Of a stretch of DNA of 64,000 nucleotides, positions 1 to 64,000 are shown in pieces. This DNA comes from Candidatus Humicultor tengchongensis (GTDB taxonomy: Bacteria; Sysuimicrobiota; Sysuimicrobiia; Sysuimicrobiales; Humicultoraceae). How positions within the stretch are numbered: the first letter of the stretch is position 1; each line of letters opens with the position of its first letter. The notes beneath the pieces were generated by a model that had not been told where the DNA came from, ran no database searches, and was given only the letters and a program-made list of their open reading frames with translations. The stretch covers positions 596 through 64,595 of the forward strand of contig JAVKIA010000002.1 of assembly GCA_031459715.1 (NCBI GenBank), in the 5' to 3' direction. A program made the position numbers and the translations under genes.

Positions 1-666
1 GAGAACACGTACTACGAGGACAAGTTTGCCGTGATGTGGAACAACAACATCAGCGGGTTCGAGCAGAGCGGCTGCTTCGCCACCTGCCACGCCGGGGAGA
101 AGCCTGCGGGGAGCGCCTACGGCAACAAGTACACGCCCAACCCGGGCGAATGGGGCGATATCTGGCACTGGAAGGCCGTGCGCACTAACCCCGTCGGCTA
201 TATTGATGACCAGTACGTTGACAGCGCCCGCTACGACAAGGACAAGGCCCCCGAGGCGGGAAGGCACTCCGACCCCAAGACAGGTGGAGGATACACGGAT
301 AACAAGACTGCGGATGGCAAGCTCCCTGCCTTCGCCCTGCCGGGGAACAAGCCGGCACCGCCGTTCTGGATTCTGGACGCGGAGAAGACGCCGTTTGACA
401 ACAGCAAGTACAAGGCGGGCGACCAGGTCCCCGGCATCATCGTCGCGCCCTTCGCGGGTGACCGCGGGGATATCCGGGCCAAAGGCGTATACGCCAACGG
501 CCAGTGGTCGCTGGAGTGGGGGCGGAAGCTGACCACCCCCGGTGAGAAGGACGTCCAGTTCAAGGATCTGTCCAAGGCCTACGCCTTCGGGATCGCCGTC
601 TTCGACAACGCGCAGGTCCGCCACTCTTTCCAGATGGGCGTGGCCCGCATGGTCTTCCAGCGGTAG
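1..666 (+). CDS. 5'-truncated CDS: ethylbenzene-dehydrogenase-like (EB_dh) heme-binding domain protein, DMSO-reductase-family gamma-subunit-like
   Basis: Frame 1 is open from the window edge (ENTYYEDKFAVMWNN...) to the stop at 664-666. Motif SGCFATCHAG and the Gly/Pro/Lys/Asp-rich soluble composition resemble EB_dh heme domains. Family recalled from memory, not searched. Confidence 0.4.
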   Translation, partial: ENTYYEDKFAVMWNNNISGFEQSGCFATCHAGEKPAGSAYGNKYTPNPGEWGDIWHWKAVRTNPVGYIDDQYVDSARYDKDKAPEAGRHSDPKTGGGYTDNKTADGKLPAFALPGNKPAPPFWILDAEKTPFDNSKYKAGDQVPGIIVAPFAGDRGDIRAKGVYANGQWSLEWGRKLTTPGEKDVQFKDLSKAYAFGIAVFDNAQVRHSFQMGVARMVFQR

Positions 667-766
667 GTAGAGGGACTTCGATCTCCTCCCCAGGGGCGGC
701 GCCGACCCGGCGCCGCCCCTGAACTTTCCCGCACCGAGCGGCGCAGCACCTAAAGGAGGACCGCGG

Positions 767-1030
767 ATGGGCCGTCCGCCCGATGGCGGCTGGTGGTGGC
801 AGGCCCTACGGTCAAGGTGGTGGCGCGCCGCAACGGACGGAAGTGAAGAGATGACCATCGAGGAACTCCTGGCAACGGCCTACAGCGCCGAGCGGCAGCG
901 GTATCTGGCAGAACGGCGCCTGCAGCGGGAGGTGAAGCGCGCCTCCCTGCGGCCGCGGGAAGCGTATCCCGCCCCCCTGCCGAACCGCCTCCACCGCGGT
1001 CACACTGACCGTCGGCGGCGCGCCGCCTGA
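767..1030 (+). CDS. hypothetical small Arg-rich protein
   Basis: ATG at 767 preceded by AAAGGAGGA with 6-nt spacing. 87 aa. No recognisable domain. Confidence 0.25.
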   Translation: MGRPPDGGWWWQALRSRWWRAATDGSEEMTIEELLATAYSAERQRYLAERRLQREVKRASLRPREAYPAPLPNRLHRGHTDRRRRAA

Positions 1031-1196
1031 GGTCTCACCTGAGACGGTAACCCGGCGCTCCGCTCCCTCCTCTCGCCGGAGTAGTGGCCCTTCCGAACCA
1101 GAGGCGGTCACCCCAAGGGCCCAGCGGCGATGGATGCCGCATCCGATGGGCGCTCCAGGGAGGAAGACATAGCCTGAGAGTGCGGAGGTGGCGGTC

Positions 1197-1514
1197 ATGC
1201 TGGATGAGATCGATCTGCTCCGCGCATACCGGCGCAGCCTGCGGGGGGCTCGGATCGGGTCCAAGCTGGCTCTAGAACAGCACCACGACACGATGCGGCG
1301 GGAGCGCGAAAGGCGCCGCCGTGAGCGACTGGTTGCCAGGGAAGCCCTTCTCCGGGAGCGAGAACGCACGGCCTACCTCCTGGAGGACTACAAACGGACC
1401 TTTGCCCAGGCCCAGGCGGAGGCCAAAGAGTACCAGGCCATCCTGGAGCGGGCGAAGGAGGAGGGGCGCTACCTGCTGCGCATCCTGGAGCTGCTGAGGA
1501 AGCGGGCCGCCTGA
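1197..1514 (+). CDS. hypothetical coiled-coil protein (Arg/Glu-rich)
   Basis: ATG at 1197 with GGAGGTGG 6 nt upstream. RRERERRRRERL...EAKEYQAILERAKEE looks like a heptad pattern. No domain recognised. Confidence 0.3.
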   Translation: MLDEIDLLRAYRRSLRGARIGSKLALEQHHDTMRRERERRRRERLVAREALLRERERTAYLLEDYKRTFAQAQAEAKEYQAILERAKEEGRYLLRILELLRKRAA

Positions 1515-1736
1515 CCGCTCCACGTCGCCCTCCCCGTACCCGATCTCCTACATTCCACGCAGTTGGTCATCCGGTGAAGCTGTGCACATGAACGGAGCCC
1601 CGGGCTGCATAGAAACCCGGCGCCGCCTGTTCCTCCTAGTGCACACGTAGCCCAAATGGTGCGAACGCATCATGCCTAGCGTGCGAGGCGCACATATGAT
1701 TGAAGCAACAAGAAGGGAACGTTGCGGGGAGGGTTG

Positions 1737-1979
1737 ATGGGCAGGGTTGCACCGGGACAGCCGTCCGGGAAGCGCTTCCTTTCCCGCCGGGAGGTGGCTC
1801 TGCTCTTCGACGTCTCCGCGCACACCGTCTACCGCTGGACCCGGGAGGGACGACTCCCCTACATCATGACCCCCGGGGGTAGACGACGGTATCCGAAGGA
1901 GGAGATCGACCGCCTGGCGGCCGCCTGGCTGCGGGTGCGTCGCGGCGAAGACCGTGCGCCCGAGGGGCGCAGACCATAG
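1737..1979 (+). CDS. excisionase-family (MerR-superfamily) helix-turn-helix DNA-binding protein
   Basis: LLFDVSAHTVYRWTREGRLPYIMTPGGRRRYPKEEIDRL matches the excisionase/AlpA-type HTH pattern. ATG at 1737 after GGGAGGG. The track ORF begins at TTG 1722. Confidence 0.6.
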   Translation: MGRVAPGQPSGKRFLSRREVALLFDVSAHTVYRWTREGRLPYIMTPGGRRRYPKEEIDRLAAAWLRVRRGEDRAPEGRRP

Positions 1980-2002
1980 CAGAGGGTTAGGGGGGACAGC
2001 GG

Positions 2003-3130
2003 ATGGACAGACGTAGCATCCGGCGGGCCGCGCTGGTGGCGGGCATTGTTCTGGCCTTGGTGGCGGGCTCGATCGTGCTGGTGCGGGCGCAGGCGGATAT
2101 GCGGGCTCAGTGGGCTCGCTCAAAGCACGCCAACCGGGAGCTGCCCCGCCTGGAGGCGACCGTGGAGCGCCGCGGCGCGCTGGCCGCTCACTGTGGGCGC
2201 TGTCACGCAGAGCAGGGCTACCTGGCCTGGCTGCCGCAACTGGAGGGAGGCAACCCCGGCCTGATCACCAGGCCCGACGGCAGCCCGGCGGACGAGGCCT
2301 ACCTCTCCAGCCTGGGCCTCAACCGCTTCTCCGTGCGACCGGTCACCTGCACCACCTGCCACCAGGCCAACTTCAAGCTGCGGGTCACAGCCACCACCCC
2401 GGTGCTCCCGGCAGGCTTCCGCGCCGTGGGCGTGGGCCTGGGGGCGCAGTGTATGACCTGCCACAATACCCGTAACGGGGCCATCACCTGGAACGCTCCC
2501 GACCCCAGGCGCTACACAGCGCCGCACACAGCGGCACAGGCGGACGTGCTCATGGGCAAGAACGCCTTCTTCGTGCCACCGGCGGAGGCGACCATCTCGC
2601 CCCACGCCACCTTCATCGGCGACGCCTGCGTCACCTGCCACGTGCGCTTCAACAAGGAGAGCCACACCTTCAAGGCGCCGGAGGGAGTGTGCATCCGCTG
2701 CCATGGGGCGGATGTGACCGCGGCGCGCGTGAAAAGCAGCATCGAAACCCTGCTGCACGAGGTGGAGAAGGCCATCGCCTCCCGGGTGATGGCGGCGAAG
2801 GACCGGATTGCCATCATCCGGAACTGGGACCCCCAGACCGACAAGTACACGGACAACTTTAAGGTGGACCCGGCGCAGATCGTCTCGGTGAACCTGGTGG
2901 AGATCCACGGGCAGCAGGGGCTGAAGTTCAACCTGCGCGCCGGCGGGGCCTGGTACAGCCAGCTGGGCAGCGTGGTGGACCCCGCGGGGAAGCCGGTGTT
3001 CGCTACCGGCGATCCCATCGTCCGTGCCGGCTGGAACTTCTTCCTCATCGAGGGCGACGACAGCTTCGGCGTGCACAATCCGCGCTTCGCGCGGACGGTG
3101 CTGCTGGCGACGCTGGACGCCCTGAAGTAG
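2003..3130 (+). CDS. membrane-anchored pentaheme cytochrome c
   Basis: N-terminal hydrophobic anchor (AALVAGIVLALVAGSIVLV). Five CxxCH motifs: CGRCH, CTTCH, CMTCH, CVTCH, CIRCH. Confidence 0.8.
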   Translation: MDRRSIRRAALVAGIVLALVAGSIVLVRAQADMRAQWARSKHANRELPRLEATVERRGALAAHCGRCHAEQGYLAWLPQLEGGNPGLITRPDGSPADEAYLSSLGLNRFSVRPVTCTTCHQANFKLRVTATTPVLPAGFRAVGVGLGAQCMTCHNTRNGAITWNAPDPRRYTAPHTAAQADVLMGKNAFFVPPAEATISPHATFIGDACVTCHVRFNKESHTFKAPEGVCIRCHGADVTAARVKSSIETLLHEVEKAIASRVMAAKDRIAIIRNWDPQTDKYTDNFKVDPAQIVSVNLVEIHGQQGLKFNLRAGGAWYSQLGSVVDPAGKPVFATGDPIVRAGWNFFLIEGDDSFGVHNPRFARTVLLATLDALK

Positions 3131-3213
3131 GCCCTCCCTATGCCCTCTCCCTGCGATCCGCAGCGTCAGGGTCGCAGGGAGTGGCATTGCTGAGCGAAAG
3201 GGGGCTGGGGCGG

Positions 3214-4053
3214 ATGCGGGTCATCCCCTACGCCGACGTGGTTGCCGCCGTGAGACGGCTCTGCCTGGAGGCGGCGATCCGTCTCCCTGCAGACGTCTGG
3301 GAGGCACTACGCGCGGCGCGGCAGCGGGAGCAGTCGCCGCTGGGGCGCCGCGTGCTAGACGAGATCCTGGAAAACGACGAGCTGGCGGCGCGGGAAGCGG
3401 TGCCCATGTGCCAGGACACCGGCACGGCTGTGGTATTCGCCGAGCTGGGCGAGGACGCCCGGGTGGAAGGCGGTCTCTCCCAGGCCATCGACGAAGGTGT
3501 GCGCCAGGGCTACAGGGACGCCTACCTGCGCAAGTCCATCGTCGCCGACCCGCTGCGCCGGCGGAACACCGGAGACAATACCCCGGCGGTGGTGCACGTG
3601 GAACTGGTGCCCGGCGACCGCCTGCGCCTGACCCTGCTGCCCAAAGGCGGAGGGGCGGAGAACATGAGCCGGGCCACCATGCTGGCTCCCGCCCAGGGGG
3701 AGGCCGGCGTGCGCGCCTTCGTCCTGCAAACCGTGGAGACCGCCGGACCCAACGCCTGCCCTCCGCTGATCGTGGGGGTGGGAATCGGAGGGACCTTCGA
3801 CAGTGTGGGGCTGCTGGCCAAGCGGGCGCTGTTGCGGCCGGTGGGGGAGCGGCATCCCGATCCCTACTATGCGGCCATGGAGGAGGATCTCCTGGAGGCG
3901 ATAAACGGTCTCGGCCTGGGACCTATGGGCTACGGCGGCACCGTCACGGCCCTGGACGTGCACATCGAGGCCGCCCCCTGTCACATCGCCAGCCTTCCGG
4001 TGGCGGTCAACCTGCAGTGCCACGCCGCGCGGGTGGCACGCACGGAGGTGTGA
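3214..4053 (+). CDS. fumA: class I fumarate hydratase / Fe-S hydro-lyase, alpha subunit
   Basis: MRVIPYADVVAAVRRLC..., CQDTGTAVVF, GGGAENMS and PCHIASLPVAVNLQCH look like the Fe-S hydro-lyase alpha (FumA/TtdA N-terminal) family. ATG at 3214; the track ORF begins at GTG 3181. Confidence 0.85.
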   Translation: MRVIPYADVVAAVRRLCLEAAIRLPADVWEALRAARQREQSPLGRRVLDEILENDELAAREAVPMCQDTGTAVVFAELGEDARVEGGLSQAIDEGVRQGYRDAYLRKSIVADPLRRRNTGDNTPAVVHVELVPGDRLRLTLLPKGGGAENMSRATMLAPAQGEAGVRAFVLQTVETAGPNACPPLIVGVGIGGTFDSVGLLAKRALLRPVGERHPDPYYAAMEEDLLEAINGLGLGPMGYGGTVTALDVHIEAAPCHIASLPVAVNLQCHAARVARTEV

Positions 4054-4054
4054 G

Positions 4055-4633
4055 ATGGCAGAGGCGGAGATGGCGGTGCGACGCCTGACCACACCCTGGT
4101 CCGAGGAGGTAGTGGAGAGCCTGCGGGCCGGGGGCCAGGTTCTGATCAGCGGTGTGATCTACGGCGCGCGCGACGCGGCGCACAAACGGATGGTGGAGAC
4201 CCTGGAGCGCGGCGAGGCGTTGCCGGTGGACCTGCATGGCCAGGTGATCTACTACGTGGGGCCCACACCGGCGCGACCGGGAGAGGTGATCGGCTCGGCA
4301 GGGCCCACCACCAGCGGCCGCATGGATGCCTACAGCCCCACCCTGCTGGCCCACGGGCTGAAGGGGATGATCGGCAAGGGGTACCGCTCGGCGGAGGTGC
4401 TGCAGGCGCTGCGGCGGCACAGAGCGGTCTACCTGACGGCCACGGGTGGAGCCGGGGCACTGCTGGCCCGCCGCATCCGCCGCGCCGACGTCCTGGCCTA
4501 CCCCGATCTGGGACCGGAGGCGCTCTTCCGCTTCGAGGTGGAGGAGTTCCCGGCCATCGTTGTCAACGATGCGCACGGCGGCGACCTCTACGCCGAAGGC
4601 CGCAAGGCTTACCGCCGCGTGGTGTTGGCTTAG
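4055..4633 (+). CDS. fumB: class I fumarate hydratase, beta subunit
   Basis: GGQVLISGVIYGARDAAHKR...YYVGPTP...KGMIGKGYRS looks like the Fe-S hydro-lyase beta family. Start 2 nt after the alpha-subunit stop. Confidence 0.85.
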   Translation: MAEAEMAVRRLTTPWSEEVVESLRAGGQVLISGVIYGARDAAHKRMVETLERGEALPVDLHGQVIYYVGPTPARPGEVIGSAGPTTSGRMDAYSPTLLAHGLKGMIGKGYRSAEVLQALRRHRAVYLTATGGAGALLARRIRRADVLAYPDLGPEALFRFEVEEFPAIVVNDAHGGDLYAEGRKAYRRVVLA

Positions 4634-4707
4634 TCCACCGGATCTGCCCCCGATGCCGCGGCCGCGCGCCGTTCTCTGAGCAGCAGACTGAGCGCGGAGC
4701 ACGCACA

Positions 4708-6417
4708 GTGGAGATCATCACACACGACCTGGTCATCCTGGGCGCCGGGCTGGCTGGCCTGCGGGCGGCGCTGGAGGCCGCGGCCGTCTCCCGGGGCGCG
4801 CTGGACATCGCCCTGGTCTCCAAAGTCCAGCTCATGCGCGCCCACTCCGTAGCCGCGGAGGGCGGCACGGCGGCGGTGCTGCGTCCCGAAGAAGGGGACA
4901 GCCTGGAGCTGCATGCCTGGGACACGGTGAAGGGCAGCGACTTCCTGGCCGACCAGGACGCGGTGGACCTCTTCGTGCGCACCATGCCCCAGGAGATCCT
5001 GCGGCTGGAGCACTGGGGACTGCCCTGGTCCCGCCGCCCCGACGGACGCATCGCCCAGCGGCCCTTCGGCGGCCACTCCTTCCCCCGCGCCGTCTACGCC
5101 GCAGACAAGACGGGGTTCTTCGAGATGCAGACCCTCTACGATACCCTGCAGCGCCACACCCAGATCCGGCGCTACGACGAGTGCTTCGTCACCGCCCTGG
5201 TGGTCGAGGAGGGGACCTACCGCGGCCTGGTGGCCATGGACCTGAAGAGCGGCAGGCTGCTGGCGCTGCGCAGCAAAGCGCTGATCATCGCCAGCGGCGG
5301 AGCGGGCCGCCTCTACCACTTCACCACCTACTCCCAGACGGTGACCGGCGACGGCCTGGCCCTGGCCTATCGCGCCGGGATCCCGCTCAAGGACATGGAG
5401 TTCGTCCAGTTCCACCCCACCGGGCTGGTGCCATCGGGCATCCTCATCAGCGAGGCGGCGCGGGGCGAAGGCGGCTACCTCATCAACCGGGAGGGAGAGC
5501 GGTTCCTGGAGCGCTACGCGCCGCAGCGCATGGAGCTCGCCCCGCGGGACATCATCTCCCGCTCCATGATGACGGAGATCGAGGAGGGGCGGGCCTACCC
5601 CCGGCCCGACGGTCTGGACTACCTCCTGCTGGACCTGCGCCACCTGGGCGGGGCCAGGATCAACGAGCGCCTGCCCTTCATCCGCGAGCTGGCCATCAAG
5701 TTCGCCGGCATCGACCCCATTGAGCAACCGATTCCTGTGCGCCCGGTGGCCCACTACTCCATGGGCGGTATCCACACCGACCTGCGGGGGGCCACGCCGC
5801 TGCGGGGCGTATGGGCGGCCGGGGAGGCGGCCTGCGTCTCCGTCCACGGGGCCAACCGCCTGGGGACCAACTCCACGGCGGAGTGCCTGGCCTGGGGAGG
5901 CTTCACCGGCTCGGACGCGGCGCGCTTCGCCGCAGAGGCTGAGCTCCTGCCTCTTCCCGAAGGCGCCGTGGCCGACCAGGAGCGGCGCCTCTCCCAGCTC
6001 TTGCAGGCGGAAGGGACGGAGAGCCCCTACCAGATCCGCGTCGCCCTGCAGGAGACTATGGACCGACACGTGGGCGTCTTCCGCACGGCCGAAGGACTGC
6101 TCCGGGCGCTGCAGCGGATCAAGGAGCTTCAGGAACGAGCCCGCCGGCTGCGGGTGAGCGACCGGGGGTGCATCTACAATACTGACCTGGTGACCTGCCT
6201 GGAGCTGCAGAACCTGCTGGAGGTCGCCGAGGTGGTGGCGGCCGGTGCCCTGGCCCGCACCGAGTCGCGGGGGGCGCAGGCGCGGCGCGACTTCCCTCGG
6301 CGGGACGATGTGCGCTGGCTGGTACACACCACGGCCGTGCGCACTCCTGACGGCCCGCGGTTGTCCACGTGGCCGGTACCGATCACCCGGTGGCAGCCGG
6401 TGGAGCGTACCTACTGA
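4708..6417 (+). CDS. sdhA: succinate dehydrogenase/fumarate reductase flavoprotein subunit
   Basis: GTG start. LVILGAGLAGLRAALEAA FAD-binding Rossmann motif, RSMMTEIEEGR, HYSMGGI. About 569 aa. Confidence 0.9.
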   Translation: MEIITHDLVILGAGLAGLRAALEAAAVSRGALDIALVSKVQLMRAHSVAAEGGTAAVLRPEEGDSLELHAWDTVKGSDFLADQDAVDLFVRTMPQEILRLEHWGLPWSRRPDGRIAQRPFGGHSFPRAVYAADKTGFFEMQTLYDTLQRHTQIRRYDECFVTALVVEEGTYRGLVAMDLKSGRLLALRSKALIIASGGAGRLYHFTTYSQTVTGDGLALAYRAGIPLKDMEFVQFHPTGLVPSGILISEAARGEGGYLINREGERFLERYAPQRMELAPRDIISRSMMTEIEEGRAYPRPDGLDYLLLDLRHLGGARINERLPFIRELAIKFAGIDPIEQPIPVRPVAHYSMGGIHTDLRGATPLRGVWAAGEAACVSVHGANRLGTNSTAECLAWGGFTGSDAARFAAEAELLPLPEGAVADQERRLSQLLQAEGTESPYQIRVALQETMDRHVGVFRTAEGLLRALQRIKELQERARRLRVSDRGCIYNTDLVTCLELQNLLEVAEVVAAGALARTESRGAQARRDFPRRDDVRWLVHTTAVRTPDGPRLSTWPVPITRWQPVERTY

Positions 6418-6434
6418 AGGACGGGGGTGAGACC

Positions 6435-6887
6435 ATGCGCAGCGGTGGAGCGGCGAGGCTGCAGGTTCGGCGGCGGCTGGGGGTGCGGGGGTGGATATAC
6501 GCCGGCCGGTACGGGATCGACCGGTACCTGTACGTGCTGCAACGCGTCAGCGGCCTGGGTCTGGTCCTCTATCTCCTCCTGCACATCTACGAGACCGGTG
6601 CGCGTCTGCGGGGCGAGGCGGCCTGGACGGCCACCATGGCCCTTTTCCGCCATCCGGTCTTCGTCTTCCTGGAGTTCGTCGTCTTCGCCGGCTTCATCTA
6701 CCACGCCCTCAATGGGGTGCGCCTGATGGTCGCCGAACTGGGATGGCTGCTGGGTGCGCCGGCGCGTCCGGTTTACCCGTACGGCAGCTCGCTAAGCCGC
6801 CACCGACCCTGGGTCTATGCGCTGATGCTGCTGGGCGGCGTCCTGCTGGCTTTGGCCGCCACCGACATCTTTGCCTTGCCAGGTTGA
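6435..6887 (+). CDS. sdhC: succinate dehydrogenase cytochrome b subunit
   Basis: Three predicted TM helices with His residues (YLLLHIYETG, IYHALNG). Sits directly after sdhA with GGGGGTGA 5 nt before the ATG. Confidence 0.6.
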   Translation: MRSGGAARLQVRRRLGVRGWIYAGRYGIDRYLYVLQRVSGLGLVLYLLLHIYETGARLRGEAAWTATMALFRHPVFVFLEFVVFAGFIYHALNGVRLMVAELGWLLGAPARPVYPYGSSLSRHRPWVYALMLLGGVLLALAATDIFALPG

Positions 6888-7004
6888 CGTAAGGAAGGAC
6901 CGCCGGGGGACGGAGGGGGTTATTGCCGATGCAACGACATGTGTGGGAATCGACGGACCGTCGTTGCACGCACACGTGGCCGCAGCGGCACGAGGGGTGT
7001 GGTC

Positions 7005-7364
7005 ATGGGTGAGTCTCGCTGGTGGTTGATCTCTCTGGCCGCGGCGGCGCTGATGGTGGTCCTGCTCACCATCCACATGGGGCTGATGCACCTCACCGGC
7101 TTGCTGCGCGCTACCGGCGTGGACCTGGGCGACGTACGCTCCTTCGCCGAGGTGACGGCCCGGGGGCGCAGCGTGACGCAACTGGTCTTCTACCTGCTAC
7201 TCCTGGCCGCCGCCCTCTACCACGGGCTCTACGGGCTGCGCAGCGTCCTGCTGGAAGTGACCCCTCCCAGGGGCCAGGGGCTGATCTCCGGTCTGGTGCT
7301 GCTGGCCGGGTTGGTGGCCTTCGCCTACGGGGCCTACGTCACCGTTAGAACGTTTACCGGATGA
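7005..7364 (+). CDS. sdhD: succinate dehydrogenase hydrophobic membrane anchor subunit
   Basis: Three TM helices, ALYHGLYG motif. Position is between sdhC and sdhB. Start ATG 7005 chosen within the track ORF 6939..7364. Confidence 0.5.
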   Translation: MGESRWWLISLAAAALMVVLLTIHMGLMHLTGLLRATGVDLGDVRSFAEVTARGRSVTQLVFYLLLLAAALYHGLYGLRSVLLEVTPPRGQGLISGLVLLAGLVAFAYGAYVTVRTFTG

Positions 7365-8239
7365 GGGCCGCAGACAGAATGAGGAAGCAAGCCGCACCGG
7401 ACTCGGCCGCAGCGACCGTGACCCTGCGCGTCTTCCGGTTTCACCCGGAGGCCGCTGCCTCCCCGCGGTATCAGGACTACCGGGTACCGGCTGCCCCGGG
7501 CATGACCGTGCTCGAGGCCCTCGTATGCATCAAAGAGCACCTGGACGCCACCCTGGCTTACCGCTCCTCATGCCGTATGGGCATCTGCGGCTCCTGCGGT
7601 ATGTTCGTCAACGGCTTTCCCCGGCTGGCCTGCCAGACGCAGGTGCAGACGCTCGGCTCCCTGGTGCAGGTTGGGCCTCTGCCCAACTACCCGGTGATCC
7701 GCGACGTCGTGCCCGACCTGGAGCCGATGGTAACCCACCACGCCGCCGTGCGTCCCTTCATCATCCGGGATGAACGGGAGCAGGAACCTCCCACCACGGA
7801 GTACCTGCAGACGCCGGGGGAGCTGGAGGCCTACCTGCAATTCGCCTACTGCATCAAGTGCGGCCTCTGCCTGGCCGCCTGCCCCACCGTGGCCACCGAC
7901 CCGGCCTTCACCGGTCCGCAGGCTCTGGCTCAGGCGTACCGGTACAGCGCCGACTCCCGCGATTGGGGCTTCACCGCGCGCCGCGCCGCCGTCGACCACC
8001 CGCATGGCCTCTGGCGTTGCCACCTGGCCGGCGCGTGTACGGAAGCCTGTCCCAAAGGCGTGGACCCGGCTCTGGCCATCCAGCTGTTGAAGCGCCTGGC
8101 ACTGGCCGCTGCGCTGGGCATGGGCCGGCGACGCCCCGCCCCGCTGGCTCCGCCCCCCGTGGCGGTTCAGCGGCGCCCCGACATCCCCGCTCCTCCGCCT
8201 CCAATCGTGGGGGCGAGTCCCGCTGCCGACCCGACCTGA
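7361..8239 (+). CDS. sdhB: succinate dehydrogenase iron-sulfur subunit with Pro-rich C-terminal tail
   Basis: CRMGICGSCGM (2Fe-2S), CIKCGLCLAACP (4Fe-4S), CHLAGACTEACPKG (3Fe-4S). Start overlaps the sdhD stop. Tail PAPLAPPPVAVQRRPDIPAPPPPIV. Confidence 0.9.
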   Translation: MRAADRMRKQAAPDSAAATVTLRVFRFHPEAAASPRYQDYRVPAAPGMTVLEALVCIKEHLDATLAYRSSCRMGICGSCGMFVNGFPRLACQTQVQTLGSLVQVGPLPNYPVIRDVVPDLEPMVTHHAAVRPFIIRDEREQEPPTTEYLQTPGELEAYLQFAYCIKCGLCLAACPTVATDPAFTGPQALAQAYRYSADSRDWGFTARRAAVDHPHGLWRCHLAGACTEACPKGVDPALAIQLLKRLALAAALGMGRRRPAPLAPPPVAVQRRPDIPAPPPPIVGASPAADPT

Positions 8240-8436
8240 CACCAAACATCTGCTCGGGGTTCATACATTCCTCACCCGTTGACCGTCCCGGTCGAAGGTC
8301 GGTACCGTTATGGTACGGGTAGTCTCTAGCGCGGCGGCGCTTCCGCCCATGTTGCCCGCCATCGGTTCGGGAGGATGTGAGAGACGGTTACAGACGGCAG
8401 CGGGAAGAGGATTCTGTCGCATGGGGAGGTGATGAT

Positions 8437-10206
8437 ATGACAGCCCTGATGCTGGTGGTGGCGATCATCGCCGTCTGGATCGGCTACCGGGCCTACTCAG
8501 CCCGGATGGACCGGTACGTGCTCCAGGCGGATCCCAACCGTGCGACGCCGGCCAAGCTCTACCAGGACGGCGTGGACTTCATGCCGGCCTCTGGTAGCGT
8601 GCTCTACGGCTACCAGTTCAAGTCGATTGCCGCGTTGGGGCCCATCGTTGGCCCGATCGTCGCCGCCCAGTGGGGGTGGCTCCCCGCCCTGCTCTGGTTG
8701 ATCCTGGGCGTTCTCTTCATCGGGTGGGTCCAGGACTACACCACATCGATGATGGCCATGCGCTCCGAGGGCATGACCATGGGCGGCCTGAGCTACAAGC
8801 TGGTCTCTCCCCGGGCCCGCAGCATTCTCCTTTCCTTCCTGTATTTCTACCTGCTGCTGATCATGGGCGCGTTCGGCGCCATCGTAGCCGGGCTGCTGGC
8901 CAACCCCAAGGTGCCCATCGGGTTCATCATCGTCACCCTGGCCGGGGTCCTGGCCGGGCACATGACCTACCGGCTGAAGCGCGACCTAGTCAGCACCACC
9001 ATCATTACCGTGATCATCGCCTTCATCGGCGTCTACCTGGGACAGACCGGGGCCCTCAGCCGCATCACGGAATGGTTCAATGGCCTGGTGGGATACACCA
9101 CCACCGTGGCGGACAAAGAGGTCAGGAACGTCCTCTACATGACCCCCTACGGTCCCATGACCTGGCCGGTGTGGATCTGGGGCATCCTGGCGCTGGTCTT
9201 CTGCTACCTGGGCTCAGTCCTGCCCATCTGGCGGTTCGCCCAGCCCGTCAACTACGTCTCCTTCTGGCTGGTGATCGCTGGCATCATCGGGGCCATCATC
9301 GGCATCTTCATCACCCGGCCGGGCTTTGCGGACTTCCCCGCCTTCACCGGCTTCTACGCGGTAGGCGTACTGGCGCCCGGCGTTGCCACCCCGCTGTGGC
9401 CCATCATCTTCGTCACCATCGCCTGCGGGGCCATCTCCGGCTGGCACAGTCTGGTGACCACCTCCGGGACCTCGCGGCAACTGGAGCGGGAGACCGACAC
9501 GCTTCCGGTGACCGCCGGGGCCATGTACACTGAGGCGATCCTGGCCGTCCTGTCCCTGACCTTCGCCGTGGCCGGGTTTGGTGGTTTCGCCGGCTACAAG
9601 GAGGCGCTGGCCCGGGGCGGCGGGGCGGTCTTTGCCGGAGGGATGGCCAAGTTCCTCAACGTGCTGGGTGTGCCCACGGACTTCGGAGCGGCCTTCGGCT
9701 CCATCTTCCTGGTGATTATGGCCCTGACGGTGATGCAGCTGGTCCTGCGCTTCATGCGCATCGCCAGCGCCGAGCTCCTGGGCGACCGGGTGCCCGCCTT
9801 CCGCAACCCGCACTTCGGCTCCGTCATCGCCATCCTGTTCACCCTGCTGATCCTGTGGACCGGGTTCTGGGCGCGCATCTGGATCCTGTTCGGTGGGTCC
9901 AACCAGCTCTTCGCCGGCCTGGCCCTGATGCTGGTCTCCATCTGGCTGGCCAACCAGGGGAAGACGTACCGGTGGGTGGCCTACCCGGCCGTCTTCATGT
10001 ACGTGACCACGGTGGCCGCCCTGCTGGTCACCGGGTGGGTCAGCCTGCAGGCGGCGCTCAAGCCCGGCCTGGCGGCGCCCTTTGTCTTCGGCAACCTGGT
10101 GGCGGCGGCCATCGCCTTCGCGCTGGTGGTCCTGGCGGTGATCCTGGCCGTTGACGGCCTGCGGTCGTTCCAGCGGGCGCGGCTGCAGCCCGCTGCGGCG
10201 ACCTAG
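8437..10206 (+). CDS. cstA: carbon starvation protein A (peptide/pyruvate transporter family)
   Basis: YQFKSIAALGPIVGPIVAAQWGWLPALLWLILGVLFIGWVQDY aligns with the CstA N-terminal region. Multi-TM. ATG at 8437 after GGAGGTGATGAT. Confidence 0.9.
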   Translation: MTALMLVVAIIAVWIGYRAYSARMDRYVLQADPNRATPAKLYQDGVDFMPASGSVLYGYQFKSIAALGPIVGPIVAAQWGWLPALLWLILGVLFIGWVQDYTTSMMAMRSEGMTMGGLSYKLVSPRARSILLSFLYFYLLLIMGAFGAIVAGLLANPKVPIGFIIVTLAGVLAGHMTYRLKRDLVSTTIITVIIAFIGVYLGQTGALSRITEWFNGLVGYTTTVADKEVRNVLYMTPYGPMTWPVWIWGILALVFCYLGSVLPIWRFAQPVNYVSFWLVIAGIIGAIIGIFITRPGFADFPAFTGFYAVGVLAPGVATPLWPIIFVTIACGAISGWHSLVTTSGTSRQLERETDTLPVTAGAMYTEAILAVLSLTFAVAGFGGFAGYKEALARGGGAVFAGGMAKFLNVLGVPTDFGAAFGSIFLVIMALTVMQLVLRFMRIASAELLGDRVPAFRNPHFGSVIAILFTLLILWTGFWARIWILFGGSNQLFAGLALMLVSIWLANQGKTYRWVAYPAVFMYVTTVAALLVTGWVSLQAALKPGLAAPFVFGNLVAAAIAFALVVLAVILAVDGLRSFQRARLQPAAAT

Positions 10207-10218
10207 TATAGTAGCAGT

Positions 10219-10245
10219 GGGGGAGGGGTGGCCCGCCCCTCCCCC
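10219..10245 (+). terminator. perfect 10-bp G/C hairpin (GGGGGAGGGG-TGGCCCG-CCCCTCCCCC) downstream of cstA; putative intrinsic terminator without a U-tract
   Basis: Read directly from the sequence, 13 nt after the cstA stop. High-GC organisms often lack U-tracts. Confidence 0.4.
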
Positions 10246-10260
10246 GCAGGAGGGATGCGG

Positions 10261-10671
10261 ATGCCCACCCTCGAGGTGGTTACACCCACGCTGACGTACT
10301 TCTTCCACTGCGCCCACTGCGAGACGGCCCTGAGCGTGGCGGGGGTGGGGCAGGTGGTGCACGACCAGGAGATCAACGAGTACCCGGAGGACCTCAAGGA
10401 GCAGTACCTGCAGCTTTGCGATTGGATCCGTGCCCTAGCCGCCCGGCATGCGGGGAGGCTGCGGGTGCGCATCGTGGACGCGTACTCCCCCCGGGGTTTG
10501 TGGATGGCCCTGCGCCACCGCGCCCGCACCTTTCCCCTCTTCGTCCTGGACGGCCGGCGCATCGCCGCCGGGGCCGACCTGGCCAGTGTGGCGGCGTTGC
10601 TGCGGGAGCGGTTCGTCCCCCAGGCGGGAGAGCCGCACGCGGGCGCGCCGCCGGAGGTGAAGAATGCCTGA
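10261..10671 (+). CDS. ArsD-like thioredoxin-fold protein (putative metallochaperone) with a His/Cys motif
   Basis: TYFFHCAHCETALSVAGVG aligns with the ArsD N-terminus (MVFDPAMCCSTGVCG). FPLFVLDGRRIAAG aligns with ArsD LPLLLLDGETVMAG. ATG 10261 after AGGAGGG. Similarity judged by eye. Confidence 0.4.
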   Translation: MPTLEVVTPTLTYFFHCAHCETALSVAGVGQVVHDQEINEYPEDLKEQYLQLCDWIRALAARHAGRLRVRIVDAYSPRGLWMALRHRARTFPLFVLDGRRIAAGADLASVAALLRERFVPQAGEPHAGAPPEVKNA

Positions 10672-10939
10672 AGAGAAGCGGTCCTTCCTCTCGGCCTTCC
10701 GCCGCCAGCTTAAAGATTTCGTCTACGGGATGGCGGCGCACGAGATGACCCGCCACGCCCTGAAGACCCGCGGCAGCATGGAGCACCTTTTCATCCTCAT
10801 CACCATGGGCGACCTGCTGGGCGTGCCCATCCTGCCGCCGTACTACTCGCTGCGCCTGCTGCCCTACGTCGTGCCGCAGATCTCCACCTGGAAGCGGAGC
10901 ATGCTGCGGGAGCGAGACCTGACGGATGCTCTCTCCTGA
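10664..10939 (+). CDS. hypothetical protein (91 aa) translationally coupled inside the ArsA-like module
   Basis: ATG overlaps the upstream stop by 8 nt. No domain recognised (HLFILITMGDLLGVPILPPYYSLRLLPYVVPQIS). Confidence 0.4.
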   Translation: MPEEKRSFLSAFRRQLKDFVYGMAAHEMTRHALKTRGSMEHLFILITMGDLLGVPILPPYYSLRLLPYVVPQISTWKRSMLRERDLTDALS

Positions 10940-11948
10940 ACCCGCGGGCCCCGCCCCCCTGGCCCGCTTCTTCCAGGACTTCCCGCAGCGCCGCTACATC
11001 ATGTTTGGGGGCAAGGGCGGTCTGGGGAAGACGACCTTCTCCGCGGCCACCGCCTACTACCTGGCCCGCCGCGGCCATAAGGTCCTGGTCTTTTCCGTCG
11101 ACCCCCAGGCCTCCCTCTCTGACATCTTCCAGCAGGACATCTACGGCCGGGGCCCCGTGGAGATCATCCCCGGCCTCTTTGCCCAGGAGATCGACGCTGA
11201 CCGGCACATCAAGGAGTACCAGGACCAGATCCGCCGCAAGATCCTGGAGATGTACGGCTTTGACCGCGTGCCCGAGGAGATCGAGCACTACATCGCTGCG
11301 GCCTCAGCGGAGCCGGCCATGGAGGAGAGCGCTATCTTCGACCAGGTGGTGGACATCGTCGTGGCCGGTCAGTACGACTACTTCATCTACGACCTGGTCC
11401 CGCTGGGCCACGCCCTTTACTACCTGAGCATGGCCAGCGTCTACGACGAGTGGATCGAACGCATCACCCGGCTGCGCCAGGAGATGCAGCAGTATGCGGA
11501 GATGGCTGCCCGCTTCAAGGGGGAGCAGTTGCAGGAGGACCTGATCCTTCAGGAGTTGCAGGACATCCGGCAGCGCATCACCACCAGCAGCCGCATCCTC
11601 ACCGACCAGGCCAGAACGGCGTTCTTCTTCGTCATCATCCCCGAGGAGATGGTCCTGCTGGACACGCAGAAGGCGGCGCAGCTCTTCTCCCGCTTCCAGG
11701 TCCCCATCAGCGGGTACATCGTCAACCGCGTCCTGCCCGAGGCCCTGGCCAAGGAGCAGATTCCCGACTATCTGCAGCACCGGCTCCAAATGCAGCAGGG
11801 CTACCTGCACAAGATCAGCGACCTCTTTGGCGGGCAGGTGCTGGCCTGGATTCCTGAGTTCGAGCGGGACGTCACCGGGCTGGAGATGATCGCGCGCATG
11901 GCCGAGGCCATGTTTGGGGGAGACGGGGGTGAGCCTGCAGACCGCTAG
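10926..11948 (+). CDS. ArsA/Get3-family P-loop ATPase, cysteine-free
   Basis: Deviant Walker A FGGKGGLGKTT. DLVPLGHALYYL matches the ArsA DTAPTGH-like signature position. 340 aa with no Cys residue at all. Confidence 0.8.
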   Translation: MLSPEPAGPAPLARFFQDFPQRRYIMFGGKGGLGKTTFSAATAYYLARRGHKVLVFSVDPQASLSDIFQQDIYGRGPVEIIPGLFAQEIDADRHIKEYQDQIRRKILEMYGFDRVPEEIEHYIAAASAEPAMEESAIFDQVVDIVVAGQYDYFIYDLVPLGHALYYLSMASVYDEWIERITRLRQEMQQYAEMAARFKGEQLQEDLILQELQDIRQRITTSSRILTDQARTAFFFVIIPEEMVLLDTQKAAQLFSRFQVPISGYIVNRVLPEALAKEQIPDYLQHRLQMQQGYLHKISDLFGGQVLAWIPEFERDVTGLEMIARMAEAMFGGDGGEPADR

Positions 11949-12954
11949 CGCCACCTGGGAGGACCTGGTGGAGGAACCGCTCTCTGCCGTCATCGAGGCC
12001 CGCCCCACCCTGAAGTACCTCTTCTTTGGCGGCAAGGGCGGGGTGGGCAAGACGGTGCTGGCCGGAGCGGCGGCCCTGGGACTGGCCCGGCGGGGGCGGC
12101 GCGTCCTGCTGGTCTCCACCAACCCGGTACACAGCCTCAGCGGGCTGCTGGACCAGGACGTCTTCGGCCGGGTCACCCCGGTGCGGGGAGGGGAGGGGTT
12201 GTGCGCACTGGAGATCGACACCCGGGAGACCATCGAGCGGTCCAAGCGGGAGATCAAGGAGAAGATCGACTGGTTCCTCAAGTACGCCGAGATCCGCACC
12301 CGGGCCGACGCCTTCGTGGAGTCCGCCACCATGAACCCGGCCTTCGAGGAATCGGCCATGTTTGAGAGCATGATTGACGTGATCTTCCGCGGCGAGTACG
12401 AGGTCTACGTCTTTGACACCGCCCCCACGGCCAACGCCCGCAGGCTGCTGGGGATGTCCGCCGTCTACTCCATGTGGGTGCAGAAGATGGTGCAGAGCCG
12501 GGAAGAGGCCCGTTCCCTGCGGCGGCTCCTCTCGTACAGCAAGCAGGAGGAGGCCGACCCGCTGCTGGACTACCTGCTGCACTTCCGCGACCGCATCGCT
12601 GCCGCCAAGCGGCTGCTCACCGACACAGGTCTGACAGCCTTCTTCTTCGTCACCCTGCCCGAGGCACTGCCCATCGCCGTGGTGCGCCGCTTCATCTCCT
12701 GGTTCCAGGACTTCGGTATCCCCATCGGCGGCGTCATCGTCAACGGCGTGATCGACCGGGCCATGGTCCCCGACACCGCTCCCCCCTTCGTCCTCAACCG
12801 CATCGCCGCCCAGGAGACCTACCGGGAGGAGATCAGGCGGACCTTCCCCGGCATGGTCCGCGCCGTCATCCCCCTCTTCGAGACCGAGGTGCGCGGCGTG
12901 CCCATGCTGGAGCGGGTGGCCCGCGTGCTCTTCGCCCCGGGTGCGGGCCCATGA
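11914..12954 (+). CDS. ArsA/Get3-family P-loop ATPase, second paralog
   Basis: FFGGKGGVGKT Walker A. FDTAPTANARRLL is a signature variant lacking the His. Single Cys. Overlaps the first ATPase gene. Confidence 0.8.
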   Translation: MGETGVSLQTASATWEDLVEEPLSAVIEARPTLKYLFFGGKGGVGKTVLAGAAALGLARRGRRVLLVSTNPVHSLSGLLDQDVFGRVTPVRGGEGLCALEIDTRETIERSKREIKEKIDWFLKYAEIRTRADAFVESATMNPAFEESAMFESMIDVIFRGEYEVYVFDTAPTANARRLLGMSAVYSMWVQKMVQSREEARSLRRLLSYSKQEEADPLLDYLLHFRDRIAAAKRLLTDTGLTAFFFVTLPEALPIAVVRRFISWFQDFGIPIGGVIVNGVIDRAMVPDTAPPFVLNRIAAQETYREEIRRTFPGMVRAVIPLFETEVRGVPMLERVARVLFAPGAGP

Positions 12955-13445
12955 CCATGCACCTGCTGGAGGCGTTCAACCCCATCGTCGGCCGCACGGC
13001 GTTCGTTGGACTCTTCCTCCCCGAACCCTGGCGCCTCAGCCGTGCCGTGGTCACGCCGGACGTGCAGACCACGGTGCGGGAGGGAGAGCAGCAGTGGGTG
13101 GCCTCGGGCGAGACCCGGCACGTGCTCGTCCACGGGGTGCGGCGGACGGAGCGCGCCGACCTGATGGTGCGCGTCACCCCGGGTGCTGCCCGCCGCCCCC
13201 TGGCCTCGCGAGTGGGAGCAGAGAGTGGGGCCCTCACCGTGGGCGGCCATCCCGGGGAGTTCCACCTGGGGCGGCGGCGAGACGGATGGTTCACCGCCCG
13301 GATGGTGCCCGTGGTGCGGGTACGCACCTACTGCCCGCGCACCCGGCGAACGGTCCTGCTGGAAGTCACCGGCCAGCTCCCACCCGAGGAGCTGAGGGCC
13401 CTGCTGGACGCATTCCAGCGGATAGCGTGCCACAGCGGGCCCTGA
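12951..13445 (+). CDS. hypothetical protein (164 aa) coupled to the second ArsA-like gene by an ATGA overlap
   Basis: ATG 12951 overlaps TGA 12952-12954. No domain recognised. Confidence 0.5.
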   Translation: MTMHLLEAFNPIVGRTAFVGLFLPEPWRLSRAVVTPDVQTTVREGEQQWVASGETRHVLVHGVRRTERADLMVRVTPGAARRPLASRVGAESGALTVGGHPGEFHLGRRRDGWFTARMVPVVRVRTYCPRTRRTVLLEVTGQLPPEELRALLDAFQRIACHSGP

Positions 13446-13503
13446 GGGCTGAAGCGAGGTTCGGGCGGCGCTCCGGCGGCTCCACCGCTGCACGAGGCTA
13501 GCG

Positions 13504-14886
13504 ATGCACTACCCCTGGTGGCACGTCCCCTTCCTCACGGCGCCGATGCTCATCGCCATTGTCGCGGTCCTCCACGTCCTGGTGGCGCACTACGCCGTGG
13601 GCGGGGGGCTCTTCCTGGCCGCGGAGACCACCTACGCCTACCGCAGCCACAACCTCCGCTACCTGGACTACCTGCGGCAGCACGCCTGGTTCTTCATCCT
13701 GCTGACCGTGGTCTACGGGGCCATCACCGGAGCGGGCATCTGGTGGACCATCGGCCTGGCCTCCCCCCTGGCCACGGAGAGCCTGATCCACATCTTCGTC
13801 TTCGGCTGGGCCATGGAGTACGTCTTCTTCGTCCTGGAGATTGTCTCGGCGTTCATTTTCTACTACTTCTGGGGGCGGCTGCCGACCCGGACGCACCAGA
13901 CAACAGGCTGGATCTACGCCGTCTCGGCCTGGATCAGCCTGGTACTGATCACCGGCATCACCGGCTTCATGCTCAACCCGGGCGCCTGGCCGCAACGGCA
14001 GAGCTTCTGGGTGGGGTTCTTCAACCCGCAGTTCCTCCCTCAAGTCGCCGCCCGCACGGGCGGCGCCTTCCTCCTGGCGGCGCTCTACGTCTACCTGCAC
14101 GCGGCCTTCAAGGTCAAAGACCCTGCACTGCTGCGCCTGATCGAGCAGCGCTCCGCCCGGCCGGCGCTGCTGGGCAGCATCCTGGTCATTTTGGGCGGGG
14201 CGGGCTGGTACCTCTTCCTGCCGGCCTCGGCGCGCGCGGCGCTGGCCGCGGCCAGCGTCCTCAACGTCCTGATGGTGTGGCTCTTCGCCATCACCGTGGC
14301 GGTCTTCGCCATGCTCTACCTGGGCCCGTACCGCCACCCCGGCTGGCTCTCTCCCGGGTTCGCCCTCCTCTTCCTCGGCCTGGGTCTGGCCGCGGTGACC
14401 ACGGGCGAGTACGTCCGCGAGGCGGTGCGCAAGCCGTTCATTATCTACAACCTGGTCCTGGGCAACCAGATCCTTCCCGCCCAGATGCCCCGGCTGCGGG
14501 CGGCGGGCATCCTGCAGGAGGGGGTCTGGCCCCGCGCCTTCGTGGCCACCCACTACCCGCACCTGCTGCGCCAGGGTCGGGTGGACCAGAAAGGACTGCT
14601 GGGGTTGCCCCAGGCTGACCAGGTACTGCTGGGAGAGGTCCTCTTCATGCACGCCTGCAACGACTGCCACACCTCCAGCTCCGGCTTCTCCGCGCTGCGC
14701 AACCTGATGCGCGGGTGGACCCCGGAGATGGTGCGGACTGTCACCGAGCATCCGGAGCGGGTGCACTTCTTCATGCCGCCATGGACCGGCACAAAGGCCG
14801 AATCCCGCCTGCTGGAGCAGTACCTGCGGACGCTGGTGCTGCCCTCCCCTGTGGAACTGCCTGAGCCGATGGGAGGCCGGCGGTGA
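13504..14886 (+). CDS. cytochrome bd (CydA)-like membrane oxidoreductase subunit with C-terminal monoheme cytochrome c domain
   Basis: Multi-TM. AVLHVLVAHYAVGGGLFLAAE (compare the CydA His19 region). WAMEYVFFVLEIVSAFIFYY (compare CydA ALEGLMAFFLESTFVGLFFF with two conserved Glu). C-terminal CNDCH heme c motif. Assignment by eye. Confidence 0.5.
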   Translation: MHYPWWHVPFLTAPMLIAIVAVLHVLVAHYAVGGGLFLAAETTYAYRSHNLRYLDYLRQHAWFFILLTVVYGAITGAGIWWTIGLASPLATESLIHIFVFGWAMEYVFFVLEIVSAFIFYYFWGRLPTRTHQTTGWIYAVSAWISLVLITGITGFMLNPGAWPQRQSFWVGFFNPQFLPQVAARTGGAFLLAALYVYLHAAFKVKDPALLRLIEQRSARPALLGSILVILGGAGWYLFLPASARAALAAASVLNVLMVWLFAITVAVFAMLYLGPYRHPGWLSPGFALLFLGLGLAAVTTGEYVREAVRKPFIIYNLVLGNQILPAQMPRLRAAGILQEGVWPRAFVATHYPHLLRQGRVDQKGLLGLPQADQVLLGEVLFMHACNDCHTSSSGFSALRNLMRGWTPEMVRTVTEHPERVHFFMPPWTGTKAESRLLEQYLRTLVLPSPVELPEPMGGRR

Positions 14887-16004
14887 ATCCCGCCGACCTG
14901 GTCGCCCCGGCCAGCCCCCTGGGGTTCCCCGCCCCCTACTGGTTCCTGGTCCTGCTCAAGGTGGCGGGCTTCACCTTGCACATGGGGCCGATGCACCTGT
15001 GGACCGCCGGGCTGCTGGTGGCCCTGCTGTTGACCCGCCGCCCCGATGCGCACGCCCGGCTGCTGGGGGAGCGGCTGATCGCTCAGCTTCCCGTGGTAAT
15101 CGCCCTGGGGATCAACTTCGGCATCGTCCCTCTGCTGTTTCTCCAGGTGGCCTACTACCGCGTCTTCTATCCGGCCACGGTGCTGGCAGCCTGGTCCTGG
15201 TTCGCTGTCATCCCTCTGCTGGTGCTGGCCTATTATGGCGTCTACCTGTGCGCGGGGGACCTGCGGCAGGCGCGGTCGGGCGGCCTGCGCCGTCTGGTCG
15301 GCTGGGTGGCTGCGGCGGCCTTCCTGGCCATCGGCCTGGCGTTCGTCAACGGGATGACGCTCATGACGCGGCTGGAGGCCTGGCCCGACCTGTGGCGGGC
15401 CACCAGCCGGGCCGGCGCACCTCTGGGAACCGCCCTCAACCTCTCCGACCCCAGGCTGCTGCCGCGCGGGCTGATGATGCTGGCCCTGGCGCTTGTTACC
15501 ACGGCCGCCTACGCAGTGGTGGACGCGGGGCTCTTCGCCCGCGGTCTCCCGGCGGCCTACCGCCGCTGGGTGGCCGGCTTCGCCCTGCGCCTGGCTACCA
15601 TTGGGGTGGTAGGGTTCGCCATTTTCGGATCCTGGTACGCCTTCGCCACCTGGTCGGCGGAGGCGCGAGGGGTGATGCTGGGCCGGCTGGCCCCGCTCAC
15701 CGCGGCCACCGCCGCCGCGCCGGCCCTTCCCTGGCTGCTCATCGCCAGGCAGCGCCGCGGCCCCACCCCGGGCGCGGCTCTGGCCACCGGGCTGGCACAG
15801 CTTGGTGTCCTCGCCCTGAACGCCACCAGCCGGCAGGTGGTGCAGAACCTGGAGCTGGCCCGCTTCCTGGATGTGGCCGCCGAGCCGGTGCGGACCCAGT
15901 GGAGCCCGCTGGTCGTCTTCCTGCTCCTCCTGGCCGGCGGCATGGGGGTGATCCTGTGGATGGTGGGCAGGGCCAGGAGCATCCTGCGCCCGGTACCTCA
16001 CTGA
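14883..16004 (+). CDS. polytopic membrane protein, probable partner subunit (CydB/CydA'-like) of the bd-like oxidoreductase
   Basis: GTG 14883 overlaps TGA 14884-14886. About 9 hydrophobic helices. No other motif. Confidence 0.5.
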   Translation: MNPADLVAPASPLGFPAPYWFLVLLKVAGFTLHMGPMHLWTAGLLVALLLTRRPDAHARLLGERLIAQLPVVIALGINFGIVPLLFLQVAYYRVFYPATVLAAWSWFAVIPLLVLAYYGVYLCAGDLRQARSGGLRRLVGWVAAAAFLAIGLAFVNGMTLMTRLEAWPDLWRATSRAGAPLGTALNLSDPRLLPRGLMMLALALVTTAAYAVVDAGLFARGLPAAYRRWVAGFALRLATIGVVGFAIFGSWYAFATWSAEARGVMLGRLAPLTAATAAAPALPWLLIARQRRGPTPGAALATGLAQLGVLALNATSRQVVQNLELARFLDVAAEPVRTQWSPLVVFLLLLAGGMGVILWMVGRARSILRPVPH

Positions 16005-16375
16005 TCGTCTACCGACCGATCGGGTATGTGGAGAACGCCTTTGACCAGCCCGTGGCCCCGGAAGTCCTCCTGGCCGCCACATCCCGCATCGTCCTCGACC
16101 CGGCGCTGGTCGAAGGGCTGGCGGGTATCGAGCCAGGGCAGCGGCTCATGGTCGTCTTCCACTTCCACCGCGCGGGCGGATACAAGCTGCAGCAGCACCC
16201 GCGGGGGGACCCCGGCCGGCCGCGCCAAGGTGTCTTCACCCTGCGCAGCCCCCACCGTCCCAACCCCATCGGCGTGACGGTGGTTGAGGTGCTGGCTGTC
16301 CAGGGCCACATCCTCACCGTGCGCGGGCTGGACGCCATCAACGGCACCCCCGTACTGGACCTGAAGGCCGAGTAG
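16001..16375 (+). CDS. TrmO/TsaA (YaeB)-family SAM-dependent tRNA methyltransferase N-terminal domain protein; start codon noncanonical
   Basis: PIGYVENAFDQP...FTLRSPHRPNPIGVTVVEVL...GLDAINGTPVLDLK matches the TrmO fold signature. No in-frame ATG/GTG/TTG before the conserved PIGYV; CTG at 16001 overlaps the upstream TGA (CTGA). Confidence 0.55.
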   Translation: MIVYRPIGYVENAFDQPVAPEVLLAATSRIVLDPALVEGLAGIEPGQRLMVVFHFHRAGGYKLQQHPRGDPGRPRQGVFTLRSPHRPNPIGVTVVEVLAVQGHILTVRGLDAINGTPVLDLKAE

Positions 16376-16440
16376 GGAGCAAGGCCGGCGCCGGGGAATC
16401 TTTCCCGCACCTACTCCCTGGCGCGGGACGGAGGGCACCT

Positions 16441-16923
16441 GTGGAGCTGAGCAGCGTCAAGATCCAGAAGCCTGACGAGGTGAACCTGATTCTGGGGCAG
16501 GCCCACTTCATCAAGACAGTCGAGGACCTGCACGAGGCGCTGGTGGGTGCCGTGCCCGGGTTGAAGTTCGGACTGGCCTTCTGCGAGTCCTCAGGACCGG
16601 CACTGGTGCGCTGGAGCGGGACCGACCCGGAGCTGGTGGAGCTGGCCAGGCAGAACGCCTTCGCCCTGGGCGCAGGCCACTGCTTCCTCATCTTCCTGCG
16701 GGACGCCTTCCCCATCAACGTGCTGAACGCGGTCAAGCAGATCCCGGAGGTCTGCGGCATCTACTGCGCCACCGCCAACCCGGTGGAAGTCCTCCTGGCG
16801 GAGACGGAGCAGGGACGGGGCATCCTGGGGGTGATCGACGGGCTCCGCTCCCGGGGAATCGAAGGCGAATCGGAGATCGCCGACCGCAAGGCGCTGCTGC
16901 GGCGGTTCGGCTACAAGTTCTAG
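16441..16923 (+). CDS. conserved protein, possibly adenosine-specific kinase family (PF04008/COG1839-like)
   Basis: GTG start after GACGGAGGG. Motifs GLAFCESSGPALVRWSG and IYCATANPVEVLL recalled as typical of that family. Low certainty. Confidence 0.4.
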   Translation: MELSSVKIQKPDEVNLILGQAHFIKTVEDLHEALVGAVPGLKFGLAFCESSGPALVRWSGTDPELVELARQNAFALGAGHCFLIFLRDAFPINVLNAVKQIPEVCGIYCATANPVEVLLAETEQGRGILGVIDGLRSRGIEGESEIADRKALLRRFGYKF

Positions 16924-17187
16924 AAGGTGCTCTGCACAGCGACTTTACGGGGAAGAAAGCGCAAGGCGATGGGAATCAGAATGGTGGCCATGATCAGCCC
17001 GACCACCCAGTAGAACTGCTGGCGCGTCTCACTCCGCAGCCCTGTGATCTCCCCGCGCACGGCGGCGAATTCCCCCCCCAACGGCGGCGAATTCCGCGAC
17101 CATCTTGCGGCGCAGGTCGCGCAAGCCAGCTTCCAGAGCGGATAGGCGCCTTTTGATCTGCTCATAAGCCCCCGCTGGCCACGCCAT
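16920..17187 (-). other. candidate small tail-anchored membrane protein gene (coiled-coil then C-terminal TM) interrupted by a C8/G8 homopolymer frameshift and carrying a 16-bp tandem duplication
   Basis: Minus-strand ORFs 17029..17436 and 16920..17165 join through the poly-C run at 17073-17080. Predicted product MAWPAGAYEQIKRRLSALEAGLRDLRRKMVAEFAAV-GGEFAAVRGEITGLRSETRQQFYWVVGLIMATILIPIALRFL... Confidence 0.25.
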
Positions 17188-17575
17188 ACGAATCTCCAGA
17201 GACTCTGCGGTCACGCCCTCGCCCCTATACAGCCTGGCAGCGCCTGCATGCGGTTTATCGGCCCGAGCGGGATGGGTTTGCGGGCAGCAGGGGTGGCCCC
17301 GAGAACTCCAGTCGCGGCCGAAACCGGCCCTTCCTGGGGCCGCACTGAGGCCGGCAGCCCCTAACTCCGCAGCGGTACCCTCTTTTACTCCTGGTCCCTT
17401 GAGTGGATGCCGACCTACTCTTCGCACCCGATACAAATCAGCCGCCTATTCGATACCTGGCGACGGCTTCCAACCCGGATAATGCCTCTGGGGAGACTGC
17501 CGCGTGGCGCGCCCGGGGGCATGCGCCCGCGGCAGCCCGTACCAGCAGGCGAGCGCGCCGGCGTATGGTGCCGCG

Positions 17576-18346
17576 ATGAAGCTGGCGGTCTCCGGCAAGG
17601 GCGGCGTCGGCAAGACGACGGTGTCCGCCCTCCTGGCCTCTGAGCTGGCGGCGCGGGGGTTCCGCGTTACGGCCATCGATGCCGATCCCAACCCCACCCT
17701 GGCCGCCCTGCTGGGGTTCCCCCTCCCGCCTCCTGTCTCGCTGCTGGACCTGCGGGCCGAAATCGAGGAGCGCGTGGGCCCCCCGGGGGGCCTGATCCGC
17801 CTCAACCCCCGCGTGGACGACCTGGTGGAGCGCGTCGCTGCCACCTTTGGTGGAGTGCAGCTCATCGTGGCCGGAGCCATTAGCCGTGGCGGGGCCGGGT
17901 GCGCCTGCCCGCAGAACGTCCTGCTGCGCCGTCTGCTGGACCACGTGGTCCTGGAGCGCAACGAGGCAGTGGTCGTCGACCTGGAGGCCGGCCTGGAGCA
18001 CCTGGGCAGGCGCAGCGCCCAGGCCGCCGACGCCCTGCTGGTGGTAGTGGACGCCAGCCGGGCCAGCCTGGAGACGGCGGCCCGCATCAGACGCCTGGCC
18101 GGGGAGATCGGCATCCCCCGCACCTTCGCCGTGGCCAACAAGGTCCGCGGGCCGGAGGAGGAGAGCTGGATTGCCTCCGGCCTGCAGGACAGCGAGCTCG
18201 TCGCCACCATCCCCTACAGCGAGGCCCTGGCCCGGGCGGAGCGGGCGGGGGAGCGGGCCGCCGCAGCCGACGCTGCTGTGGCCGCGGCGGCAGCACGGCT
18301 GGTGGACGCCCTGCAGACGCGATGCGAACGGAGGGTGAACGTATGA
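17576..18346 (+). CDS. cooC: CO dehydrogenase nickel-insertion accessory ATPase (MinD/ParA family)
   Basis: MKLAVSGKGGVGKTT deviant Walker A. Immediately upstream of cooS with an ATGA overlap. Confidence 0.85.
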   Translation: MKLAVSGKGGVGKTTVSALLASELAARGFRVTAIDADPNPTLAALLGFPLPPPVSLLDLRAEIEERVGPPGGLIRLNPRVDDLVERVAATFGGVQLIVAGAISRGGAGCACPQNVLLRRLLDHVVLERNEAVVVDLEAGLEHLGRRSAQAADALLVVVDASRASLETAARIRRLAGEIGIPRTFAVANKVRGPEEESWIASGLQDSELVATIPYSEALARAERAGERAAAADAAVAAAAARLVDALQTRCERRVNV

Positions 18347-20277
18347 CCTACGAAGGGCAGCGGTCCGTGCGCACCGACCCGGCCAGCCTCGAGATCCGTG
18401 AACGTGCCAGAGCCCAACGCATTCCCACCATCTGGGACCGCTATGCCGCCCTGGGCTCCCAGTGCAGGGTGGGTGAGCTGGGGATCTGCTGCACCATCTG
18501 CCACCTGGGGCCGTGCAACCTGGGCCTGCCCGGGAGCAAGCGGCCGCAGGTGGGGGTATGCGGCGCCGGCATCGACACCGTGGCCGCGCGCCGCCTGGCG
18601 CGGGACATGGCCGCGGGGTCGGCCGCCCACTCCGATCACGGCCGGGGCGTGGCCCACCTGCTGCTGCTGGCAGCCCGGGGTGAAGCCCCCGGCTACGGGG
18701 TCAGGGACGAGCGCAAGCTGCGCGCCCTGGCGACGGAGCTGGGTGTGGCCCAGGACGGCCGCCCGGTCAACGAGGTGGCACAGGAGGTGGCCCTAGCCTG
18801 CCTGGCTCAGTTCGGCCGGCAGGAGGGGCCGGTGGCCTTCGCCCGCCGCGCCCCAGCCCGGCAGCAGGAGATCTGGCAGCGCCTGGGCATCATCCCCCGG
18901 GGAATCGACCGGGAGATCGTAGAGGTGATGCATCGCACCAACATGGGGGTGGACAACGACTACCGCAGCATCGTCCTGGCGGGGATGCGCAGCGCCCTGG
19001 CCGACGGCTGGGGAGGTTCGATGATCGCCACTGACCTGCAGGACGTGCTCTTCGGCACCCCCCGGCCACTGCGCGCCCAGATGAACCTGGGCGTGCTGCG
19101 GGCCGATCAGGTGAACATCCTGGTCCACGGGCACGAGCCGCAACTGGCCGAGGCTGTAGCCGATGCCGCCGGGGACCCGGAGCTGCTGGCCCAGGCCAGG
19201 GCGCTGGGAGCCAGCGGGATAAACGTAGCGGGCATCTGCTGCACCGCTAATGAGATCCTTATGCGCCGCGGGATCCCCCTGGCCGGCAACTTTCTGCAGC
19301 AGGAGCTGGCCCTGGTAACCGGCGCCGTGGAGGCCTTCCTGGTGGACGTGCAGTGCATCATGCCCGGGCTGGTGGATGTGGCCTCCTGCTTCCACACCGA
19401 GCTCATCGCCACCTCACGCCAGGCGCGCTTCCCCGGCATGGTACACATCGAGCTCTCCGAGGACCGTGCGCCGGAGGTGGCCCGCCAGATCGTGGCCCGC
19501 GCCGTGGCCAACTACGCCCGCCGTGATCCCGGCCGCGTGGTCATCCCCGACCACAAGATGGACGTGGTGGCCGGCTTCACCACCGAGTCCATCACCCACA
19601 TCCTGGGTGGACGCTACCGCGGGGGCTGGCGTCCCTTGAATGACGGCATCATCGCCGGCCGCATCCGCGGCGTGGTGGGCGTGGTGGGGTGCGACTCCCC
19701 CAAGCAGGTGCAGGACCAGGGGCACCTGGACCTGGTCTACGAGCTGCTGGCGCGCGACGTCCTGGTGGTGCAGACCGGCTGCTCGGCCATTGCCTGCGGT
19801 AAAGCGGGGCTGCTGCAGCCTGAGGCGGCCTTCCGTCATGCCGGGAGGGGGCTGCGGGAGATCTGCGAGGCCACCGGCATCCCCCCGGTCCTGCACACCG
19901 GGTCATGCGTGGATAACAGCCGCATCCTCACCGCCTGCATGGAGATGGTGAAGGAGGGCGGCATCGGCCGCTCCTTCGACGAGCTCCCGGTGGCCGCGGC
20001 CGCGCCGGGGTGGTGGTCGGAGAAGGCCATCGCCATCGGGTTCTACGCCGTAGCTTCGGGGATCTTCACCGTCCTGGGCTCCCCCTTCAACATCCTGGGC
20101 AGCGAGGCCCTCACCCACTTCGTCACCGAGGAGCTGGAGGGGCTGGTGGGCGGGAAATTCGCCTTCGAGCCCGACCCGGCAAAGGCGGCGCAGCTCATCG
20201 TGGCCCACCTGGACCGCAAGCGCCAGGCCCTGAAGCTGCGGCCGATGATGTACGAGGCTGTTCCCGTGGGGGCCTAG
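18343..20277 (+). CDS. cooS: carbon monoxide dehydrogenase catalytic subunit (CODH component of CODH/ACS)
   Basis: GICCTICHLGPCNLG (B/D-cluster Cys motifs), GVCGAG, HSDHGR. About 644 aa. Confidence 0.9.
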   Translation: MTYEGQRSVRTDPASLEIRERARAQRIPTIWDRYAALGSQCRVGELGICCTICHLGPCNLGLPGSKRPQVGVCGAGIDTVAARRLARDMAAGSAAHSDHGRGVAHLLLLAARGEAPGYGVRDERKLRALATELGVAQDGRPVNEVAQEVALACLAQFGRQEGPVAFARRAPARQQEIWQRLGIIPRGIDREIVEVMHRTNMGVDNDYRSIVLAGMRSALADGWGGSMIATDLQDVLFGTPRPLRAQMNLGVLRADQVNILVHGHEPQLAEAVADAAGDPELLAQARALGASGINVAGICCTANEILMRRGIPLAGNFLQQELALVTGAVEAFLVDVQCIMPGLVDVASCFHTELIATSRQARFPGMVHIELSEDRAPEVARQIVARAVANYARRDPGRVVIPDHKMDVVAGFTTESITHILGGRYRGGWRPLNDGIIAGRIRGVVGVVGCDSPKQVQDQGHLDLVYELLARDVLVVQTGCSAIACGKAGLLQPEAAFRHAGRGLREICEATGIPPVLHTGSCVDNSRILTACMEMVKEGGIGRSFDELPVAAAAPGWWSEKAIAIGFYAVASGIFTVLGSPFNILGSEALTHFVTEELEGLVGGKFAFEPDPAKAAQLIVAHLDRKRQALKLRPMMYEAVPVGA

Positions 20278-20370
20278 GAGATGTCCGGGAGATCTCACCT
20301 CAGGAAGGCCCGCGGCCCGCAGAGTTCGCAGCGCGGGTGTTGGGAGTGAGTGAGCCGCAGGAGGGATGCG

Positions 20371-22557
20371 ATGTCACGGATCATCGCCACCGCCGCCATC
20401 AAGGGGGCGCACGGGTACGTGGAGGAGGCGGAGCACCGGCTGGCCGCCGCCATGGAGGCCCACGGGGGCGGCATGCGGCTGGAGTTCCCCAATACCGCCT
20501 TCTACCTGCCGCTCATCTACGCGCTCACCGGCATAAAGGTGAGGACCCTGGAGCAGGCGCGGGAGCCGCTGCGCATCGCCCGCTCCCTGCTGCCGTCGGT
20601 CCCCACCGACCGGCTGTGGCTCCCCTACCTGGGCGACGCCCTGGATGCGGGAGTGGCCACCCTGATCGCCCAGGAGATCATCGAGGCCATCCGGTACGCC
20701 ACAGAGGGGCCGCCGGGCGGCATCTGGCTGGGATTCACCGACGACGCCATCCTGCGCACGCAGGGGATCAAGCTGGTGGACGGGCGCATGCCCGGGTTCG
20801 CCGCCTGCGTGGGGGCCATGCCCACCGTGGAGGCGGCGGTGCGCCTGGCCCGCGAGCTGCAGGAGCGCAACATTCTGGTCTTCCTCTCCAGCCACACCAA
20901 CGGCGCCAGCATGGCGGAGCAGCTGGCGGAAGCCGGGGTGGAGATGAGCTGGGACACCTACCTGGTACCCTACGGCAAGGAGACCAGCGCCACCGTCCAC
21001 GCCCTCAACTTTGCCGCCCGCGCGGCCATGACTTTTGGCGGCATCACCCCAGGCGACCTGCTCAAGGCGCGGGAGATCCTCCTGTACAACAAGGCTCGTG
21101 TCCACGCCTTCGTGCTAGCCCTGGGCGAGGTAGACGAGGAGAAGTACGCCACTGCGGCGGGAGCCATCAACTTTGGCTTCCCCGTCATCGCCGACACCCC
21201 CATCCCCCAGATCCTGCCCAGCGGCATCTGCACCTACGAGCACGTGGTGAGCAATGTCCCCCACGACCAGCTGGTGCCCAGGGCCATCGAGGTCCGCGGG
21301 CTGAAGCTGAAGATCACCAGGGTGCCCATCCCCGTCCCCTACAGCGCCGCCTTCGAAGGGGAGCGTGTGCGCAAGGAGCAGCTGCACGTGGAGTTCGGAC
21401 GACAGCTGGCTCCGGCCTTCGAGTACCTGCGGGGGCGGGAGATGTCCGAGGTGGAGGACGGGCGCATCGAGGTCATCGGGCCGGACATCGACACCGCCCA
21501 GGTGGGCGGGGCCATGCCCCTGGGAATTCTGGTTGAAGTGGCGGGGCGCAAGTTGCAGAAGGACTTCGAACCCATCCTGGAGCGTCAGATCCACCGTTTC
21601 ATCAACGGGGCCATGGGTGTCATGCACATCGGGCAGCGGGACATCCCCTGGATCCGCATCAGCCAGGACACCTTCAAGGCGGGGTTCCGCCTGCGCCACT
21701 TCGGGGACATCCTCTACGCCAAGTACCACGAAGAGTACCCGGCGCTGGTGGACAAAGTGCAGGTGACCATCTACTCGGAGCCGGAGGCGATCCTGCGCAT
21801 CCTGGAGGAGGCGCGCGCGGTGTGGGACGAGCGGGATGCCCGCGTGGCCGGCATGACCGACGAGACGGTGGACGTCTTCTACTCCTGCACCCTCTGCCAG
21901 TCCTATGCGCCCAACCACGTCTGCATCATTACCCCGGAGCGGTTGGGGCTGTGCGGCGCCTACAACTGGCTGGACGGCAAGGCCTCGTACGAGATCAACC
22001 CCGCCGGACCCAACCAGCCGGTGGAAAAGGGCGCCTGCCTCGACCCTGTCCTGGGGATGTACGAGAGCATCAACCAGTTCGTCTACGCCAAGTCCAACAA
22101 GACCGTGGAGCAGGTCAGCCTCTACTCCATGATCCAGTTCCCCATGACCTCCTGCGGCTGCTTCGAGTGCATCATGGCCCTGGTCCCCGAGGTGAACGGG
22201 GTGATGGTGGTCAACCGGGAGTACACGGGGATGACCCCGGTGGGCATGACCTTCAGCACGCTGGCGGGGATGGTTGGGGGCGGAGTGCAAACCCCCGGGT
22301 TCCTGGGGGTAGGCCGCCTCTACCTGACCAGCCGGAAGTTCATCCCCGCCGATGGCGGGTTCCCTCGCCTGGTGTGGATGCCCCGGGAATTGAAGGAGGC
22401 GCTGCGGGACCGGTTGCTGGTGCGGGCGCGGGAGCTGGGTGACGAGACGCTGGTGGACAAGATCGCCGACGAGACCGTGGCCACCACCGTGGAGGAGCTG
22501 CGGGCCCACCTGGAGCGCGTGGGGCATCCGGCGCTGGCCATGCCCGCACTGCTGTGA
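20371..22557 (+). CDS. acsB: acetyl-CoA synthase catalytic subunit (A-cluster)
   Basis: EFPNTAFYLPLIYALTG N-terminal region. SCGCFECIMAL (Cys-Gly-Cys Ni-binding motif). 728 aa. AGGAGGG before the ATG. Confidence 0.9.
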   Translation: MSRIIATAAIKGAHGYVEEAEHRLAAAMEAHGGGMRLEFPNTAFYLPLIYALTGIKVRTLEQAREPLRIARSLLPSVPTDRLWLPYLGDALDAGVATLIAQEIIEAIRYATEGPPGGIWLGFTDDAILRTQGIKLVDGRMPGFAACVGAMPTVEAAVRLARELQERNILVFLSSHTNGASMAEQLAEAGVEMSWDTYLVPYGKETSATVHALNFAARAAMTFGGITPGDLLKAREILLYNKARVHAFVLALGEVDEEKYATAAGAINFGFPVIADTPIPQILPSGICTYEHVVSNVPHDQLVPRAIEVRGLKLKITRVPIPVPYSAAFEGERVRKEQLHVEFGRQLAPAFEYLRGREMSEVEDGRIEVIGPDIDTAQVGGAMPLGILVEVAGRKLQKDFEPILERQIHRFINGAMGVMHIGQRDIPWIRISQDTFKAGFRLRHFGDILYAKYHEEYPALVDKVQVTIYSEPEAILRILEEARAVWDERDARVAGMTDETVDVFYSCTLCQSYAPNHVCIITPERLGLCGAYNWLDGKASYEINPAGPNQPVEKGACLDPVLGMYESINQFVYAKSNKTVEQVSLYSMIQFPMTSCGCFECIMALVPEVNGVMVVNREYTGMTPVGMTFSTLAGMVGGGVQTPGFLGVGRLYLTSRKFIPADGGFPRLVWMPRELKEALRDRLLVRARELGDETLVDKIADETVATTVEELRAHLERVGHPALAMPALL

Positions 22558-22635
22558 CTGCGGGATCCAGGATGCCGGCCCGGCGAGGATTCGTGGTCCC
22601 GGCAAATTCGCCAGGCCAATCTGTGGAGTGAATGG

Positions 22636-23988
22636 ATGCCGCTGACCGCGCTGGACATCTACAAGCTTCTGCCCAAAACCAACTGCGGGGAGTGTGGCTT
22701 CCCCACCTGCCTGGCCTTCGCCATGCAGCTGGCCACCAAGAAGGCGGCCATCGATGCCTGCCCCTACGCCAGCGATGACGCCAAGGCCACCCTGGCCGGT
22801 GCCGCGGCGCCGCCCATCCGTCTGGTTGCCTTTGGTCCCCCGGGGCGGCGGATCGAGCTGGGGAGGGAGACCGTGCTCTTCCGCCACGAAGAGACCTTCT
22901 ACCACCCGCCGGCCATCGCCGTGCGCCTGCAGGCGGACCGGCCGTCGGAGGAGCTGCGGGCGGAGCTGCAGCGGGTGGCGTCGCTGCAGTTCGAGCGGGT
23001 GGGGCAGGTACTGCGGGTGGAGGCGGTGGCCCTGGAGCACGCCGACGGCGCCGAGCCGTTTGTTGCCGCGGCTCGGGAGGCGGACGCTGCCGGGCTGGCG
23101 CTGCTCCTGTGCAGCGACGACCCGTCTGTGCTGGACGCCGCGGCCAGCGCGGTGGCGGCCAGCCGACCGGTTCTCTACGCCGCCACCGCCAGCAACTGGG
23201 AGGCCATGGCCCAGGTGGCCAGGAAGCACGGCTGTCCCCTGGCCGTGCGGGGGCAGGACCTGCAGGAGCTGGCCGACCTGACCCCCCGGCTGATGGCGGC
23301 GGGGGTGAGCGACCTGTTGCTGGACAGCGGTGCGCGGGGTCAGGCGGCCACCCTGGCAGACCTCACCCAGATTCGCCGCCTGGCCCTGCGCAAGCTCTTC
23401 CGCCCTCTGGGCTACCCGGCCCTGGCCTTCGTGACGTCGGAGGACCCCCTGACCCAGGTGGTGGAAGGGACGGCGTACATCTGCAAGTACGCAGCGGTGG
23501 TGGTTACGCCAGCGCTGCAGCCCTGGCAGGCGCTGGCGCTGGTGACCGCGCGCCAGAACATCTACACCGACCCGCAGAAGCCTATCCAGGTGGAGCCGGG
23601 GATCCACACCGTGGGTGCCCCTGATGCGGACTCGCCCGTCCTGGTCACCACCAACTTCTCCCTCACCTACTTCACGGTGGAGGCAGACACCGAGGCCAGC
23701 CGCCTCCCCGCCTGGATGGTGGTGGTGAACACGGAGGGCCAGTCAGTGATGACGGCGTGGGCGGCGGACAAGTTCAACGCCGAGACCATCGCCAAGACGG
23801 TGGAGTCGTCAGGCATCGCCGAGCGGGTGAAGCACCGCCGGCTGATCATCCCCGGGGGTGTGGCCGCCATCAGCGGCAAGCTGGAGGAGCTGTGCGGCTG
23901 GCAGGTCATGGTAGGGCCGCGGGAGTCGGCGGGAATCCCGGCTTTCCTGCGGACGCATTGGAAGCAGGTGGCCACCGCGGCCTCCTAG
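22636..23988 (+). CDS. acsC: corrinoid iron-sulfur protein large subunit
   Basis: LPKTNCGECGFPTCLAFAMQLA (N-terminal 4Fe-4S). About 450 aa. Confidence 0.9.
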   Translation: MPLTALDIYKLLPKTNCGECGFPTCLAFAMQLATKKAAIDACPYASDDAKATLAGAAAPPIRLVAFGPPGRRIELGRETVLFRHEETFYHPPAIAVRLQADRPSEELRAELQRVASLQFERVGQVLRVEAVALEHADGAEPFVAAAREADAAGLALLLCSDDPSVLDAAASAVAASRPVLYAATASNWEAMAQVARKHGCPLAVRGQDLQELADLTPRLMAAGVSDLLLDSGARGQAATLADLTQIRRLALRKLFRPLGYPALAFVTSEDPLTQVVEGTAYICKYAAVVVTPALQPWQALALVTARQNIYTDPQKPIQVEPGIHTVGAPDADSPVLVTTNFSLTYFTVEADTEASRLPAWMVVVNTEGQSVMTAWAADKFNAETIAKTVESSGIAERVKHRRLIIPGGVAAISGKLEELCGWQVMVGPRESAGIPAFLRTHWKQVATAAS

Positions 23989-23992
23989 GGAG

Positions 23993-25915
23993 ATGAACTC
24001 GGTGGAAGCGCCACCGACCGTCACCTTCCAGCCAGACGGACGCAGCGTGACCGTGGAGGCGGGGCAGACCCTGCTGGATGCGGCCGCTGCCGCCGGCATC
24101 CCGCTGAACAGCGTCTGCGGGGGGCGGGGGATCTGCCAGCGCTGCCGCATGCACGTGCTGAGCGGGGATCTGGAGGTGGAGGCGGCGGGCCGGGTGGACG
24201 GGGCGGTCCTGGCCTGCCTCTCCCGGGTGCGCGGGGACGTGGTGGTGGAGGTGCCCTCCGCCTCGCGCATCGAGGGGGAGCAGATCCTCACCGGGGCGGA
24301 GCGGGGGATCGGGCCGTTCCTGCCCATTCCGGAGGAGCAGATGGCGCTGCCCCGCGCCGCCGGTCTTTTCGTCCCCAGCCCGCTGGCCTTTGCCCTCCCC
24401 CTGGACCTCCCCGTCCCCACGCTGCACGACAGCGTCAGCGACATGCAGCGCCTCACCCGGGAGCTGCGGCGGCAACGCAACATCCGCGAGGTGACCATCC
24501 CCCTGGAGGTGCTGCGTGCCCTGCCCCGGGTGGTGCGCCAGGGGGAGTGGACGGTCACGGCGCTCCTGGCGCGGGCTGATGGCGGCTACCAGCTGATAGA
24601 CCTGCGGCCCGGGGCGGCCCCCCGCGCCTTCGGGGTGGCCGTGGACGTGGGCACCACCACCGTGGTGGTGCACCTGGTGGACCTGACCGCCGGGACGACG
24701 CTTGGGGCGGCGGCCGCTCTGAACCGCCAGATCCCCTACGGCGACGATGTCATCTCCCGGATCATCCACGCCGGGGAGCCGGCCGGCCTGGAGCGGCTGC
24801 GCACCGCCGCCCTGGAGACGATCAACCTGCTGATCGGCGGGCTGGCTAAGGTGCACCGCGTCGGACGCGAGGAGATCATCGGCGCAGTCTGCGCCGGCAA
24901 CACCACCATGCTGCACCTGCTGCTGGGGCTGCCTCCCGCGGAGATCCGCCGCGAGCCTTACATCCCCGCGGCCACTGCCTCCCTGACCTATCGGGCGGGG
25001 GAAGTGGGGCTGCGCATCCACCCCCGGGCCCTGGTGGCCACCATGCCGGGAGTCTCCAGCTACGTGGGCGGGGACATCACCGCCGACGTGCTCGCCGCCG
25101 GTATGGATGGCAGCGAGGAGCTGTCCATGCTCATCGACGTGGGCACCAACGGCGAGACGGTGATCGGCAACCGGGAGTTCCTGGTCTGCTGCGCCTGCTC
25201 CGCCGGGCCCGCCTTCGAAGGTGGCGGGATTACCTGGGGGATGCGCGCGGCCCGAGGGGCCATCCAGCGGGTGGAGGTCACCCCCCAGGGGACGCTGGCC
25301 TGGACCACCATCGGGGGCGCCCGGCCCCGAGGCCTGTGTGGGTCGGGGCTGGTGGACCTGCTGGCCGAGCTGCTGCGGGCCGGCTATCTGGACCGGGGAG
25401 GGCGGCTGGTGGCGGATGCTCCGCCAGTCCGCCGGGGTCCCGACGGCCTGGAGGTGCTGGTGGTCCCCGCGTCCCAGACCGCCACGGGGGCGGACATCGT
25501 CCTCACCGCCGCCGACATCGAGAACCTGCTGCGGGCCAAGGCTGCCGTCTTCGCCGGCGCCGCCCTCCTGGCCCGACGGCTGGGGATCGCCATGGGAGAC
25601 ATCCAGCGCGTCTACGTGGCCGGTGGGTTCGGCACCTACCTGGACGTGCGAAAGGCCATCCGCATCGGCCTCTTGCCCGACGTCCCCCCCGAGCGGGTGG
25701 TCTTCATTGGCAACGGCTCGGTGGCCGGCGCCAAGATGACCCTGCTCTCATACGAGGTGTGGCGGCGCGCCGTGGAGGTGGCGCAGAAGATGACCTACCG
25801 CGAGCTCTCCACCGACCCGGCCTTCATGGAGGAGTACGTCTCCGCCATGTTCCTGCCCCACACGGACTGTGCCCGCTTCCCCCGCGCCTGTGCGGAGCTG
25901 GGGATGCAGGTCTGA
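23993..25915 (+). CDS. reductive activator of corrinoid Fe-S protein (RACo): 2Fe-2S ferredoxin domain plus ASKHA ATPase
   Basis: N-terminal plant-type ferredoxin (SVCGGRGICQRCRMHV). Long ASKHA-like C-terminal domain. Position between acsC and acsF as in known acs clusters. Confidence 0.75.
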   Translation: MNSVEAPPTVTFQPDGRSVTVEAGQTLLDAAAAAGIPLNSVCGGRGICQRCRMHVLSGDLEVEAAGRVDGAVLACLSRVRGDVVVEVPSASRIEGEQILTGAERGIGPFLPIPEEQMALPRAAGLFVPSPLAFALPLDLPVPTLHDSVSDMQRLTRELRRQRNIREVTIPLEVLRALPRVVRQGEWTVTALLARADGGYQLIDLRPGAAPRAFGVAVDVGTTTVVVHLVDLTAGTTLGAAAALNRQIPYGDDVISRIIHAGEPAGLERLRTAALETINLLIGGLAKVHRVGREEIIGAVCAGNTTMLHLLLGLPPAEIRREPYIPAATASLTYRAGEVGLRIHPRALVATMPGVSSYVGGDITADVLAAGMDGSEELSMLIDVGTNGETVIGNREFLVCCACSAGPAFEGGGITWGMRAARGAIQRVEVTPQGTLAWTTIGGARPRGLCGSGLVDLLAELLRAGYLDRGGRLVADAPPVRRGPDGLEVLVVPASQTATGADIVLTAADIENLLRAKAAVFAGAALLARRLGIAMGDIQRVYVAGGFGTYLDVRKAIRIGLLPDVPPERVVFIGNGSVAGAKMTLLSYEVWRRAVEVAQKMTYRELSTDPAFMEEYVSAMFLPHTDCARFPRACAELGMQV

Positions 25916-25924
25916 GGTGCCGGG

Positions 25925-26689
25925 ATGCCCTTCGTCTACGCGGTGGCCGGAAAGGGAGGAACAGGGAAGAGCACTCTGGCCGCGCTGATCGTGCGCGGGC
26001 TGCGCCGGGCGGGCCGCGTCCCCATCCTGGCCGTGGACGCCGACCCCAACACCACCCTGGATGCCGCGCTGGGATTGCGACCCGCCCGCACCATCTCCGA
26101 CGTCCTGGACGCCACCAGGGGGATGCGCGAGGTGCCCGGCAATATGCCGCGGACGGTCTACCTGGAGTACCAGCTGGCGGATTGCCTGGCGGAGGGACGG
26201 GGCGTGGACCTGATCGTCATGGGGCGCCCTGAAGGGGCGGGGTGCTACTGCGCCGCCAACCACCTGTTGCGGGAGCACCTGGACCGGCTGACAGCCGGCT
26301 ACCCCTACGTGGTCATGGACAACGCCGCCGGCATGGAGCACCTCAGCCGGCGGACCACCCGCGACGTCGACCTCCTCCTCATTGTCAGCGCCCCTACCCC
26401 AGGCGGTCTGCGCGCTGCCCGCCGCATCCAGGCGCTGGTGGGCGAGCTGGACCTGGCGGTACGGGAGATGGCCCTGGTGCTGAACCGCGCCGACGCCGTC
26501 CCCCCGAACGTCGCCCAGGAGATCGCGGCAAGCGGGCTGCGGCTGGCAGGGACCATTCCCGAGGACCCCCAGGTCGCCGCCTGCGATCTGGAAGGGCGCC
26601 CCCTGCTCGACCTCCCCGACGACGCCCCGGCCGTGGTGGCGGTGGAGACGATGCTGGCCACGGTACACGGTGCGGGGGTGGCGCGGTGA
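25925..26689 (+). CDS. acsF: ACS nickel-insertion accessory ATPase (CooC paralog)
   Basis: VAGKGGTGKSTLAAL Walker A. MinD/ParA family. Acs-cluster position. Confidence 0.8.
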   Translation: MPFVYAVAGKGGTGKSTLAALIVRGLRRAGRVPILAVDADPNTTLDAALGLRPARTISDVLDATRGMREVPGNMPRTVYLEYQLADCLAEGRGVDLIVMGRPEGAGCYCAANHLLREHLDRLTAGYPYVVMDNAAGMEHLSRRTTRDVDLLLIVSAPTPGGLRAARRIQALVGELDLAVREMALVLNRADAVPPNVAQEIAASGLRLAGTIPEDPQVAACDLEGRPLLDLPDDAPAVVAVETMLATVHGAGVAR

Positions 26690-27297
26690 GCGTCTACTTC
26701 TCCACCTACGAGGGCCTGCGGGCACGGCTGAGCCAGCACTCCCCGGCCCGCCTGGCCGGCCGCAGCGGCGCTGTCCTCCTGGGCGAGGGCCGGCTGGCCC
26801 TGCGATGCGCCGGGCGGGACTACGTCGTCACCTATCCGGACGGGATGGTGCTGGACGCGGGGGGCGGCCCGGCGGACGTCTCCGTGGCCATCCTCCTGCT
26901 GCTCTACCTGCTGGAGGCCACGGGGGTCCTGGAGCGTGGGGAGTGGATCTCCTTCGAGCAGCTTCCCGGCGGCGCCGGCTACCTGGCCTCCTTCCGCAGC
27001 CGGGTGGTGCAGCCGATTCTGAAGACCTTCGGTCCAGCGCCGGAGCGGCTGCTTACGGCGGCGCGGGCGCTGGACGGGGAGCCCCTGACGCTGGGGGATG
27101 TGGCGGTGCGCATCCCGGCGCTGCCCCGCGTCCCCATCGCCTACGTGCTGTGGCGCGGGGACGAGGAGTTTCCCCCCAGCGTCTCTGTGGTCTTCGACGG
27201 CTCGGTGGAAGGGTATCTGGACGCGGAGGTGCTCACCGCCCTGGCCGAGCTAGTCAGCCGCCGGCTGGTCGCCGCTGCGGGAGGCGGGAAGACGTGA
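26686..27297 (+). CDS. DUF3786-like acs-cluster-associated protein
   Basis: GTG 26686 overlaps the acsF TGA (GTGA). No catalytic motif. Assignment rests on position and recalled family resemblance only. Confidence 0.4.
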   Translation: MSVYFSTYEGLRARLSQHSPARLAGRSGAVLLGEGRLALRCAGRDYVVTYPDGMVLDAGGGPADVSVAILLLLYLLEATGVLERGEWISFEQLPGGAGYLASFRSRVVQPILKTFGPAPERLLTAARALDGEPLTLGDVAVRIPALPRVPIAYVLWRGDEEFPPSVSVVFDGSVEGYLDAEVLTALAELVSRRLVAAAGGGKT

Positions 27298-27330
27298 GCG
27301 CGGCCTCAGAGAGCGGGAAGGAGTGAGCGC

Positions 27331-28305
27331 ATGCCTGTGGAGCTAATGCGGGAGCGCTGGCCGGGAAAGGTCTTCAGCGTGACCATCGGCGCCACCCCCG
27401 CGGAGGGGGGGACGCGGGATCGGGCGCTGACCATCGGCGGGCACACCGCCCTTCCATTCGCCGGCGACGCCCCCAGCCCTAACCGGCCGCTGGTGGCCAT
27501 GGAGGTGCTGGACGCGGTGCCGCCGGACTGGCCGGAACACCTGCGGGAGCCGCTGGCTGACGTGGTGGACTCACCCGCCCGGTGGGCGCGCAAGTGCGTG
27601 GAGGTTTACGGCGCCGACCTGGTCTGCCTGCGCCTGGCCTCACCCCACCCCGACGGCCAGGACGCCCCCCCGGAGGAGGCGGTGGCCACGGTGCGGGCGG
27701 TGCTGGAGGCGGTGCCGGTGCCGCTGGTTATCCTGGGCTGCGGGCACGCCGACAAGGACAACGAGGTCTGGCCCCGGGTGACCGAGGCGGCCAGGGGCGA
27801 GCGTTGCCTGATCGGTGTGGCCGTCCCCGAGAACTACAAGACCCTGGTGGTGGCCTGCCTGGCGGACGGGCACAACGTCCTGGCCGAGGCCCCCATCGAC
27901 ATCAACATCCAGAAGCAACTCAACATCCTGATCACCGAAATGGGGCTGCCGCCGGATCGGATCGTCCTGCACCCCGGCACCGCCTCCCTGGGCTACGGCC
28001 TGGAGTATGAGTACTCCATCATGGAGCGCATCCGCCTGGCCGGGCTGCAGGGGGACAAGATGCTGGCCCAGCCCATGGCGGCCATCATCGGCTCTGAGGC
28101 GTGGAAGGCCAAGGAGGCCCGCCTGCCGGAGCAGGCGATGCCGGCCTGGGGCGCGGCGGCGCAGCGGGGTCCGGCCTGGGAGGCGGCTACCGCCGCCGCC
28201 TTCCTCCAGGCGGGCGCGGACATAGTGGTGCTGCTGCATCCGACGTCGGTGGCGGCGGTCAGGCGGGTGATCGCGGACCTTACCGCGGTCCCGGCGGAAG
28301 CGTAG
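27331..28305 (+). CDS. acsD: corrinoid iron-sulfur protein small subunit
   Basis: TIM-barrel CFeSP small-subunit pattern (RLASPHPDG..., EYEYSIMERIRLAGLQGDKML). 324 aa. Confidence 0.9.
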   Translation: MPVELMRERWPGKVFSVTIGATPAEGGTRDRALTIGGHTALPFAGDAPSPNRPLVAMEVLDAVPPDWPEHLREPLADVVDSPARWARKCVEVYGADLVCLRLASPHPDGQDAPPEEAVATVRAVLEAVPVPLVILGCGHADKDNEVWPRVTEAARGERCLIGVAVPENYKTLVVACLADGHNVLAEAPIDINIQKQLNILITEMGLPPDRIVLHPGTASLGYGLEYEYSIMERIRLAGLQGDKMLAQPMAAIIGSEAWKAKEARLPEQAMPAWGAAAQRGPAWEAATAAAFLQAGADIVVLLHPTSVAAVRRVIADLTAVPAEA

Positions 28306-28318
28306 GGAGGCGAGGAAG

Positions 28319-29119
28319 GTGTTTATCATCGGCGAGCGCATCAACGGCATGTTCCGCTCGGTGGCCCGGGCCATCCGGGAGCGGGACGCTGACGCCATCG
28401 CCGACCTGGCGCGTCGCCAGGTGGCTGCCGGAGCCCACGCCCTGGACATCAACACCGGCCCCACCGGTGAGGACCCGGCCGAGGTGATGACCTGGCTGGT
28501 GCAGACCGTACAGGAAGTCACCGACGTCCCCCTCTCCATCGACAGCCCCAGGCCGGCGGTCATCGCCGCCGGACTGCGCGCCTGCAGCGGGCGGGCGCTG
28601 ATCAACTCCACCACCGGCGCGCGGGAGAAGCTGGATGTGCTCCTGCCTCTGGCCCAGGAGTACGGCGCGGAGCTCATCGCCCTGACCATCGATGAACGGG
28701 GCATCCCCCGCAACGCCGCGGCCCGGGCAGAGATTGCCCTGGCCATCGTGGCCCGGGCTATGGAGGCCGGCTTCCCCACCGACCGCCTCTACCTGGACCC
28801 CATCGTCCTCCCGGTGAATGCGGCGCAGGATCAGTGCCGCGAGGCGCTGGTGGCCATGACCGCGTTCCGTACCCTTTGCGAGCCCGCTCCACACATCATC
28901 ATCGGCCTCTCCAACGTCTCGCAGGGGACAACCAACCGCAGCCTGATCAACCGCACCTATCTGGCCATGGCCCAGGCCTGCGGGTGCGACGCGGCCATCC
29001 TGGACCCCCTGGACCGGGACCTGATGGACGTGATGCGCACCGCCAGCATCCTGCTCAACCAGGAGATCTACTGCGAGGGCTACCTGCAGGCGCGGCCGCA
29101 GCCGGTGGAGGGGAGGTGA
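28319..29119 (+). CDS. acsE: methyltetrahydrofolate:corrinoid/iron-sulfur protein methyltransferase
   Basis: MFIIGERINGMFRSVARAIRERDADAI...GAHALDINTGP (pterin-binding domain). GTG start. Confidence 0.9.
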   Translation: MFIIGERINGMFRSVARAIRERDADAIADLARRQVAAGAHALDINTGPTGEDPAEVMTWLVQTVQEVTDVPLSIDSPRPAVIAAGLRACSGRALINSTTGAREKLDVLLPLAQEYGAELIALTIDERGIPRNAAARAEIALAIVARAMEAGFPTDRLYLDPIVLPVNAAQDQCREALVAMTAFRTLCEPAPHIIIGLSNVSQGTTNRSLINRTYLAMAQACGCDAAILDPLDRDLMDVMRTASILLNQEIYCEGYLQARPQPVEGR

Positions 29120-29592
29120 GCGCAGTGACCGGGCTGGCCCTGGGCAAGACGGTGGACGAGCTGGCGGTGGGCGACCGCGCCGCCATCACCAAGATCGTCA
29201 CCGACGCCGACATTCACCTGTACGTGGGCATCACGGGGGACCTGAACCCCCTGTACGTGGACGAGTCTTACGCCGCCGGGACGCGCTACCGCGGGCGCAT
29301 CGCCCCGGGGATCCTCACCACGGGGCTGGTGGTGGCCGTGATCAGCACCAAGCTGCCCGGACCGGGCACGATCCTGGAGCATCAGGAGTTACGCTTCACG
29401 GCGCCGGTGCGGCCGGGCGACGCCATCACCGCCTTCGTCGAGGTGGTGGAGGTCCTGCCCTCCCGGGGGCGCGCGCGCCTGCGCACCCTGTGCAAGAACC
29501 AGGACGGCGTCGTCGTGCTGGAGGGAGAGATGACCGTTTTGCCTCCGCCGCGGCCGTCCGAGATCCGGGAGCGAGGCATGGAGCCGCGGTGA
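29116..29592 (+). CDS. MaoC-like hotdog-fold dehydratase domain protein
   Basis: GDLNPLYVDESYAAGTRYRGRIAPGILTTGLVVAVIS matches the MaoC dehydratase signature. GTGA overlap with the acsE stop. Confidence 0.7.
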   Translation: MSAVTGLALGKTVDELAVGDRAAITKIVTDADIHLYVGITGDLNPLYVDESYAAGTRYRGRIAPGILTTGLVVAVISTKLPGPGTILEHQELRFTAPVRPGDAITAFVEVVEVLPSRGRARLRTLCKNQDGVVVLEGEMTVLPPPRPSEIRERGMEPR

Positions 29593-30974
29593 CCTACCAG
29601 GAGGCGCTGGCCTACATCTACGGGCTGCTGGGCGAGCGGCCGCGCACGTCCCAGCCCTACAGCCCGCTGAAGCTGGAGCGGATGCGCCACCTCTGCGCCC
29701 TGCTGGACCACCCGGAGCGGCGCTTTCCCGCGGTGCTGGTGGCCGGGACCAAGGGGAAGGGATCCACGGCGGCCATGCTGGCGGCCATGGCCCAGGCCGC
29801 CGGCCTGCGCGTCGGACTCTACACCAAGCCCCACCTGGTCGACTTCCGCGAGCGCATCCGCGTCAACGGCGAGCTGATCACCCCCCGCGAGGTGACAGCC
29901 TTGATGGCGGAGATCCCGGCGGCCATCGCCCACGGCGCGGGGGGGCCGGGCTGGCCGCCCACCTACTTCGAAGTGGCCGCCGCCCTGGCCTTCCTCCACT
30001 TCGCCCGCTGTCGCGTTGACCTGGCGGTGGTGGAGGTGGGCATCGGCGGTCGGCTGGACGCCACCAACGTGGTGGAGCCGGTGGTCGCCGTGATTACCAC
30101 CATCGACTACGACCACACCGACCTGCTGGGAGACGACCTGCGGGCCATCGCCATGGAGGATGCCGGGATCATCCGCCCCCGCGGGCGCGTGGTTACAGTC
30201 CCCCAGCCACCGGCGGCGCTGCAAGCGCTGGAGGAGACCGCCGCCGCCCAGGAGGCGACGCTGGTGCGGGTCGGCCGCGAGATCCGCTACCGCACGGTGC
30301 GGGTCTCCGCCCAGGGGCTCCGCTGCACCGTCGTCGGCCGCCGGAAGCGCTACCGCAACCTGCTGGTGCCCCTGATCGGCCGCCACCAGGCTCTGAACGC
30401 GGCGGCGGCCGTGGCCGCGTCAGAGCTGCTGGGGGAGGTGGGGTTCGCCATCCCCGAGGGGGCGGTGCGCGCCGGCCTGGCCGGCTTGCGCTGGCCCGCC
30501 CGCATCGAGATCGTGCGCCGCCACCCGCTGGTGGTGGTGGACGTGGCGCACAACCCGGTCTCCTTCCGCGCGCTGCGTGCCGCCCTGGACGAGACCTTCC
30601 GCGGGCACCGCCTGGTACTGGTGATCGGCCTGTTGGGCAACAAGGACCTGGTGGGGATCGCCCGCATCATCGGTCCGCGGGCGCGCTGCGTGGTGGCTAC
30701 CAGGGCGGAAGACCCGCGGACGCTGCCCGCGGCCCAGGTGGCGGAGGCGTTCCGCCCGTGGGTGCGGGAGGTGCACGTGGTGGACGATCCGGTGGACGCC
30801 GCGCGGTTCGCCATGCGCCAGGCTGCGGTCGACGATCTGGTCTGTGTCACCGGGTCGTTCCACGTGGCCGGCCCGGTGCGGGCGCACCTGAAGCGGCTGC
30901 CGGCGCCGCCCGATCTGGCCTGGAAGCGGCGGGCAGGGCGGGCCGCCGCCGGCGCCACCCCGGAGGTGGCCTAG
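29589..30974 (+). CDS. folC: folylpolyglutamate synthase/dihydrofolate synthase (Mur ligase family)
   Basis: VAGTKGKGSTAAMLAAM P-loop. Downstream Mur-ligase motifs. GTGA overlap with the upstream stop. Confidence 0.8.
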   Translation: MTYQEALAYIYGLLGERPRTSQPYSPLKLERMRHLCALLDHPERRFPAVLVAGTKGKGSTAAMLAAMAQAAGLRVGLYTKPHLVDFRERIRVNGELITPREVTALMAEIPAAIAHGAGGPGWPPTYFEVAAALAFLHFARCRVDLAVVEVGIGGRLDATNVVEPVVAVITTIDYDHTDLLGDDLRAIAMEDAGIIRPRGRVVTVPQPPAALQALEETAAAQEATLVRVGREIRYRTVRVSAQGLRCTVVGRRKRYRNLLVPLIGRHQALNAAAAVAASELLGEVGFAIPEGAVRAGLAGLRWPARIEIVRRHPLVVVDVAHNPVSFRALRAALDETFRGHRLVLVIGLLGNKDLVGIARIIGPRARCVVATRAEDPRTLPAAQVAEAFRPWVREVHVVDDPVDAARFAMRQAAVDDLVCVTGSFHVAGPVRAHLKRLPAPPDLAWKRRAGRAAAGATPEVA

Positions 30975-30975
30975 G

Positions 30976-31665
30976 ATGATCGTCGCCGAGCGCAAGCCCC
31001 TGGAAGCCATCCTGAAGATGATGGCTCCCTACCGGAGGGTCCTGGTAGTGGGCTGCGGCACCTGCGTTTCTGTCTGCCTGGCGGGCGGCGCGCGTGAGGT
31101 GGCTGTCCTCGGCTCCCAGGTACGCATGGCGCGCCGGCGTGCGGACAACCCCGTGGAAGTGGCGGAGGCCACCGTGCACCGGCAGTGTGACCGGGAGTTC
31201 CTCCTGCCGCTGGCCGCCCAGGTGGAGGCGGCAGAGGCGGTCTTCTCCATGGGTTGCGGCGCGGGCGTCCAGCTGCTGGCGGAGACCTTTCCCCAGCGCC
31301 GCGTCTTCCCGCTGCTGGACACCAAGTTCATGGGCGTCACCCTGCAGCCGGGGTGGTGGGCCGAGCGCTGCCGCGGTTGCGGGGAATGCGTCCTGGACCG
31401 CACCGGAGGCATCTGCCCCATTACCCGCTGCTCCAAGGGGCTGCTCAACGGCCCCTGCGGGGGATACCGCGACGGCAAGTGTGAGGTGGACCCGACGGTG
31501 GACTGCGGCTGGCTGATGATCTTCCAGCGGCTGAAGGAGCTGGACGCACTGGAATCCCTGCGCGAGATCCTGGGACCCAAAGACTGGTCCCTGGCCGCGG
31601 TAGGGCCGCCGCGGCGCGTGCTCCGCGAGGACGTCCGAATCTACGTTGAGGAGGGACCTGTATGA
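30976..31665 (+). CDS. metV: MTHFR C-terminal-domain zinc-ribbon/Fe-S protein (small subunit partnering MetF in acetogens)
   Basis: Cys-rich: GCGTCVSVC, CRGCGECV, ICPITRCSKGLLNGPCGGYRDGKCE. 229 aa. Confidence 0.7.
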   Translation: MIVAERKPLEAILKMMAPYRRVLVVGCGTCVSVCLAGGAREVAVLGSQVRMARRRADNPVEVAEATVHRQCDREFLLPLAAQVEAAEAVFSMGCGAGVQLLAETFPQRRVFPLLDTKFMGVTLQPGWWAERCRGCGECVLDRTGGICPITRCSKGLLNGPCGGYRDGKCEVDPTVDCGWLMIFQRLKELDALESLREILGPKDWSLAAVGPPRRVLREDVRIYVEEGPV

Positions 31666-33389
31666 GCGCAGTAGCCCCGATCCCCCCTGTGATGAAGAGC
31701 GACCTGGAGATCGCCCAGGAGGCCATCCTACTGCCGGTGGTGGAGGTGGCGCGGCGGCTGGGGTTGTCCGAGGACGACCTGGACCTCTACGGCAAGTATA
31801 AGGCCAAGATCCACCTGGACGTCCTGGACCGCCTGGCGGACCGGCCCAACGGCAAGTACGTAACCGTCACGGCCATTACCCCCACGCCCCTGGGCGAGGG
31901 CAAGACCACCACGGCCATCGGCCTGGGCATGGCCCTGAACCGCCTGGGACGCAAGACCATCAACACCCTGCGCCAGCCCTCCATGGGACCGACCTTCGGC
32001 ATCAAGGGGGGCGCCGCCGGCGGAGGCTACTCTCAGGCCGTGCCCATGGAGGACTTCAACCTCCACTTCACCGGTGACATCCACGCGGTGGCTGCGGCTC
32101 ACAACCTCCTGGCGGCCATGCTGGACGCACACATCATGCACGGCAACGAGCTGCGCATCGACCCCTACACCATCACCTGGCCACGGGTGGTGGACATAAG
32201 CGACCGGGCGCTGCGCAACATCATCATCGGGCTGGGGACCAAGGAGGACGGCCGGCCGCGGCAGGCGGGTTTCGACATTGCCGTGGCCAGCGAGGTTATG
32301 GCCATCCTGGCGCTGGCCAAAGACCTGCGCGACCTGCGGCAGCGGCTGGGGCGCATCGTCGTGGCCTTCACCGAGGACGGAGAGCCGGTGACCGCCGAGG
32401 ACCTGAAGGCGGCGGGCGCCATGGCCGTCCTGCTCAAGGACGCCCTGATGCCCAACCTCATCCAGACCCTGGAGAACACTCCGGTGATCGTGCACGCCGG
32501 GCCCTTTGCCAACATCGCCCACGGCAACAACTCCATCGTGGCCGACGCCATCGCCCTGAAGCTGGCCGACTTCGTGGTCACGGAGAGCGGCTTCGGCGCC
32601 GACTGCGGCGCGGAGAAGATGATCAACATCAAGTGCCGCTACAGCGGCCTCAAGCTCAACGCCGCGGTAATCGTGGCCACCATCCGCGCCCTAAAGATGC
32701 ACGGGGGGGTGGGCCGGGTCATCCCCGGCCGGCCCCTGCCCCCGGAACTGGTCAGCGAGAACGTGGAGGCGGTGCGCCGCGGCTGCGAGAACCTGGCCAA
32801 GCACGTGGAGAACATGCGGCTGCACGGGCTGCCGGTGGTGGTGGCCATCAACCTCTTCCCCAGCGACACCGACCGGGAAGTGGAGGTGGTTCGGGAGGCG
32901 GCGCTGGCCGCAGGGGCCATGGACGCGGTGACCACCGACAACCACGCCCGGGGCAGCCTGGGTGCCCTGGAACTGGCCCGCGCCGTGATCAGGGCGGCGG
33001 AGTCGGGGGCGGAGATGCGCTTCCTCTATCCGTTGGAGGCGTCCATCAAGGAGAAGATCGAGACCATCGCCACGCAGGTCTACGGCGCGGACGGGGTGGA
33101 CTACGAGCCGCTGGCGGAGCAAAAGATCAGGCTCTACACCAGGCTGGGCTACGACAGGCTTCCCATCAACATGGCCAAGACCCACCTCTCCCTCTCCCAC
33201 GATCCGAACCTGAAGGGGCGGCCGCGGAACTTCCGCCTGCCCATCCGGGACATCCGGGCGTCGGTGGGTGCGGGGTTCCTCTATCCGCTGTGCGGGGAGA
33301 TGCGCACCATGCCGGGGCTGCCCAAGGTCCCGGCGGCCACCAAGGTGGACCTGGACCTGGAGACGCGAAGGGTGGTGGGACTGTTCTAG
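31662..33389 (+). CDS. fhs: formate--tetrahydrofolate ligase
   Basis: TPTPLGEGKTTTAIGL P-loop and the FTHFS signature regions. 575 aa. ATGA overlap with metV. Confidence 0.95.
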   Translation: MSAVAPIPPVMKSDLEIAQEAILLPVVEVARRLGLSEDDLDLYGKYKAKIHLDVLDRLADRPNGKYVTVTAITPTPLGEGKTTTAIGLGMALNRLGRKTINTLRQPSMGPTFGIKGGAAGGGYSQAVPMEDFNLHFTGDIHAVAAAHNLLAAMLDAHIMHGNELRIDPYTITWPRVVDISDRALRNIIIGLGTKEDGRPRQAGFDIAVASEVMAILALAKDLRDLRQRLGRIVVAFTEDGEPVTAEDLKAAGAMAVLLKDALMPNLIQTLENTPVIVHAGPFANIAHGNNSIVADAIALKLADFVVTESGFGADCGAEKMINIKCRYSGLKLNAAVIVATIRALKMHGGVGRVIPGRPLPPELVSENVEAVRRGCENLAKHVENMRLHGLPVVVAINLFPSDTDREVEVVREAALAAGAMDAVTTDNHARGSLGALELARAVIRAAESGAEMRFLYPLEASIKEKIETIATQVYGADGVDYEPLAEQKIRLYTRLGYDRLPINMAKTHLSLSHDPNLKGRPRNFRLPIRDIRASVGAGFLYPLCGEMRTMPGLPKVPAATKVDLDLETRRVVGLF

Positions 33390-33483
33390 AGCAGTCCACA
33401 CATCTGCCGGTCGGCCCGGGGCGCGCCCAGCGGTTGCTGTGGAATCGCGGGTTCGTCCGGGATCCCGGGGGACGGGGGGCGAC

Positions 33484-34371
33484 ATGACGCTGCGGGAAGC
33501 GCTGGCCAGCGGCCGGTTCGTGGTCACGGCGGAAGCCCAGCCACCCAAGGGCACCGCCGTGGAGGAGGCCCTGCGGCAGGCGGAACAGTTGCGGGGGCGG
33601 GTGACGGCCTTCAACGTCACCGACCAGCAGAGTTCGGTGATGCGTCTGGGCTCACTCGCCCTCTGCCACCTCCTGGCGGAGCGCGGCCTGGAACCCATCT
33701 ACCAGGTGACCTGCCGCGACCGCAACCGGATTGCTCTGCAGTCGGACCTGCTCAGCGCTGCGGCGCTGGGCATCGAGAACGTTTTGTGCCTCACCGGCGA
33801 CCACGTGAGCCTGGGCGACCACCCCCAGGCCAAACCCGTCTTTGACCTGGACGCGGTCACCCTGCTGGTGGCGGCGCGGGCGCTGATGGAGGGACACGAC
33901 CTGGCGGGCCACGAGCTGGCGGGGGCCCCGCGATTCTTCCTGGGCGCGGTGGTCAGCCCCTGCGCCGAGCCGGTGGAACCGCAACTGTTCAAGATGGAGA
34001 AGAAGGTGCGGGCGGGCGCGCAGTTCTTCCAGACGCAGGCCGTCTTCGCCCTGGATCGATTCGCCGCCTTCATGGAGGTGGCGCGGGGATTCGGGGTACC
34101 GGTGATCGCCGGCATCATCCTCCTCAAGTCCGCCCGCATGGCCCGCTTCATGAACCAGAACATCCCCGGCATCCGCGTCCCCGAGGAGCTGATCCGGGAG
34201 CTGGAGGGGAGCAAAGACCGGGAGGGGACCAGCGTGACCATCGCCGCCCGGCTGATCCGCGAGCTGCGGCTCTCCTGCGCCGGGGTGCACATCATGGCCA
34301 TGGGGTGGGAGCACCTCATCCCCCGCGTGCTGGAGGCAAGTGGCCTGCCCGTCCCGGCGGAGGCGGCATGA
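33484..34371 (+). CDS. metF: 5,10-methylenetetrahydrofolate reductase
   Basis: FNVTDQQSSVMRLGSLALCHLL and CLTGDH match MetF TIM-barrel motifs. 296 aa. Confidence 0.85.
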   Translation: MTLREALASGRFVVTAEAQPPKGTAVEEALRQAEQLRGRVTAFNVTDQQSSVMRLGSLALCHLLAERGLEPIYQVTCRDRNRIALQSDLLSAAALGIENVLCLTGDHVSLGDHPQAKPVFDLDAVTLLVAARALMEGHDLAGHELAGAPRFFLGAVVSPCAEPVEPQLFKMEKKVRAGAQFFQTQAVFALDRFAAFMEVARGFGVPVIAGIILLKSARMARFMNQNIPGIRVPEELIRELEGSKDREGTSVTIAARLIRELRLSCAGVHIMAMGWEHLIPRVLEASGLPVPAEAA

Positions 34372-34428
34372 CCCGAGCGGCCCGCGGGGGGCGTGTGACG
34401 TGAGCAACCCGCCCGGAGGCGGTGTCAG

Positions 34429-37400
34429 GTGAGCCTGTCGGTGCCGGAAGGACAGGAGGGCGCGCCCGCGGCGGATCGCACCCTCCCGGTGGGTGCGGTC
34501 ATGGTTGTGGGCGGGGGGATCGCCGGTATCCAGGCGGCCCTCGACCTGGCCGACGCGGGGATCAAGGTCTACCTGGTGGAGCGCGCCCCGGCCGTCGGCG
34601 GGCGCATGGCCACGCTGGACAAGACCTTCCCCACCAACGACTGTGCCATGTGCATCCTTTCCCCCAAGCTGGGGGCGGTGGGGCGGCATCCCAACATCGA
34701 GATCTTGACGCTGGCGGAGCTGGAACGTCTGGAGGGAGTCCCGGGGGACTTCCGCGCCACCGTGCGGCGCCGGCCCCGGTTCGTCGATCCTGCCCTGTGC
34801 ACTGGCTGCGGCGACTGCGCCGCCGTCTGCCCGGTGCGGGTGCCCAGCGAGTTCGACGGCGGCCTGGCAGCGCGCACGGCCGTCTACCGGCTCTATGCGC
34901 AGGCCGTCCCCGGGGCCTACGCCATCGAAAAGCGCGGCCGCTCCCCCTGCCGCGACGCCTGCCCCATCCACCAGCGGGCGCAGGGGTACGTGGCACTGGT
35001 GGCCCAGGGGCGCTACGCGGAGGCGTTCCGCGTCATCCGCATGGACAACCCCTTTCCGGGGATCTGCGGGCGCGTCTGCAACCACCGCTGCGAGGACGCC
35101 TGCTCGCGTGGTCAGGTGGACGGGGCGGTGAACATCGCCGCCCTCAAGCGCTTCGTGGCGGACTGGGCCTACGCTCTACCCCGTCAGCCGGTGTCCCGCC
35201 TGACCCCCACGCGCGCTGAGCGGGTGGCCGTGGTGGGGTCGGGGCCCGCCGGCCTGACTGCGGCCAGAGACCTGGCGGCGCTGGGCTACGCGGTCACCGT
35301 CTTCGAGGCCCTCCCGGTGCCCGGGGGGATGATGCGCGTGGGCATCCCGGAGCACCGCCTGCCTGCGCCCATCGTCGAGCGGGAAATCGCCGACATCCTG
35401 GACCTGGGGGTGGAGCTGCGCTGCAACACCCGCGTAGGCCACGTGCGCGAGCTTTTTGCCGCCGGGTACGCCGCCGTCTTCCTGGCCACGGGGGCGCACC
35501 GCGCGCGCAGGCTGCCCCTCCCCGGCGCACACCTGCCGGGCGTGCTGGTAAGCACCGACGTCCTGCAGAACCACCGCCTGGGCAAGCCCGTACCCCTGGG
35601 CCAGCGGGTGCTGGTGCTGGGCGGCGGCAACGTGGGCTTCGACGTGGCCCGCACCTGCCTGCGGCTGGGCGCGCGGGAGGTGCACGTGGCCTGCCCGGAG
35701 GCGCGGGAAGCGATGCCGGCGCACCCGTGGGAGATTGCGGCGGCCGAGGAGGAAGGCGTGCAGGTCCATCCTTCGACGGCGTTCGTCCAGGTCGTCGAGC
35801 AAGACGGTCGCGCGACCGGCCTCCTCTGCCGCCGGGTCCGCTCCATGCACTTCGACGAGGCGCGGCGCCTCCACCTGGAGGTGGTCGAGGGCAGCGAGCA
35901 CCTGCTGGAGGCGGACACCATCGTTTTCGCCATCGGCCTGGCCCCGGACCTGGACCTGGTGCGGGGGCTGGAGGGGATCTCCACCACGCCCTGGGGGTCG
36001 CTGCAGGTGGACCCGCTCACCCAGGCCACCGGGTATCCGGGCCTCTTCGCCGGCGGGGACGTGACCACGGGGACGGCCTTCGTCGTGGACGCCATCGCCG
36101 CCGGCCACCGGGCGGCGCGGGGCATTGATGCCTACCTGCGGGGCATCGCCCTCCAGCCCGAACAGGCCGTCCGGGTGGCGAAGCTGACCCCTGAGGAAAT
36201 AGCCACGCGCCTGGCCCGCGGGCAGATCCGGCGGCAGCCGCGCCTGGCCGTGCACGTCCTGCCGCCGGAGGTGCGGCGCGCCTCCTTCATGGAGGTGGAA
36301 CGGGGCTTCACGGAGGAGGAGGCGCGGCGGGAGGCCTCGCGCTGTCTGGCCTGCGGTGTCTGCGCCGAGTGCCTGGAGTGCGTCCTGGCCTGCAAACGGA
36401 ACGCCATCAACCACGCCGAGCAGGAGCGAGTGGAGACCTACCGGGTGGGCGCGGTCATCCTCGCCGCCGGGGTGGAGCCCTTCGATGCCCTCCAAGCGGA
36501 GGCCTACGGGGTGGGTCGCTTCCCCAACGTCCTGGTCGGGCCACAGTTCGAACGGCTGCTTTCCGCCTCCGGCCCCACCCAGGGCCACATCCGGCGTCCC
36601 TCCGACGGGACGGAACCGAAGCGCATCGCCTTCCTCCAGTGCGTCGGGTCCCGCGACCAGCGCACCCGCTACTGCTCCGCGGTGTGCTGCATGTACGCCA
36701 CCAAGGAGGCGATGCTGGCCCGCGAGCACCTGCCGCAGGCCCAGGTGACCGTCTACTACGCCGACATGCGCGCCTTCGGCAAGGGCTTCGACGCCTACGT
36801 GGAGCGGGCGAAGCAGCAGGGTGTCCGCTACGTGCGCACGCGAGTGGCGGTACTGCGGGAAGACCCGCGGACGAGGAACCTGCGCTTCCGCGTGGAGGAG
36901 AACGGGAAGGTGCGGGAGGAAGAGGCCGACCTGGTGGTCCTCTCCGTGGGCCTGACCGCCCCCCGCGGTGCCGCGGAGCTGGCCCGCACCGCCGGGGTCG
37001 ACCTGAACCAATACGGCTTCGCCGCCACCGCCTCTCTGAGTCCTGTGCGCACCTCACGCCCGGGGGTCTTCGTCGCCGGGGGGTTCCGCGGCCCCAAGGA
37101 CATCCCCGACTCGGTGGTGGAGGGCAGCGCCGCCGCCGCAGCGGCCCTGGCGCTCCTGGCGCCGGCGCGCGGCACGCAGATCAACCCCAAGGTCTACCCG
37201 CCGGAGATGGTGCTGGACCCACAGCCGCGCATCGGCGTCTTTGTCTGTCACTGTGGCTCCAACATCGCCGGAGTGGTGGACGTGCAGGGCCTGGCCGCTT
37301 CTGCCCGCACGCTGCCCGGAGTGGTGCTGGCGGAGACCTCCCTGTACAATTGCTCCGCCGACAGTCTGGAGCGGATCAAGCAGGCCATCGCCGCAGACCA

Positions 37401-38913
37401 CCTCAACCGGGTGGTGGTGGCCAGCTGCACCCCCCGAACCCACGAGCCCATCTTTCGCCAGGCGCTGCGCGAGGCCGGGCTGAACCCCTACCTCTTCGAG
37501 ATGGCCAACATCCGTGACCAGTGCAGCTGGGTGCACGGGGCCGACCCGGCTGCGGCCACGGAGAAGGCGCGGGCCCTGATCGCTGCGGCGGTGGCCCGGG
37601 CGGCGCGACTCGCCCCGCTGCACAAGGTCCCCGTGCCCGTGCGGCACGAGGCCCTGGTCATCGGCGGGGGGATCGCCGGACTCACCGCCGCGCTCAACCT
37701 GGCCGACCAGGGCTTCCCGGTGACGGTGGTGGAGCGGGAGCCCGCGTTGGGCGGGCGGCTGCGGGCTCCTCTGGTAACCTGGGACGGCTCCCACCCGGGG
37801 AGCGCGCTGCAGGCCCTGGTCGACCGGGTGACGGCCCACCCTCTGATTACGGTGCTCACCGGGCACCAGGTGGTCGCCTCCCGGGGCACGGTGGGTAACT
37901 TTGAGACCGCGGTGGCCGGGCCGGGGGGCGAGCGGGTCCTAAGACACGGAGCGACCATCGTGGCCACGGGCCTGCGGGAGTGGCGGCCGGTCCCCTACGG
38001 CGTGGGCGAGGACCCGCGAGTGCTCACCCTGGCGGAGTTCGAGCGCGAGCTGGCCGGGGCGGCGCCGCCGGACGGCGGCGCCGCCGCATCGGTGGTCATG
38101 CTGCTGTGCGCCGGGCCGTGGGATCGCATGCCCTTCTACTGCAGCCGCACCTGCTGCGCCCAGTCACTGGCCGCTGCGCTGGCTTACCGCCGCGCCCACC
38201 CGCAGGCTTCGGTAGCTATCCTGGCGCGCGAGATCCGCACCTACGGGTTCGGGGAGGAAGTCTACCTGGAGGCGCGCCGCGCCGGCGTCCAGGTCTTCCG
38301 CTACGCGCCGGACGACCCGCCGCAGATCTCCCGCACGCCGCAGGGGATCACGGTGACGGTGCGCGACCAGACCCTGGGGGAGGAGGTCACCCTGAAGGCG
38401 GACCGGCTGATCATCTCCCCTGCGTTGATACCCGCAGAAGGCGCGGACGAGCTCTCCACGACCTTCAAAATCCCTGCGACCGCGGAAGGCTTCTTCCTCG
38501 AGGCCCACGTGAAGCTGCGCCCTGTAGACTTCGCCAGCGAAGGGCTCTTCCTCTGCGGGGGGGCGCACTACCCCAAGCCCGTGGGGGAGGCCGTCGCCAG
38601 CGCCCTGGCCGCCGCTGCCCGCGCGGGGACGCTGCTGTGGCGGGACAGCCTGGAGGTGGGGGGCGTGGTGGCCACGGTCGACCGGGACCGCTGCACCTCC
38701 TGCCTGACCTGCCTGCGCCTGTGTGCCTACGACGCCGTCTCCTTCGACGGAGACGGCATTGCGGTGGTCGACCCGGCGCGCTGTCAGGGGTGCGGTCTGT
38801 GCGTGGCCGCCTGCCCCGGGGCCGCCCTTACCCTGACCCACTACACGCGGGAGCAGATGCTGGCCAAGATCGACGCGCTCCTGGGGGCGCCGGAGGCCGC
38901 CCATGCCAGCTGA
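34429..38913 (+). CDS. HdrA-like large flavoprotein (HdrL type): HdrA FAD/Fe-S modules duplicated, with an inserted GltD/NfnB-like NAD(P)H-binding module and a C-terminal ferredoxin domain
   Basis: 1494 aa, GTG start after GGAGGCGG. VVGGGIAGIQAALDLA; GltD-like CPIHQRAQGYV...RVAVVGSGPAGLTAA and VLVLGGGNVG; HdrA thioredoxin-like Cys clusters CVGSRDQRTRYCSAVCCMY and LLCAGPWDRMPFYCSRTCC; second ALVIGGGIAGLTAAL; C-terminal CTSCLTCLRLC and CQGCGLCVAACP. Confidence 0.8.
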   Translation: MSLSVPEGQEGAPAADRTLPVGAVMVVGGGIAGIQAALDLADAGIKVYLVERAPAVGGRMATLDKTFPTNDCAMCILSPKLGAVGRHPNIEILTLAELERLEGVPGDFRATVRRRPRFVDPALCTGCGDCAAVCPVRVPSEFDGGLAARTAVYRLYAQAVPGAYAIEKRGRSPCRDACPIHQRAQGYVALVAQGRYAEAFRVIRMDNPFPGICGRVCNHRCEDACSRGQVDGAVNIAALKRFVADWAYALPRQPVSRLTPTRAERVAVVGSGPAGLTAARDLAALGYAVTVFEALPVPGGMMRVGIPEHRLPAPIVEREIADILDLGVELRCNTRVGHVRELFAAGYAAVFLATGAHRARRLPLPGAHLPGVLVSTDVLQNHRLGKPVPLGQRVLVLGGGNVGFDVARTCLRLGAREVHVACPEAREAMPAHPWEIAAAEEEGVQVHPSTAFVQVVEQDGRATGLLCRRVRSMHFDEARRLHLEVVEGSEHLLEADTIVFAIGLAPDLDLVRGLEGISTTPWGSLQVDPLTQATGYPGLFAGGDVTTGTAFVVDAIAAGHRAARGIDAYLRGIALQPEQAVRVAKLTPEEIATRLARGQIRRQPRLAVHVLPPEVRRASFMEVERGFTEEEARREASRCLACGVCAECLECVLACKRNAINHAEQERVETYRVGAVILAAGVEPFDALQAEAYGVGRFPNVLVGPQFERLLSASGPTQGHIRRPSDGTEPKRIAFLQCVGSRDQRTRYCSAVCCMYATKEAMLAREHLPQAQVTVYYADMRAFGKGFDAYVERAKQQGVRYVRTRVAVLREDPRTRNLRFRVEENGKVREEEADLVVLSVGLTAPRGAAELARTAGVDLNQYGFAATASLSPVRTSRPGVFVAGGFRGPKDIPDSVVEGSAAAAAALALLAPARGTQINPKVYPPEMVLDPQPRIGVFVCHCGSNIAGVVDVQGLAASARTLPGVVLAETSLYNCSADSLERIKQAIAADHLNRVVVASCTPRTHEPIFRQALREAGLNPYLFEMANIRDQCSWVHGADPAAATEKARALIAAAVARAARLAPLHKVPVPVRHEALVIGGGIAGLTAALNLADQGFPVTVVEREPALGGRLRAPLVTWDGSHPGSALQALVDRVTAHPLITVLTGHQVVASRGTVGNFETAVAGPGGERVLRHGATIVATGLREWRPVPYGVGEDPRVLTLAEFERELAGAAPPDGGAAASVVMLLCAGPWDRMPFYCSRTCCAQSLAAALAYRRAHPQASVAILAREIRTYGFGEEVYLEARRAGVQVFRYAPDDPPQISRTPQGITVTVRDQTLGEEVTLKADRLIISPALIPAEGADELSTTFKIPATAEGFFLEAHVKLRPVDFASEGLFLCGGAHYPKPVGEAVASALAAAARAGTLLWRDSLEVGGVVATVDRDRCTSCLTCLRLCAYDAVSFDGDGIAVVDPARCQGCGLCVAACPGAALTLTHYTREQMLAKIDALLGAPEAAHAS

Positions 38914-39331
38914 GCCGCAGATCGTCGCCTTCTGCTGCTTCTACTGCGCCTACGCTGCGGCCGACCTGGCCGGCGTGATGCGCCTCTCCTACCCGCCCAA
39001 TGTGAGGGTCGTCCTCCTGCCGTGCACCGGGGCGATCGACCCCCTCTACGTCCTGCGGGCCTTCGAGGACGGCGCCGACGGGGTCTTCGTCGCCGGGTGC
39101 CTGGAAGGACAGTGCCACTACCAGGTGGGCAACCTGCACGCAAAGAGCCGGGTGCAACGCCTGAAGGCCCTGCTGGACGAGGCCGGCATCGGTGGAGAGC
39201 GCCTGGAGATGTTCAACCTCTCCTCGGCGCAGGGGCCGCGCTTCGCCGAGGTGGCCAGGGAGATGACCGCGCGCATTACCGCGCTGGGGCCCTCGCCCCT
39301 GAACCGGGCGCGGGCGGAGGTGGCGCCGTGA
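38903..39331 (+). CDS. mvhD: methyl-viologen-reducing hydrogenase delta subunit-like protein
   Basis: IVAFCCFYCAYAAADLAG...LPCTGAIDP...VAGCLEGQCHY matches the MvhD signature. 142 aa. Confidence 0.85.
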   Translation: MPAEPQIVAFCCFYCAYAAADLAGVMRLSYPPNVRVVLLPCTGAIDPLYVLRAFEDGADGVFVAGCLEGQCHYQVGNLHAKSRVQRLKALLDEAGIGGERLEMFNLSSAQGPRFAEVAREMTARITALGPSPLNRARAEVAP

Positions 39332-40731
39332 GCACTTTAGGGGTTACCACCACTGGACGTGCTGCTGCCCCTGGTGGGGCTGCTACAACCGGGCCTGGAC
39401 GCCCCGGGCTCTCTTTGGCCGAGGAGGTCCGCCGGGAGAGTGGCCAGGACCTCTCGCTCTGCTTCCAGTGCAAGGTCTGTACCAGCGGCTGTCCGCTGGC
39501 CGGAGTCATGGATCTGGCCCCCCACGCCGTGGTGCGCGCGCTGCAGCTGGGGCGGGAGGAGCGGCTGCTGGCCGCCAACAGCTTCTGGATCTGCGCCTGC
39601 TGCCAGGCCTGCACGGCCCGCTGCCCCCAGGGGATCGACCTGGCCCGGGTCATGGACGCGCTGCGCATGGCGGCCAGGCGACGGCGCGTGCGCGCCGCCG
39701 TGCCGGAAGCGCCCATCTTCACCCAGGCGGCGGTGCGCTCCATCCACCTCTTCGGCCGCCTCTACGAGGCCGGCGTGGGGCTGGAGATCAACCTGCGCAC
39801 CCGCCGCCCCCTGCGCCAGCGACAGATGGCCCTGCGCATGCTGCGCGCGGGGAAGCTCCGCCTCCTCCCCGAGCGGGCGGGCCGCGCGGTGCGCCGTCCG
39901 GCCCCGGCAGGGGCCATCGCCTACTACCCCGGCTGCGCCCTGCACGCCAGCGCCCGCGAGTACGACATTTCCGCCCGGGCCACCTGTGCGGCCCTGGGCC
40001 TGCAGCTCCAGGAGATCCAGGGGTGGCGCTGCTGCGGGACCACCGCCGCGCACCAGTGGTCGCACCGGCTGGCCGTGGAGCTGCCGCTGGCGAACCTGGC
40101 GCTGGCGGCGCGGGACGGCTTCTCCACCGTTACCGCCCCCTGCGTGGCCTGCTTCTCCCGCCTGCGCCACGCCCAGGCTGAGGTCCCGGATCGGGCTCCC
40201 AGCGGGCTGCGGGTCCAGCACCTGCTGCACACCTTCCTGGAAGTCGGGACGGCAGCCATCCGCTCCCGGGTGAGGCGGCCGCTGCGCGGGCTGCGCGTGG
40301 CCTGTTACTACGGGTGCCTCCTCACCAGGCCGCCGCAGGTTACCGGGGCCACCCACCCGGAGAACCCCAGGGAGATGGAGGAGCTGGTCGAGGCTCTGGG
40401 AGCGGAGGCGGTGTCCTGGTCGTACAAGACCGAGTGCTGCGGCGCGGGGCATGCACTGGTGCGGCCGGACCTGGTCGTCGACCTGGTCGGCCGTATCCTC
40501 GCCGACGCCCAGGCGGCCGGCGCGGAGGCGCTGGCGGTGGCCTGCCCTCTGTGCCAGCACAACCTGGACGTCCGCCAGGAGGAGGCGGTGCGCGTTGCTG
40601 AACTTCCTGCCATGCCGGTCTTCTTCTTCACGCAGCTGGTGGCTCTGGCCTTCGGTCTGGAGACACAGGCGGCGCTGGACCGGCTGCTGGTGGACCCTCG
40701 GCCGCTGCTGCGTATGCGCGGGCTGATCTGA
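39328..40731 (+). CDS. heterodisulfide reductase HdrC-HdrB fusion (two 4Fe-4S then two CCG domains)
   Basis: CFQCKVCTSGCP and CACCQACTARCP (HdrC). CCG-domain motifs YYPGCALHAS, WRCCGT, CYYGCLLTRP, KTECCGAGH (HdrB). GTGA overlap with mvhD. Confidence 0.8.
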   Translation: MSTLGVTTTGRAAAPGGAATTGPGRPGLSLAEEVRRESGQDLSLCFQCKVCTSGCPLAGVMDLAPHAVVRALQLGREERLLAANSFWICACCQACTARCPQGIDLARVMDALRMAARRRRVRAAVPEAPIFTQAAVRSIHLFGRLYEAGVGLEINLRTRRPLRQRQMALRMLRAGKLRLLPERAGRAVRRPAPAGAIAYYPGCALHASAREYDISARATCAALGLQLQEIQGWRCCGTTAAHQWSHRLAVELPLANLALAARDGFSTVTAPCVACFSRLRHAQAEVPDRAPSGLRVQHLLHTFLEVGTAAIRSRVRRPLRGLRVACYYGCLLTRPPQVTGATHPENPREMEELVEALGAEAVSWSYKTECCGAGHALVRPDLVVDLVGRILADAQAAGAEALAVACPLCQHNLDVRQEEAVRVAELPAMPVFFFTQLVALAFGLETQAALDRLLVDPRPLLRMRGLI

Positions 40732-40741
40732 GGAGGCGAGT

Positions 40742-41368
40742 ATGTACCCCGAGATGTCCGTCGACGCGTTCCTGGCCCGGCTGGCCTCGGCGGACCCCGA
40801 GCCAGGCGGAGGGGCGGCGGCCGCGCTGACTGCGGCCACGGGTGCGGCCCTGGTCAGCATGGTGGCCAACCTGACGCTGGGCAAGGAGAAGTTCGCAGCG
40901 GTGCAACAGGAGATGGAACAGGCGCGCAGCCGGGCCGAATCCCTGCGCGCCGCCCTGCTGGCGGCCGTCGACCAGGACGCCGAGTCCTTCCGGCGGGTGA
41001 TGGATGCCTACCGACTGCCGCGTCAGACCGAGGAGGAGAAGGCTGCGCGCAAGCAGGCCATCCAGCAGGCCCTGCGCCAGGCCACGGCTGCGCCCCGGGA
41101 GGTGGTCCGGCTGTGCCGCGAGGTGGCGGGCTGGAGCCGGGAGACCGCGGAGAAAGGGAACCCGCAGGTGATCACCGATGCCGCCATTGCCGGTGTCCTG
41201 GCCGAGGCGGCCGCGCAGAGCGCCGCGCTGAACGTGCGCATCAACCTGGGACCGATCGGTGATCCGGCCTTCACCGAACCCCTGTGGGCGGAGATCCAGG
41301 AGGACCTGGAGGCGATCCGGAGCGTGCGCGACCAGGTGCTGCGGTTCACCTACGAGAAGCTGGGGTGA
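40742..41368 (+). CDS. fchA: methenyltetrahydrofolate cyclohydrolase (cyclodeaminase/cyclohydrolase family)
   Basis: FLARLASADPEPGGGAAAALTAATGAALVSMVANLT matches the FTCD_C family N-terminal signature. Confidence 0.8.
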   Translation: MYPEMSVDAFLARLASADPEPGGGAAAALTAATGAALVSMVANLTLGKEKFAAVQQEMEQARSRAESLRAALLAAVDQDAESFRRVMDAYRLPRQTEEEKAARKQAIQQALRQATAAPREVVRLCREVAGWSRETAEKGNPQVITDAAIAGVLAEAAAQSAALNVRINLGPIGDPAFTEPLWAEIQEDLEAIRSVRDQVLRFTYEKLG

Positions 41369-41373
41369 GGAGC

Positions 41374-42321
41374 GTGGCGGACGTCATCGACGGGGCGGCT
41401 ATCGCCGAGGAGCTGAAGGCGGAGCTGCGGGCGGAGGTGGCGGCGCTGGCAGAGCGGGACACCACTCCCGGTGTGGCTACGGTGCTGGTGGGTGAGGACT
41501 ACGGGGCGAAGATGTACCGCCGCCAGATTGAGCGCCTGGCGGCAGAGGTAGGGCTGGCCTACCGCGACGTCACCCTGCCCGGGCAGTCGCCCCTGGAGGA
41601 CGTTCTGACCAGTGTGCGCGCCCTCAACCAGGACCCGGGGGTGCACGGGATCCTCCCTCTGCGGCCCTTGCCCAAAGGGATGGAGGGGCCGGTTCTGGAG
41701 GCCCTCCACCCGGCCAAGGACATCGACTGTCTACACCCCATCAACGCGGGCAGGCTGGCCCTGGGCCAGCCCTCCGTCTACCCGGCCACCCCCTGGGCCT
41801 GCTATGTGCTCCTGGAGCGGTACTTCGCCCGGAAGGGTCTGGACCCGAAGACCGTCTTCGAGGGCAAGGAGCTGGTCATCGTGGGGCGCAGCAACATCGT
41901 GGGCAAGCCGGCCTACTTCCTGGCCCTGGAGCGCAACGCCACCACCACCACCGTCCACTCCTTCACCTGGCGGGCCGGCAACCTGCCGGCGCACACGCGG
42001 CGGGCGGACATACTCATCGTGGCCATGGGGAAGGCGGAGTTCATCAAAGGCGACATGGTGAAGCCCGGGGCGGTTGTGGTGGACGTGGGGATCAACATGA
42101 TCCCTGTGCTGGACGCATCCGGCAATCCCGTGGTGGACGAGAAGGGACGCCCCAGGCGCAAGACGGTGGGCGATGTGGCCTTCGAGGAGGTGAAGGAGGT
42201 GGCCGGGGCCATCACCCCGGTGCCCGGAGGCGTGGGCTCGGTGACCAACGTCCTGCTGATGAGGAACGTCGTACGGGCAGCGGCCGCGGCTGCCGCCGCG
42301 GCGCAGGTGGGTGGACGATGA
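41374..42321 (+). CDS. folD: bifunctional methylene-THF dehydrogenase/methenyl-THF cyclohydrolase
   Basis: IDGAAIAEELKAELRAEVA, VLVGEDYGAKMYRR (Tyr-x-x-x-Lys), GILPLRPLP, VIVGRSNIVGKP. GTG start. Confidence 0.9.
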   Translation: MADVIDGAAIAEELKAELRAEVAALAERDTTPGVATVLVGEDYGAKMYRRQIERLAAEVGLAYRDVTLPGQSPLEDVLTSVRALNQDPGVHGILPLRPLPKGMEGPVLEALHPAKDIDCLHPINAGRLALGQPSVYPATPWACYVLLERYFARKGLDPKTVFEGKELVIVGRSNIVGKPAYFLALERNATTTTVHSFTWRAGNLPAHTRRADILIVAMGKAEFIKGDMVKPGAVVVDVGINMIPVLDASGNPVVDEKGRPRRKTVGDVAFEEVKEVAGAITPVPGGVGSVTNVLLMRNVVRAAAAAAAAAQVGGR

Positions 42322-44084
42322 CGGCTACGGCTGAGGTCGCAGAGCTGAGCCAGGCCGCGCGCCAGGAGATCCTCCGACTGAGCGAGCTTTACCAGCAGCC
42401 CCGCTCCGCCCTGCTCCCGGCACTCTTCGTGGCTCAGGCGGAGTCGGGATACCTCTCGCCCCCGGCGCTGGCAGCCGTTGCCCAGACGCTCAACCTGCCC
42501 CTGGCCCAGGTGGTCTCTGCGGCTTCGTTCTACAACCTCTTGACCCTGCGACCCGCAGGGCGCAAGACCGTCCGCGTCTGCACCAGCATCTCCTGCATGC
42601 TCGCCGGCTGCACGGCCATACTGGAGTGCCTGCAGGACACACTGGGGATCCGTACAGGCCAGACCACTCCGGACGGAGAGTTCACACTGCAGGTTGCAGA
42701 GTGTCTGGCCGCCTGTAACGAAGCCCCGGTGTTGATGCTGGACGAGGAGCTGTGGGCAGGGGTGAAGGCGGAGGAGGTGGCCGGGATCCTCGGCGGCCGT
42801 GCCGGACGGGCGCCCAGACCGGGACCGTCATTGGGAGGCAGGCGCCCTCCAGATGGGTCGATCCTGCTGAAGTGGATCGGCGATGGTTCTGGGCGCGACC
42901 TGGACGCCTACTGCCGGGCGGGCGGCTACGAAGCGGCTCGCCGCGTGGCCACCGAGCTGACTGCGGACCAGGTGATCGAACAGGTGACGGCCTCCGGCCT
43001 GCGGGGCAAAGGAGGTGCCGGATTTCCTGCCGGACAGAAATGGAAGTTCATCCCGCGAACGGCGCCAGTCAAGTTCCTGGTGGCCAACGGCGACGAGGGG
43101 GAACCCGGCACCTTCAAGGACCGGACGCTGCTCGAGGGGTGCCCGCATCTGTTGATCGAGGGTATCCTGATTGCCGCAGTGGCCATTGGCGCGGCCAAGG
43201 CATATGTGTACCTGCGCGGGGAGTTCGCCGCCGGTCGCCGGCTGCTGGAGAACGCCCTGGCCCAGGCCCGTGCCGCCGGCTTCGTCGGGAACGGCATCTT
43301 CGGCAGCCCCCACTCGGTGGAGATCGTGGTCCACTCCGGAGGCGGTGCCTACATCGCCGGCGAGGAATCGGCGCTGCTGGAGTCCCTGGAGGGCCGCCCG
43401 GCCCTACCGCGGGTCCGGCCTCCGTTCCCGGCGCAGGCCGGGTTCTACCGCCAGCCGACGCTGGTCCACAATGTGGAGACTCTATGTCACCTCCCTGCGA
43501 TCATCACGCTGGGGCCGGAGCGCTACAGGTCGCTGGGACCTCCCGCCTTGTTCTCTGTGAGCGGTTGCGTGGCCCGGCCCGGGGTGTATGAAGCGCCGCT
43601 GGGGGTGACCCTGCGCTCGCTGACCTTCGACTACGCCGGTGGCCTGCGCCCCGGACGCCGCTTCAAGGCGGCATTCCCCGGAGGGCCGTCCACCATGCTG
43701 CTGACCGAGGCGGACCTGGACATCCCGCTGGACTACGACAGCCTGCGCCGGGCCGGCAGCATGCTCGGCTCGGCCGCTGTGATCGTCATGGATGAAGCCA
43801 CAGACATGGTGCGGGTTGCGGCGCGCGCGGCCCAGTTCTACCGTCACGAGTCATGCGGCAAGTGCACCCCCTGCCGCATCGGGACCCAGCAGATGGCCCG
43901 CCTCCTTGGCGGGATCGTTGAGGGCCAGGGGCGGCCCGGGGACCTGCAACGTCTGGAGGGACTCGCCCGCAGCCTGCGCCTGACCTCTCTCTGCGGGCTG
44001 GGGCAGACGGCAGGCAACGCGGTCGGGGGCACCCTGCGGCATTTTCCGGAGGAATATGCGCACTATGTCCGCGGTCACGCCTGA
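42318..44084 (+). CDS. fused NuoE-like (2Fe-2S) / NuoF-like (FMN, NAD(P)H, 4Fe-4S) diaphorase subunit of NAD(P)-linked formate dehydrogenase/hydrogenase type
   Basis: VCTSISCMLAGC...CLAACNEAP (NuoE). GLRGKGGAGFPAGQKW, ANGDEGEPGTFKDR, ESCGKCTPCR (NuoF). ATGA overlap with folD. Confidence 0.85.
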   Translation: MTATAEVAELSQAARQEILRLSELYQQPRSALLPALFVAQAESGYLSPPALAAVAQTLNLPLAQVVSAASFYNLLTLRPAGRKTVRVCTSISCMLAGCTAILECLQDTLGIRTGQTTPDGEFTLQVAECLAACNEAPVLMLDEELWAGVKAEEVAGILGGRAGRAPRPGPSLGGRRPPDGSILLKWIGDGSGRDLDAYCRAGGYEAARRVATELTADQVIEQVTASGLRGKGGAGFPAGQKWKFIPRTAPVKFLVANGDEGEPGTFKDRTLLEGCPHLLIEGILIAAVAIGAAKAYVYLRGEFAAGRRLLENALAQARAAGFVGNGIFGSPHSVEIVVHSGGGAYIAGEESALLESLEGRPALPRVRPPFPAQAGFYRQPTLVHNVETLCHLPAIITLGPERYRSLGPPALFSVSGCVARPGVYEAPLGVTLRSLTFDYAGGLRPGRRFKAAFPGGPSTMLLTEADLDIPLDYDSLRRAGSMLGSAAVIVMDEATDMVRVAARAAQFYRHESCGKCTPCRIGTQQMARLLGGIVEGQGRPGDLQRLEGLARSLRLTSLCGLGQTAGNAVGGTLRHFPEEYAHYVRGHA

Positions 44085-44115
44085 ACCGATGCGGTAGGAA
44101 GAAGGTTGAGAGGAG

Positions 44116-47016
44116 ATGGCCATGCTCACCCTGACCATCGACGGGAGGACCGTTGCGGTCCCTCCCGGGACAACCATTCTGAAGGCGGCGCTCGACGCAG
44201 GCATTGACATCCCGCACCTCTGTCATCACCCGGAACTGAGCCCCTGGGGCGGCTGTCGTCTGTGCCTGGTCGAGATCCAGGGGCAGCCTGCACCTGTGAC
44301 CAGCTGCGGGCTGCAGGTGAGCGAGGGGATGGTGGTGACCACGCACAGCGAAGAGCTGCAGGCCCACCGCAAGCAGGTCTTGGACCTGCTGCTCTCCGAC
44401 CACCCCCTCCGCTGCCTGGTCTGCGAGAAGGCGGGCAGGTGCGAGCTGCAGCGCTACGCCTACCAGTTCGGACTGGCCGATAGCACCTACCCTAGGGAAC
44501 TGTCGCGGACGCTGCGCCAGGAGGACAATCCCTTCTTCCTGCGCGACCACCAGTACTGCATCCTGTGCACCCGCTGCGTGCGCGTCTGTGATGAGGTGGT
44601 GGGCGCCGAGGCTATCGCCTTCTCCCAGCGCGGATTTCCGGCCTATGTGGCCACCCCCTTTGACCGCCCCCTGGCGGAGACCCCCTGTACTTTCTGCGGT
44701 AACTGCGTGCAGGTCTGCCCCACCGCAGCCCTGCTGCCGGTGGGGCGGATCGGAAAAGGACGAGAGTGGGAACTCACCCGCACCCGCACCGTCTGCAGCT
44801 ACTGCGGCACCGGCTGCGGTATCGAGGTGGCCACGCGCCGCGGGGAAATCGTCTACGTCTCCGGCTACCCCCAGGCGCCGGTCAACGGGGAGTTCCTCTG
44901 CACCAAGGGGCGGTTCGGACTGGACTTCGTCAATCACCCCGACCGGCTGCGCCGCCCGTGGGTGCGCCGGGACCTGGCCTACGCGGTCGGGCTGACCGCG
45001 GAGCCCCCGCCGGCGGAACTGGAGCGTTCCCCCCTGGAGCGCCTCCCCGGGCTGGCCCAGACCCATATCGAGGTGGACTGGGAGACCGCCCTGGACCTGG
45101 TGACAGAGCGGCTGGTGCAAGTGGTGCAGCGGAGCGGGCCCGATGCCGTGGGCGGGGTGGGCTCGGCGCTGTGCACCAACGAGGACAACTACCTCCTCCA
45201 GAAGCTGTTGCGCGCGGGGGTCGGCACCAACAACGTCGACCTCTGCGCCCGTCTCTGACACGCCCCTTCGGTGGCCGGTCTGGCCGCCGCATTCGGAAGT
45301 GGGGCGATGACCAACTCCATCCGCGAGATCCGGGACGCAGACTGCATCCTGGTCATCGGCTCCAACACCGGCGAGTCCCACCCCGTGGTCTCCTACGAGG
45401 TGGTGCGGGCGGTGCGCCGCGGGGCCACCCTCATCGTCATCGACCCGCGCAGGATCAGCCTGGCCCGCCACGCCACCATGCACCTGCGTCCTGCCCCGGG
45501 CACCGACCATGCCCTCTACCTGGGGATGCTCCATGCCATCGTCACCAACGACTGGTGCGACCGCGCCTTCATCGCCGAGCGCACCGAGGGGTTCGGCCAG
45601 CTGGTGGAGTCGCTCCGGCCCTGGACCCCACAGGCGGCCAGCGCCCTCTGCGGGGTGCCCCCGGAGCAGATCGTGGAGGCAGCGCGCCGTTACGCCCTGG
45701 GGTTGCGCCGGCAGCTCTCAGGCGATGGCTCCGCGCCCCCATCCCGGGGCGCCTCCACCATCCTCTACGGCATGGGGATCACCGAGCGGTCCAACGGGAC
45801 CGAACTGGTAAAGACGCTGGCCAACCTGGCCATGGTCTCCGGACAGGTGGGACGACCGTCCACCGGGGTCAACCCGCTGCGCGGGCAGAACAACGTGCAG
45901 GGCGGCTGCGACATGGGGGTGATGCCCACCGCCTTTCCCGGCTACCAGAAGGTGGAGGACCCCCAGGTGCGCGCCAAGTTTGCCCGGGCCTGGAGCCGGC
46001 GGCCGCGCACCGCGCCGCTGGACCTGCCTGCCCTGCCCGGGCTTACCTATGTAGAGATGGTTCGCGCTGCCGCCGCAGGGCAGATTAAAGCGCTGTACGT
46101 TATGGGCGCCAATCCGGTGATGACCCTCCCCGACTCGCGGTTCGTGCAGCGGGCGTTGCGCGCGCTGGACTTCCTGGTGGTGCAGGAGATCTTCCCCACG
46201 GAGACGGCCCAGCTCGCCCATGTGGTCCTCCCTGCCTCCTCCTTCGCCGAGAAGAGCGGCACCTTCGTCAACACGGAGCGGCGTTTCCAGCTCCTCCGCC
46301 CGTTCCTCTCTCCACCGGGGGAGGCTCGGCTCGACTGGGAGATCATCGCCGAAGTGGGACGCCGCCTGGGGCGGCGGTTGCGCCGCCCGGTGCGCTGGGA
46401 CTACCCCAGTGCGGCGGCGATCATGGAGGAGGTCGCCACGCTCTGCCCGCTGTTCGGGGGCATCAGCCACGAGCGCCTGGAAAAGGGAGGCCTGCAGTGG
46501 CCCTGCCCCAGCCCGGACCACCCGGGCACGCCCTTCCTGCACCGGGGGCAGTTCACCCGCGGCCGCGGGAGGTTCCACGTAACGACGCCCGCCCCTCCCT
46601 TCGAGGCCACCGACGCCGAGTACCCGCTGGCGATAAGCAGCGGCCGGATCCTCTATCACTACGACAGCGGGGCCATGTCCCGCCGGGCCGCGCCTCTGGC
46701 CTGGCGGGAGCCGCGGGCCTACGCGGAGATCCACCCTGCCGACGCAGCCAAGGCCGGGGTGCGCGACGGCGAGTCCTGCGTGATCACCACCCGGCGGGGC
46801 AGCATCCGGGTGCAGGCTCGCGTCAGCGAGGTGGTCCGCCCGGGGATGGTGTACCTGCCGTTCCACTTCCGCGAAGGGCCGGCTAACCTGCTGACCCACG
46901 CGGACGGCCTGGACGCCGGTGCCAAGACGCCCGAGTACAAGTTCACCGCGGGCCGGCTGGAGGGGCCTCCCGCACCGGGTGGAGAGCCACCGGGCGGAGA
47001 CCAGCCGGTGGACTGA
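44116..47016 (+). CDS. fdhA: selenocysteine-containing formate dehydrogenase alpha subunit (molybdopterin); in-frame UGA at 45256-45258 decoded as Sec
   Basis: N-terminal 2Fe-2S/4Fe-4S domains (CRLCLVEI, CILCTRCVRVC, CTFCGNCVQVCP). Track ORFs 44116..45258 and 45271..47016 are in the same frame. Sequence across the TGA reads [30 protein letters not shown], matching E. coli FdhF CCARV-U-HGPSVAGL. Confidence 0.8.
45262..45295 (+). promoter_or_regulatory. bacterial SECIS-like hairpin immediately 3' of the fdhA UGA
   Basis: GGUGGCC-GGUCU-GGCCGCC: a 7-bp stem (6 GC pairs and one UG wobble) with apical GGUCU, at the same spacing and loop motif as the E. coli fdhF SECIS. Confidence 0.6.
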
Positions 47017-47088
47017 CAGCCCTCCCCTGAAGTTCCCTTCAGGTTCCACAGCTCCGTCGCCGGTCTGACGACGACGCTGGTGGGGCAT

Positions 47089-47565
47089 ATGCGTGTGGTG
47101 CGGACTGTGGAGCGCGACGGGCAAGGAGAAGGATTCAGCAGCCTGGAGCTGGTGCTGGCCCTGGCGCTGCTCGCCCTGGCGCTGGTCATCCTGGTCCCGC
47201 GGCTGTCGCCCCGGCCTCTCTACCTGACCGCGGACGCGCAGGAGCTCGCGGCCAACCTGAAGGTGGCACGCAGCTTCGCCATGAGCCGTTCCACGCACTA
47301 CCAGGTGCGTGTGGCCAGCACCACTCAGTACGTGCTGGAGCGTGGAGAGCTGACAGGCAGCGTGTGGACGTTCCCCGTGATCGAGCGCACGGTGACGCTG
47401 CGGCCGGGGGTTACCTTCAGCGGCGCAGACGTGGGCAAGGCGGTCAGCTTCGACAGCCGGGGCCGGGTGGTCGGGCCGGAGGTGACTTTCACCCTGGCCG
47501 ACGGAGCGCGGGGTTGGACGCAGCAGGTCGTGGTGCGGGTAACCGGGCTGGTGGAGGTGCCATGA
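47089..47565 (+). CDS. type IV pilin-like minor pilin/pseudopilin (prepilin N-terminal cleavage-methylation domain)
   Basis: Leader MRVVRTVERDGQGEG then FSSLELVLALALLALALVILV (G|FxxLE motif). Confidence 0.7.
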   Translation: MRVVRTVERDGQGEGFSSLELVLALALLALALVILVPRLSPRPLYLTADAQELAANLKVARSFAMSRSTHYQVRVASTTQYVLERGELTGSVWTFPVIERTVTLRPGVTFSGADVGKAVSFDSRGRVVGPEVTFTLADGARGWTQQVVVRVTGLVEVP

Positions 47566-47951
47566 GGCGGGGCAGGCGGCGGCCCGGCCAGGGGGGATTT
47601 ACCGTCCTGGAGGTGCTGCTGGCGCAGCTGGTCTTCGCCTTCGTGGTCGCCTCCACGGCGGCGCTGCACCTGGCCGCCATGACCCAGGGGGCGGTCAGCC
47701 GCCGCGCGGTGGAGGCGGCGGCGCTGGCCCAGGAGGAGCTGGAGCAGATCCGGGACATGCCCTACAACCAGATCCTCTCGGTGGGCCCGACACCGCGTAC
47801 GGTGGGCGCGCACACTTACGTGCTGGAGCGTGTGGTCACGACCGATGATCCGGCGGCCAACATGAAGCGCATCCGGGTCATAGTCACCTGGAACATCCGA
47901 GGATCACGGACCTATGTGGCGGAGACGATCTTCACCAGCCTGGCCCAGTAG
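47562..47951 (+). CDS. minor pilin, PilV/GspI-like
   Basis: MRRGRRRPGQGG|FTVLEVLLAQLVFAFVVAST prepilin motif. 129 aa. Confidence 0.7.
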   Translation: MRRGRRRPGQGGFTVLEVLLAQLVFAFVVASTAALHLAAMTQGAVSRRAVEAAALAQEELEQIRDMPYNQILSVGPTPRTVGAHTYVLERVVTTDDPAANMKRIRVIVTWNIRGSRTYVAETIFTSLAQ

Positions 47952-48765
47952 ACCACAGGGCGGCTACACCCTGGCCGAGGTCATCGTGGCCCTGGTGCTG
48001 GGCTCGACGGTGGCGGTGGCCGCCGTGGGGGGCTACATCTTCGCCAGCGGTTCCTGGCAGGAGCAGCGGCAACGGCTGGAGACCCAGCAGAACCTGCGGG
48101 CGGCCATCGACCTGCTCTCCCGGGAGCTGCGCCTGGCCGGCGCCTGCCTCCCCACCGCCGGCCCAGTCAACATCCGGCCGCTGACGGGAGCGGACAACGG
48201 GACCACGGACACAATCACCGTGCGGGCCAACGTGCGCTGCGCCATAGGCTCGCTGACCGGCGCCGTCGCCGCCGGAGCCACCGTCCTGGTCCTGGACACG
48301 GTGGCGGAGTTCGTGCCGGGGATGCAGATCTACGTGCTGCACGCCGACACCACCACGGGCGAGTACGCCCAGGTAAACAGCGTCGACCAGACCGCCAACA
48401 GGCTGACCCTGCAGGCCCCTCTGAACCAGGGCTACCCGAAGGACAGCTCCGTCTACGGGGCGGAGGCCCAGACGTTCGCCATCGGCAGCGCCGGGACGGT
48501 TCCCGTGCTCACGGTGGCCACGGCCCTGGGCAGTCCGCAGCCGGCCGTCGAGGGGATAGAACGGCTGGACATCCGCTATGTGCTGAACAGGAACTGCTCC
48601 CCCGGCCCCTGTGACCTGGTCGATCTGCCCACCAGTGAGAGCGAGTGGTCCCTGGTGAGGGCCATCCAGCTGGACATCGGGGCGCGGTCCCCCCGGCCCA
48701 TCTCCGGCGGCTTCTACCGGCTCAGCCAGAGCATCGAGGTCAAGCCCAGGAACTTCCTGTTCTAG
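47914..48765 (+). CDS. minor pilin, PilW-like
   Basis: MWRRRSSPAWPSRPQGG|YTLAEVIVALVLGSTVAVAAVGG prepilin motif. The only in-frame start overlaps the upstream gene by 38 nt. Confidence 0.6.
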   Translation: MWRRRSSPAWPSRPQGGYTLAEVIVALVLGSTVAVAAVGGYIFASGSWQEQRQRLETQQNLRAAIDLLSRELRLAGACLPTAGPVNIRPLTGADNGTTDTITVRANVRCAIGSLTGAVAAGATVLVLDTVAEFVPGMQIYVLHADTTTGEYAQVNSVDQTANRLTLQAPLNQGYPKDSSVYGAEAQTFAIGSAGTVPVLTVATALGSPQPAVEGIERLDIRYVLNRNCSPGPCDLVDLPTSESEWSLVRAIQLDIGARSPRPISGGFYRLSQSIEVKPRNFLF

Positions 48766-48778
48766 GAGGCGGAGACGG

Positions 48779-50986
48779 ATGGTGACATCCTGGCGCGGAG
48801 AGAACGGAGCGGCGATGGTGACCGTCCTGCTGGCAATCCTCATCCTGGCCGCCATAGGCGTCTTCGTGGTCATTGCCGTTGACCGCAACAGCGAGGTGCA
48901 GACGGCGTTCACCAGGAGCGTGGCCGGGTTCTACGCTGCGGAAGCAGGCCTCAACCGGGGGGCGGCCGACGCACGCAACACCTTTCTCGGGTTCGACGTG
49001 CCCGCCACCTGCGCACCCTCCAGCTTCACCATCAACCAGCGCACGGTCACCTACGAGCTGAGCGGCTGCGGGCAGTCGCCGGCAGTAGTCCAGGTGCCGG
49101 CGGGCGAGCCCTTCGAAGGCCTGAACGCCCTGCGCTACATCTATAACCTCCGCTCCCAGGCCGACAACAGCGCCGGCTTCACCGAAGCCATTCTCCGCCT
49201 GCAGTTCGAGGTGCGGCTGATCCCCATGTTCCAGCTGGCCGCCTTCTATAAGGAAGACCTGGAGCTGACCGTGGGCCCGCCCATGGTGATCAACGGCCGC
49301 ATCCACACCAACAAGGACATGTACCTGAACACCGAGAGCTGCAGCCCGGGAGCGCAGATTCTGGGGCAGGTCACCGTAGTGGGAGAGCTGTATCGCGGGC
49401 GGAAGGACGACCTGACCTACAACAATTCGGGCAAGGTCTGGATTGCCAACCCCGACGGCAGCCTGCGCATCCTGGGCCGGACCGGTCCCGGAGACACCAC
49501 CTGCGCCAGCATCACCACGCGGCTGGTCCCTGAGGCGGAGGCGGCCCTGTGGAACGGCCGGGTGCGGGTTGACCTGCGGGACGTGGCCATCCCCGGGCAG
49601 AACGACCTGCTATGCGCCCCCTGGAGTTGCCCGGCCGGCACCTCCCCCGGCTCGTACTGGCAGGAGGCGGACCTGCGCCTAGTCCTGAACACCACGCGCA
49701 CGGAGAAGCTGGACCCGGACAACCCTTCCGCTCCCGGACCCGCACTCTACGCCCTGGAGGTGTACAACGCCGACGGCACGGTGAACGCGGCCCTGACCAC
49801 CCTGCTGCGGCGCTTCGCCCGCGACGTCCCCGGTGGCATCACCTACAGCGACATCCCCACCGACCCTACCTGTGTCAGCGGCTCCTCGTGCGAGGGGCGC
49901 TACGACTCCTACAACGACTACGCCGTCCCCTTTCCCCGGGCCGGCGTCAACGGCTGCACGGCCGACCGCGACCCCCGGCAGGTCATCTCCGCGACCAACT
50001 TCTGCAACGACTTCCGCTACGGGGGGTTCTACAACTGGCGGGAGCGCAAGCCCGTCCTCATGCTCAACATCGACTGGACGAAGCTGGAGGAGTGGAACCT
50101 CATCCAGCCTGCGGGTAGCCGCCTCTTCGACCCCAACGACACCACCGACGGCGGGCTGGTCATCTACGCCTCGGTGCGCGGGGCCAACTCCGCCGGGGTC
50201 AACGGCTACGGGGTGCGCTACTATGACGCGCAGCGGCTGCGCCGCGGCGATACGGATCGGGGGGTCACCTTTGCCAGCGACCAGGCTGTCTACGTCATGG
50301 GCAACTTCAACTGCCGGGCACCCGGGGTGGTCAGCGACTCGGTGCCGGCCACCTGCGGTGGCAACGGGAAGAAGCCGGCGGCGGTGGTGGGTGACACCCT
50401 GAACGTCCTCTCCTGCGCCTGGGTCGACCCCTCGGGGACGGGCGCCTGCCGACCCGTCTTCAACAACGGCGTGAACGAGGGGGGATCACCCTACCGTCCC
50501 CTGGACGAGCGCAGCACCACCAGCCGTCCCAGCAACAAACCCGGTGCAACGCAGACCTTCGTCAACGCCGCCTTCCTCGCCGGCAACGACATCACCACCT
50601 GCCCGGGGAATCCCGGCGGCCGGGACTGCCAGCGCGACTACTACAGCGGGGGGCTGGAGAACTACCCCCGCTTCCACGAGACCTGGTCCGGGGCCCGCTT
50701 CTGGTACGAGGGCTCCTTCGTGGCCATCGACACGCCCAAGCACACCTGCTTCACCTACAATGCCGGGCTGACCTCCACCGACGATCCCTCCTTCTCCTGC
50801 CGGACCTACCAGCTCAACGGTCGCTGGCTGCAGGGCTACTGGCGCATGCAGGAGTACTACGGCTACAGCCCGCCGCCGCGGCGCTGGTTCTACGACGTCA
50901 GCTTCAACGACGCGGCCAACCTGCCGCCGCTCTCCCCGCGGTTCGTCTCGCTGCGGCAGCGTTTCTTCACCGAGGAGTTCCGCTAG
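48779..50986 (+). CDS. large Cys-rich PilX-like (PilX_N domain) pilus tip/adhesin-associated protein
   Basis: N-terminus RGENGAAMVTVLLAILILAAIGVFVVIAV and VAGFYAAEAGLNRG resemble the PilX N-terminal domain. 735 aa with about 22 Cys, likely extracellular disulfides. Confidence 0.5.
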   Translation: MVTSWRGENGAAMVTVLLAILILAAIGVFVVIAVDRNSEVQTAFTRSVAGFYAAEAGLNRGAADARNTFLGFDVPATCAPSSFTINQRTVTYELSGCGQSPAVVQVPAGEPFEGLNALRYIYNLRSQADNSAGFTEAILRLQFEVRLIPMFQLAAFYKEDLELTVGPPMVINGRIHTNKDMYLNTESCSPGAQILGQVTVVGELYRGRKDDLTYNNSGKVWIANPDGSLRILGRTGPGDTTCASITTRLVPEAEAALWNGRVRVDLRDVAIPGQNDLLCAPWSCPAGTSPGSYWQEADLRLVLNTTRTEKLDPDNPSAPGPALYALEVYNADGTVNAALTTLLRRFARDVPGGITYSDIPTDPTCVSGSSCEGRYDSYNDYAVPFPRAGVNGCTADRDPRQVISATNFCNDFRYGGFYNWRERKPVLMLNIDWTKLEEWNLIQPAGSRLFDPNDTTDGGLVIYASVRGANSAGVNGYGVRYYDAQRLRRGDTDRGVTFASDQAVYVMGNFNCRAPGVVSDSVPATCGGNGKKPAAVVGDTLNVLSCAWVDPSGTGACRPVFNNGVNEGGSPYRPLDERSTTSRPSNKPGATQTFVNAAFLAGNDITTCPGNPGGRDCQRDYYSGGLENYPRFHETWSGARFWYEGSFVAIDTPKHTCFTYNAGLTSTDDPSFSCRTYQLNGRWLQGYWRMQEYYGYSPPPRRWFYDVSFNDAANLPPLSPRFVSLRQRFFTEEFR

Positions 50987-51035
50987 CTACGAAGCGGTCC
51001 CGGGCGCCTTCCTGCTGGCGAGGGGAGGAATCCGT

Positions 51036-52337
51036 CTACGCGGCCTGCAGCGCGGGGACCCGGACAGCGCGGGCGCGGGCCCCAAGCAGAGCGCGCACCA
51101 CCAGCTCCATCAGGCCGGTGACCTCGACAGCCAGACCGTAGTGACTGCTCAGGTCGCGGATCTGCAGGAAGCAGTTCTCGCAGGAGGTGGCCACCAGCGG
51201 TGCGCCCGCCGCCATGATCTGCTCGGCCTTCTTCCGCCCGGCGCGCAGCCGCCTCTCCTCGTACTCGGGGACGGCCACCAGCCCGCCGCCCCCGCCGCAG
51301 CAGTAGGCCTCGGCGCGGCTGGGGGTCATCTCGCGGAACTCCTGCACCGCCGCCCGCAGTACCACCCGCGGCTCCTCCAGCAGCCCGCCCTTGCGGGCCA
51401 GGTTACAGGAGTCGTGATAGGTCACCGGGAGGGGGTTGGCCGAGGGGTCCAGGCGCAGCCGGCCTTCCCGGATGTACTCCGCCAGGAGCTCGACGATGCT
51501 GCGCACCCTGAAGGGGAACTCCCCGCCGAACCAGCCGGGAGCCTCCCAGCGCAGCGCGGCGTAGGCGTGGCCGCACTCGGTGAGGACCACCTGCCGCACG
51601 CCCAGGTGCGTGGCCTCGTCCACGATGCGCCGGGCGATGGCCCTGGCCTTCTCTGGATCGCCCAGGAAGACACCGTAGTTGGAGGCCTCGAAGGCCGAGA
51701 GGGTCCAGTCCGCGCCGGCGGCATGAAAGATGATCGCCGCCGGCACGATGGTGTGCGCGCCTGAGAGGGCCACGTAGAGGATATCGGCGCCCTGCCGCTC
51801 CAGGGAAATGCGCAGCGCAGGGTCGCCCAATTGCTCCTGCGCCTGCTGCTCCAGGTCGGCCACGATCTCCCTGTAGATCTCCCGGAAGACCTGGACGTTT
51901 TCGCCGCGGGCCACGGCGGCGTCCGCCAGCTGGACCAGCATCTCCGGTGCCTTCCCCGCCGCGGCCAGCATCGCCCGCGCCGCCTTCATGATCAGCGCCG
52001 TATCCACGCCCAGCGGGCAGTTCATGGCACAGCGCTGGCACAGCGTGCAGGTGGCGAACGCGGCCTCACTCAGGGCGTCCAGGTCCCCCTCGGTGGCCTC
52101 CCCGGCGCGGACCCACCAGGGGAAGATCCGCCCCAGCGGGTCGTACTGCCGCCGGTAGAGACGACGCACCGCCTCGCTGCGGGCGGTGGGTGCGTCCTGG
52201 AGCTGGCCGGTGGAGGCGAAGACGTGGCAGGACTCCGCGCAGATGCCACAGCGGGCGCAGACCTCCAGTGCGGTCAGCACCCGCCGGTCCAGGGCCCGGC
52301 GGAAGGCGGCCAGCGCGCGCTGCACAGACTCACTCAT
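51036..52337 (-). CDS. HdrD/DsrK/GlpC-like Fe-S oxidoreductase (two 4Fe-4S plus two CCG domains)
   Basis: CARCGICAESCHV, CTLCQRCAMNCP. CCG motifs YHDSCNLARKG and AEAYCCGGGGG. Start ATG 52337 after GGGGGAAGG (minus strand), overlapping the upstream gene by 8 nt. Confidence 0.8.
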   Translation of the reverse strand: MSESVQRALAAFRRALDRRVLTALEVCARCGICAESCHVFASTGQLQDAPTARSEAVRRLYRRQYDPLGRIFPWWVRAGEATEGDLDALSEAAFATCTLCQRCAMNCPLGVDTALIMKAARAMLAAAGKAPEMLVQLADAAVARGENVQVFREIYREIVADLEQQAQEQLGDPALRISLERQGADILYVALSGAHTIVPAAIIFHAAGADWTLSAFEASNYGVFLGDPEKARAIARRIVDEATHLGVRQVVLTECGHAYAALRWEAPGWFGGEFPFRVRSIVELLAEYIREGRLRLDPSANPLPVTYHDSCNLARKGGLLEEPRVVLRAAVQEFREMTPSRAEAYCCGGGGGLVAVPEYEERRLRAGRKKAEQIMAAGAPLVATSCENCFLQIRDLSSHYGLAVEVTGLMELVVRALLGARARAVRVPALQAA

Positions 52338-52956
52338 GAACCTTCCCCCAGCGCAGCACCCCGCGCCGGCCAAAGCCGGCGCCGAAGAAGTAGCGGGCGA
52401 AGAAAAAGTAGAAGCAGTGCCGGATCTTGCCGAACGGGATATAGGCCAGCGTCGCCGCGGCCAGCCCGTAAAAGGCCGGCACCAGCGCAGGCACCACTAT
52501 GGCCGCCGCGGCGGCCAGGGTGAAGAGGCTCACCAGCGCCACGGCAAAGAAGTCGTCCGGCGTGCTCAGGCGGCGCAGGCGCGTCTCCACCACCCGGGCC
52601 AGGAGGCCGCCCAGGCCTGCCATGGCGCCGCCGGCGGAGAGGGTCACCAGCGCCCAGCGCAGCGGGCCGGCCCCCTGGGCCCGCCATGGGCCAACCAGCA
52701 GCGCCAGGAATGCGGCGCCGATGCCCAGGTGAAACACCACCCCACGCAGGTAGGCCAGCATGTGGCGCCGCGTGCTCTCCTTGGCCCAGGGCAGCATCCC
52801 CCAGCTGAAGGCGTAGAGGACGCCCTGCGCAACTGACCCCGCCGGCCTGGCCATCTCCGGTCGGTAAGGTCGTCCCAGCAGCAGGACCAGATGTCGGGCC
52901 AGGCCGTTAACGGCGACGGCGCACGCCCCGGCCAGTACCCACCCCCAGGAACCCAT
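52330..52956 (-). CDS. NarI/HdrE/DsrM-like membrane cytochrome b partner of the CCG Fe-S protein
   Basis: About 5 TM helices with His in helices (ARHLVLLLG, RRHMLAYLRGVVFHLGIG). TAATG overlap with the tusA stop. Confidence 0.5.
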   Translation of the reverse strand: MGSWGWVLAGACAVAVNGLARHLVLLLGRPYRPEMARPAGSVAQGVLYAFSWGMLPWAKESTRRHMLAYLRGVVFHLGIGAAFLALLVGPWRAQGAGPLRWALVTLSAGGAMAGLGGLLARVVETRLRRLSTPDDFFAVALVSLFTLAAAAAIVVPALVPAFYGLAAATLAYIPFGKIRHCFYFFFARYFFGAGFGRRGVLRWGKVHE

Positions 52957-53195
52957 TACTTCACCCGGCGGACGGCAAAGTGGATGACCTTGTCCTCCCG
53001 GCCGATGGAGACCAGCTCCTGGCCGGTGGTACGGCACCAGGCCGGGATGTCCGCCAGCACCCCCGGGTCGGTGGCCGTGGCCTCGATGACGTCCCCTACC
53101 TGCACCGTCTTCACCGCCTGGGCCAGCTTCACCACCGGGATGGGGCAGAGCAGACCCTTCAGGTCCAGAACCAGTCCGCGCTTGGTGGCTTCCAT
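52956..53195 (-). CDS. tusA: TusA-like sulfurtransferase (SirA/YedF family)
   Basis: LDLKGLLCPIPVVKLAQAV is the TusA Cys-Pro-x-Pro motif. 79 aa. GGGAGGG RBS on the minus strand. Confidence 0.8.
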   Translation of the reverse strand: MEATKRGLVLDLKGLLCPIPVVKLAQAVKTVQVGDVIEATATDPGVLADIPAWCRTTGQELVSIGREDKVIHFAVRRVK

Positions 53196-53271
53196 CCCCC
53201 TACCCTCCCTCGTTCTCGGATCGCCGGTTCGGATCACCCTGCTCAGATCACCGGTGCTGCATGGGCTGGTT

Positions 53272-53790
53272 TCAGATGAACAAAGTGACCCTGGAGCGTG
53301 CGGCCTCTTCCAGGAAGGCAGCCACGCCCACGACCTCCTGCACGCTGTCCACCAGGTCCTCCCGCCTGACCTCCATGACCTCCATGCTCATCTGGCAGGC
53401 CAGCATCTTCACTCCCAGCTCCGCGGCCAGGGCCCGCAGCTCCGGTACGGAGGTGACATTGTGCTTCCTCATCATCTGCTTGAACATCCAGCGGCCGGCG
53501 CCGCCAAAGTTCAGCTTGCTGGGGCCCACACCGTCTGCATCCTTGAGGAACCAGCCCAGCATCCGCCCCATGGCACTGGCCCCGGTGCGTACGGGCTTCT
53601 TCACCGCCTGCAGGCCCCAGAAGGTGAAGAACATGGTCACCTCCATTCCGGAGGCGGCGGCGCCCGTGGCGATGACGAAGGCGGCCATCAGCCGGTCCAT
53701 CTCCCCGCTGAAGACCACCAAGGACAGTCTGTTGCCCACAGCTGGCTCTCCCCGGGGGGCCGCCTCAGCCTGTGCCATCACCGCAGTCAT
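53272..53790 (-). CDS. DsrE/DsrF-family sulfur-relay protein
   Basis: LSLVVFSGEMDRLMAAFVIATGAAASGMEVTMFFTFWG matches the DsrE-like fold signature. C-terminal Cys (MLACQM). GAGGTGGG RBS. Confidence 0.7.
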   Translation of the reverse strand: MTAVMAQAEAAPRGEPAVGNRLSLVVFSGEMDRLMAAFVIATGAAASGMEVTMFFTFWGLQAVKKPVRTGASAMGRMLGWFLKDADGVGPSKLNFGGAGRWMFKQMMRKHNVTSVPELRALAAELGVKMLACQMSMEVMEVRREDLVDSVQEVVGVAAFLEEAARSRVTLFI

Positions 53791-53822
53791 AGTTCCCACC
53801 TCACTGACGGCTTCCTCGACCG

Positions 53823-53838
53823 ATACTCTCCGGAGTAT
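53823..53838. promoter_or_regulatory. inverted repeat ATACTC-TCCG-GAGTAT in the divergent dsrE/cstR-like promoter region; candidate CsoR-family operator
   Basis: Read from the sequence. The TACT...AGTA arms are reminiscent of RcnR/CsoR-family operators (established knowledge). Lies 33 nt upstream of the dsrE-like start. Confidence 0.35.
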
Positions 53839-53986
53839 GCCCCAACCGAGGGTAGCTCGCCCCGCCGCACAGGCCAATCAGGCGAGCAGATGATTGGGCG
53901 CTCGGTCGTTCGCCCGATGACGTCCACATTCCCGGGATCTACTCTTCCCGGTAGGGTTGATTCTGCTCGCCGGCAGGGAGGGAAGC

Positions 53987-54271
53987 ATGAGCGCCAGCCC
54001 CAAGCTGGACCGGGAGACGACAGCCACAGCCGTGCGCCGCCTGCGCCGCGTGGAGGGCCAGGTCAAGGGCGTGCAGCGCATGCTGGAGGAGGATCGGGAC
54101 TGCGCGGAGATCATCCAACAGATCGCCGCCGCGCGCTCCGCTCTGGATCGGGTGGCCCTGGACCTGATCTCCACCGGCCTGGAGCAGTGCCTGCGGCTGG
54201 AGCTGCGGGGCAAGACCCGGGCCCGAAGCACGCTGCACAAGCTGCAGAAGACCTTCATGATGCTGCGCTAG
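53987..54271 (+). CDS. CsoR/RcnR-family (DUF156) metal/persulfide-sensing repressor, two-Cys CstR-like
   Basis: RRLRRVEGQVKGVQRMLEEDRDCAEIIQQIAAARSALDRVALDLISTGLEQC matches the CsoR fold. Cys at the sensing positions (DRDC...EQC) with no intervening His, as in persulfide-sensing CstR. Confidence 0.75.
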   Translation: MSASPKLDRETTATAVRRLRRVEGQVKGVQRMLEEDRDCAEIIQQIAAARSALDRVALDLISTGLEQCLRLELRGKTRARSTLHKLQKTFMMLR

Positions 54272-54376
54272 GCGGCAGGCCGCCTGCGGCGCAGGGCCTA
54301 GTCAGGACGGACTAACCAGAATCCTTCTCATCGCCGATACACCCTGGGAGTATAGCCTGTCCTAGGATGGCTTGGG

Positions 54377-55505
54377 ATGAGGCGCGTGCGCTTGTGGGCA
54401 CTCCCGGCCGCGGTGGTCATGGTCACCCTGCCCCTGATTGGGGCTGCCCTGACCTCCTGGCACGTCCCCGCACCCCCGGTGGCCGCAGCACAGGCGGCAG
54501 CGGCCCAGACCTCCTGCGTCAGATGCCACACCAGCCGGGCGGCGCTGGAGCCGCTGGTACGCCCCCTGCCGCCTCCACCAGCCGAAGGTGAGGGGTGAGC
54601 GGCGCCGCTGCTCCCGGCGGGGGCACCCTACGAGAGGAAGCTGGTCGATCCCCGGTTCCTGCAGACGGTGCACGGGCAACTGGGCTGTACGGCCTGCCAC
54701 GGGGGTCGTCCCGAGGCGGCAGACGCGGCCACGGCGCACCAGGGGATGGTCGGCCGCCCCTCGGAGGATCCCCTGAAGGCGTGCGGCTCCTGCCACCCGG
54801 ACATTACCGCCACCTTCACCAGGAGCCTGCACTTCACTACTCGGGGGCTGGAGCGGGGGCTGCAACGGGTGCCACAACGGGCGGGTGGGGGCTGAGTTTA
54901 TGGGGCAGTACGAGGGATTTCCCCCGGACGTGCACTTTGCCAAGGCGAAGATGGCCTGCACCGGCTGCCACAGCGGTGTGCAATTGCACGGCCAGGGCGA
55001 AGCTGCTGCGGCCAACCGCTTCGCTGTCCCCACCAGGCCGGCGTGCTCCGGCTGCCACCCCGCGGCGGTTCCGGGGAAGAGCACCCTGCGGGTGCACACT
55101 GTCCACGGGACGAAGCTGGCCTGCCAGGTCTGCCACGGCAACGTCAGCCGGAGCTGCTTCAACTGCCACGCCGGAGAGGGAGCGACCTCCCGACCCATGC
55201 TGAAGATCGGGCGCAACCTGCGGCCGGAGCTTCCCTATCTCTATGTTCTGCTTCGCCACGTGCCCACCACGCCAGACATGATCGACAGGCGGACGGGACT
55301 GTCCAACACTCTGGTCCACTTCGACCGCATCCCCACCTGGAAGACGGCGACGCCACACAACATCCAGCGGGTGACGCCGCGCAGCCAGACCTGCGCCGCC
55401 TGTCACAACAGCCCGAGTTTGTTCCTCCGGTTGCAGGACCTCGACCCGAGTGACTCGCAGGCCAACGGGCGGGCGGTCACAGCACCGCCAGCCCCAATCC
55501 GGTAA
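54377..55505 (+). pseudogene. multiheme (nine CxxCH) cytochrome c with signal peptide, apparently disrupted by an in-frame TGA (54596-54598) and a +1 frameshift in a G-run (~54842-54859)
   Basis: Three track ORFs (54377..54598, 54668..54895, 54885..55505) read as one protein: CVRCH, CTACH, CGSCH, CNGCH (only visible in the shifted frame), CTGCH, CSGCH, CQVCH, CFNCH, CAACH. Confidence 0.55.
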
Positions 55506-55518
55506 GGAGGGAAGAGCG

Positions 55519-55956
55519 ATGCGCAGGGTGGTTCTGACTCTGGTGGTTGCCATGGCCCTGGGCGCGGCCGTGCCCGCGCTGGGGCAGGCTCCTGCTGTGC
55601 AGGAGCTCGTGGCGGCCTATCTGACCGCGCCTCCGGCGGACTTCAACTGCATCGCCGCGCCGGCGCTGAAAGCCCGTCTGGACGCCGGGGAGAAGATCTT
55701 CCTGCTGGACGTACGCGAGCCGTCGGAGTACGCCAACGGCCACATTGCCGGTGCGGTGAACGTCCCCATCCGCACCCTGGTGGCCAACCTGGATAAGCTC
55801 CCGCCCAGGGACGCCTCTATCGTCACCTACTGCGGCGTGGGCACACGTGGTGCCTACGCCACTATGGCCCTCTCCCTCCTCGGTTACACCAACGTGAAGA
55901 ACCTGGGGCTGGGGCTGAACGGCTGGACGGCCCAGGGCTTCCCCACCGTCAGGTAG
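55519..55956 (+). CDS. secreted single-domain rhodanese-like sulfurtransferase
   Basis: Signal peptide MRRVVLTLVVAMALGAAVPALGQAPA. Rhodanese active-site loop YCGVGTRGAYA. AAGGAGGG RBS. Confidence 0.8.
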   Translation: MRRVVLTLVVAMALGAAVPALGQAPAVQELVAAYLTAPPADFNCIAAPALKARLDAGEKIFLLDVREPSEYANGHIAGAVNVPIRTLVANLDKLPPRDASIVTYCGVGTRGAYATMALSLLGYTNVKNLGLGLNGWTAQGFPTVR

Positions 55957-56064
55957 CCCGGACCCGCCACCTGCAGGGACGGCGGCCGGAAAGCGTCCGG
56001 CCGCCGTCCGTCTACCCCAGAGGCTGTCTGCAGCCAGTGCGCGTGCGGACTCCCGAGAAGACGG

Positions 56065-58110
56065 GTGGATGTGGATACTCTGTCGGCCCGATGGTTCAGC
56101 CTGTCCCTGAGGGGGCATGCTGGAGGTGTGGCGCGCTCCGGCGGACATCGGCGGGCCGCTGGCGGCGCGCCCGGGTGGGAGGCCCCGGGGGGCGGGGCGG
56201 TGCGTCTGCACCTGAAGATCACCCTGTGGATCGTGGCCATCTTCCTCATCGTGGGAGCATTCTCCATCTACGCCCTGGTCCTCTTCCAGCGCAGCGCCAC
56301 CCTGCAGCAGTTCGAGGCCATGGCCAAGACCCTCACCGGGACCATCCTGCACAGCCTCACCACCACCATGATCAACAACAACCCCCGGGAGATGAAGCAG
56401 ATCATCGGGCACATCGAGGAGACGCCAGGGATCCATCGCGTGCGCATCTACTCCCCCAACGGGAGGGTCTGGGCCTCCTCCCGGGTGGAGGAGGTGGGCG
56501 TTCTGCGGCCCTCCGCCCTCCTGGCCCGCGTCCTCAGCCGCCGGGAGGCGGCGGCGGAGGAGCGCCCGGAGGCCGGGGAGCTGCTCGTCCTCACCCCCGT
56601 CGAGAACCGCGCCGAGTGCCGCGCCTGCCACGCCGCCGACGGCCCGGTGCTGGGGGCCATCGGCGTCTCCCTGGGCACGGGGCAGGTATCGGCACACCTG
56701 CGCTCCACCGCCCAGCTTCTGGCCGGCCTGGTGGGCTTTACCTTCCTCCTGGCGCTGGGGACGCTCAGCGTCCTCCTTGGCCGCTTCGTCCTGGATCCGC
56801 TGTCGGCCATGGTGGCCGCGGTGCAGGAGCTCTCCCGGGGGAACTACCGGGCCCGGGCCGCAGTGAGCACCGGGGACGAGCTGGGGGTGCTGGCGGCGGC
56901 CTTCAACGACATGAGCGCCCGGATCGAACGATCCACCGCCGCGCTGGCCGAGGAGATCAGCGACCTTACCCGGCGCCTCTCCACGCTCACCGTCTTCAGC
57001 AGGACCCTTACTGCGGCGGCAGACCTCTCTTCAGCCCTGCACGAGGCGGCGGCGGCCATGCGGGAGGCGGTCCGCGCCGATGCCTGCGTTGTCTACGGCC
57101 GCAGCGACGGGGGCCTGCATCCCATGGCCGCAGCCGGAGACCCCACACCGGTCGCCCCCTGGGGGGCGGCGGTGGCGGAGGAGCTGGCCGGCCGCTCCCT
57201 CTCCACTCCGGGCGGCCCAGGCGAGGTCCAGCACCCCATCCCCGGGGTCGGCGCGGTCCTGGCCCTCCCCCTGCGCACGCGGGACCAGGACCTGGGAGCC
57301 ATGCTGGTGGCCCGGGCGCAGGAGCAGCCGTTCGAGCGCACCGACCTGATGCTGCTGCACACGGTGGCCAACCAGCTGGCCATCGCCATCGAGAACGTCC
57401 GTCTCTTTGAAGAGGTGCGGGAGAAGGAGAACCTGCGTCGCGAGCTGCTCAGCCGGCTGATAAGCGCTCACGAGGACGAGCGCTTCCGCATCTCCCGCGA
57501 GCTGCACGACGAGGTCAGCCAGTCGCTGACCGGGCTGATGATGCGCCTCAATGCCGCTGAGGAGGTTGTCCCCCAGGACCTGGAGCAGGCGCGGGCCACC
57601 CTGGCCGCGGTGCGGGGGGTGGCCGAGCAGACGCTGGAGGAGGTGCGCAAGATCATCTTCGCCCTGCGTCCTACGCTGCTGGACGACCTGGGCCTGATCC
57701 CCGCCGTGCGCCACTACGCCAAGAACCTGCTGGAGCCGGCGGGCGTGCAGGTCCGCCTCTCCGCCAGCGGGTTCGGGCAGCGGCGGCTGCCCCGGCCCGT
57801 GGAGACCACAGTCTTCCGCGTGGCCCAGGAGGCAGTGACCAACGTCGCCCGCCATGCCCAGGCCCGCCTGGCCACCATCACCCTGGAGCTCACCGACGGC
57901 ACCGTCCGCCTGACGGTCACCGACGACGGTGTGGGCTTCGACCCGGAGGCGACCCGGGCCGACCCCGCCCGGCGGCGCCTGGGGATCGTGGGGATGGAGG
58001 AGCGGGTGGCCCTGCTGGGCGGCAGGCTGCGGATCAGCTCACGCCCCGGGGAGGGGACGACGGTGCAGGTGGAGCTGCCCGTGGACTTGGCTGTCCCCGG
58101 TGGGGTGTGA
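56065..58110 (+). CDS. sensor histidine kinase (HisKA_3/NarX-like) with a heme c (CxxCH) motif in the extracytoplasmic sensor domain
   Basis: Two TM helices flank a ~160-aa domain containing ENRAECRACHAADGP. Then HAMP, GAF-like and HisKA_3 (ELHDEVSQSLTGL) domains, and HATPase (GMEERVALLGG). Start uncertain: GTG 56065 or GTG 56200. Confidence 0.85.
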   Translation: MDVDTLSARWFSLSLRGHAGGVARSGGHRRAAGGAPGWEAPGGGAVRLHLKITLWIVAIFLIVGAFSIYALVLFQRSATLQQFEAMAKTLTGTILHSLTTTMINNNPREMKQIIGHIEETPGIHRVRIYSPNGRVWASSRVEEVGVLRPSALLARVLSRREAAAEERPEAGELLVLTPVENRAECRACHAADGPVLGAIGVSLGTGQVSAHLRSTAQLLAGLVGFTFLLALGTLSVLLGRFVLDPLSAMVAAVQELSRGNYRARAAVSTGDELGVLAAAFNDMSARIERSTAALAEEISDLTRRLSTLTVFSRTLTAAADLSSALHEAAAAMREAVRADACVVYGRSDGGLHPMAAAGDPTPVAPWGAAVAEELAGRSLSTPGGPGEVQHPIPGVGAVLALPLRTRDQDLGAMLVARAQEQPFERTDLMLLHTVANQLAIAIENVRLFEEVREKENLRRELLSRLISAHEDERFRISRELHDEVSQSLTGLMMRLNAAEEVVPQDLEQARATLAAVRGVAEQTLEEVRKIIFALRPTLLDDLGLIPAVRHYAKNLLEPAGVQVRLSASGFGQRRLPRPVETTVFRVAQEAVTNVARHAQARLATITLELTDGTVRLTVTDDGVGFDPEATRADPARRRLGIVGMEERVALLGGRLRISSRPGEGTTVQVELPVDLAVPGGV

Positions 58111-58111
58111 G

Positions 58112-58768
58112 ATGGCCCTGCGGGTACTGATCGTGGACGACCACACCCTGGTCCGGGCGGGCATCCGCGCCCTGCTCCAGGCGGCCCCCAGCGTGGAGGT
58201 GGTGGGAGAGGCGGAAGACGGACTGGGCGCCCTGGATCAGGTGCGCGCCCTGCGCCCGGACGTGGTCCTGATGGACGTGGCCATGCCCCGGCTGGGCGGC
58301 GTGGAGGCGACGCGGCGGATCAAGGAGGAGTTCCCCCAGATGCAGGTGCTGGCCCTGACAGTGCATGACAACGAGGAATACCTGTTCCAGATGCTGCGCG
58401 CCGGCGCCTGCGGCTACGTGCTGAAGAAGGCCAGGCCGGCAGAGCTGGTGGACGCCATAGAGGCCGCCTCGCGCGGCGAGACCTATCTGTACCCGTCCAT
58501 GGCCACAGCCCTGGTAGCGGACTACCTGCGACGGGTGGAATCCGGCGAGGAGACCGGAGCCTACGAGGAGCTGACGCCGCGGGAGCGGGAGATTCTCAAG
58601 CTTATCGCCGAAGGGTACACCAGCGCTGAGATCGGCGAGCTGCTGCACCTCTCGGTGAAGACCGTGCAGGCCCACCGGCAGCACATCATGGAGAAGCTGG
58701 ACCTGCACCGGCCGGCGCAGCTCATCAAGTACGCCATCCGCAAGGGGCTGGTGGAGGCCGACTCCTGA
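58112..58768 (+). CDS. NarL/LuxR-family response regulator
   Basis: LIVDDHTLVRAGIRALL (REC) and LTPREREILKLIAEGYTSAEIGELLHLSVKTVQAHR (LuxR HTH). Confidence 0.9.
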   Translation: MALRVLIVDDHTLVRAGIRALLQAAPSVEVVGEAEDGLGALDQVRALRPDVVLMDVAMPRLGGVEATRRIKEEFPQMQVLALTVHDNEEYLFQMLRAGACGYVLKKARPAELVDAIEAASRGETYLYPSMATALVADYLRRVESGEETGAYEELTPREREILKLIAEGYTSAEIGELLHLSVKTVQAHRQHIMEKLDLHRPAQLIKYAIRKGLVEADS

Positions 58769-58828
58769 GGCCGGGGCAGCGGCGGTCCACCTCCCTCTTG
58801 CGTCGCTACCTCAATGGCGATAGAATCT

Positions 58829-58851
58829 TTGTTGAGAATGAATCTCAACAA
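58829..58851. promoter_or_regulatory. perfect 9-bp inverted repeat TTGTTGAGA-ATGAA-TCTCAACAA spanning the candidate start of the Fur-family gene; candidate Fur-family operator
   Basis: Read from the sequence. Fur-family proteins commonly autoregulate through palindromic boxes (established knowledge). Confidence 0.4.
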
Positions 58852-59335
58852 GCCAGAGGTTCTGCCCTTCCTCCGGTCTCTGCGGGCGGCCGGGCACCGG
58901 GTGACCCCGCAGCGCCTGGCCCTTTTTGCGGCGCTGCGCGCCGCCGTCGACCACCCCTCGGCGGAGACACTGTTCCGCCGGGTGCGGCAGCGCCACCCCA
59001 CGCTCAGCCGGGCGTCGGTCTACAAGACCCTGCACCTGCTGAGCGCACTGGGGCTGGCGGTTCCGCTGGAGGGCGCCGACGGCGTCACCCGTTACGACGG
59101 CCGCTCCGTCCCCCACGTGAACGCCGTCTGCGTGAGCTGCGGGACCGTGGTCGACCTGGCCGCGGATGTGAGCCGGCTGCTGCCGCGGCTGGCCCGGGCC
59201 TCCGGGTTCCTCCTGGAGCGCCACCTCACCGTGTACGGTCTCTGCCCGCGGTGCCGGCAGGCAGGGCAAGCCCACTCCAAGGAGGTGCAGCATGGGAGAG
59301 CAAGGTCGGTCCGTCGTCGAGGTGGACGTCGCTGA
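58838..59335 (+). CDS. Fur-family metalloregulator (Fur/PerR/Zur type)
   Basis: GHRVTPQRLALFAAL (DNA-binding helix). Structural Zn Cys pairs CVSCG and CPRC. Start ambiguous (ATG 58814 or 58838). Confidence 0.75.
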   Translation: MNLNKPEVLPFLRSLRAAGHRVTPQRLALFAALRAAVDHPSAETLFRRVRQRHPTLSRASVYKTLHLLSALGLAVPLEGADGVTRYDGRSVPHVNAVCVSCGTVVDLAADVSRLLPRLARASGFLLERHLTVYGLCPRCRQAGQAHSKEVQHGRARSVRRRGGRR

Positions 59336-59786
59336 GGTCATCCGCGAGTTGAAGAAGGCCTACCTGGATGAGCTCCTGGCGTTCTACTCCTACTGGATCA
59401 CCTCCCAGGTGGCAGAGGGCTTCCACGGGGAGGAGCTGATGGAGCACTTCAAGGAGGAGGCCACTGACGAGCTGGGCCACGCGGCCAAGCTGGCCGCCCG
59501 CATCATCGAGCTGGGCGGGGATCCGGTGGTCCACCCCCGTGACTGGGAGGCAGGGGCGAACGCGCCCTGGACCGCCCCCCGGCAGGACTGGGCGGACGCG
59601 GACGGCATGGTGGAAGACCAGATCAAGGCCGAGCGCGGCGCCATCGCCGCCTACAACCGTCTGGCCAAGCTGACCCTGGGCAAGGACCACGCCACCTACG
59701 CTCTGGCCACGGAGCTGCTGCGGGACGAGGTTCGCCACGAAGAGTTCCTGGAGAACCTGCTGGCGAAGCCGGGTACGCGGCGCTAG
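59292..59786 (+). CDS. bacterioferritin-like ferritin-fold diiron protein
   Basis: ELLAFYSYWITSQ, ATDELGHAAKLAARI and ELLRDEVRHEEFLENLL align with Bfr di-iron ligand helices. AAGGAGG RBS. Confidence 0.7.
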   Translation: MGEQGRSVVEVDVAEVIRELKKAYLDELLAFYSYWITSQVAEGFHGEELMEHFKEEATDELGHAAKLAARIIELGGDPVVHPRDWEAGANAPWTAPRQDWADADGMVEDQIKAERGAIAAYNRLAKLTLGKDHATYALATELLRDEVRHEEFLENLLAKPGTRR

Positions 59787-59877
59787 ATCCCCTTCAGGTT
59801 CGAGGCCGGCCCGCGACTCTTTCCCCTGAGCCAGAGGAGACGGCGTGGGGCTCGTCGGTGCGGGCGGTGCTGCTGCT

Positions 59878-59914
59878 CCCGGAGGCGCTGGTGGCAGCTA
59901 CCAGCGCCTCCGGG
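59878..59914 (+). terminator. perfect 15-bp hairpin CCCGGAGGCGCTGGT-GGCAGCT-ACCAGCGCCTCCGGG downstream of the bfr-like gene; putative intrinsic terminator
   Basis: Read from the sequence. No U-tract. Confidence 0.45.
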
Positions 59915-60021
59915 ACACACCACCCCCGTTGTCTGTAGTGCACTTCGCTGGAGAAGACGACGGATCGGGCTGGGGGCGTTATGTATTCTTGATCCGATTC
60001 TCTTTACCTTTTAATTGAAGT

Positions 60022-60249
60022 ATGAAAAGCAGGATCTCCTCCAAGGGTCAGGTGACCGTTCAGGTAGAGGTGGGGAACAAGCTGGGGCTGCAGCCTGGCA
60101 CCGTGGTGACGTTGGAGATTCATAAGGACGGCGTTCTACTGCGGAAGGGGGGTGCGGGCGGAAGCCCTGTCGACCTCATCTTTGGGATCCTCAGGCTTCG
60201 CAAGTCCACAGATTCCCTCCTGGACGAGATGCGAGGGCCCAGAGGGTGA
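60022..60249 (+). CDS. AbrB/MazE/SpoVT-family swapped-hairpin DNA-binding protein (antitoxin-like), orphan
   Basis: MKSRISSKGQVTVQVEVGNKLGLQPGTVVTL resembles the SpoVT_AbrB motif. The upstream ~80 bp is visibly AT-rich compared with the rest of the window. Confidence 0.55.
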   Translation: MKSRISSKGQVTVQVEVGNKLGLQPGTVVTLEIHKDGVLLRKGGAGGSPVDLIFGILRLRKSTDSLLDEMRGPRG

Positions 60250-60297
60250 AGAGTCGCGATGGCGCGCCGACGCCGACCCGGGGCGCGAGCTCATCGA

Positions 60298-61356
60298 TCA
60301 GCAGATCCGTGGCAGCTGCTCACCACTTAGCATGTCAACAACCCGCGAAGCACCGATGGTCGTCGTCATGGTGACGAGACCTCCCTTGCGGGCGGCCTCC
60401 ACGCGGCCGATGATCCGTGCCTCTGCGCCCAGAGCGGTGCCCCACAGGATCTCCAGCGCCCGCTGTGCGTCCTGTGGCGCCACAAAGGCCACGAAGCGCC
60501 CCTCGTTGGCCACGTAGAGGGGGTCCAGGCCCAGCATCTCGCAGGCGCCCTGCACGTCGGGGCGCACGGGGATGGCCCGCTCCTCCAGCTCCACGTGCAC
60601 CCCGGCGGCGCGGGCGATCTCGATGACCGCCCCGGCCAGCCCCCCGCGGGTGAGGTCGCGCAGGCAGTGCACCTGAACCCCACCCTCCAGCAGGGCCATC
60701 ACCGGCTGCACCAGCGGAGCGCAGTCGGAGGTGATCTCGCTTTCGAAGCTCAGCCCCTCGCGCACGGCCATGACCGCCATTCCGTGCCGGCCCACGTCGC
60801 CGTTGAGCAGGAGGACGTCGCCGGAGCGGACCCGCTGCGGGCGGATGTCCCGCCCGGGGGGCACGATCCCCAGGCCGGCCGTGGTGACAAAGAGGCCGTC
60901 CCCCTTGCCCCGGTCCACAACCTTGGTGTCGCCGGTGACGATGGGCACACCGGCGGCGGCCGCAGCGTCCTGCATGGAGCGGACCACGCGCCACAGCGTC
61001 TCCATGGGCAGCCCCTCCTCCAGGATGAAGGCGGCGCCCAGCGCCAGCGGCCGGGCGCCGCACATGGCCAGGTCGTTGACGGTGCCGTTTACGGCCAGCG
61101 TGCCGATGTCCCCCCCGGGGAAGAAGAGCGGGCGGACCACGTAGCTGTCGGTGCTCAGGGCGATCCGACCCCCGTCCGCCTGCAGCACCGCCCCGTCGTG
61201 GCGCACCTCCAGGGGCGGATTGCGGAAGGCAGCAAGAAACATCTTCTCGATCAGCCCGTGCATCAGCTTGCCCCCGCCGCCGTGCGCCAGCAGGACCTGC
61301 GGGTACTCGCTGATGGGGATGGGGCAGGAGAGGACGAAGTCCTCCGCGTCCCTCAT
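60298..61356 (-). CDS. hypE: [NiFe] hydrogenase maturation factor HypE
   Basis: AIR-synthase-like family. [13 protein letters not shown]-terminus and C-terminal ...GEQLPRIC (HypE terminal Cys). Confidence 0.9.
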
Positions 61357-61414
61357 GGCGGTGCGCACCTCCCTGGCGTCGTGGCGGAACACCCTGTGCC
61401 GGCGCGCAGCGCTG

Positions 61415-62518
<1,104 letters not shown>

Positions 62519-62548
62519 GGCCTCCTCACCCGCCTCCGGTCAGGTCGG

Positions 62549-62833
62549 TCACTCCCCGGAGTAGCGCGGCGGCAGCTCCGCGGACACCGCGTCTCCCGCT
62601 GGCTCCTGCGCCTCCAGCTCGGCCAGGTAGGCGAAGATTTGCTCCGCCTCCCGCTCGTCCACCCGGCTGAGGGCGAATCCCACGTGCACCATGACGTAGT
62701 CGCCGACCTGCGCCTCGGGGACGAAGGCCAGGTTGACCTCCTTGATGACGCCCCCGAAGCTCACCCGGCCGCTGCGCTCCAGACCCTCACCGGGGGTGAT
62801 GCTGACGATCTTTCCGGGAACCGCCAGGCACAT
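62549..62833 (-). CDS. hypC: hydrogenase maturation chaperone HypC
   Basis: MCLAVPGKIV N-terminus. 94 aa. Confidence 0.9.
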   Translation of the reverse strand: MCLAVPGKIVSITPGEGLERSGRVSFGGVIKEVNLAFVPEAQVGDYVMVHVGFALSRVDEREAEQIFAYLAELEAQEPAGDAVSAELPPRYSGE

Positions 62834-62839
62834 CTGGTC

Positions 62840-64000
62840 TCACTCCTCCCGCTGCAACCGCGCCCCCACCACCTGGCCCAGGGACAGGCCGCCGTCGTTG
62901 GGCGGAATGCGCTGGTGCCAGTAGGGGCGGAATCCCTCACCGCGCAGCCGCCGTACCGCCCGTTCCAGTAGGTAGGCATTCTGAAAGCAGCCGCCGGTGA
63001 GGAGGACACGTTCCTCCCCGATGCGGCGGGCTACGGCCAGCGTAGCCTCTACCAGCGCGTTGTGGAAGCGGGCGGAGATGAGCCCGGCAGGTGAGCCCCC
63101 GCCCTGGTCGTCGAGGACGGCCCGCACCATTGGCTCCCAGTCCAGGAGAAAAAGGAGCCGGCCGGCGGCGTCTGCGGACTCGGTCACCGGCAGGGGGTAG
63201 GCCTCCCGGGTGGTCACGCCGTCCAGCAGGAACTCCAGCTCCATCGCCGCCTGTCCCTCGAAGCTGCACCGCTGCCGGATCCCCAGAAGGGCCGCCATTG
63301 CATCGAAGAGGCGCCCCACGCTGGAGCAGGCCGGCGAGTTGACCCCGCGGGCCAGCATCTGCCGCAGCACCTGCCGTTGGGCTGCGGAGAACGAGGCGAC
63401 CGGAGCCAGGTGCACCATCTCCAGAGCGGGGTCACCGAAGGCAGCGTGGAGCAGGCCGACCGCCGTCCGCCGCGGCTCCCGCACCGCCTGCTCGCCACCC
63501 GGCAGGGGGAAGCGCCGGAAGGAGGCGACGCGGCTGAAGCCCTCCGCAGTCACCAGGAGGAACTCCCCGCCCCAGACCGTGCCGTCCATCCCGTCCCCGC
63601 TGCCGTCCCAGGCCACACCCAGGACAGGGCCGTCCAGCTCGTGCTCGGCCATGCAGGCCAGGACGTGCGCGTGGTGGTGCTGCACCCGCAGCAACGGCAG
63701 GCCCCAGCGCTCCGCGTGCTGCGTGGAGAGGTAGTCGGGATGCGCGTCGCAGGCCACAACGCGGGGCGGAGCCTGATAGAGGCGGGAGAAGTCAGCGATG
63801 ACCCTGATGAAGGCCTCGTAGGCCGGGGCGGTCTCCAGCGTGCCGATGTGCTGGCTGATGAAGACCTGCTCCCCCACTGCCAGGGCCACGGTGTTCTTCA
63901 GGTGGCCGCCTACGGCCAAGAGGGTCCCGTCTCCAGCAGCCGGGCCGCGCAGGGTCACGGGCAGAGGGGCGTAGCCGCGAGCCCGCCGCAGTAGCAGCGG
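62840..64000 (-). CDS. hypF: carbamoyltransferase HypF, C-terminal (Kae1/YgjD-like) part; gene continues upstream beyond the window end
   Basis: AVGGHLKNTVALAV...GGCFQNAYLLER... matches the HypF C-terminal domain. The ORF stays open to position 64000. Confidence 0.85.
   Translation of the reverse strand, partial: PLLLRRARGYAPLPVTLRGPAAGDGTLLAVGGHLKNTVALAVGEQVFISQHIGTLETAPAYEAFIRVIADFSRLYQAPPRVVACDAHPDYLSTQHAERWGLPLLRVQHHHAHVLACMAEHELDGPVLGVAWDGSGDGMDGTVWGGEFLLVTAEGFSRVASFRRFPLPGGEQAVREPRRTAVGLLHAAFGDPALEMVHLAPVASFSAAQRQVLRQMLARGVNSPACSSVGRLFDAMAALLGIRQRCSFEGQAAMELEFLLDGVTTREAYPLPVTESADAAGRLLFLLDWEPMVRAVLDDQGGGSPAGLISARFHNALVEATLAVARRIGEERVLLTGGCFQNAYLLERAVRRLRGEGFRPYWHQRIPPNDGGLSLGQVVGARLQREE

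Follow-up and report, generated by a model that had tools for sequence, protein, structure and literature searches.

A CstA-associated operon with two diverged Get3/ArsA-family ATPases and a DUF7990 small protein in Candidatus Humicultor tengchongensis

The window, a 64,000-nt stretch of contig JAVKIA010000002.1 of Candidatus Humicultor tengchongensis, holds a six-gene operon in which a cstA gene is followed by a thioredoxin-like gene, cstX (DUF7990), the genes for ATPase-1 and ATPase-2, and a gene for a predicted Mog1-like protein:

8377..10206, + strand: CstA-family transporter, 609 aa (Pfam PF02554 CstA, E 6.7e-114)
10261..10671, + strand: thioredoxin-like protein with an HCxHC motif, 136 aa (weak thioredoxin profile matches)
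10664..10939, + strand: CstX-like small protein of family DUF7990, 91 aa (precomputed PF25952)
10926..11948, + strand: Get3/ArsA-family ATPase 1, 340 aa, 0 Cys (TIGR00345, 234.5 bits)
11914..12954, + strand: Get3/ArsA-family ATPase 2, 346 aa, 1 Cys (TIGR00345, 201.5 bits)
12951..13445, + strand: accessory protein, 164 aa, predicted Mog1/PsbP-like sandwich (fold model)

The five coupled ORFs of the original prediction are present on the plus strand (the first open from 10228 to 10671, the others as listed), and their 8-nt, 14-nt, and ATGA overlaps agree with the coordinates and the DNA. The 35-nt overlap between the ATPase genes holds if ATPase-2 starts at TTG 11914, but becomes 20 nt with the alternative start GTG 11929, which follows a purine-rich stretch and would give 341 aa; the genes overlap in both cases. 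For the thioredoxin-like gene, the most likely start is ATG 10261, with GGAGG 7 nt upstream, giving the 136 aa of the public model; the ORF is open from GTG 10228 (147 aa). That five-gene unit was drawn too short, as it left out a conserved member, the upstream CstA gene, which ends 54 nt before ATG 10261 (21 nt before GTG 10228). The CstA protein aligns with E. coli CstA along almost its whole length at 29% identity (E 2e-54), and the PDB copy searched contained no structure from the CstA family. Those CstA/BtsT proteins that have been characterised import pyruvate or peptides by proton coupling and need no ATPase. Every gene between 4708 and 20277 could be assigned (Sdh/Frd, CstA, the cluster, bd-like, TrmO_N, adenosine kinase, CooC-like, and CODH); none is an ars gene, in agreement with the earlier statement that no arsB/acr3, arsR, or arsC lies nearby.

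Both ATPases pass the GET3/ArsA/TRC40 model TIGR00345 (cutoff 135), with 234.5 bits for ATPase-1 and 201.5 for ATPase-2, and neither passes an ArsA-specific test, scoring 100 and 98.6 bits against the cutoff of 650 for the ArsA equivalog TIGR04291. The top PDB match of ATPase-1 is Methanocaldococcus jannaschii Get3 (3ug6), aligned end to end at E 1.2e-60, as compared to the weaker E 2.5e-31 for E. coli ArsA; ATPase-2 also aligns end to end with 3ug6 (E 1.3e-50). The earlier proposal of SIMIBI Get3/ArsA-type ATPases with a cargo other than arsenite is supported. The Cys counts given there, zero and one, are right, and 58 of 76 ATPase-1 and 52 of 65 ATPase-2 orthologues have no Cys at all. The two ATPases are 33% identical and carry distinct motifs: ATPase-1 has P-loop GGKGGLGKTT, switch I SVDPQAS (Asp kept), and switch II DLVPLGHA, and ATPase-2 has switch I STNPVHS, where Asn replaces the catalytic Asp, and switch II DTAPTANA. 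The ATPase-1 motifs are invariant in 76/76 orthologues (the P-loop in 73/76), STNPVHS occurs in 65/65 and DTAPTANA in 64/65; this invariance is shown for one clade, as the 80 genome loci surveyed are those whose CstX is most similar to that of the window (at least 74% identity). The signature DTAPTGH had been called degenerate in both proteins; the sequence does differ (DLVPLGH and DTAPTAN), but rather than having decayed it forms an invariant signature of each subfamily. The switch-I Asp (D57 of yeast Get3) has a catalytic role (PMC10248533). With this Asp retained, ATPase-1 is predicted to be catalytically competent, while ATPase-2, with Asn, is predicted to bind ATP and to be impaired in hydrolysis; the pairing of an Asp with an invariant Asn suggests an asymmetric heterodimer. 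The helical subdomain spans 67 and 65 residues, compared to 72 in M. jannaschii Get3 (MjGet3), with a similar hydrophobic fraction; the groove region has 3 Met versus 9 in MjGet3.

The 91-aa ORF, previously called unknown, belongs to Pfam DUF7990 (precomputed PF25952), which comprises 6294 clusters at 90% identity and 400 representatives at 50%. It is probably the “CstX” of Castillo and Saier (2010; PMC2963123), an identification made from size, position, and context rather than sequence. Its Gly/Pro-rich, borderline hydrophobic core, FGDxLGxPxLPPYYSLRLLPY (Kyte–Doolittle 19-residue maximum 1.59, residues 42–60), is followed by WKRxxLRERDxTD, and the protein has no Cys. The NCBIfam model cory-CC-star is matched below its cutoff by 45 of 46 diverse DUF7990 members. 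A divergent subgroup lies directly behind FeoB, an NTPase-coupled transporter, in 24 of 75 loci, which fits DUF7990 as a small protein of NTPase-linked transporters. Stand-alone DUF7990 genes adjoin FeoAB, ABC-3 permeases, NifU, cysteine desulfurase/TusA, and a CDF transporter.

The thioredoxin-like protein carries the HCAHC motif claimed for it and has no Pfam or NCBIfam match. Its family profile gives weak thioredoxin matches (E 0.04–0.09) with the cis-Pro region and CPHC aligned; of the earlier label “ArsD-like thioredoxin-fold”, the fold is thus plausible, but the ArsD identity is rejected, as the profile finds no ArsD at E ≤ 10. C28, H30, C31, and the YP(T/L)F Pro do not vary across phyla; type I members mostly read HCxHC[EQ], and a second paralogue lacks CxxC. 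The 164-aa protein (p164) is predicted to be a Mog1/PsbP-like alpha/beta sandwich, and its family has invariant His100, Cys128, and C-terminal Cys160–His161. To the same fold family belong the T6SS Eag/SciW chaperones, whose clients are effector transmembrane helices, and Mog1, a regulator of a GTPase's nucleotide state.

Gene neighbourhoods show that the order DUF7990, ATPase-1, ATPase-2 recurs, in 79/80 and 65/66 related genome loci, with the DUF7990 gene directly 5' of the ATPase pair in 79/80; the trio occurs in at least five phyla (Armatimonadota, Methylomirabilota, Chloroflexota, Desulfobacterota, and Zixibacteria). CstA is a further conserved partner, encoded upstream on the same strand in 46 of the 57 related genome loci with enough flank and likewise in all eight metagenome loci examined. 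Six Methylomirabilota loci and a small number of others have the trio with no CstA gene inside 8 kb, and the trio is therefore separable from CstA. The thioredoxin-like family was found in 39/80 genome loci and the p164 gene in only 12/80. Median identity to other-phylum orthologues is highest in the operon for CstX (80%), followed by ATPase-1 (71%), ATPase-2 (67%), CstA (52%), the thioredoxin-like protein (37%), and p164 (29%), a gradient that marks CstX and the ATPase pair as the core under constraint. The bd-like/haem c genes recur at one locus of the same species (L009, 99% identity) and are missing from the 87 other related loci, and CODH genes neighbour the cluster in the same species only; moreover, the CODH has a CooC-like ATPase of its own at 17504–18346. 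Neither the bd-like/haem c oxidoreductase nor the CODH/ACS nickel machinery, both put forward in the original prediction, is thus retained as the destination of the cargo.

On sequence grounds, we assign the 8377–13445 unit to a widespread group of CstA-associated Get3/ArsA-like ATPase systems that are not arsenic pumps. As a whole reading we tentatively favour, as plausible though short of probable, a Get3-type heterodimer acting through CstX on CstA transport. The two single-domain ATPases would pair as an asymmetric clamp, with a hydrolytic site in ATPase-1 (switch-I Asp) and an ATP-binding, poorly hydrolysing site in ATPase-2 (invariant Asn). The partner of the clamp would be the hydrophobic, Gly/Pro-rich conserved core of CstX, which itself would serve the CstA carrier as a small subunit or adaptor, comparable to YbdD for E. 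coli CstA. ATP binding and hydrolysis would be relayed via CstX to CstA and would there gate or energise the transport of a small carbon compound, which in characterised CstAs is pyruvate or peptides, by analogy with ArsA, which confers ATP coupling on the secondary carrier ArsB. The CxHC thioredoxin-like and Mog1-like Cys–His proteins would be lineage-variable accessories, and may be redox or metal sensors, a nucleotide-state regulator, or a clamp co-chaperone. Counting against this reading are the ability of characterised CstA/BtsT proteins to work without an ATPase, the trio without CstA in Methylomirabilota and a few other loci, and the extreme conservation of the CstX core, which also fits a chaperone–client relationship. 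In its favour are the tight gene coupling, the trio order across phyla, CstA upstream in 46/57 loci, the invariant paralogue-specific motifs, the end-to-end Get3 alignment, the retained helical subdomain, the CstA–CstX–ArsA co-evolution described in 2010, the need of E. coli CstA for YbdD, the btsT–yjiX–yjiA pattern, the conservation gradient, and the DUF7990 subgroup found behind FeoB.

Some of this evidence also bears on a dedicated Get3-type targeting or assembly role, in which the heterodimer groove would shield the hydrophobic core of CstX and deliver CstX to the membrane or to CstA; CstX would be tail-anchored-like or a hairpin, the ATPases biogenesis factors and not parts of the working transporter, and the Mog1-like protein a pre-targeting co-chaperone or nucleotide-state regulator. 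The Get3-like membrane-protein insertion factor considered in the original prediction is in this form a live option, the nearest solved relatives of the ATPases being archaeal Get3 proteins, but it is not our preferred reading and we judge it rather unlikely. The client-binding helical subdomain is retained with conserved hydrophobic positions, the CstX segment stops ∼20 residues before the C-terminus and has borderline hydrophobicity for a transmembrane helix, the trio of CstX and the ATPases, which is the best conserved and closest-linked part of the operon, occurs without CstA in Methylomirabilota, and the p164 fold family contains both Eag/SciW chaperones and Mog1. Yet Gly, Pro, Tyr, and Arg abound in the CstX core, which is invariant on all sides, unlike a lipid-facing anchor; both flanks of the segment are positively charged, the operon has no Get1/Get2-like receptor gene, groove-region Met are few (3 vs 9 in MjGet3), and a two-ATPase chaperone dedicated to a single 91-aa client would be costly.

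The idea of a metal or cofactor chaperone generalises, with the bd-like and CODH targets removed, to metal, sulfur, or redox trafficking: the ATPases would be an ArsD/ArsA-style delivery clamp for thiol-reactive or metal cargo, served by the CxHC thioredoxin-like and Cys–His-ended proteins. HCxHC is kept in most type I thioredoxin-like members, and p164 has its invariant His100, Cys128, and terminal Cys–His; the CstA partners YbdD and YjiX end in Cys–Cys–COOH and Campylobacter relatives in Cys–Sec. YjiA, a P-loop GTPase of the metal-binding COG0523 class, adjoins btsT–yjiX, and the neighbours of lone DUF7990 genes listed above would also suit such a role. We nonetheless find it improbable: the ATPases and CstX are nearly Cys-free, many loci lack the thioredoxin-like and p164 genes and CxxC-less paralogues exist, so that thiol or metal elements are not core, and neither the bd-like nor the CODH genes are conserved in the neighbourhood, the CODH having its own ATPase. 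An ordinary arsenite/antimonite arsDA detoxification operon is refuted for practical purposes, since its case consists of the Pfam name ArsA_ATPase (PF02374) and sub-threshold ArsA equivalog matches, against which stand single-domain ATPases of 340 and 346 aa far below the ArsA cutoff, the lack of the metalloid-binding Cys triad and of any ArsD signal, and the absence of ars genes from the annotated 15.5 kb and from published cstA–arsA operons. The original prediction was right on this point, with neither ars flanks nor canonical Cys found.

Among known systems, the ArsA–ArsB pump with ArsD likewise combines an ATPase of this superfamily with a secondary carrier and an upstream-encoded thioredoxin-fold protein, but ArsA is a fused two-domain, metalloid-activated protein with a Cys triad, features absent from the window ATPases, and ArsD has Cys motifs that the thioredoxin-like protein lacks. 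Mycobacterium tuberculosis BagA/BagB (Rv3679/Rv3680; PDB 6BS3) is a bacterial heterodimer of adjacently encoded Get3/ArsA-like ATPases, likewise without arsenic genes, but only distantly related (E 2e-6 to 3e-8 in the PDB search); against its NCBIfam models (cutoffs 400 and 521) the scores are 47.7/38.1 and 52/30.2 bits. BagAB is not known to be linked to CstA or DUF7990. In E. coli, CstA–YbdD and BtsT–YjiX–YjiA share a CstA-family carrier followed by a small protein; YbdD is required by CstA for pyruvate uptake (PMC5847655), and btsT–yjiX–yjiA encodes a CstA paralogue, a small protein, and a SIMIBI-class P-loop NTPase in succession. However, YbdD/YjiX (PF04328, with a Cys–Cys end) has no detectable homology to DUF7990 (hhalign probability 0.5%), and YjiA belongs to the G3E GTPases rather than to the Get3/ArsA ATPases. 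Archaeal Get3 proteins (M. jannaschii 3UG6/3UG7; M. thermautotrophicus 3ZQ6) are the top matches of the ATPases, end to end at E 1e-60 and 1e-50, and share the deviant Walker A and a helical subdomain similar in length and hydrophobicity; whereas they form homodimers or tetramers with a CxxC zinc pivot and canonical DPAHS and DTAPTGH, the window has two diverged paralogues with no CxxC, altered switches, and one Asn subunit.

From genome comparisons, Castillo and Saier (Int J Microbiol 2010; PMC2963123) described cstA–cstX–arsA operons from 26 cases, reported that the three proteins co-evolve, and proposed that the ATPase acts on CstA via a CstX linker; with this association in print, the earlier verdict that function is not predictable from sequence was too pessimistic. 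Their paper already noted that the three Cys are lost, that the DTAP motif is weaker, and that one position can be Asp or Asn. As in the window, those operons have a CstA gene, a ∼90-aa protein with one hydrophobic segment, and one or two adjacent single-domain ArsA homologues of ∼330 aa, with no arsR/arsB/acr3. That work did not describe the strict ATPase-1/ATPase-2 asymmetry or the thioredoxin-like CxHC and Mog1-like Cys–His proteins, and its rule that CstX is always accompanied by CstA is now contradicted by the DUF7990 family. Its CstY (∼210 aa, one transmembrane segment) is not in this window, but at least 34 of the 80 genome loci scanned, as well as one metagenome cluster, have a likely counterpart.

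The locus, in a window of ~70% G+C, is a real, coherent operon, with the following genes and neighbors (positions within the window):

4708–8239, Sdh/Frd set of a flavoprotein, two small membrane subunits, and an Fe-S subunit, directly upstream of cstA with a 137-nt gap
8377–10206 (+), cstA, CstA-family transporter (PF02554, E 7e-114), just upstream of the five-gene cluster
10261–10671 (+), thioredoxin-like protein
10664–10939 (+), CstX, a 91-aa DUF7990 protein
10926–11948 (+), ATPase-1, a Get3/ArsA-family ATPase
11914–12954 (+), ATPase-2, a second ATPase of the same family
12951–13445 (+), 164-aa protein
17504–18346, CooC-like MinD/ParA-type ATPase
17899–20277, ORF within which lies a Prismane/CO-dehydrogenase-family protein

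The five forward-strand ORFs after cstA are present as originally described, and the 8-nt, 14-nt, and ATGA overlaps attributed to them are all real; the 35-nt overlap between the ATPase genes applies if ATPase-2 starts at TTG 11914, and becomes 20 nt with a start at GTG 11929, which is preceded by a purine-rich stretch. For the thioredoxin-like gene the more probable start is ATG 10261, which a GGAGG precedes by seven bases, in agreement with a 136-aa public model. A scan of 7800–14200 found no promoter-like site; its one terminator-like site lies inside a gene, and shuffles gave more.

Comparison with Pfam and NCBIfam models, a check of the kind that the original prediction had proposed, places the two ATPases in the Get3/ArsA family and outside the ArsA equivalog. 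Both pass TIGR00345 (TRC40/GET3/ArsA; Pfam counterpart PF02374), with 234.5 bits for ATPase-1 and 201.5 for ATPase-2 against a cutoff of 135, and the P-loop of each is the deviant Walker A GKGGxGKT (GGKGGLGKTT in ATPase-1, GGKGGVGKTV in ATPase-2). The ArsA equivalog TIGR04291, with its cutoff of 650, gives them 100 and 98.6 bits. ArsA comprises two fused homologous domains over ~580 aa; here each ATPase has one domain and is a protein in its own right, of 340 aa for ATPase-1 and 346 aa for ATPase-2. Recounting confirms that ATPase-1 has no cysteine and ATPase-2 only one; the metalloid-binding Cys triad is absent, and 58 of 76 ATPase-1 orthologues and 52 of 65 ATPase-2 orthologues have no Cys at all. 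The reported lack of arsenic-resistance partners also stands, with none of arsB/acr3, arsR, or arsD found within 4708–20277, nor are these reported for the published cstA–arsA operons (Castillo & Saier 2010, PMC2963123). Domain architecture, Cys content, model scores, and context are all against arsenic detoxification, which we exclude.

The nearest solved structures to both ATPases are archaeal Get3 (3UG6 and 3ZQ6, E 1e-60 to 1e-45), which align end to end; matches to Escherichia coli ArsA are far weaker (1e-31, 2e-34), and those to Mycobacterium tuberculosis Rv3679/Rv3680 have E values of 2e-6 to 3e-8. The BagA and BagB models (NF053622 and NF053621, cutoffs 400 and 521) reject both proteins, at 47.7 and 38.1 bits for ATPase-1 and 52 and 30.2 bits for ATPase-2. 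By alignment, each appears to keep an equivalent of the helical client-binding subdomain of Get3, of 67 and 65 residues versus 72 in MjGet3, with a hydrophobic fraction of 0.43 and 0.46 versus 0.42 and a Met count of 3 versus 9. Unlike Get3, neither has the CxxC zinc motif at the dimer interface, where the aligned positions (IPDYL and APPFV) are without Cys, and there is no Get1/Get2 receptor-like gene within the operon.

The nucleotide-binding motifs, earlier called degenerate, turn out to be invariant signatures of each paralogue: switch I SVDPQAS (76/76) and switch II DLVPLGHA (76/76) in ATPase-1, and STNPVHS (65/65) and DTAPTANA (64/65) in ATPase-2. The switch-I Asp of yeast Get3, D57, positions the attacking water (PMC10248533); that residue is kept in every ATPase-1 and is Asn in every ATPase-2. 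ATPase-1 and ATPase-2 are 33% identical to each other. The simplest reading of these sequences is that the two would be obligate partners in a heterodimer, one nucleotide site being hydrolytic and the other regulatory.

The 91-aa CstX is 100% identical to QN152_01075 of an Armatimonadota bacterium, which places the window in a metagenome-assembled genome of that phylum. It is assigned to Pfam family PF25952 (DUF7990) in precomputed annotation, and has a core, FGDxLGxPxLPPYYSLRLLPY, that is followed by WKRxxLRERDxTD. This core is only borderline hydrophobic (Kyte-Doolittle 19-residue maximum 1.59, at residues 42–60) and is kept on all sides, which suggests burial in a protein complex rather than lipid exposure. 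With the cory-CC-star model NF041419 it scores 32.4 bits against a cutoff of 80, and its C-terminus, ...DALS, is without Cys-Cys; as 45 of 46 diverse DUF7990 members match cory-CC-star below cutoff, we regard these as two related families. Homology of DUF7990 to YbdD/YjiX (PF04328) was considered and rejected, none being detectable (hhalign probability 0.5%). Scanned at E ≤ 10 against Pfam models that excluded PF25952, 46 members of DUF7990 gave noise alone, and a search of a literature library found nothing relevant on DUF7990/PF25952 or cory-CC-star.

The first protein after CstA had been described as ArsD-like, which the searches do not bear out: it has no Pfam match at E ≤ 0.01 (ArsD PF06953 included) and no NCBIfam match, and its family profile, compared with the PDB at E ≤ 10, retrieves thioredoxins, weakly (E 0.04–0.09) and with the cis-Pro region and CxxC aligned, and no ArsD. 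C28-x-x-C31 is invariant in the family, as is the Pro of YP(T/L)F. This is a predicted thioredoxin-like CxHC protein and not ArsD. In many loci it is directly followed by another thioredoxin-like paralogue, of ~121 aa, in which the CxxC is lost (e.g. L015:7116–7484, L019:3376–3744, and L041:6489–6854, related loci from our genome scan).

That scan, which took a single genome for each species, recovered DUF7990 from at least 600 of them, and our counts are for the best 80 loci, which span Armatimonadota, Methylomirabilota, Chloroflexota, Desulfobacterota, and Zixibacteria. The original prediction had asked whether homologues of both small ORFs of the cluster always accompany such ATPase pairs; within the best 80 loci, those of the 91-aa protein precede an ATPase-1-type gene in 79, and the 164-aa family is present in only 12. 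An ATPase-2-type gene comes next in 65 of the 66 loci with room for it, CstA is upstream on the same strand in 46 of 57, and the thioredoxin-like family occurs in 39 of the best 80. Two close homologues of the 91-aa protein in other metagenomes lie in the same order of genes, namely CstA, a ~130-aa protein, DUF7990 in one or two copies, and two ArsA-family ATPases, followed by a ~163-aa protein or a TPR protein. Median identity to orthologues from other species is 80% for DUF7990, 71% for ATPase-1, 67% for ATPase-2, 52% for CstA, 37% for the thioredoxin-like protein, and 29% for the 164-aa protein, and the trio of DUF7990 and two ATPases is the constrained core.

The trio is also found with no CstA gene inside 8 kb, as in six Methylomirabilota loci; such loci include L010, L011, L013, L017, and L054 from that phylum, and also L021 and L039. 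In L017 the genes upstream of the trio encode a UDG-family protein and a Lysine_decarbox/SLOG protein, and a second DUF7990 copy and a CstY-like gene are found a few kb downstream on the other strand. Proteins of this CstY-like type, 215–230 aa with an N-terminal transmembrane helix, are encoded in at least 34 of the best 80 loci and in one metagenome cluster, the gene adjoining the ATPase pair or standing upstream of CstA, e.g. L005:8818–9510 (-), L015:10904–11761 (-), and L017:14869–15543 (-). This recurrent protein may be the “CstY” of Castillo & Saier; it has no match anywhere in the 64-kb window.

Downstream of the operon, 13504–16004 encodes a 460-aa protein with an N-terminal cytochrome bd subunit I-like region (PF01654, E 4e-15), a C-terminal c-type heme motif CNDCH, and a weak Cytochrome_CBB3 match, translationally coupled by a 4-nt overlap to a 373-aa membrane protein without family match. 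The four genes that follow, at 16004–20277, encode TrmO_N-domain, adenosine-specific-kinase-family (PF04008), CooC-like, and Prismane/CO-dehydrogenase-family proteins, a run that resembles a CODH module with a maturation ATPase dedicated to it. A role as metal or cofactor chaperone for the bd-like heme c oxidoreductase or the CODH had been put forward. Yet the bd-like and 373-aa membrane genes recur solely in L009, a locus of the same species, and the CODH has the CooC-like ATPase; these candidates are therefore unsupported, and the conserved partner is CstA.

An AlphaFold2 model of the 164-aa protein, built from 8 sequences (a single-sequence model had a pLDDT of 45), matches members of the Mog1/PsbP-like fold, a fold family to which Mog1, a regulator of Ran, belongs, as do the Eag/SciW chaperones, which act on transmembrane helices. 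Proteins of the 164-aa family have Cys-His at the C-terminal end, and in 11 of 19 members the stop codon follows it directly; this is reminiscent of the Cys-Cys-COOH ends of YbdD/YjiX, CstA partners unrelated to it, and also, by its name, of the cory-CC-star family. In the 46 genome loci with both flanks, the 164-aa gene never occurs together with a second upstream copy of DUF7990 (0/28 versus 9/18; Fisher p 4e-5, phylogeny not corrected for). Where the 164-aa gene is present, an additional copy of DUF7990 is usually found further downstream instead (9 of 12).

DUF7990 is not confined to this setting. A metagenome scan with a divergent DUF7990 subgroup yielded 80 loci (L091–L170, e.g. L119:4876–7294, L115:4992–7270, and L125:5069–7291), and in the 33 of these examined that span at least 6 kb none has the gene beside CstA or an ATPase pair. 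Its commonest neighbor is FeoB, which immediately precedes it in 24 of 75 loci and on the same strand, with FeoA two genes upstream in 13 loci; it is often followed by another copy of DUF7990, by an ABC-3 permease together with an ABC ATPase, or by a MoCF_biosynth-domain protein. Single loci contain NifU, cysteine desulfurase with TusA, or a CDF transporter fused to a FeMo-cofactor-binding domain. DUF7990 is thus not exclusive to CstA, and its recurrence beside NTPase-coupled transporters mildly favors an adaptor role.

Our tentative preference, just short of an even chance, is that ATPase-1 and ATPase-2 form an asymmetric Get3-type clamp on the conserved core of CstX. CstX would serve the CstA carrier as an adaptor or a small subunit, coupling the ATP cycle to it such that transport is gated or energized, as with ArsA and ArsB. 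The system might alternatively be a dedicated one for Get3-type targeting or assembly, with CstX as client and the 164-aa protein as co-chaperone or nucleotide-state regulator, roles that would suit the Eag/SciW and Mog1 relatives of its fold; we consider this rather unlikely. A reading as metal, sulfur, or redox trafficking takes its cue from the CxHC and Cys-His proteins and from the neighbors of stand-alone DUF7990 genes, but the core proteins are without Cys and many loci do without the accessories that bear thiols, and we judge it very unlikely. In a broader reading, DUF7990/CstX is a general small adaptor between P-loop NTPases and membrane transporters, joining the free Get3-like pair to CstA and acting on the fused G-domain of FeoB. 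We hold this generalization to be distinctly unlikely; if true, the CstA system would be a new ATP-controlled carrier class driven by an asymmetric Get3-type clamp, or else the first client system, natural and genetically defined, for the Get3 homologues of prokaryotes.

For the window, the practical result is a correction of annotation: these are neither arsenic genes nor maturation factors for the neighboring oxidase or CODH. More generally, operons of this type are a compact and genetically defined system in which to test the roles of bacterial and archaeal Get3/ArsA homologues beyond arsenic resistance, comprising one transporter, a 91-aa partner that is ~80% identical across phyla, and two ATPases with predicted active/inactive asymmetry. 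If CstX does relay the action of the ATPases to CstA, a carrier for carbon uptake would be shown to come under the control of a Get3-type clamp, and the small partners and SIMIBI NTPases frequently found with CstA-family transporters would be explained.

By its gene content and order, the operon is identified with the CstA-associated Get3/ArsA-like ATPase type first described in 2010, and is not a new kind of system. Castillo & Saier (2010, PMC2963123) reported 26 bacterial and archaeal operons that combine cstA with CstX, of ~90 aa and a single transmembrane segment, and single-domain ArsA homologues of ~330 aa, sometimes in adjacent pairs. They noted that ars genes and arsR are absent, that the three Cys are lost, that the DTAP motif is weaker, and that N is the sole substitute for the D of an SxD motif; in their proposal, the ATPase energizes CstA with CstX as linker (PMC2963123). 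The window likewise has cstA next to arsA homologues on the same strand, a ~90-aa protein with one hydrophobic segment between them (equated with CstX by size and position), single-domain ~330-aa ArsA homologues without the three Cys, and no arsR. It does not have CstY, the optional protein of ~210 aa and one transmembrane segment reported from five archaea (Castillo & Saier 2010, PMC2963123). In the library searched, we found no later paper on cstA-cstX-arsA operons, on CstX, or on CstA with Get3/ArsA. Three features go beyond the 2010 description: the strict asymmetry in predicted catalysis, the CxHC protein of thioredoxin-like type, and the Cys-His protein with its predicted Mog1-like fold. 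In E. coli, whose CstA is 29% identical to that of the window, pyruvate uptake by CstA depends on the small protein YbdD (PMC5847655), and YbdD and YjiX have Cys-Cys-COOH ends (Haft 2022); the btsT-yjiX-yjiA row of the same species sets out a comparable series of CstA paralogue, small protein, and SIMIBI GTPase.

Follow-up and report, generated by a model that had tools for sequence, protein, structure and literature searches.

Two adjoining genes on the forward strand, here called A and B, lie within a 64-kb window (the whole stretch of DNA that was analysed) from a hot-spring MAG labelled Sysuimicrobiota/Armatimonadota. The preliminary description gave their products as proteins of 460 and 373 residues whose genes overlap by GTGA, and both frames and the overlap are read in the sequence as described. 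The genes and the features of their products lie as follows:

13494..13497, forward strand: Shine-Dalgarno-like GAGG six nucleotides 5' of the gene A ATG, read from the sequence
13504..14886, forward strand: gene A, OR-C1a-type CydA homologue; 460-aa open reading frame with ATG start; 8 TM helices, then a cytochrome c domain at the C-terminus
13573..13575, forward strand: codon of His24, placed by hhalign opposite His19 of E. coli CydA, which binds the active-site heme axially (122/128 clusters)
13816..13839, forward strand: codons of Glu105 to Glu112, aligned with CydA Glu99/Glu107 of the proton channel and active site (hhalign; 131/138 clusters each)
14407..14436, forward strand: E302-x-x-R305-E306-x-x-R309-K-P311 motif, where TM8 ends on the periplasmic side (HMM alignments)
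14521..14838, forward strand: predicted periplasmic class-I cytochrome c domain, about residues 340-445 (weak PF13442, profile matches, Cys/His/Met conservation)
14656-14670, forward strand: CNDCH, residues 385-389, predicted heme c attachment motif
14773-14775, forward strand: codon of the candidate ligand Met424, the Met of MPPW, aligned to the known Met ligand
14871..14886, forward strand: coupling junction, GGGAGG and then the gene B GTG overlapping the gene A TGA (GTGA), read from the sequence
14883..16004, forward strand: gene B, OR-C1b-type subunit II; 373-aa open reading frame with GTG start, 9 predicted TM helices and no heme c
14979..14981, forward strand: codon of protein B His33, aligned with protein A His24 (CydA His19) by hhalign

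Genes A and B are translationally coupled, and both have a coding-type composition, with GC3 values of 0.93 and 0.90, respectively. The N-terminus of protein B agrees with the homologue consensus, and homologues number more than 1400 for protein A and 670 for protein B; promoter and terminator scans were uninformative. Of 156 related loci, 136 have the two genes side by side (76/79 among close and 60/77 among distant ones), and across 132 loci no third gene, whether a small subunit, a donor cytochrome or a maturation factor, was found in more than 15. The pair is an autonomous two-gene module, with no CydX-like gene seen beside it, unlike canonical CydAB. An upstream 164-aa open reading frame was considered as a further member and rejected: it goes with the ArsA-like genes, and only the near-identical sister MAG has it as well. 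The locus adjoins genes for the O2-sensitive CODH/ACS, and a succinate dehydrogenase/fumarate reductase is also encoded in the window.

Protein A had been described as a CydA-like subunit fused to a C-terminal heme-c domain, and matches to both parts were recovered. Alignment to CydA was found with Pfam PF01654 (E 4e-15; 55.8 bits, where the cut-off is 26.2), between the family profile and the Geobacillus (G. thermodenitrificans) CydA structure (PDB 5DOQ_A, E 7.7e-15), with E. coli CydA (hhalign, 88%), and with Foldseek, where the top 10 matches were CydA throughout (TMq 0.44-0.58), the underlying AF2 model being of only moderate confidence (pLDDT 72.6), and of low confidence in the linker that joins TM8 to the heme c domain. 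Diverse alignments were required. When restricted to close homologues, the profiles (A1 and A2) were too shallow, A1 matching cytochromes c only, A2 matching nothing, and the two scoring 1.5% against each other in hhalign, and single-sequence phmmer searches against the PDB gave no relevant match for either protein.

Residue conservation was scored over 150 representative clusters at 50% identity, and denominators, here and in the list above, are the clusters covering each site; the mapped active-site and channel residues of protein A are 87-99% conserved by this measure. Both helices earlier singled out as CydA-like signatures align as suggested, the His region AVLHVLVAHYAV holding H24, opposite E. 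coli CydA His19, and the double-Glu helix AMEYVFFVLEIVSAF holding E105 and E112, opposite Glu99 and Glu107, at a spacing one residue shorter, as is typical of qOR3. Further along the channel, alignment with E. coli CydA pairs H131 with His126 and S145 with Ser140. At the end of TM8, E306 would correspond to Glu445, the second active-site heme ligand, R309 to Arg448 and P311 to Pro450 (conserved in 103/111, 109/111 and 109/110 clusters, respectively), while the position of Trp441 is occupied by an invariant Glu, E302. The match of E306 to Glu445 rests on profile alignments, namely HMM alignments to G. thermodenitrificans CydA, E. coli CydA and E. coli bd-II AppC, and we count this against our preferred explanation. 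Searched alone, the TM7-TM8 fragment profile had AppC as its best PDB match, which was not significant (E 1.1), and a dash stands for the Glu445 equivalent of OR-C1a in Table S6 of Murali, Gennis and Hemp (bioRxiv 10.1101/2021.01.16.426971), as against the Glu445, Arg448 and Pro450 equivalents of the present alignments. Protein A thus appears to keep the ligands of both active-site hemes (b595 and d in the canonical enzyme) together with a cytoplasm-facing proton path (H131, S145, E112 and E105).

The heme-ligand positions named in the preliminary description are only partly occupied: equivalents of His19, Glu99 and Glu107 are kept, but those of the heme b558 ligands His186 and Met393 are not. 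Alanine (Ala183) stands at the His186 position, followed by a near-invariant R184, and no conserved equivalent of Met393 was found. H199 looked promising as a His186 candidate within the close clade and was rejected, being conserved in only 27/129 clusters family-wide. The loop between TM6 and TM7 is about 13 residues long, and the Q-loop is absent. Table S6 of Murali et al. likewise gives F183 and a dash at the b558 ligand positions of OR-C1a (10.1101/2021.01.16.426971). With neither Q-loop nor heme b558 ligands, protein A has lost the quinol-oxidation site.

What follows TM8 in protein A is a cytochrome c domain, in place of TM9 (8 TM helices by hydropathy and AF2). It is weakly matched by PF13442, and its profile matches cytochromes c6 and c552, CcoP and bc1 cytochrome c chains at E values down to 1.7e-8. 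The CNDCH motif noticed at the outset in the soluble C-terminal segment is not a chance occurrence: both Cys are conserved in 94/94 clusters covering the site and the His in 93/94, as is Met424 in 90/90. Lysines and arginines are concentrated in the cytoplasmic loops (11.2-13.2, against 2.8-3.2 in the periplasmic loops), a distribution that puts the C-terminus outside and, on the positive-inside count, the CxxCH segment in the periplasm, where heme c attachment was supposed to take place. The predicted arrangement is therefore one with the N-terminus outside and a periplasmic mono-heme cytochrome c domain ligated by His389 and Met424; solved CydA structures are likewise oriented N-out. The window contains neither Ccm nor System II nor cydDC genes, which counts against the explanation proposed below, but its two encoded pentaheme cytochromes c imply that the organism makes c-type hemes and has a maturation system.

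The second polytopic protein, proposed as a partner subunit with about nine helices, does adjoin protein A and does have nine predicted helices (hydropathy, AF2), and it is in fact a CydA paralogue. Protein B belongs to no Pfam or NCBIfam family, and PF02322 (CydB) matched neither it nor 30 of 31 aligned homologues, even at E 10. Compared with the protein A family, hhalign gave 94.9%, and with a diverse profile 97.6% (E 3e-12), as against 0.4-0.5% with E. coli CydB; hhalign comparisons with single E. coli CydA or CydB sequences were uninformative. The AF2 model (pLDDT 82.6) had CydB or CydA as all of its top 17 Foldseek matches, so that protein B shares the fold of CydB with no match in sequence, and an extra predicted C-terminal helix (residues 340-367; AF2, hydropathy) takes the place of CydA TM9. 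Both channel glutamates are lost, E105 lying opposite a gap and E112 opposite Ile110, whereas H33 is kept wherever that position is occupied, in 76/76 close and 60/60 distant homologues (136/136 altogether). Protein B is a heme-c-free paralogue of protein A that retains only the TM1 histidine.

It is near certain that the pair belongs to OR-C1a/OR-C1b, the two parts of the OR-C1 family defined by phylogenomics (Murali, Gennis and Hemp 2021; bioRxiv 10.1101/2021.01.16.426971), which accords with the initial placement in a poorly characterised, heme-c-bearing, bd-like family. Shared with that family are a CydA homologue of 8 TM helices that lacks a quinol site and bears a periplasmic CxxCH extension at its C-terminus, and next to it a “hypothetical” paralogue free of heme c, an arrangement known from Hydrogenobacter, Thermocrinis, Thermoanaerobaculum and D. 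vulgaris DP4; the OR-C1a reference of Table S6 even has the same residue numbers as protein A (H24, E105, E112, S145, H131, Y121 and W80). The present pair differs in its host lineage, which lies outside the examples named by Murali et al., in the nine helices predicted for protein B against the eight given for OR-C1b, and in the His126 equivalent, described there as poorly conserved and kept in 119/137 clusters of our sample. The OR-C family is widespread, comprising 865 clusters at 50% identity. It is well represented among strict anaerobes (Desulfovibrionia, Thermodesulfovibrio and Bipolaricaulota, for example), and homologues of this subclade occur in 303 species-level genomes, many of them from anaerobes.

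Comparison with better-known systems shows what has been kept and what has been exchanged. Canonical CydAB (qOR1-3; PDB 6RKO, 6RX4, 5DOQ and 7NKZ) has the same two subunit folds, N-out topology and two-gene operon, and the same TM1 His, two channel Glu, Ser140, His126 and, by our alignments, Glu445-x-x-Arg-x-Pro. The Q-loop, His186/Met393, heme b558 and the quinol site of the canonical enzyme are all missing here, TM9 of subunit I has given way to the cytochrome c domain, and subunit II is a CydA paralogue with its TM1 His instead of a PF02322 CydB. CydAA' (qOR4a/qOR4b, Caldivirga maquilingensis) also has a duplicated CydA as subunit II, with the channel Glu lost and the His19 equivalent kept, but that duplication was independent of the one seen here, and qOR4a keeps its b558 ligands, oxidizes quinol and has no heme c domain. 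OR-N, found in Nitrospirota and others, is likewise derived from CydA, has no quinol site, conserves only the active-site core of the first four helices and is presumed to use alternative electron donors; it differs in its 10-14 TM helices, in lacking a fused heme c and in its usual operon partners, PetABD-like or cytochrome c subunits, in contrast to the autonomous A/B pair. The tethered class-I cytochrome c itself resembles those of CcoP in cbb3 and subunit II in caa3, where such a domain replaces the diffusible last carrier, and CcoP chains are among the profile matches of the protein A C-terminal domain. Heme-copper oxidases nevertheless have a catalytic subunit unrelated to protein A, contain copper, which is absent here, and conserve energy by pumping, as opposed to the charge separation proposed below.

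Based on the residues kept and lost, we suggest that the pair is probably an oxidoreductase that takes electrons from a periplasmic donor, cytochrome c, and uses cytoplasmic protons to reduce O2 at a di-heme site. Proteins A and B would form a heterodimer like that of CydA and CydB, and the fused heme c would be reduced by a soluble donor in the periplasm, for which a cytochrome c, also proposed by Murali et al. for OR-C1 (10.1101/2021.01.16.426971), would be the simplest candidate. The fused heme would take over the role of heme b558 and pass electrons to the di-heme site, where O2 would be reduced to water with cytoplasmic protons. Because electrons would arrive from the periplasm and protons from the cytoplasm, turnover would build up membrane potential with no need of pumping. 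Since the literature searched contained no biochemically characterised OR-C enzyme, the O2 substrate, the heme types and the donor are all inferred, the substrate and the cytochrome c donor being the uncertain steps.

For a host bearing CODH/ACS, such a copper-free enzyme may work as a high-affinity scavenger of O2 or as a microaerobic oxidase, and the CODH/ACS neighbours hint at a protective role. The preliminary description had preferred O2 detoxification or an alternative electron acceptor over a respiratory oxidase, on the premise of a Wood-Ljungdahl anaerobe. That premise is shaky: for members of Sysuimicrobiota (CSP1-3), a facultatively anaerobic life and possession of coxABC have been predicted (PMC11604079), and among the genes of the window are those for the two pentaheme cytochromes c and the succinate dehydrogenase/fumarate reductase.

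The same architecture could instead act on another small oxidant (H2O2, NO, peroxynitrite or the like) as a stress-defence reductase fed with periplasmic electrons, a reading we regard as unlikely. Canonical bd oxidases handle H2O2, NO and peroxynitrite, and the neighbours of some relatives are of a stress or regulatory kind (ECF sigma/anti-sigma pairs, universal stress proteins and two-component regulators). The homologue SMUL_0150 of Sulfurospirillum multivorans is 39.5-fold up in cells adapted to pyruvate fermentation, and its level under fermentative metabolism is about 8-fold above that under respiratory metabolism (PMC6242987), which is not what would be expected of a plain aerobic oxidase. 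Both this behaviour and the anaerobe-rich distribution of the family count against our proposal. However, the residues aligned with His19, Glu445, Glu99, Glu107, Ser140 and His126 are exactly the set used by bd oxidases for O2 reduction and proton delivery, no sequence feature points specifically to another substrate, and scavenging of trace O2 explains occurrence in anaerobes equally well.

Protein B adds a further twist, in that the universal H33, with Met37 one turn away, and the Arg-Asp-x-x-Arg version of the motif in distant relatives, which have Asp at the Glu445 position, suggest that it may bind a heme of its own. An elaboration in which the two subunits make up a pseudo-symmetric complex of four hemes, with an oxidant other than O2 in anaerobes, seems to us rather improbable. 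The rise of SMUL_0150 in fermenting cells would fit a non-O2 oxidant of such a complex.

We consider it quite doubtful that the pair is a quinol-linked conduit, that is, a small substitute for bc1 or ACIII in which membrane hemes would exchange electrons with the quinone pool, perhaps via protein B, and the heme c would pass them to periplasmic partners, no oxidant being reduced internally. Relatives with up to eight CxxCH motifs do resemble periplasmic electron wires, CydB in solved bd oxidases binds a structural quinone, and protein B, with its universal H33 and, in distant relatives, the Asp at the Glu445 position, may bind a cofactor. Yet no quinol site is known in the superfamily other than that formed by the Q-loop and b558 ligands, which have been deleted, and strict conservation of the channel Glu and of the Ser140 and His126 equivalents would make little sense without heme chemistry that consumes protons. 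A decayed, non-functional bd remnant, as loss of heme b558, the Q-loop and TM9 and a subunit II outside any Pfam family might suggest, is effectively refuted by conservation, both proteins being intact, with dozens of invariant alignment columns and 60-93% (A) or about 51-91% (B) identity to relatives in other phyla, and a homologue being detected at varying abundance in Sulfurospirillum proteomes (PMC6242987).

As a genomic prediction, the OR-C idea is already in the literature, to which this locus contributes a further example. The cytochrome bd oxidases characterised to date are, to our knowledge, all quinol oxidases; if OR-C enzymes do depend on cytochrome c, they would be the first copper-free type of terminal oxidase to use it. 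Our observations also sharpen the model somewhat, as one in which the Glu445 motif appears to be kept, Trp441 is replaced by an invariant Glu and heme b558 would be replaced by heme c, all within an autonomous two-gene unit whose subunit II carries a universal His.

The pair comprises two overlapping genes, lying exactly where the preliminary description had placed them:

13504-14886, + strand: gene A, ORF with ATG start, 460 aa
14883-16004, + strand: gene B, ORF with GTG start, 373 aa

The sequence reads GAGG 5' of gene A and GGGAGG 5' of gene B, and the GTG start of gene B overlaps the TGA stop of gene A as GTGA, a standard translational-coupling junction. GC3 (0.93 in gene A, 0.90 in gene B) is of coding type in this 70% GC genome. 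The last 49 nt of gene B are shared with a 139-aa TrmO_N-domain ORF (15956-16375, +), which is missing from a sister MAG that is elsewhere syntenic; there, only 171 nt separate gene B from an adenosine-kinase-like gene.

Protein A is homologous to CydA. Its residues 16-220 score above the curated cut-off of Pfam PF01654 (cytochrome bd subunit I; E 4e-15), and residues 376-430 match PF13442 weakly. As a single sequence, protein A returned no relevant match from the PDB; a profile of 36 diverse homologues (29-72% identity) aligned continuously with Geobacillus thermodenitrificans CydA (5DOQ_A; E 7.7e-15, profile 11-320 on chain 8-392), also matched CydA chains of E. coli bd-II and of mycobacteria, and in its C-terminal part matched many class-I cytochromes c in the PDB. 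The ten best Foldseek matches of the AF2 model (pLDDT 72.6, pTM 0.65) in the PDB were all CydA chains (TMq 0.44-0.58), with CydB chains next. Family, profile and fold matches thus bear out the CydA-like character first assigned to the protein. Eight helices are predicted, and mean K+R is 11.2 in cytoplasm-assigned loops (13.2 in the diverse set) versus 2.8 (3.2) on the opposite side, a bias that puts the N-terminus outside, where it also lies in the solved structures of CydA. With eight helices, everything after TM8, including CNDCH (385-389) and Met424, is therefore predicted to be periplasmic, and not cytoplasmic, the outcome that would have told against heme c attachment.

The ligands anticipated in the preliminary description were found in part. 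In an hhalign alignment with E. coli CydA (88%), H24, E105 and E112 correspond to His19, Glu99 and Glu107 (CydA reference numbering), and the channel residues H131 and S145 to His126 and Ser140; the two glutamates stand one residue closer together than they do in the E. coli protein, a spacing shared with qOR3. The His186 position, however, holds Ala183, followed by the near-invariant Arg184, and no Met393 equivalent is conserved among 150 representative clusters. The heme b558 site is gone. In the AF2 model the TM6-TM7 loop has about 13 residues and no Q-loop. H199, which in the close clade looked like a candidate for His186, was rejected because it is kept in that clade only (27/129).

The invariant E302-x-x-R305-E306-x-x-R309-K-P311 falls on W441-x-x-x-E445-x-x-R448-Q-P450 at the periplasmic end of TM8, a placement on which HMM alignments to CydA of G. 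thermodenitrificans and E. coli and to E. coli AppC all agree, and which makes E306 the counterpart of Glu445, with Trp441 replaced by E302. A profile of the TM7-TM8 fragment by itself ranked AppC first in the PDB, but at E 1.1, not significant alone; the E306-Glu445 equivalence is well supported by alignment rather than proven.

Conservation of protein A residues among 150 representative clusters (50% identity)
H24: 122/128
E105: 131/138
E112: 131/138
H131: 119/137
S145: 116 Ser and 13 Thr of 138
R184: 129/133
E302: 107/111
E306: 103/111
R309: 109/111
P311: 109/110
C385 and C388: 94/94 each
H389: 93/94
M424: 90/90

Neither Pfam nor NCBIfam assigns protein B to a family, and the 670 homologues found all carry a hypothetical annotation. 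AF2 modelled it well (pLDDT 82.6, pTM 0.85), and the top 17 PDB matches of the model are without exception subunits of cytochrome bd, both CydB and CydA (TMq 0.53-0.67). Profile-profile comparison with the A family gave 94.9% (E 4.8e-8) for close homologues and 97.6% (E 3e-12) with 61 distant homologues included, which at the level of sequence profiles shows protein B to be a paralogue of protein A; fold, paralogy and adjacency fit the partner subunit it had been taken for. H33 aligns with H24 of protein A and is present in every homologue with a residue there (76/76 close, 60/60 distant). Both channel glutamates are lost (E105 to a gap, E112 to Ile110), and E306 aligns to Gln318, a position held by Asp, inside an R-D-x-x-R motif, in 37/61 distant homologues. 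A ninth, C-terminal helix (340-367) is predicted, as is a C-terminus on the inside.

Murali, Gennis and Hemp (2021, bioRxiv 10.1101/2021.01.16.426971) divide the bd superfamily into qOR (quinol-oxidising), OR-C and OR-N. In their scheme, OR-C1a is homologous to CydA, with 8 TM helices, no quinol site and a periplasmic heme-c extension at the C-terminus, and the adjacent paralogue is OR-C1b; as donor they propose cytochrome c. The OR-C1a reference in their Table S6 has H24, E105, E112, S145, H131, Y121 and W80 at numbers identical to protein A, F183 at His186, and dashes for Met393, Glu445 and Trp441; Table S7 lists mono-heme OR-C1a with heme-free 'hypothetical' OR-C1b in Hydrogenobacter, Thermocrinis, Thermoanaerobaculum, D. 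vulgaris DP4 and others. Since the A-B pair shows every OR-C1 defining feature that could be tested, it almost certainly belongs to this family, which gives a name to the poorly characterised heme-c-fused group suspected at the outset. In the literature searched, none of the OR-C enzymes has been studied biochemically or structurally.

More than 1400 protein A homologues were detected, the best 120 of which (65-93% identity) are labelled as many different phyla, and exhaustive search of cluster representatives gave 865 clusters at E <= 1e-3, with proteins of up to ~930 aa and 0-8 CxxCH motifs. Close relatives occur in 303 genomes of GTDB species representatives, including Armatimonadota/Sysuimicrobiota, Acidobacteriota, Chloroflexota, Zixibacteria, Bipolaricaulota, Planctomycetota and others; the best matches are all MAGs. 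A B homologue adjoins A in 76 of 79 loci of the close clade, where A comes first, and in 60 of 77 of the distant clade, where B mostly does; the loci lacking such a neighbour are mostly truncated contigs. The pair has no recurring third neighbour (the commonest, regulators and ABC transporters, reach 15/132 loci), which points to a self-contained module needing only a generic donor. The sister MAG (93% identity) is fully syntenic, and MAGs of Ca. Fervidifonticultor (Sysuimicrobiota (CSP1-3), family Humicultoraceae) have only the A-B pair in common.

Conservation of protein A is unusually high, at 60-74% identity between relatives labelled Planctomycetota, Chloroflexota, Acidobacteriota, Bipolaricaulota, Zixibacteria and Armatimonadota, and its genomic context differs nearly everywhere, suggesting strong constraint, frequent horizontal transfer of a two-gene cassette, or both. 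Many A proteins of the distant OR-C clade have ~850-880 aa. Directly 5' of gene A, a tight overlapping cluster (10228-13445, +) encodes a 147-aa ORF, DUF7990 (91 aa), two ATPases of ArsA/GET3 type (340 and 346 aa) and an ORF of 164 aa without family; kept with the pair only in the sister MAG, it could serve insertion of tail-anchored proteins or metals.

Sysuimicrobiota are predicted facultative anaerobes with coxABC, and Humicultoraceae are described as having acquired the CODH/ACS genes of the Wood-Ljungdahl pathway horizontally (PMC11604079). Ccm, System II and CydDC genes are absent from the 64-kb window; its two pentaheme c-type cytochromes, with MtrC/c7/c3-like Pfam matches, imply that maturation machinery exists, and are candidate periplasmic redox partners. 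Further redox genes and other features are as follows:

31-666, +: EB_dh domain protein (ethylbenzene dehydrogenase gamma-like, heme b), truncated where the window begins; its presence suggests that a periplasmic molybdoenzyme complex, of Nar/Nxr or other type, lies immediately 5'
2003-3130, +: c-type cytochrome, five CxxCH
34429-40731, +: 1494-aa fused HdrA-like flavoprotein (multiple FAD/NAD and 4Fe-4S domains), then a CCG-domain HdrB/C-like protein, amid methyl-branch Wood-Ljungdahl genes (FTHFS, MTHFR and its C-terminal-domain protein, FolD, cyclodeaminase); together probably an electron-bifurcating module of the MetFV-Hdr type
44116-47016, +: formate dehydrogenase alpha subunit, split by a single in-frame TGA (45256-45258) within CARL-TGA-HAPSVAGL, the classic selenocysteine position, and probably a Sec-containing FdhA; adjoins a NuoF-like gene (42318-44084) and 2Fe-2S/4Fe-4S domains
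47080-50986, +: GspH/pilin-like cluster, its last product a 735-aa protein without Pfam family; the gene set is also on one short Logan contig
54885-55505, +: c-type cytochrome, five CxxCH; rhodanese gene 3'

Building on the conserved-residue inventory, topology, A/B paralogy and gene pairing demonstrated here, we propose that A and B form a heterodimer. Its tethered heme c (His389/Met424), in place of heme b558, would accept electrons from a periplasmic carrier and pass them to the His24- and Glu306-ligated hemes. Oxygen would be reduced there, with cytoplasmic protons arriving via H131, S145, E112 and E105, so that turnover would be electrogenic. We hold this scheme to be reasonably probable. 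That the complex instead reduces another oxidant, such as H2O2 or NO, is rather unlikely, although the family is prevalent in strict anaerobes and the Sulfurospirillum homologue SMUL_0150 is up 39.5-fold in pyruvate-fermentation-adapted cells (PMC6242987). A quinol-linked electron conduit is more doubtful still, since the quinol site is deleted while the proton path is conserved, and a decayed remnant is ruled out by conservation.

The OR-C1 family was known beforehand, and this locus is a further member. Added here are the retention of the Glu445/Arg448/Pro450 motif in OR-C1a, the change of CydA Trp441 to an invariant Glu, the universal His33 of subunit II, and the autonomy of the A-B pair as a module across two divergent clades.

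Follow-up and report, generated by a model that had tools for sequence, protein, structure and literature searches.

What does a small CsoR-family repressor control when it is encoded divergently from genes for sulfur carriers and a membrane-bound iron–sulfur pair, and in which direction does the neighbouring cassette run? The locus belongs to a metagenome-assembled genome (MAG) of the Armatimonadota, possibly of CSP1-3, and was analysed within a stretch of 64 kb (hereafter the window). The MAG carries a Wood–Ljungdahl cluster, but the host is not a classical acetogen, and the 'acetogen-type' label of the initial annotation is given up here. We favour, with a probability of about 0.5, a thiol-switch regulon handling sulfane sulfur (persulfide or polysulfide) by means of a reductive cassette. 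The features are as follows.

51036–52337, minus strand: DsrK/HmcF/TmcB-like cytoplasmic Fe–S protein, 433 aa (Pfam CCG, Fer4_8)
52330–52956, minus strand: NarI-fold membrane protein, 208 aa, DsrM/TmcC/HmcE-like partner (fold and weak NCBIfam matches)
52956–53195, minus strand: TusA sulfur carrier, 79 aa, CPxP motif (LLCPIPV), active-site C17 (PF01206, E = 2e-19)
53272–53790, minus strand: DsrE2-like sulfur carrier, 172 aa from the ATG after GAGGTGG (PF13686 DrsE_2, E = 5e-46, 157 bits)
53823–53838: candidate operator O1, ATACTCTCCGGAGTAT, 32 nt upstream of the dsrE2 ATG (dsrE2-proximal counterpart in all CsoR-type loci)
53940–53953: candidate operator O2, TACTCTTCCCGGTA, 33 nt upstream of the regulator ATG and 117 bp from O1 (recurring paired sites)
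53987–54271, plus strand: CstR-like CsoR-family repressor, 94 aa, C39 and C68 (PF02583, 83 bits)
54337–54353: candidate operator O3, ATACACCCTGGGAGTAT, 24 nt upstream of the cytochrome ATG (counterparts upstream of the cytochrome elsewhere)
54377–55505, plus strand: disrupted gene of a secreted multihaem cytochrome c, candidate selenoprotein (TGA, frameshift and deletion relative to orthologues)
54596–54598, plus strand: in-frame TGA, candidate selenocysteine (Sec) codon, PAEGEG-U-AAPLLPAGAPYERKLVD (TGA shared with other loci)
54609–54625, plus strand: SECIS-like 7-bp hairpin, 13 nt after the U of UGA, apical loop G(U/G)C (RNAalifold, 9 orthologues)
55519–55956, plus strand: secreted single-domain rhodanese, 145 aa, active-site loop CGVGTR (PF00581, E = 6e-21)
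56200–58768, plus strand: HAMP-GAF-HisKA_3 histidine kinase and GerE-type response regulator, the latter at 58112–58768 (Pfam, gene calls)

A CstR-like regulator and its predicted operators

The gene divergent from the dsrE2 operon had been annotated as a CstR-like DUF156 repressor with two cysteines and no histidine, and this assignment holds. The protein has the PF02583 fold and the x-C-x-C fingerprint (C39, C68) with Gly at the His position; its first Cys is preceded by Asp (RDC, as in SpCstR) rather than by the Tyr of CsoRs (YC), and CstR of Streptococcus pneumoniae (7MQ1) is its top PDB match. Both cysteines are invariant in seven orthologues, where the His position is occupied by G, S or A; the histidine of the Cu/Ni site, which the initial annotation had singled out as speaking for metal sensing, is absent at this Y position from all seven, and an N-terminal His and a Tyr before the first Cys are missing from the regulator. 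Similarity scores are less discriminating, with SpCstR (53.7 bits), InrS (50.6) and CsoR (49) close together and RicR, FrmR and RcnR as the top partial NCBIfam matches. The clade placement that had been called for is CstR-type by fingerprint; the scores give no firm position in the CstR cluster.

Three TAC-N8/9-GTA sites make up the operator architecture of the window. The palindrome noted earlier at 53823–53838 is a genuine and recurring operator candidate, but it is not the only site, O2 and O3 having been missed. ATACTCTCCGGAGTAT is located exactly there and is the sole ATAC-N8-GTAT in the 64 kb (0.07 expected); O3 is the sole ATAC-N9-GTAT in the window (0.01 expected). Operator pairs spaced by 114–120 bp (about 116 bp) occur in all seven CsoR-type genome loci, and paired sites are also present in L098 and L102. 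Counterparts of O3 precede the cytochrome gene in L098/99, L102/103, L100, L096 and L090/93/94/95, and the kinase gene instead in L008. Altogether, operator-like sites reach 4.4 per kb in CsoR-type loci against a background of about 0.1 per kb (~45-fold enrichment), and they are absent upstream of dsrE2 in related loci where an ArsR- or MerR-type regulator replaces the CsoR-type one. The regulator probably controls the adjacent cassette via three conserved predicted operators.

Among characterised relatives, the CstRs of Staphylococcus aureus, Enterococcus faecalis and S. pneumoniae share with the window regulator the PF02583 fold, the His-free x-C-x-C pattern, the RDC motif, TAC-N8/9-GTA operators with G/C tracts and adjoining sulfurtransferase genes. 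The validated cst operator of S. mitis, ATATACCCTTATGGGGTATAT (PMC8643695), shares its architecture with the window sites. The regulator is, however, only ~37% identical to SpCstR, resides in a high-GC Armatimonadota MAG and has three operators; SQR, persulfide dioxygenase and CoA-persulfide reductase are all missing from its predicted regulon, in which a membrane DsrMK-like module is found instead. TTHA1953 of Thermus thermophilus, a dithiol CsoR-family regulator of sulfur oxidation (sox) genes (PMC10318464), is likewise a Cys39/Cys68 homologue from a high-GC organism with sulfur-metabolism targets and TAC/GTA-based palindromes, but its consensus TACNNTACNNNNGTANNGTA (core ATAC-N4-GTAT) lacks a G/C tract, and the genes under its control are those of Sox and cytochrome c-552.

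A self-contained cassette of sulfur carriers and a membrane pair

Pfam and NCBIfam calls bear out the gene identities first proposed for the operon, namely a DsrE-like protein, a TusA with its CPxP motif, a membrane protein and a CCG-domain Fe–S protein. The supposedly uniform joining by TAATG and 8-nt overlaps applies to the tusA/membrane junction (TAATG) and the membrane/CCG junction (8-nt overlap, ATGAGTGA), but dsrE2 and tusA lie ~77 nt apart and do not overlap. Each carrier has one invariant cysteine, C132 of the DsrE2-like protein (49 orthologues) and C17 of TusA (55 orthologues); the former scores 85 bits against the NCBIfam DsrE2 model, below its cut-off of 210.

No Pfam family matched the membrane protein, and its NCBIfam matches to TmcC (E = 1.2e-5) and HmcE are weak. 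Its AF2 model (pLDDT 89) found NarI chains as the only convincing PDB matches in Foldseek (probability 1.0, TM 0.46–0.49). The earlier description as a di-haem cytochrome b-like protein is kept for the NarI-like fold but not for the haem count: three histidines (H65, H76, H180) are invariant in 84 sequences, whereas NarI has four haem-ligand His. Some JGI records label this protein nitrate reductase gamma. Its cytoplasmic partner has two four-Cys ferredoxin motifs and one C-terminal CCG domain, with C27/30/33/37, C97/100/103/107, C255, C311, C346, C347, C386 and C389 invariant in 51 orthologues, and scores 262 bits with DsrK, 243 with HmcF and 229 with TmcB, each below its own cut-off; neither the CCG nor the membrane protein reached an NCBIfam equivalog threshold.

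These matches support membership of the pair in the DsrMK/HmcEF/TmcCB superfamily, in line with the HdrDE/DsrMK-type pair proposed initially. As in DsrMK/HmeCD, HmcEF and TmcCB, known from sulfate-reducing and sulfur-oxidising organisms, the gene of a NarI-type membrane subunit adjoins that of a cytoplasmic partner with two [4Fe–4S] motifs and a catalytic C-terminal CCG domain. The cassette differs from these in its sub-threshold scores, in its three conserved membrane-subunit histidines instead of four, and in the lack of adjacent dsrC/dsrAB; dsrE2-tusA and a redox-type regulator always precede. The rhd-tusA-dsrE2 clusters of Allochromatium, Thioalkalivibrio and Aquifex resemble it in having tusA and dsrE2 together, a single active-site Cys in each carrier and a rhodanese gene nearby. 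They feed rDsr or sHdr, while the partner here is the DsrMK-like pair, and the window rhodanese is a secreted protein that pairs with the cytochrome.

The DrsE_2-TusA-membrane-CCG order was found in 44–51 species-level loci of Armatimonadota, Chloroflexota, Bacteroidota/Kryptonia and others. Three interchangeable regulator types accompany it (CsoR-, ArsR- and MerR-type), each with conserved Cys; the ArsR-type regulators of most cassettes resemble the metal sensors NmtR and CmtR more closely than SqrR or BigR. The co-occurrence with CstR-like regulators suggested for survey is partial: the cassette is conserved across phyla, but mostly in Chloroflexota and there under a regulator other than the CsoR type. 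Apart from a two-component system, no extra neighbour recurs in 44 loci. The cassette is self-contained, and we found no description of it in the literature. A sister subfamily (type B, e.g., L018) has a DsrE-like gene downstream instead.

A decayed cytochrome gene with a candidate selenocysteine codon

An intact nine-haem cytochrome gene, as annotated initially, is ruled out by the in-frame TGA, a frameshift and a 62-codon deletion. Nine CxxCH motifs are indeed present, but scattered over three pieces of a disrupted copy: a signal sequence and haem 1 are followed by the TGA, haems 2–3, the frameshift and deletion (near 54866–54885, relative to 11-haem orthologues) and six haems in another frame. 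The gene calls of the source record split it into 73, 75 and 201 aa. Because 62 codons and the reading frame are lost, the window copy is probably a pseudogene.

The intact cytochrome is a candidate for a previously uncatalogued 11-haem selenoprotein, because the TGA in EGEG-U-AGP is conserved in 16 loci of several phyla (13 related and three distant, L105–L107) with coding conservation on both sides. Homologues P0294 and P0332 have Cys in place of the TGA-encoded residue. The SECIS-like hairpin does not exceed shuffled sequence in stability, and its substitutions in 9 orthologues are wobble changes only. A Sec-type FdhA is also encoded in the window (TGA at 45256, ...CARL-U-HAPS).

A comparable protein is MccSep (ExtKL, GSU2937-2936), a Sec-containing pentahaem polysulfide reductase (Sci Adv 2026; PMC13510729): both are periplasmic multihaem cytochromes c with an in-frame UGA, a downstream hairpin, a sulfur context and a rhodanese gene nearby. 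The window-type protein has 11 haems rather than 5 and comes from different phyla and another family; its Sec would lie between haems 1 and 2 in EGEG-U-[AS]GP, and that of MccSep is near the C-terminus in PDG-U-PTP. The protein does not belong to the MccSep family; no sequence relationship was detected.

The rhodanese, initially described as carrying a signal peptide, has a signal-like N-terminus, a PF00581 match and a CGVGTR loop. Its gene follows the cytochrome gene in every locus that extends beyond the cytochrome 3' end, including MAGs of Spirochaetes and Deltaproteobacteria.

A proposed reduction of carrier-bound sulfur and its alternatives

Our best reading makes the cassette a quinol-linked enzyme that would reduce sulfane sulfur bound to TusA/DsrE2. 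Gene content, conserved residues and synteny are established here, and we infer the substrate, the reaction and its reductive direction. A tetrameric CstR-type repressor would occupy the three operators, two in the divergent intergenic region before the regulator gene and dsrE2, and the third before the cytochrome-rhodanese(-kinase) unit. If characterised CstRs are a guide, persulfides would cross-link Cys39 and Cys68 between protomers and release the repressor. Sulfane sulfur would travel on DsrE2 (Cys132) and TusA (Cys17), standing in for DsrC, in the form of Cys persulfides or of a mixed tri-/polysulfide. The NarI-fold protein would exchange electrons with the menaquinone pool, and the DsrK-like subunit would cleave the S–S bond at its CCG-domain cluster, yielding H2S and free carriers. 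In relatives with an intact periplasmic branch, the 11-haem, probably Sec-containing cytochrome and the rhodanese may act on external polysulfide, a role suggested by analogy with MccSep and Sud-type rhodaneses; in the window, the cytochrome gene of this branch is decayed. On redox potentials, menaquinol reduction of persulfide may be thermodynamically unfavourable.

The gene content fits the reverse direction just as well; we regard this direction as doubtful but the best placed of the alternatives. The DsrK-like subunit would oxidise carrier-bound sulfur, e.g., derived from SQR, to a protein tri-/disulfide with electrons passing to menaquinone, a flow that has been put forward for DsrMK(JOP) of sulfur oxidisers, and the locus would serve sulfide-dependent energy metabolism, not detoxification. 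Electron flow from thiol to quinone is thermodynamically the easier one. Clusters of rhd-tusA-dsrE2 are known in sulfur oxidisers (PMC11094781), and, if the lineage is CSP1-3, sqr has been reported in 109 of 112 MAGs and sulfide is a proposed electron donor (PMC11604079). Enzymes leading from S0 to sulfite (DsrAB, sHdr, PDO, Sox) are, however, not recurrent beside the cassette in 44 loci, and a repressor that opens as sulfane sulfur rises better suits sulfur removal.

Distinctly unlikely is a Tmc/Hmc-like transmembrane conduit, in which the periplasmic cytochrome (with the rhodanese), the b-type membrane subunit and the CCG subunit form one complex, electrons passing between cytochrome and CCG subunit by way of the membrane subunit and coupling periplasmic and cytoplasmic sulfur chemistry directly. 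TmcC/HmcE and HmcF/TmcB are top HMM matches, the cytochrome is also preceded by an operator, and the cytochrome-rhodanese pair adjoins the cassette in two gene orders (window-type and L001-type). Yet no cytochrome gene adjoins the cassette in the majority of cases (Chloroflexota, 40+ loci), it is absent from the close relatives L008 and L009 and decayed in the window and L102 with the cassette intact throughout, and the pair occurs without the cassette in other phyla.

A dithiol CsoR need not be persulfide-specific, because TTHA1953, whose cysteines carry the same numbers, no longer binds DNA in vitro in the presence of H2O2 or Cu(II) (PMC10318464). The regulator might accordingly sense any thiol oxidant within a general disulfide or peroxide stress regulon, the membrane complex re-reducing oxidised TusA/DsrE2 or other protein disulfides, and Fur-family and ferritin-like genes do lie 3 kb downstream. 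This appears quite improbable: the structural genes all come from families devoted to carrying sulfur or to sulfur redox chemistry (TusA, DsrE2, rhodanese, DsrK-like), and neither a peroxidase nor a thioredoxin gene is a recurrent neighbour of the cassette in 44 loci. That the regulator senses Cu(I) or Ni/Co, like CsoR, RcnR or InrS, in a coincidental neighbourhood, for which the partial NCBIfam matches and the nearly equal InrS and CsoR scores could be cited, is very unlikely given the missing His and Tyr, the lack of CopA, CopZ and RcnA genes nearby and an operator that co-varies with the cassette.

The kinase and response-regulator genes downstream are possibly co-transcribed with the module; orthologous genes follow it in L008, L009, L098, L100 and L102.

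The cassette, its regulator and candidate operators

Four minus-strand genes, a divergently transcribed regulator and a cytochrome-rhodanese pair occupy 51036-55956 in the window, which has a G+C content of ~70%. The features are as follows.

51036-52337, minus strand: CCG Fe-S protein, 433 aa, with two ferredoxin motifs and a single C-terminal CCG domain
52330-52956, minus strand: membrane protein, 208 aa, weak NCBIfam matches to TmcC (E 1.2e-5) and HmcE
52956-53195, minus strand: TusA, LLCPIP motif with the CPxP Cys, adjoining dsrE2
53272-53790, minus strand: DrsE_2/DsrE2-like protein (PF13686, 157 bits)
53823-53838: candidate operator O1, ATACTCTCCGGAGTAT
53940-53953: candidate operator O2, TACTCTTCCCGGTA, 33 nt ahead of the regulator ATG
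53987-54271, plus strand: regulator, 94 aa (PF02583)
54337-54353: candidate operator O3, ATACACCCTGGGAGTAT, 24 nt ahead of the cytochrome ATG
54377-55505, plus strand: pieces of a multihaem cytochrome gene
55519-55956, plus strand: rhodanese with a signal-like N-terminus

The tusA and membrane protein genes are joined by TAATG, the latter and the CCG protein gene by an 8-nt overlap, ATGAGTGA, both as initially annotated; dsrE2 and tusA are separated by ~77 nt. Neither sigma-70 promoters nor terminators were detected over 53600-54500, and an Rfam search of the window returned zero families. The Fe-S and CCG layout of the 433-aa protein is that of DsrMK, HmcEF and TmcCB, but its top models, DsrK (262 bits), HmcF (243) and TmcB (229), all remained below the curated equivalog cut-offs of 400, 750 and 735, respectively. 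Likewise, the DsrE2-like protein scored 85 against the NCBIfam DsrE2 equivalog cut-off of 210. The membrane protein had zero Pfam matches.

The regulator scored 83 bits against the CsoR/DUF156 family (PF02583; cut-off 22.8). In its seven orthologues C39 and C68 are invariant, and where Cu and Ni sensors have a His, four residues ahead of the second Cys, these proteins have G, S or A. The first Cys is preceded by Asp (an RDC motif shared with SpCstR), versus Tyr in CsoRs. The two-Cys, no-His arrangement proposed in the initial annotation is thus borne out as an x-C-x-C pattern. Among PDB sequences 7MQ1, the CstR of Streptococcus pneumoniae (Fakhoury et al., PMC8643695), ranked first with 53.7 bits, closely followed by InrS (50.6) and two CsoRs (49), so that similarity alone fails to place the protein. 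The diagnostic residues point to a CstR-like protein: they form the x-C-x-C fingerprint by which the persulfide-sensor clusters (3, 4 and 10) of the similarity network of Fakhoury et al. 2021 were defined (PMC8643695), and the top-ranking SpCstR is in cluster 10. A metal sensor, to which the nearly equal InrS and CsoR scores might point, is very unlikely given these residues. As around known CstRs, sulfurtransferase genes are neighbours (TusA, DsrE2 and rhodanese are all adjacent). TTHA1953, a Thermus CsoR homologue that controls sox genes and likewise has Cys39 and Cys68, provides a second precedent (PMC10318464).

The palindrome noticed earlier lies exactly at 53823-53838 and is the sole ATAC-N8-GTAT in 64 kb (0.07 expected); O3 is the only ATAC-N9-GTAT of the window (0.01 expected). 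All three sites share their architecture (ATAC-C tract-N-G tract-GTAT) with the validated cst operator of S. mitis, ATATACCCTTATGGGGTATAT (PMC8643695). Two such sites, 114-120 bp apart, are present in the regulator-dsrE2 interval in 7/7 genome loci with a CsoR-type regulator, and the third, upstream of the cytochrome, appears in metagenome loci. As a control, TAC-N8/9-GTA was counted upstream of dsrE2 in loci grouped by regulator type.

Density of TAC-N8/9-GTA sites upstream of dsrE2, by regulator type
CsoR-type regulator loci: 4.4 sites per kb
ArsR-type regulator loci: 0.25 sites per kb
MerR-type regulator loci: 0 sites per kb
Background: about 0.1 sites per kb

It is therefore the regulator, rather than the cassette, that the motif accompanies.

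Distribution of the cassette and exchange of its regulators

An identical copy of the CCG protein is annotated in the Armatimonadota MAG GCA_031459065.1, a related locus is present in 'Armatimonadetes bacterium CSP1-3', and many further relatives have 55-90% identity. The membrane protein family lacking a Pfam domain comprises 738 clusters and is found in 266 species-level genomes. Synteny over 80 loci resolved two types. Type A consists of regulator, DrsE_2, TusA, membrane and CCG genes; its CCG protein exceeds 500 bits in 51 loci, and the complete set is present in 44 loci. In type B, the membrane and CCG genes are followed by a different DsrE-like gene.

The regulator of type A changes with the lineage: ~40 Chloroflexota loci have a co-directional ArsR-type gene, the Armatimonadota-like clade has a divergent CsoR-type gene, and Bacteroidota/Kryptonia have a Cys-rich MerR-type protein. 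The MerR-type proteins (e.g., L005 5143-5595, and those of L019 and L036) have a C-terminal domain with ~9 conserved Cys (PCW..GC..C..PCW..C..EC..CP..C), possibly a redox sensor that binds metal or a cluster. The ArsR-type proteins (L003 5213-5539 and ~40 Chloroflexota loci) have one Cys in ~90% of cases (HAE[IV]C, before the LADPxR helix) and a second in some sequences only. Considered as possible SqrR/BigR members, they proved nearer to NmtR and CmtR and have their conserved Cys at another position. One cassette placed, by phylum, under CsoR-, ArsR- or MerR-type control is a natural experiment in which unrelated sensors would converge on one signal.

The only neighbours that recur in the 44 loci are the regulator, DsrE2, TusA and a two-component system of the HisKA_3/GerE kind; DsrC and DsrAB are not among them. 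As only this two-component system recurs nearby, the five genes form a self-contained unit. In the window, a HAMP-GAF-HisKA_3 kinase and a GerE-type response regulator are encoded at 56200-58768, and the pair also follows the module in all close relatives (L008 3806-6485, L009, L098, L100 and L102); NarL-type pairs occur near Thermoflexus and type-B loci, too. In L008, it is the kinase gene that O3 immediately precedes, so the kinase may well belong to the same regulon.

Type B represents a sister subfamily of the membrane/CCG pair (L018 7953-12200 and ~28 other loci) without upstream dsrE2-tusA. Downstream, the order is a 131-aa DsrE-like protein, an 83-aa ORF, a CobB/CobQ-type amidase (DsrN-like) and HemA. 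These are probably not true dsr clusters: within 8 kb in L018, DsrAB was undetected, and the DsrE-like, amidase and HemA genes were found instead.

Residues presumed catalytic are strictly kept. Invariant are C17 of TusA and C132 of DsrE2. In the CCG protein (2x[4Fe-4S] motifs and a CX(n)CCGX(m)CXXC domain) the same holds for the two 4-Cys motifs, for C255 and for C311/C346/C347/C386/C389 of the CCG set. The membrane protein has only three invariant His, H65, H76 and H180. Its AlphaFold model (pLDDT 89) had one convincing PDB match, NarI (probability 1.0, TM 0.46-0.49). The family profile retrieved just a chance NMDA-receptor match and no NarI from PDB sequences, so the NarI likeness holds at the level of fold only. 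Of the di-haem cytochrome b-like protein first proposed, the fold is thereby retained; 'di-haem' stays putative because three rather than four His are invariant.

A multihaem cytochrome family with a candidate selenocysteine

The cytochrome was first described as a nine-haem protein. Nine CxxCH motifs are indeed present; a single reading frame is not, since an in-frame TGA (54596-54598) follows haem 1 and a frame shift follows haem 3. The orthologue in locus L001 has the same TGA (PAEGEG*AGP) and 11 haems. Aligned with it, the window gene is short of 62 codons, which encode two of the haems, and continues in a different frame from within a G run. The cytochrome is intact in L098, shortened in L102 and absent from L008 and L009, and its decay in this clade looks real.

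The TGA is kept in 13 related loci with the flanking peptide conserved on both sides, as well as in three distant members (a Spirochaetes MAG, a Deltaproteobacteria-labelled MAG and one other), all reading EGEG-TGA-[AS]GPPPP; entries of this family are L105 3962, L106 3842, L107 2571 and L088-L101. Cys takes its place in the full-length homologues P0294 and P0332, and Ala, Thr or Trp in others. Gene callers truncate the family at the TGA, and most database entries start just past it (~350 aa, ~80% coverage). A signal peptide is missing from the portion past the TGA; as a c-type cytochrome needs export, we infer that the codon is read through. The same window encodes a formate dehydrogenase alpha subunit (44116-47016, plus strand) with an in-frame TGA at 45256-45258 (NVDLCARL-U-HAPSVAGL), a classical selenocysteine site; therefore, the organism decodes selenocysteine. 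No tRNA-Sec was found in the window, and the AIRS-family ORF at 60298-61635, considered as SelD, is HypE. A 7-bp hairpin begins 13 nt past the U of the UGA, its covariation consisting of wobble changes only. Because the folding energy of this region is no more stable than that of shuffled sequence, the case for selenocysteine is a comparative one.

In all loci that extend far enough, a rhodanese gene comes after the cytochrome gene; L106 carries two of these pairs in tandem. In L001, a GltD/SudA-like Fer4_20 + Pyr_redox_2 oxidoreductase of 468 aa (10263-11669, minus strand) is encoded directly upstream of the cytochrome on the same strand.

This family is distinct from MccSep/ExtKL. Both are secreted multihaem cytochromes with an in-frame UGA and a stem-loop downstream of it, but MccSep/ExtKL has five haems and another selenocysteine position, versus 11 CxxCH motifs here. 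The cytochrome did not match ExtKL (NF040886) in NCBIfam, and nothing better than E 0.017 was found among PDB sequences; a 2026 review lists three cytochrome selenoproteins, this family not among them. Of the by-products of the analysis, this candidate selenoprotein family, hidden in public annotation by truncated gene calls, was the least expected, and it arrives shortly after the first description of a Sec-haem polysulfide reductase.

Proposed function and the wider window

Each part is of a known kind: a CstR-like repressor, a TusA/DsrE2 relay, a DsrMK-type module and a Sec-haem cytochrome. The combination matches no described family: the proteins stay below the DsrK, HmcF, TmcB and DsrE2 equivalog cut-offs, DsrC and DsrAB are missing from the neighbourhood, and a DsrE2-TusA-DsrMK-like cassette was not described in the literature searched, including the DsrE2 survey of Tanabe et al. 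To our knowledge, DsrMK-type modules have so far been tied to DsrC, and DsrMK itself is linked to DsrC/DsrAB, whereas neither adjoins the cassette. The sulfur-relay literature explicitly leaves DsrE2 function unresolved (PMC11094781). A compact TusA/DsrE2 and DsrMK-like cassette thus offers a directly testable hypothesis on both.

Gene content, conserved catalytic residues, co-variation of operator and regulator, cassette autonomy and regulator exchange between lineages are observed, and on them the following scheme builds. Sulfane sulfur would free the repressor from DNA through C39-S(n)-C68' cross-links, as persulfides do with CstR by way of di-, tri- or tetrasulfides between protomers, and DsrE2 and TusA would carry sulfane sulfur. 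The DsrK-like CCG cluster may then cleave carrier sulfur with menaquinol electrons delivered via the NarI-like subunit, TusA/DsrE2 taking the role that DsrC has for DsrMK. In relatives with an intact gene, the Sec-cytochrome and rhodanese could act as a periplasmic counterpart, by analogy with MccSep (PMC13510729). Taken jointly, a DsrC-independent DsrMK-type persulfide reductase and a new Sec cytochrome family (~11 haems) acting as polysulfide or sulfur reductase is a tentative reading, to which we assign a probability of about 0.3.

The direction of electron flow is the weakest step of the scheme, which has two main rivals. One is flow in the oxidative direction. TusA with its CPxP Cys stands beside DsrE2 as in the rhd-tusA-dsrE2 relay; that relay has a cytoplasmic rhodanese and an rDsr or sHdr partner, whereas here the rhodanese, which bears a signal sequence, is the partner of the cytochrome, and no Dsr or sHdr genes are adjacent. 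The other is a Tmc-like coupled conduit, which has the TmcC and TmcB matches in its favour, the former weak and the latter short of its cut-off.

Should the persulfide reductase reading hold, the 'heterodisulfide' of the complex would be a mixed polysulfide, TusA-S(n)-DsrE2, and the reaction quinone-coupled and possibly energy-conserving. Such a reductase would be widespread in Chloroflexota, Armatimonadota and Bacteroidota, and DsrE2 would finally have a defined role; the cassette suggests a possible route of reactive-sulfur disposal in anaerobes without persulfide dioxygenase. The EGEG-U-[AS]GPPPP cytochromes, always paired with rhodanese, would make up another type of Sec/haem reductase for polysulfide or sulfur, the second one and independent of MccSep.

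The label 'acetogen-type' given initially stems from a complete-looking Wood-Ljungdahl cluster at 17899-47016, in a MAG labelled Armatimonadota. It encodes CODH (Prismane), ACS, CFeSP subunits, RACo, DUF3786, FTHFS and FolD, together with a 1494-aa HdrA-like flavoprotein, a second CCG protein (39022-40731) and a NuoF-like protein, and is closed by the NuoF-like/FdhA unit. A further multihaem cytochrome of 375 aa with an MtrC/MtrF-like domain match (2003-3130, plus strand) adjoins fumarate hydratase and a succinate dehydrogenase/fumarate reductase flavoprotein. A Fur-family regulator and a ferritin/rubrerythrin-like gene, the former overlapping the start of the latter, lie at 58814-59786 and are followed by the hydrogenase maturation genes HypE, HypD and HypF (60298-63958).
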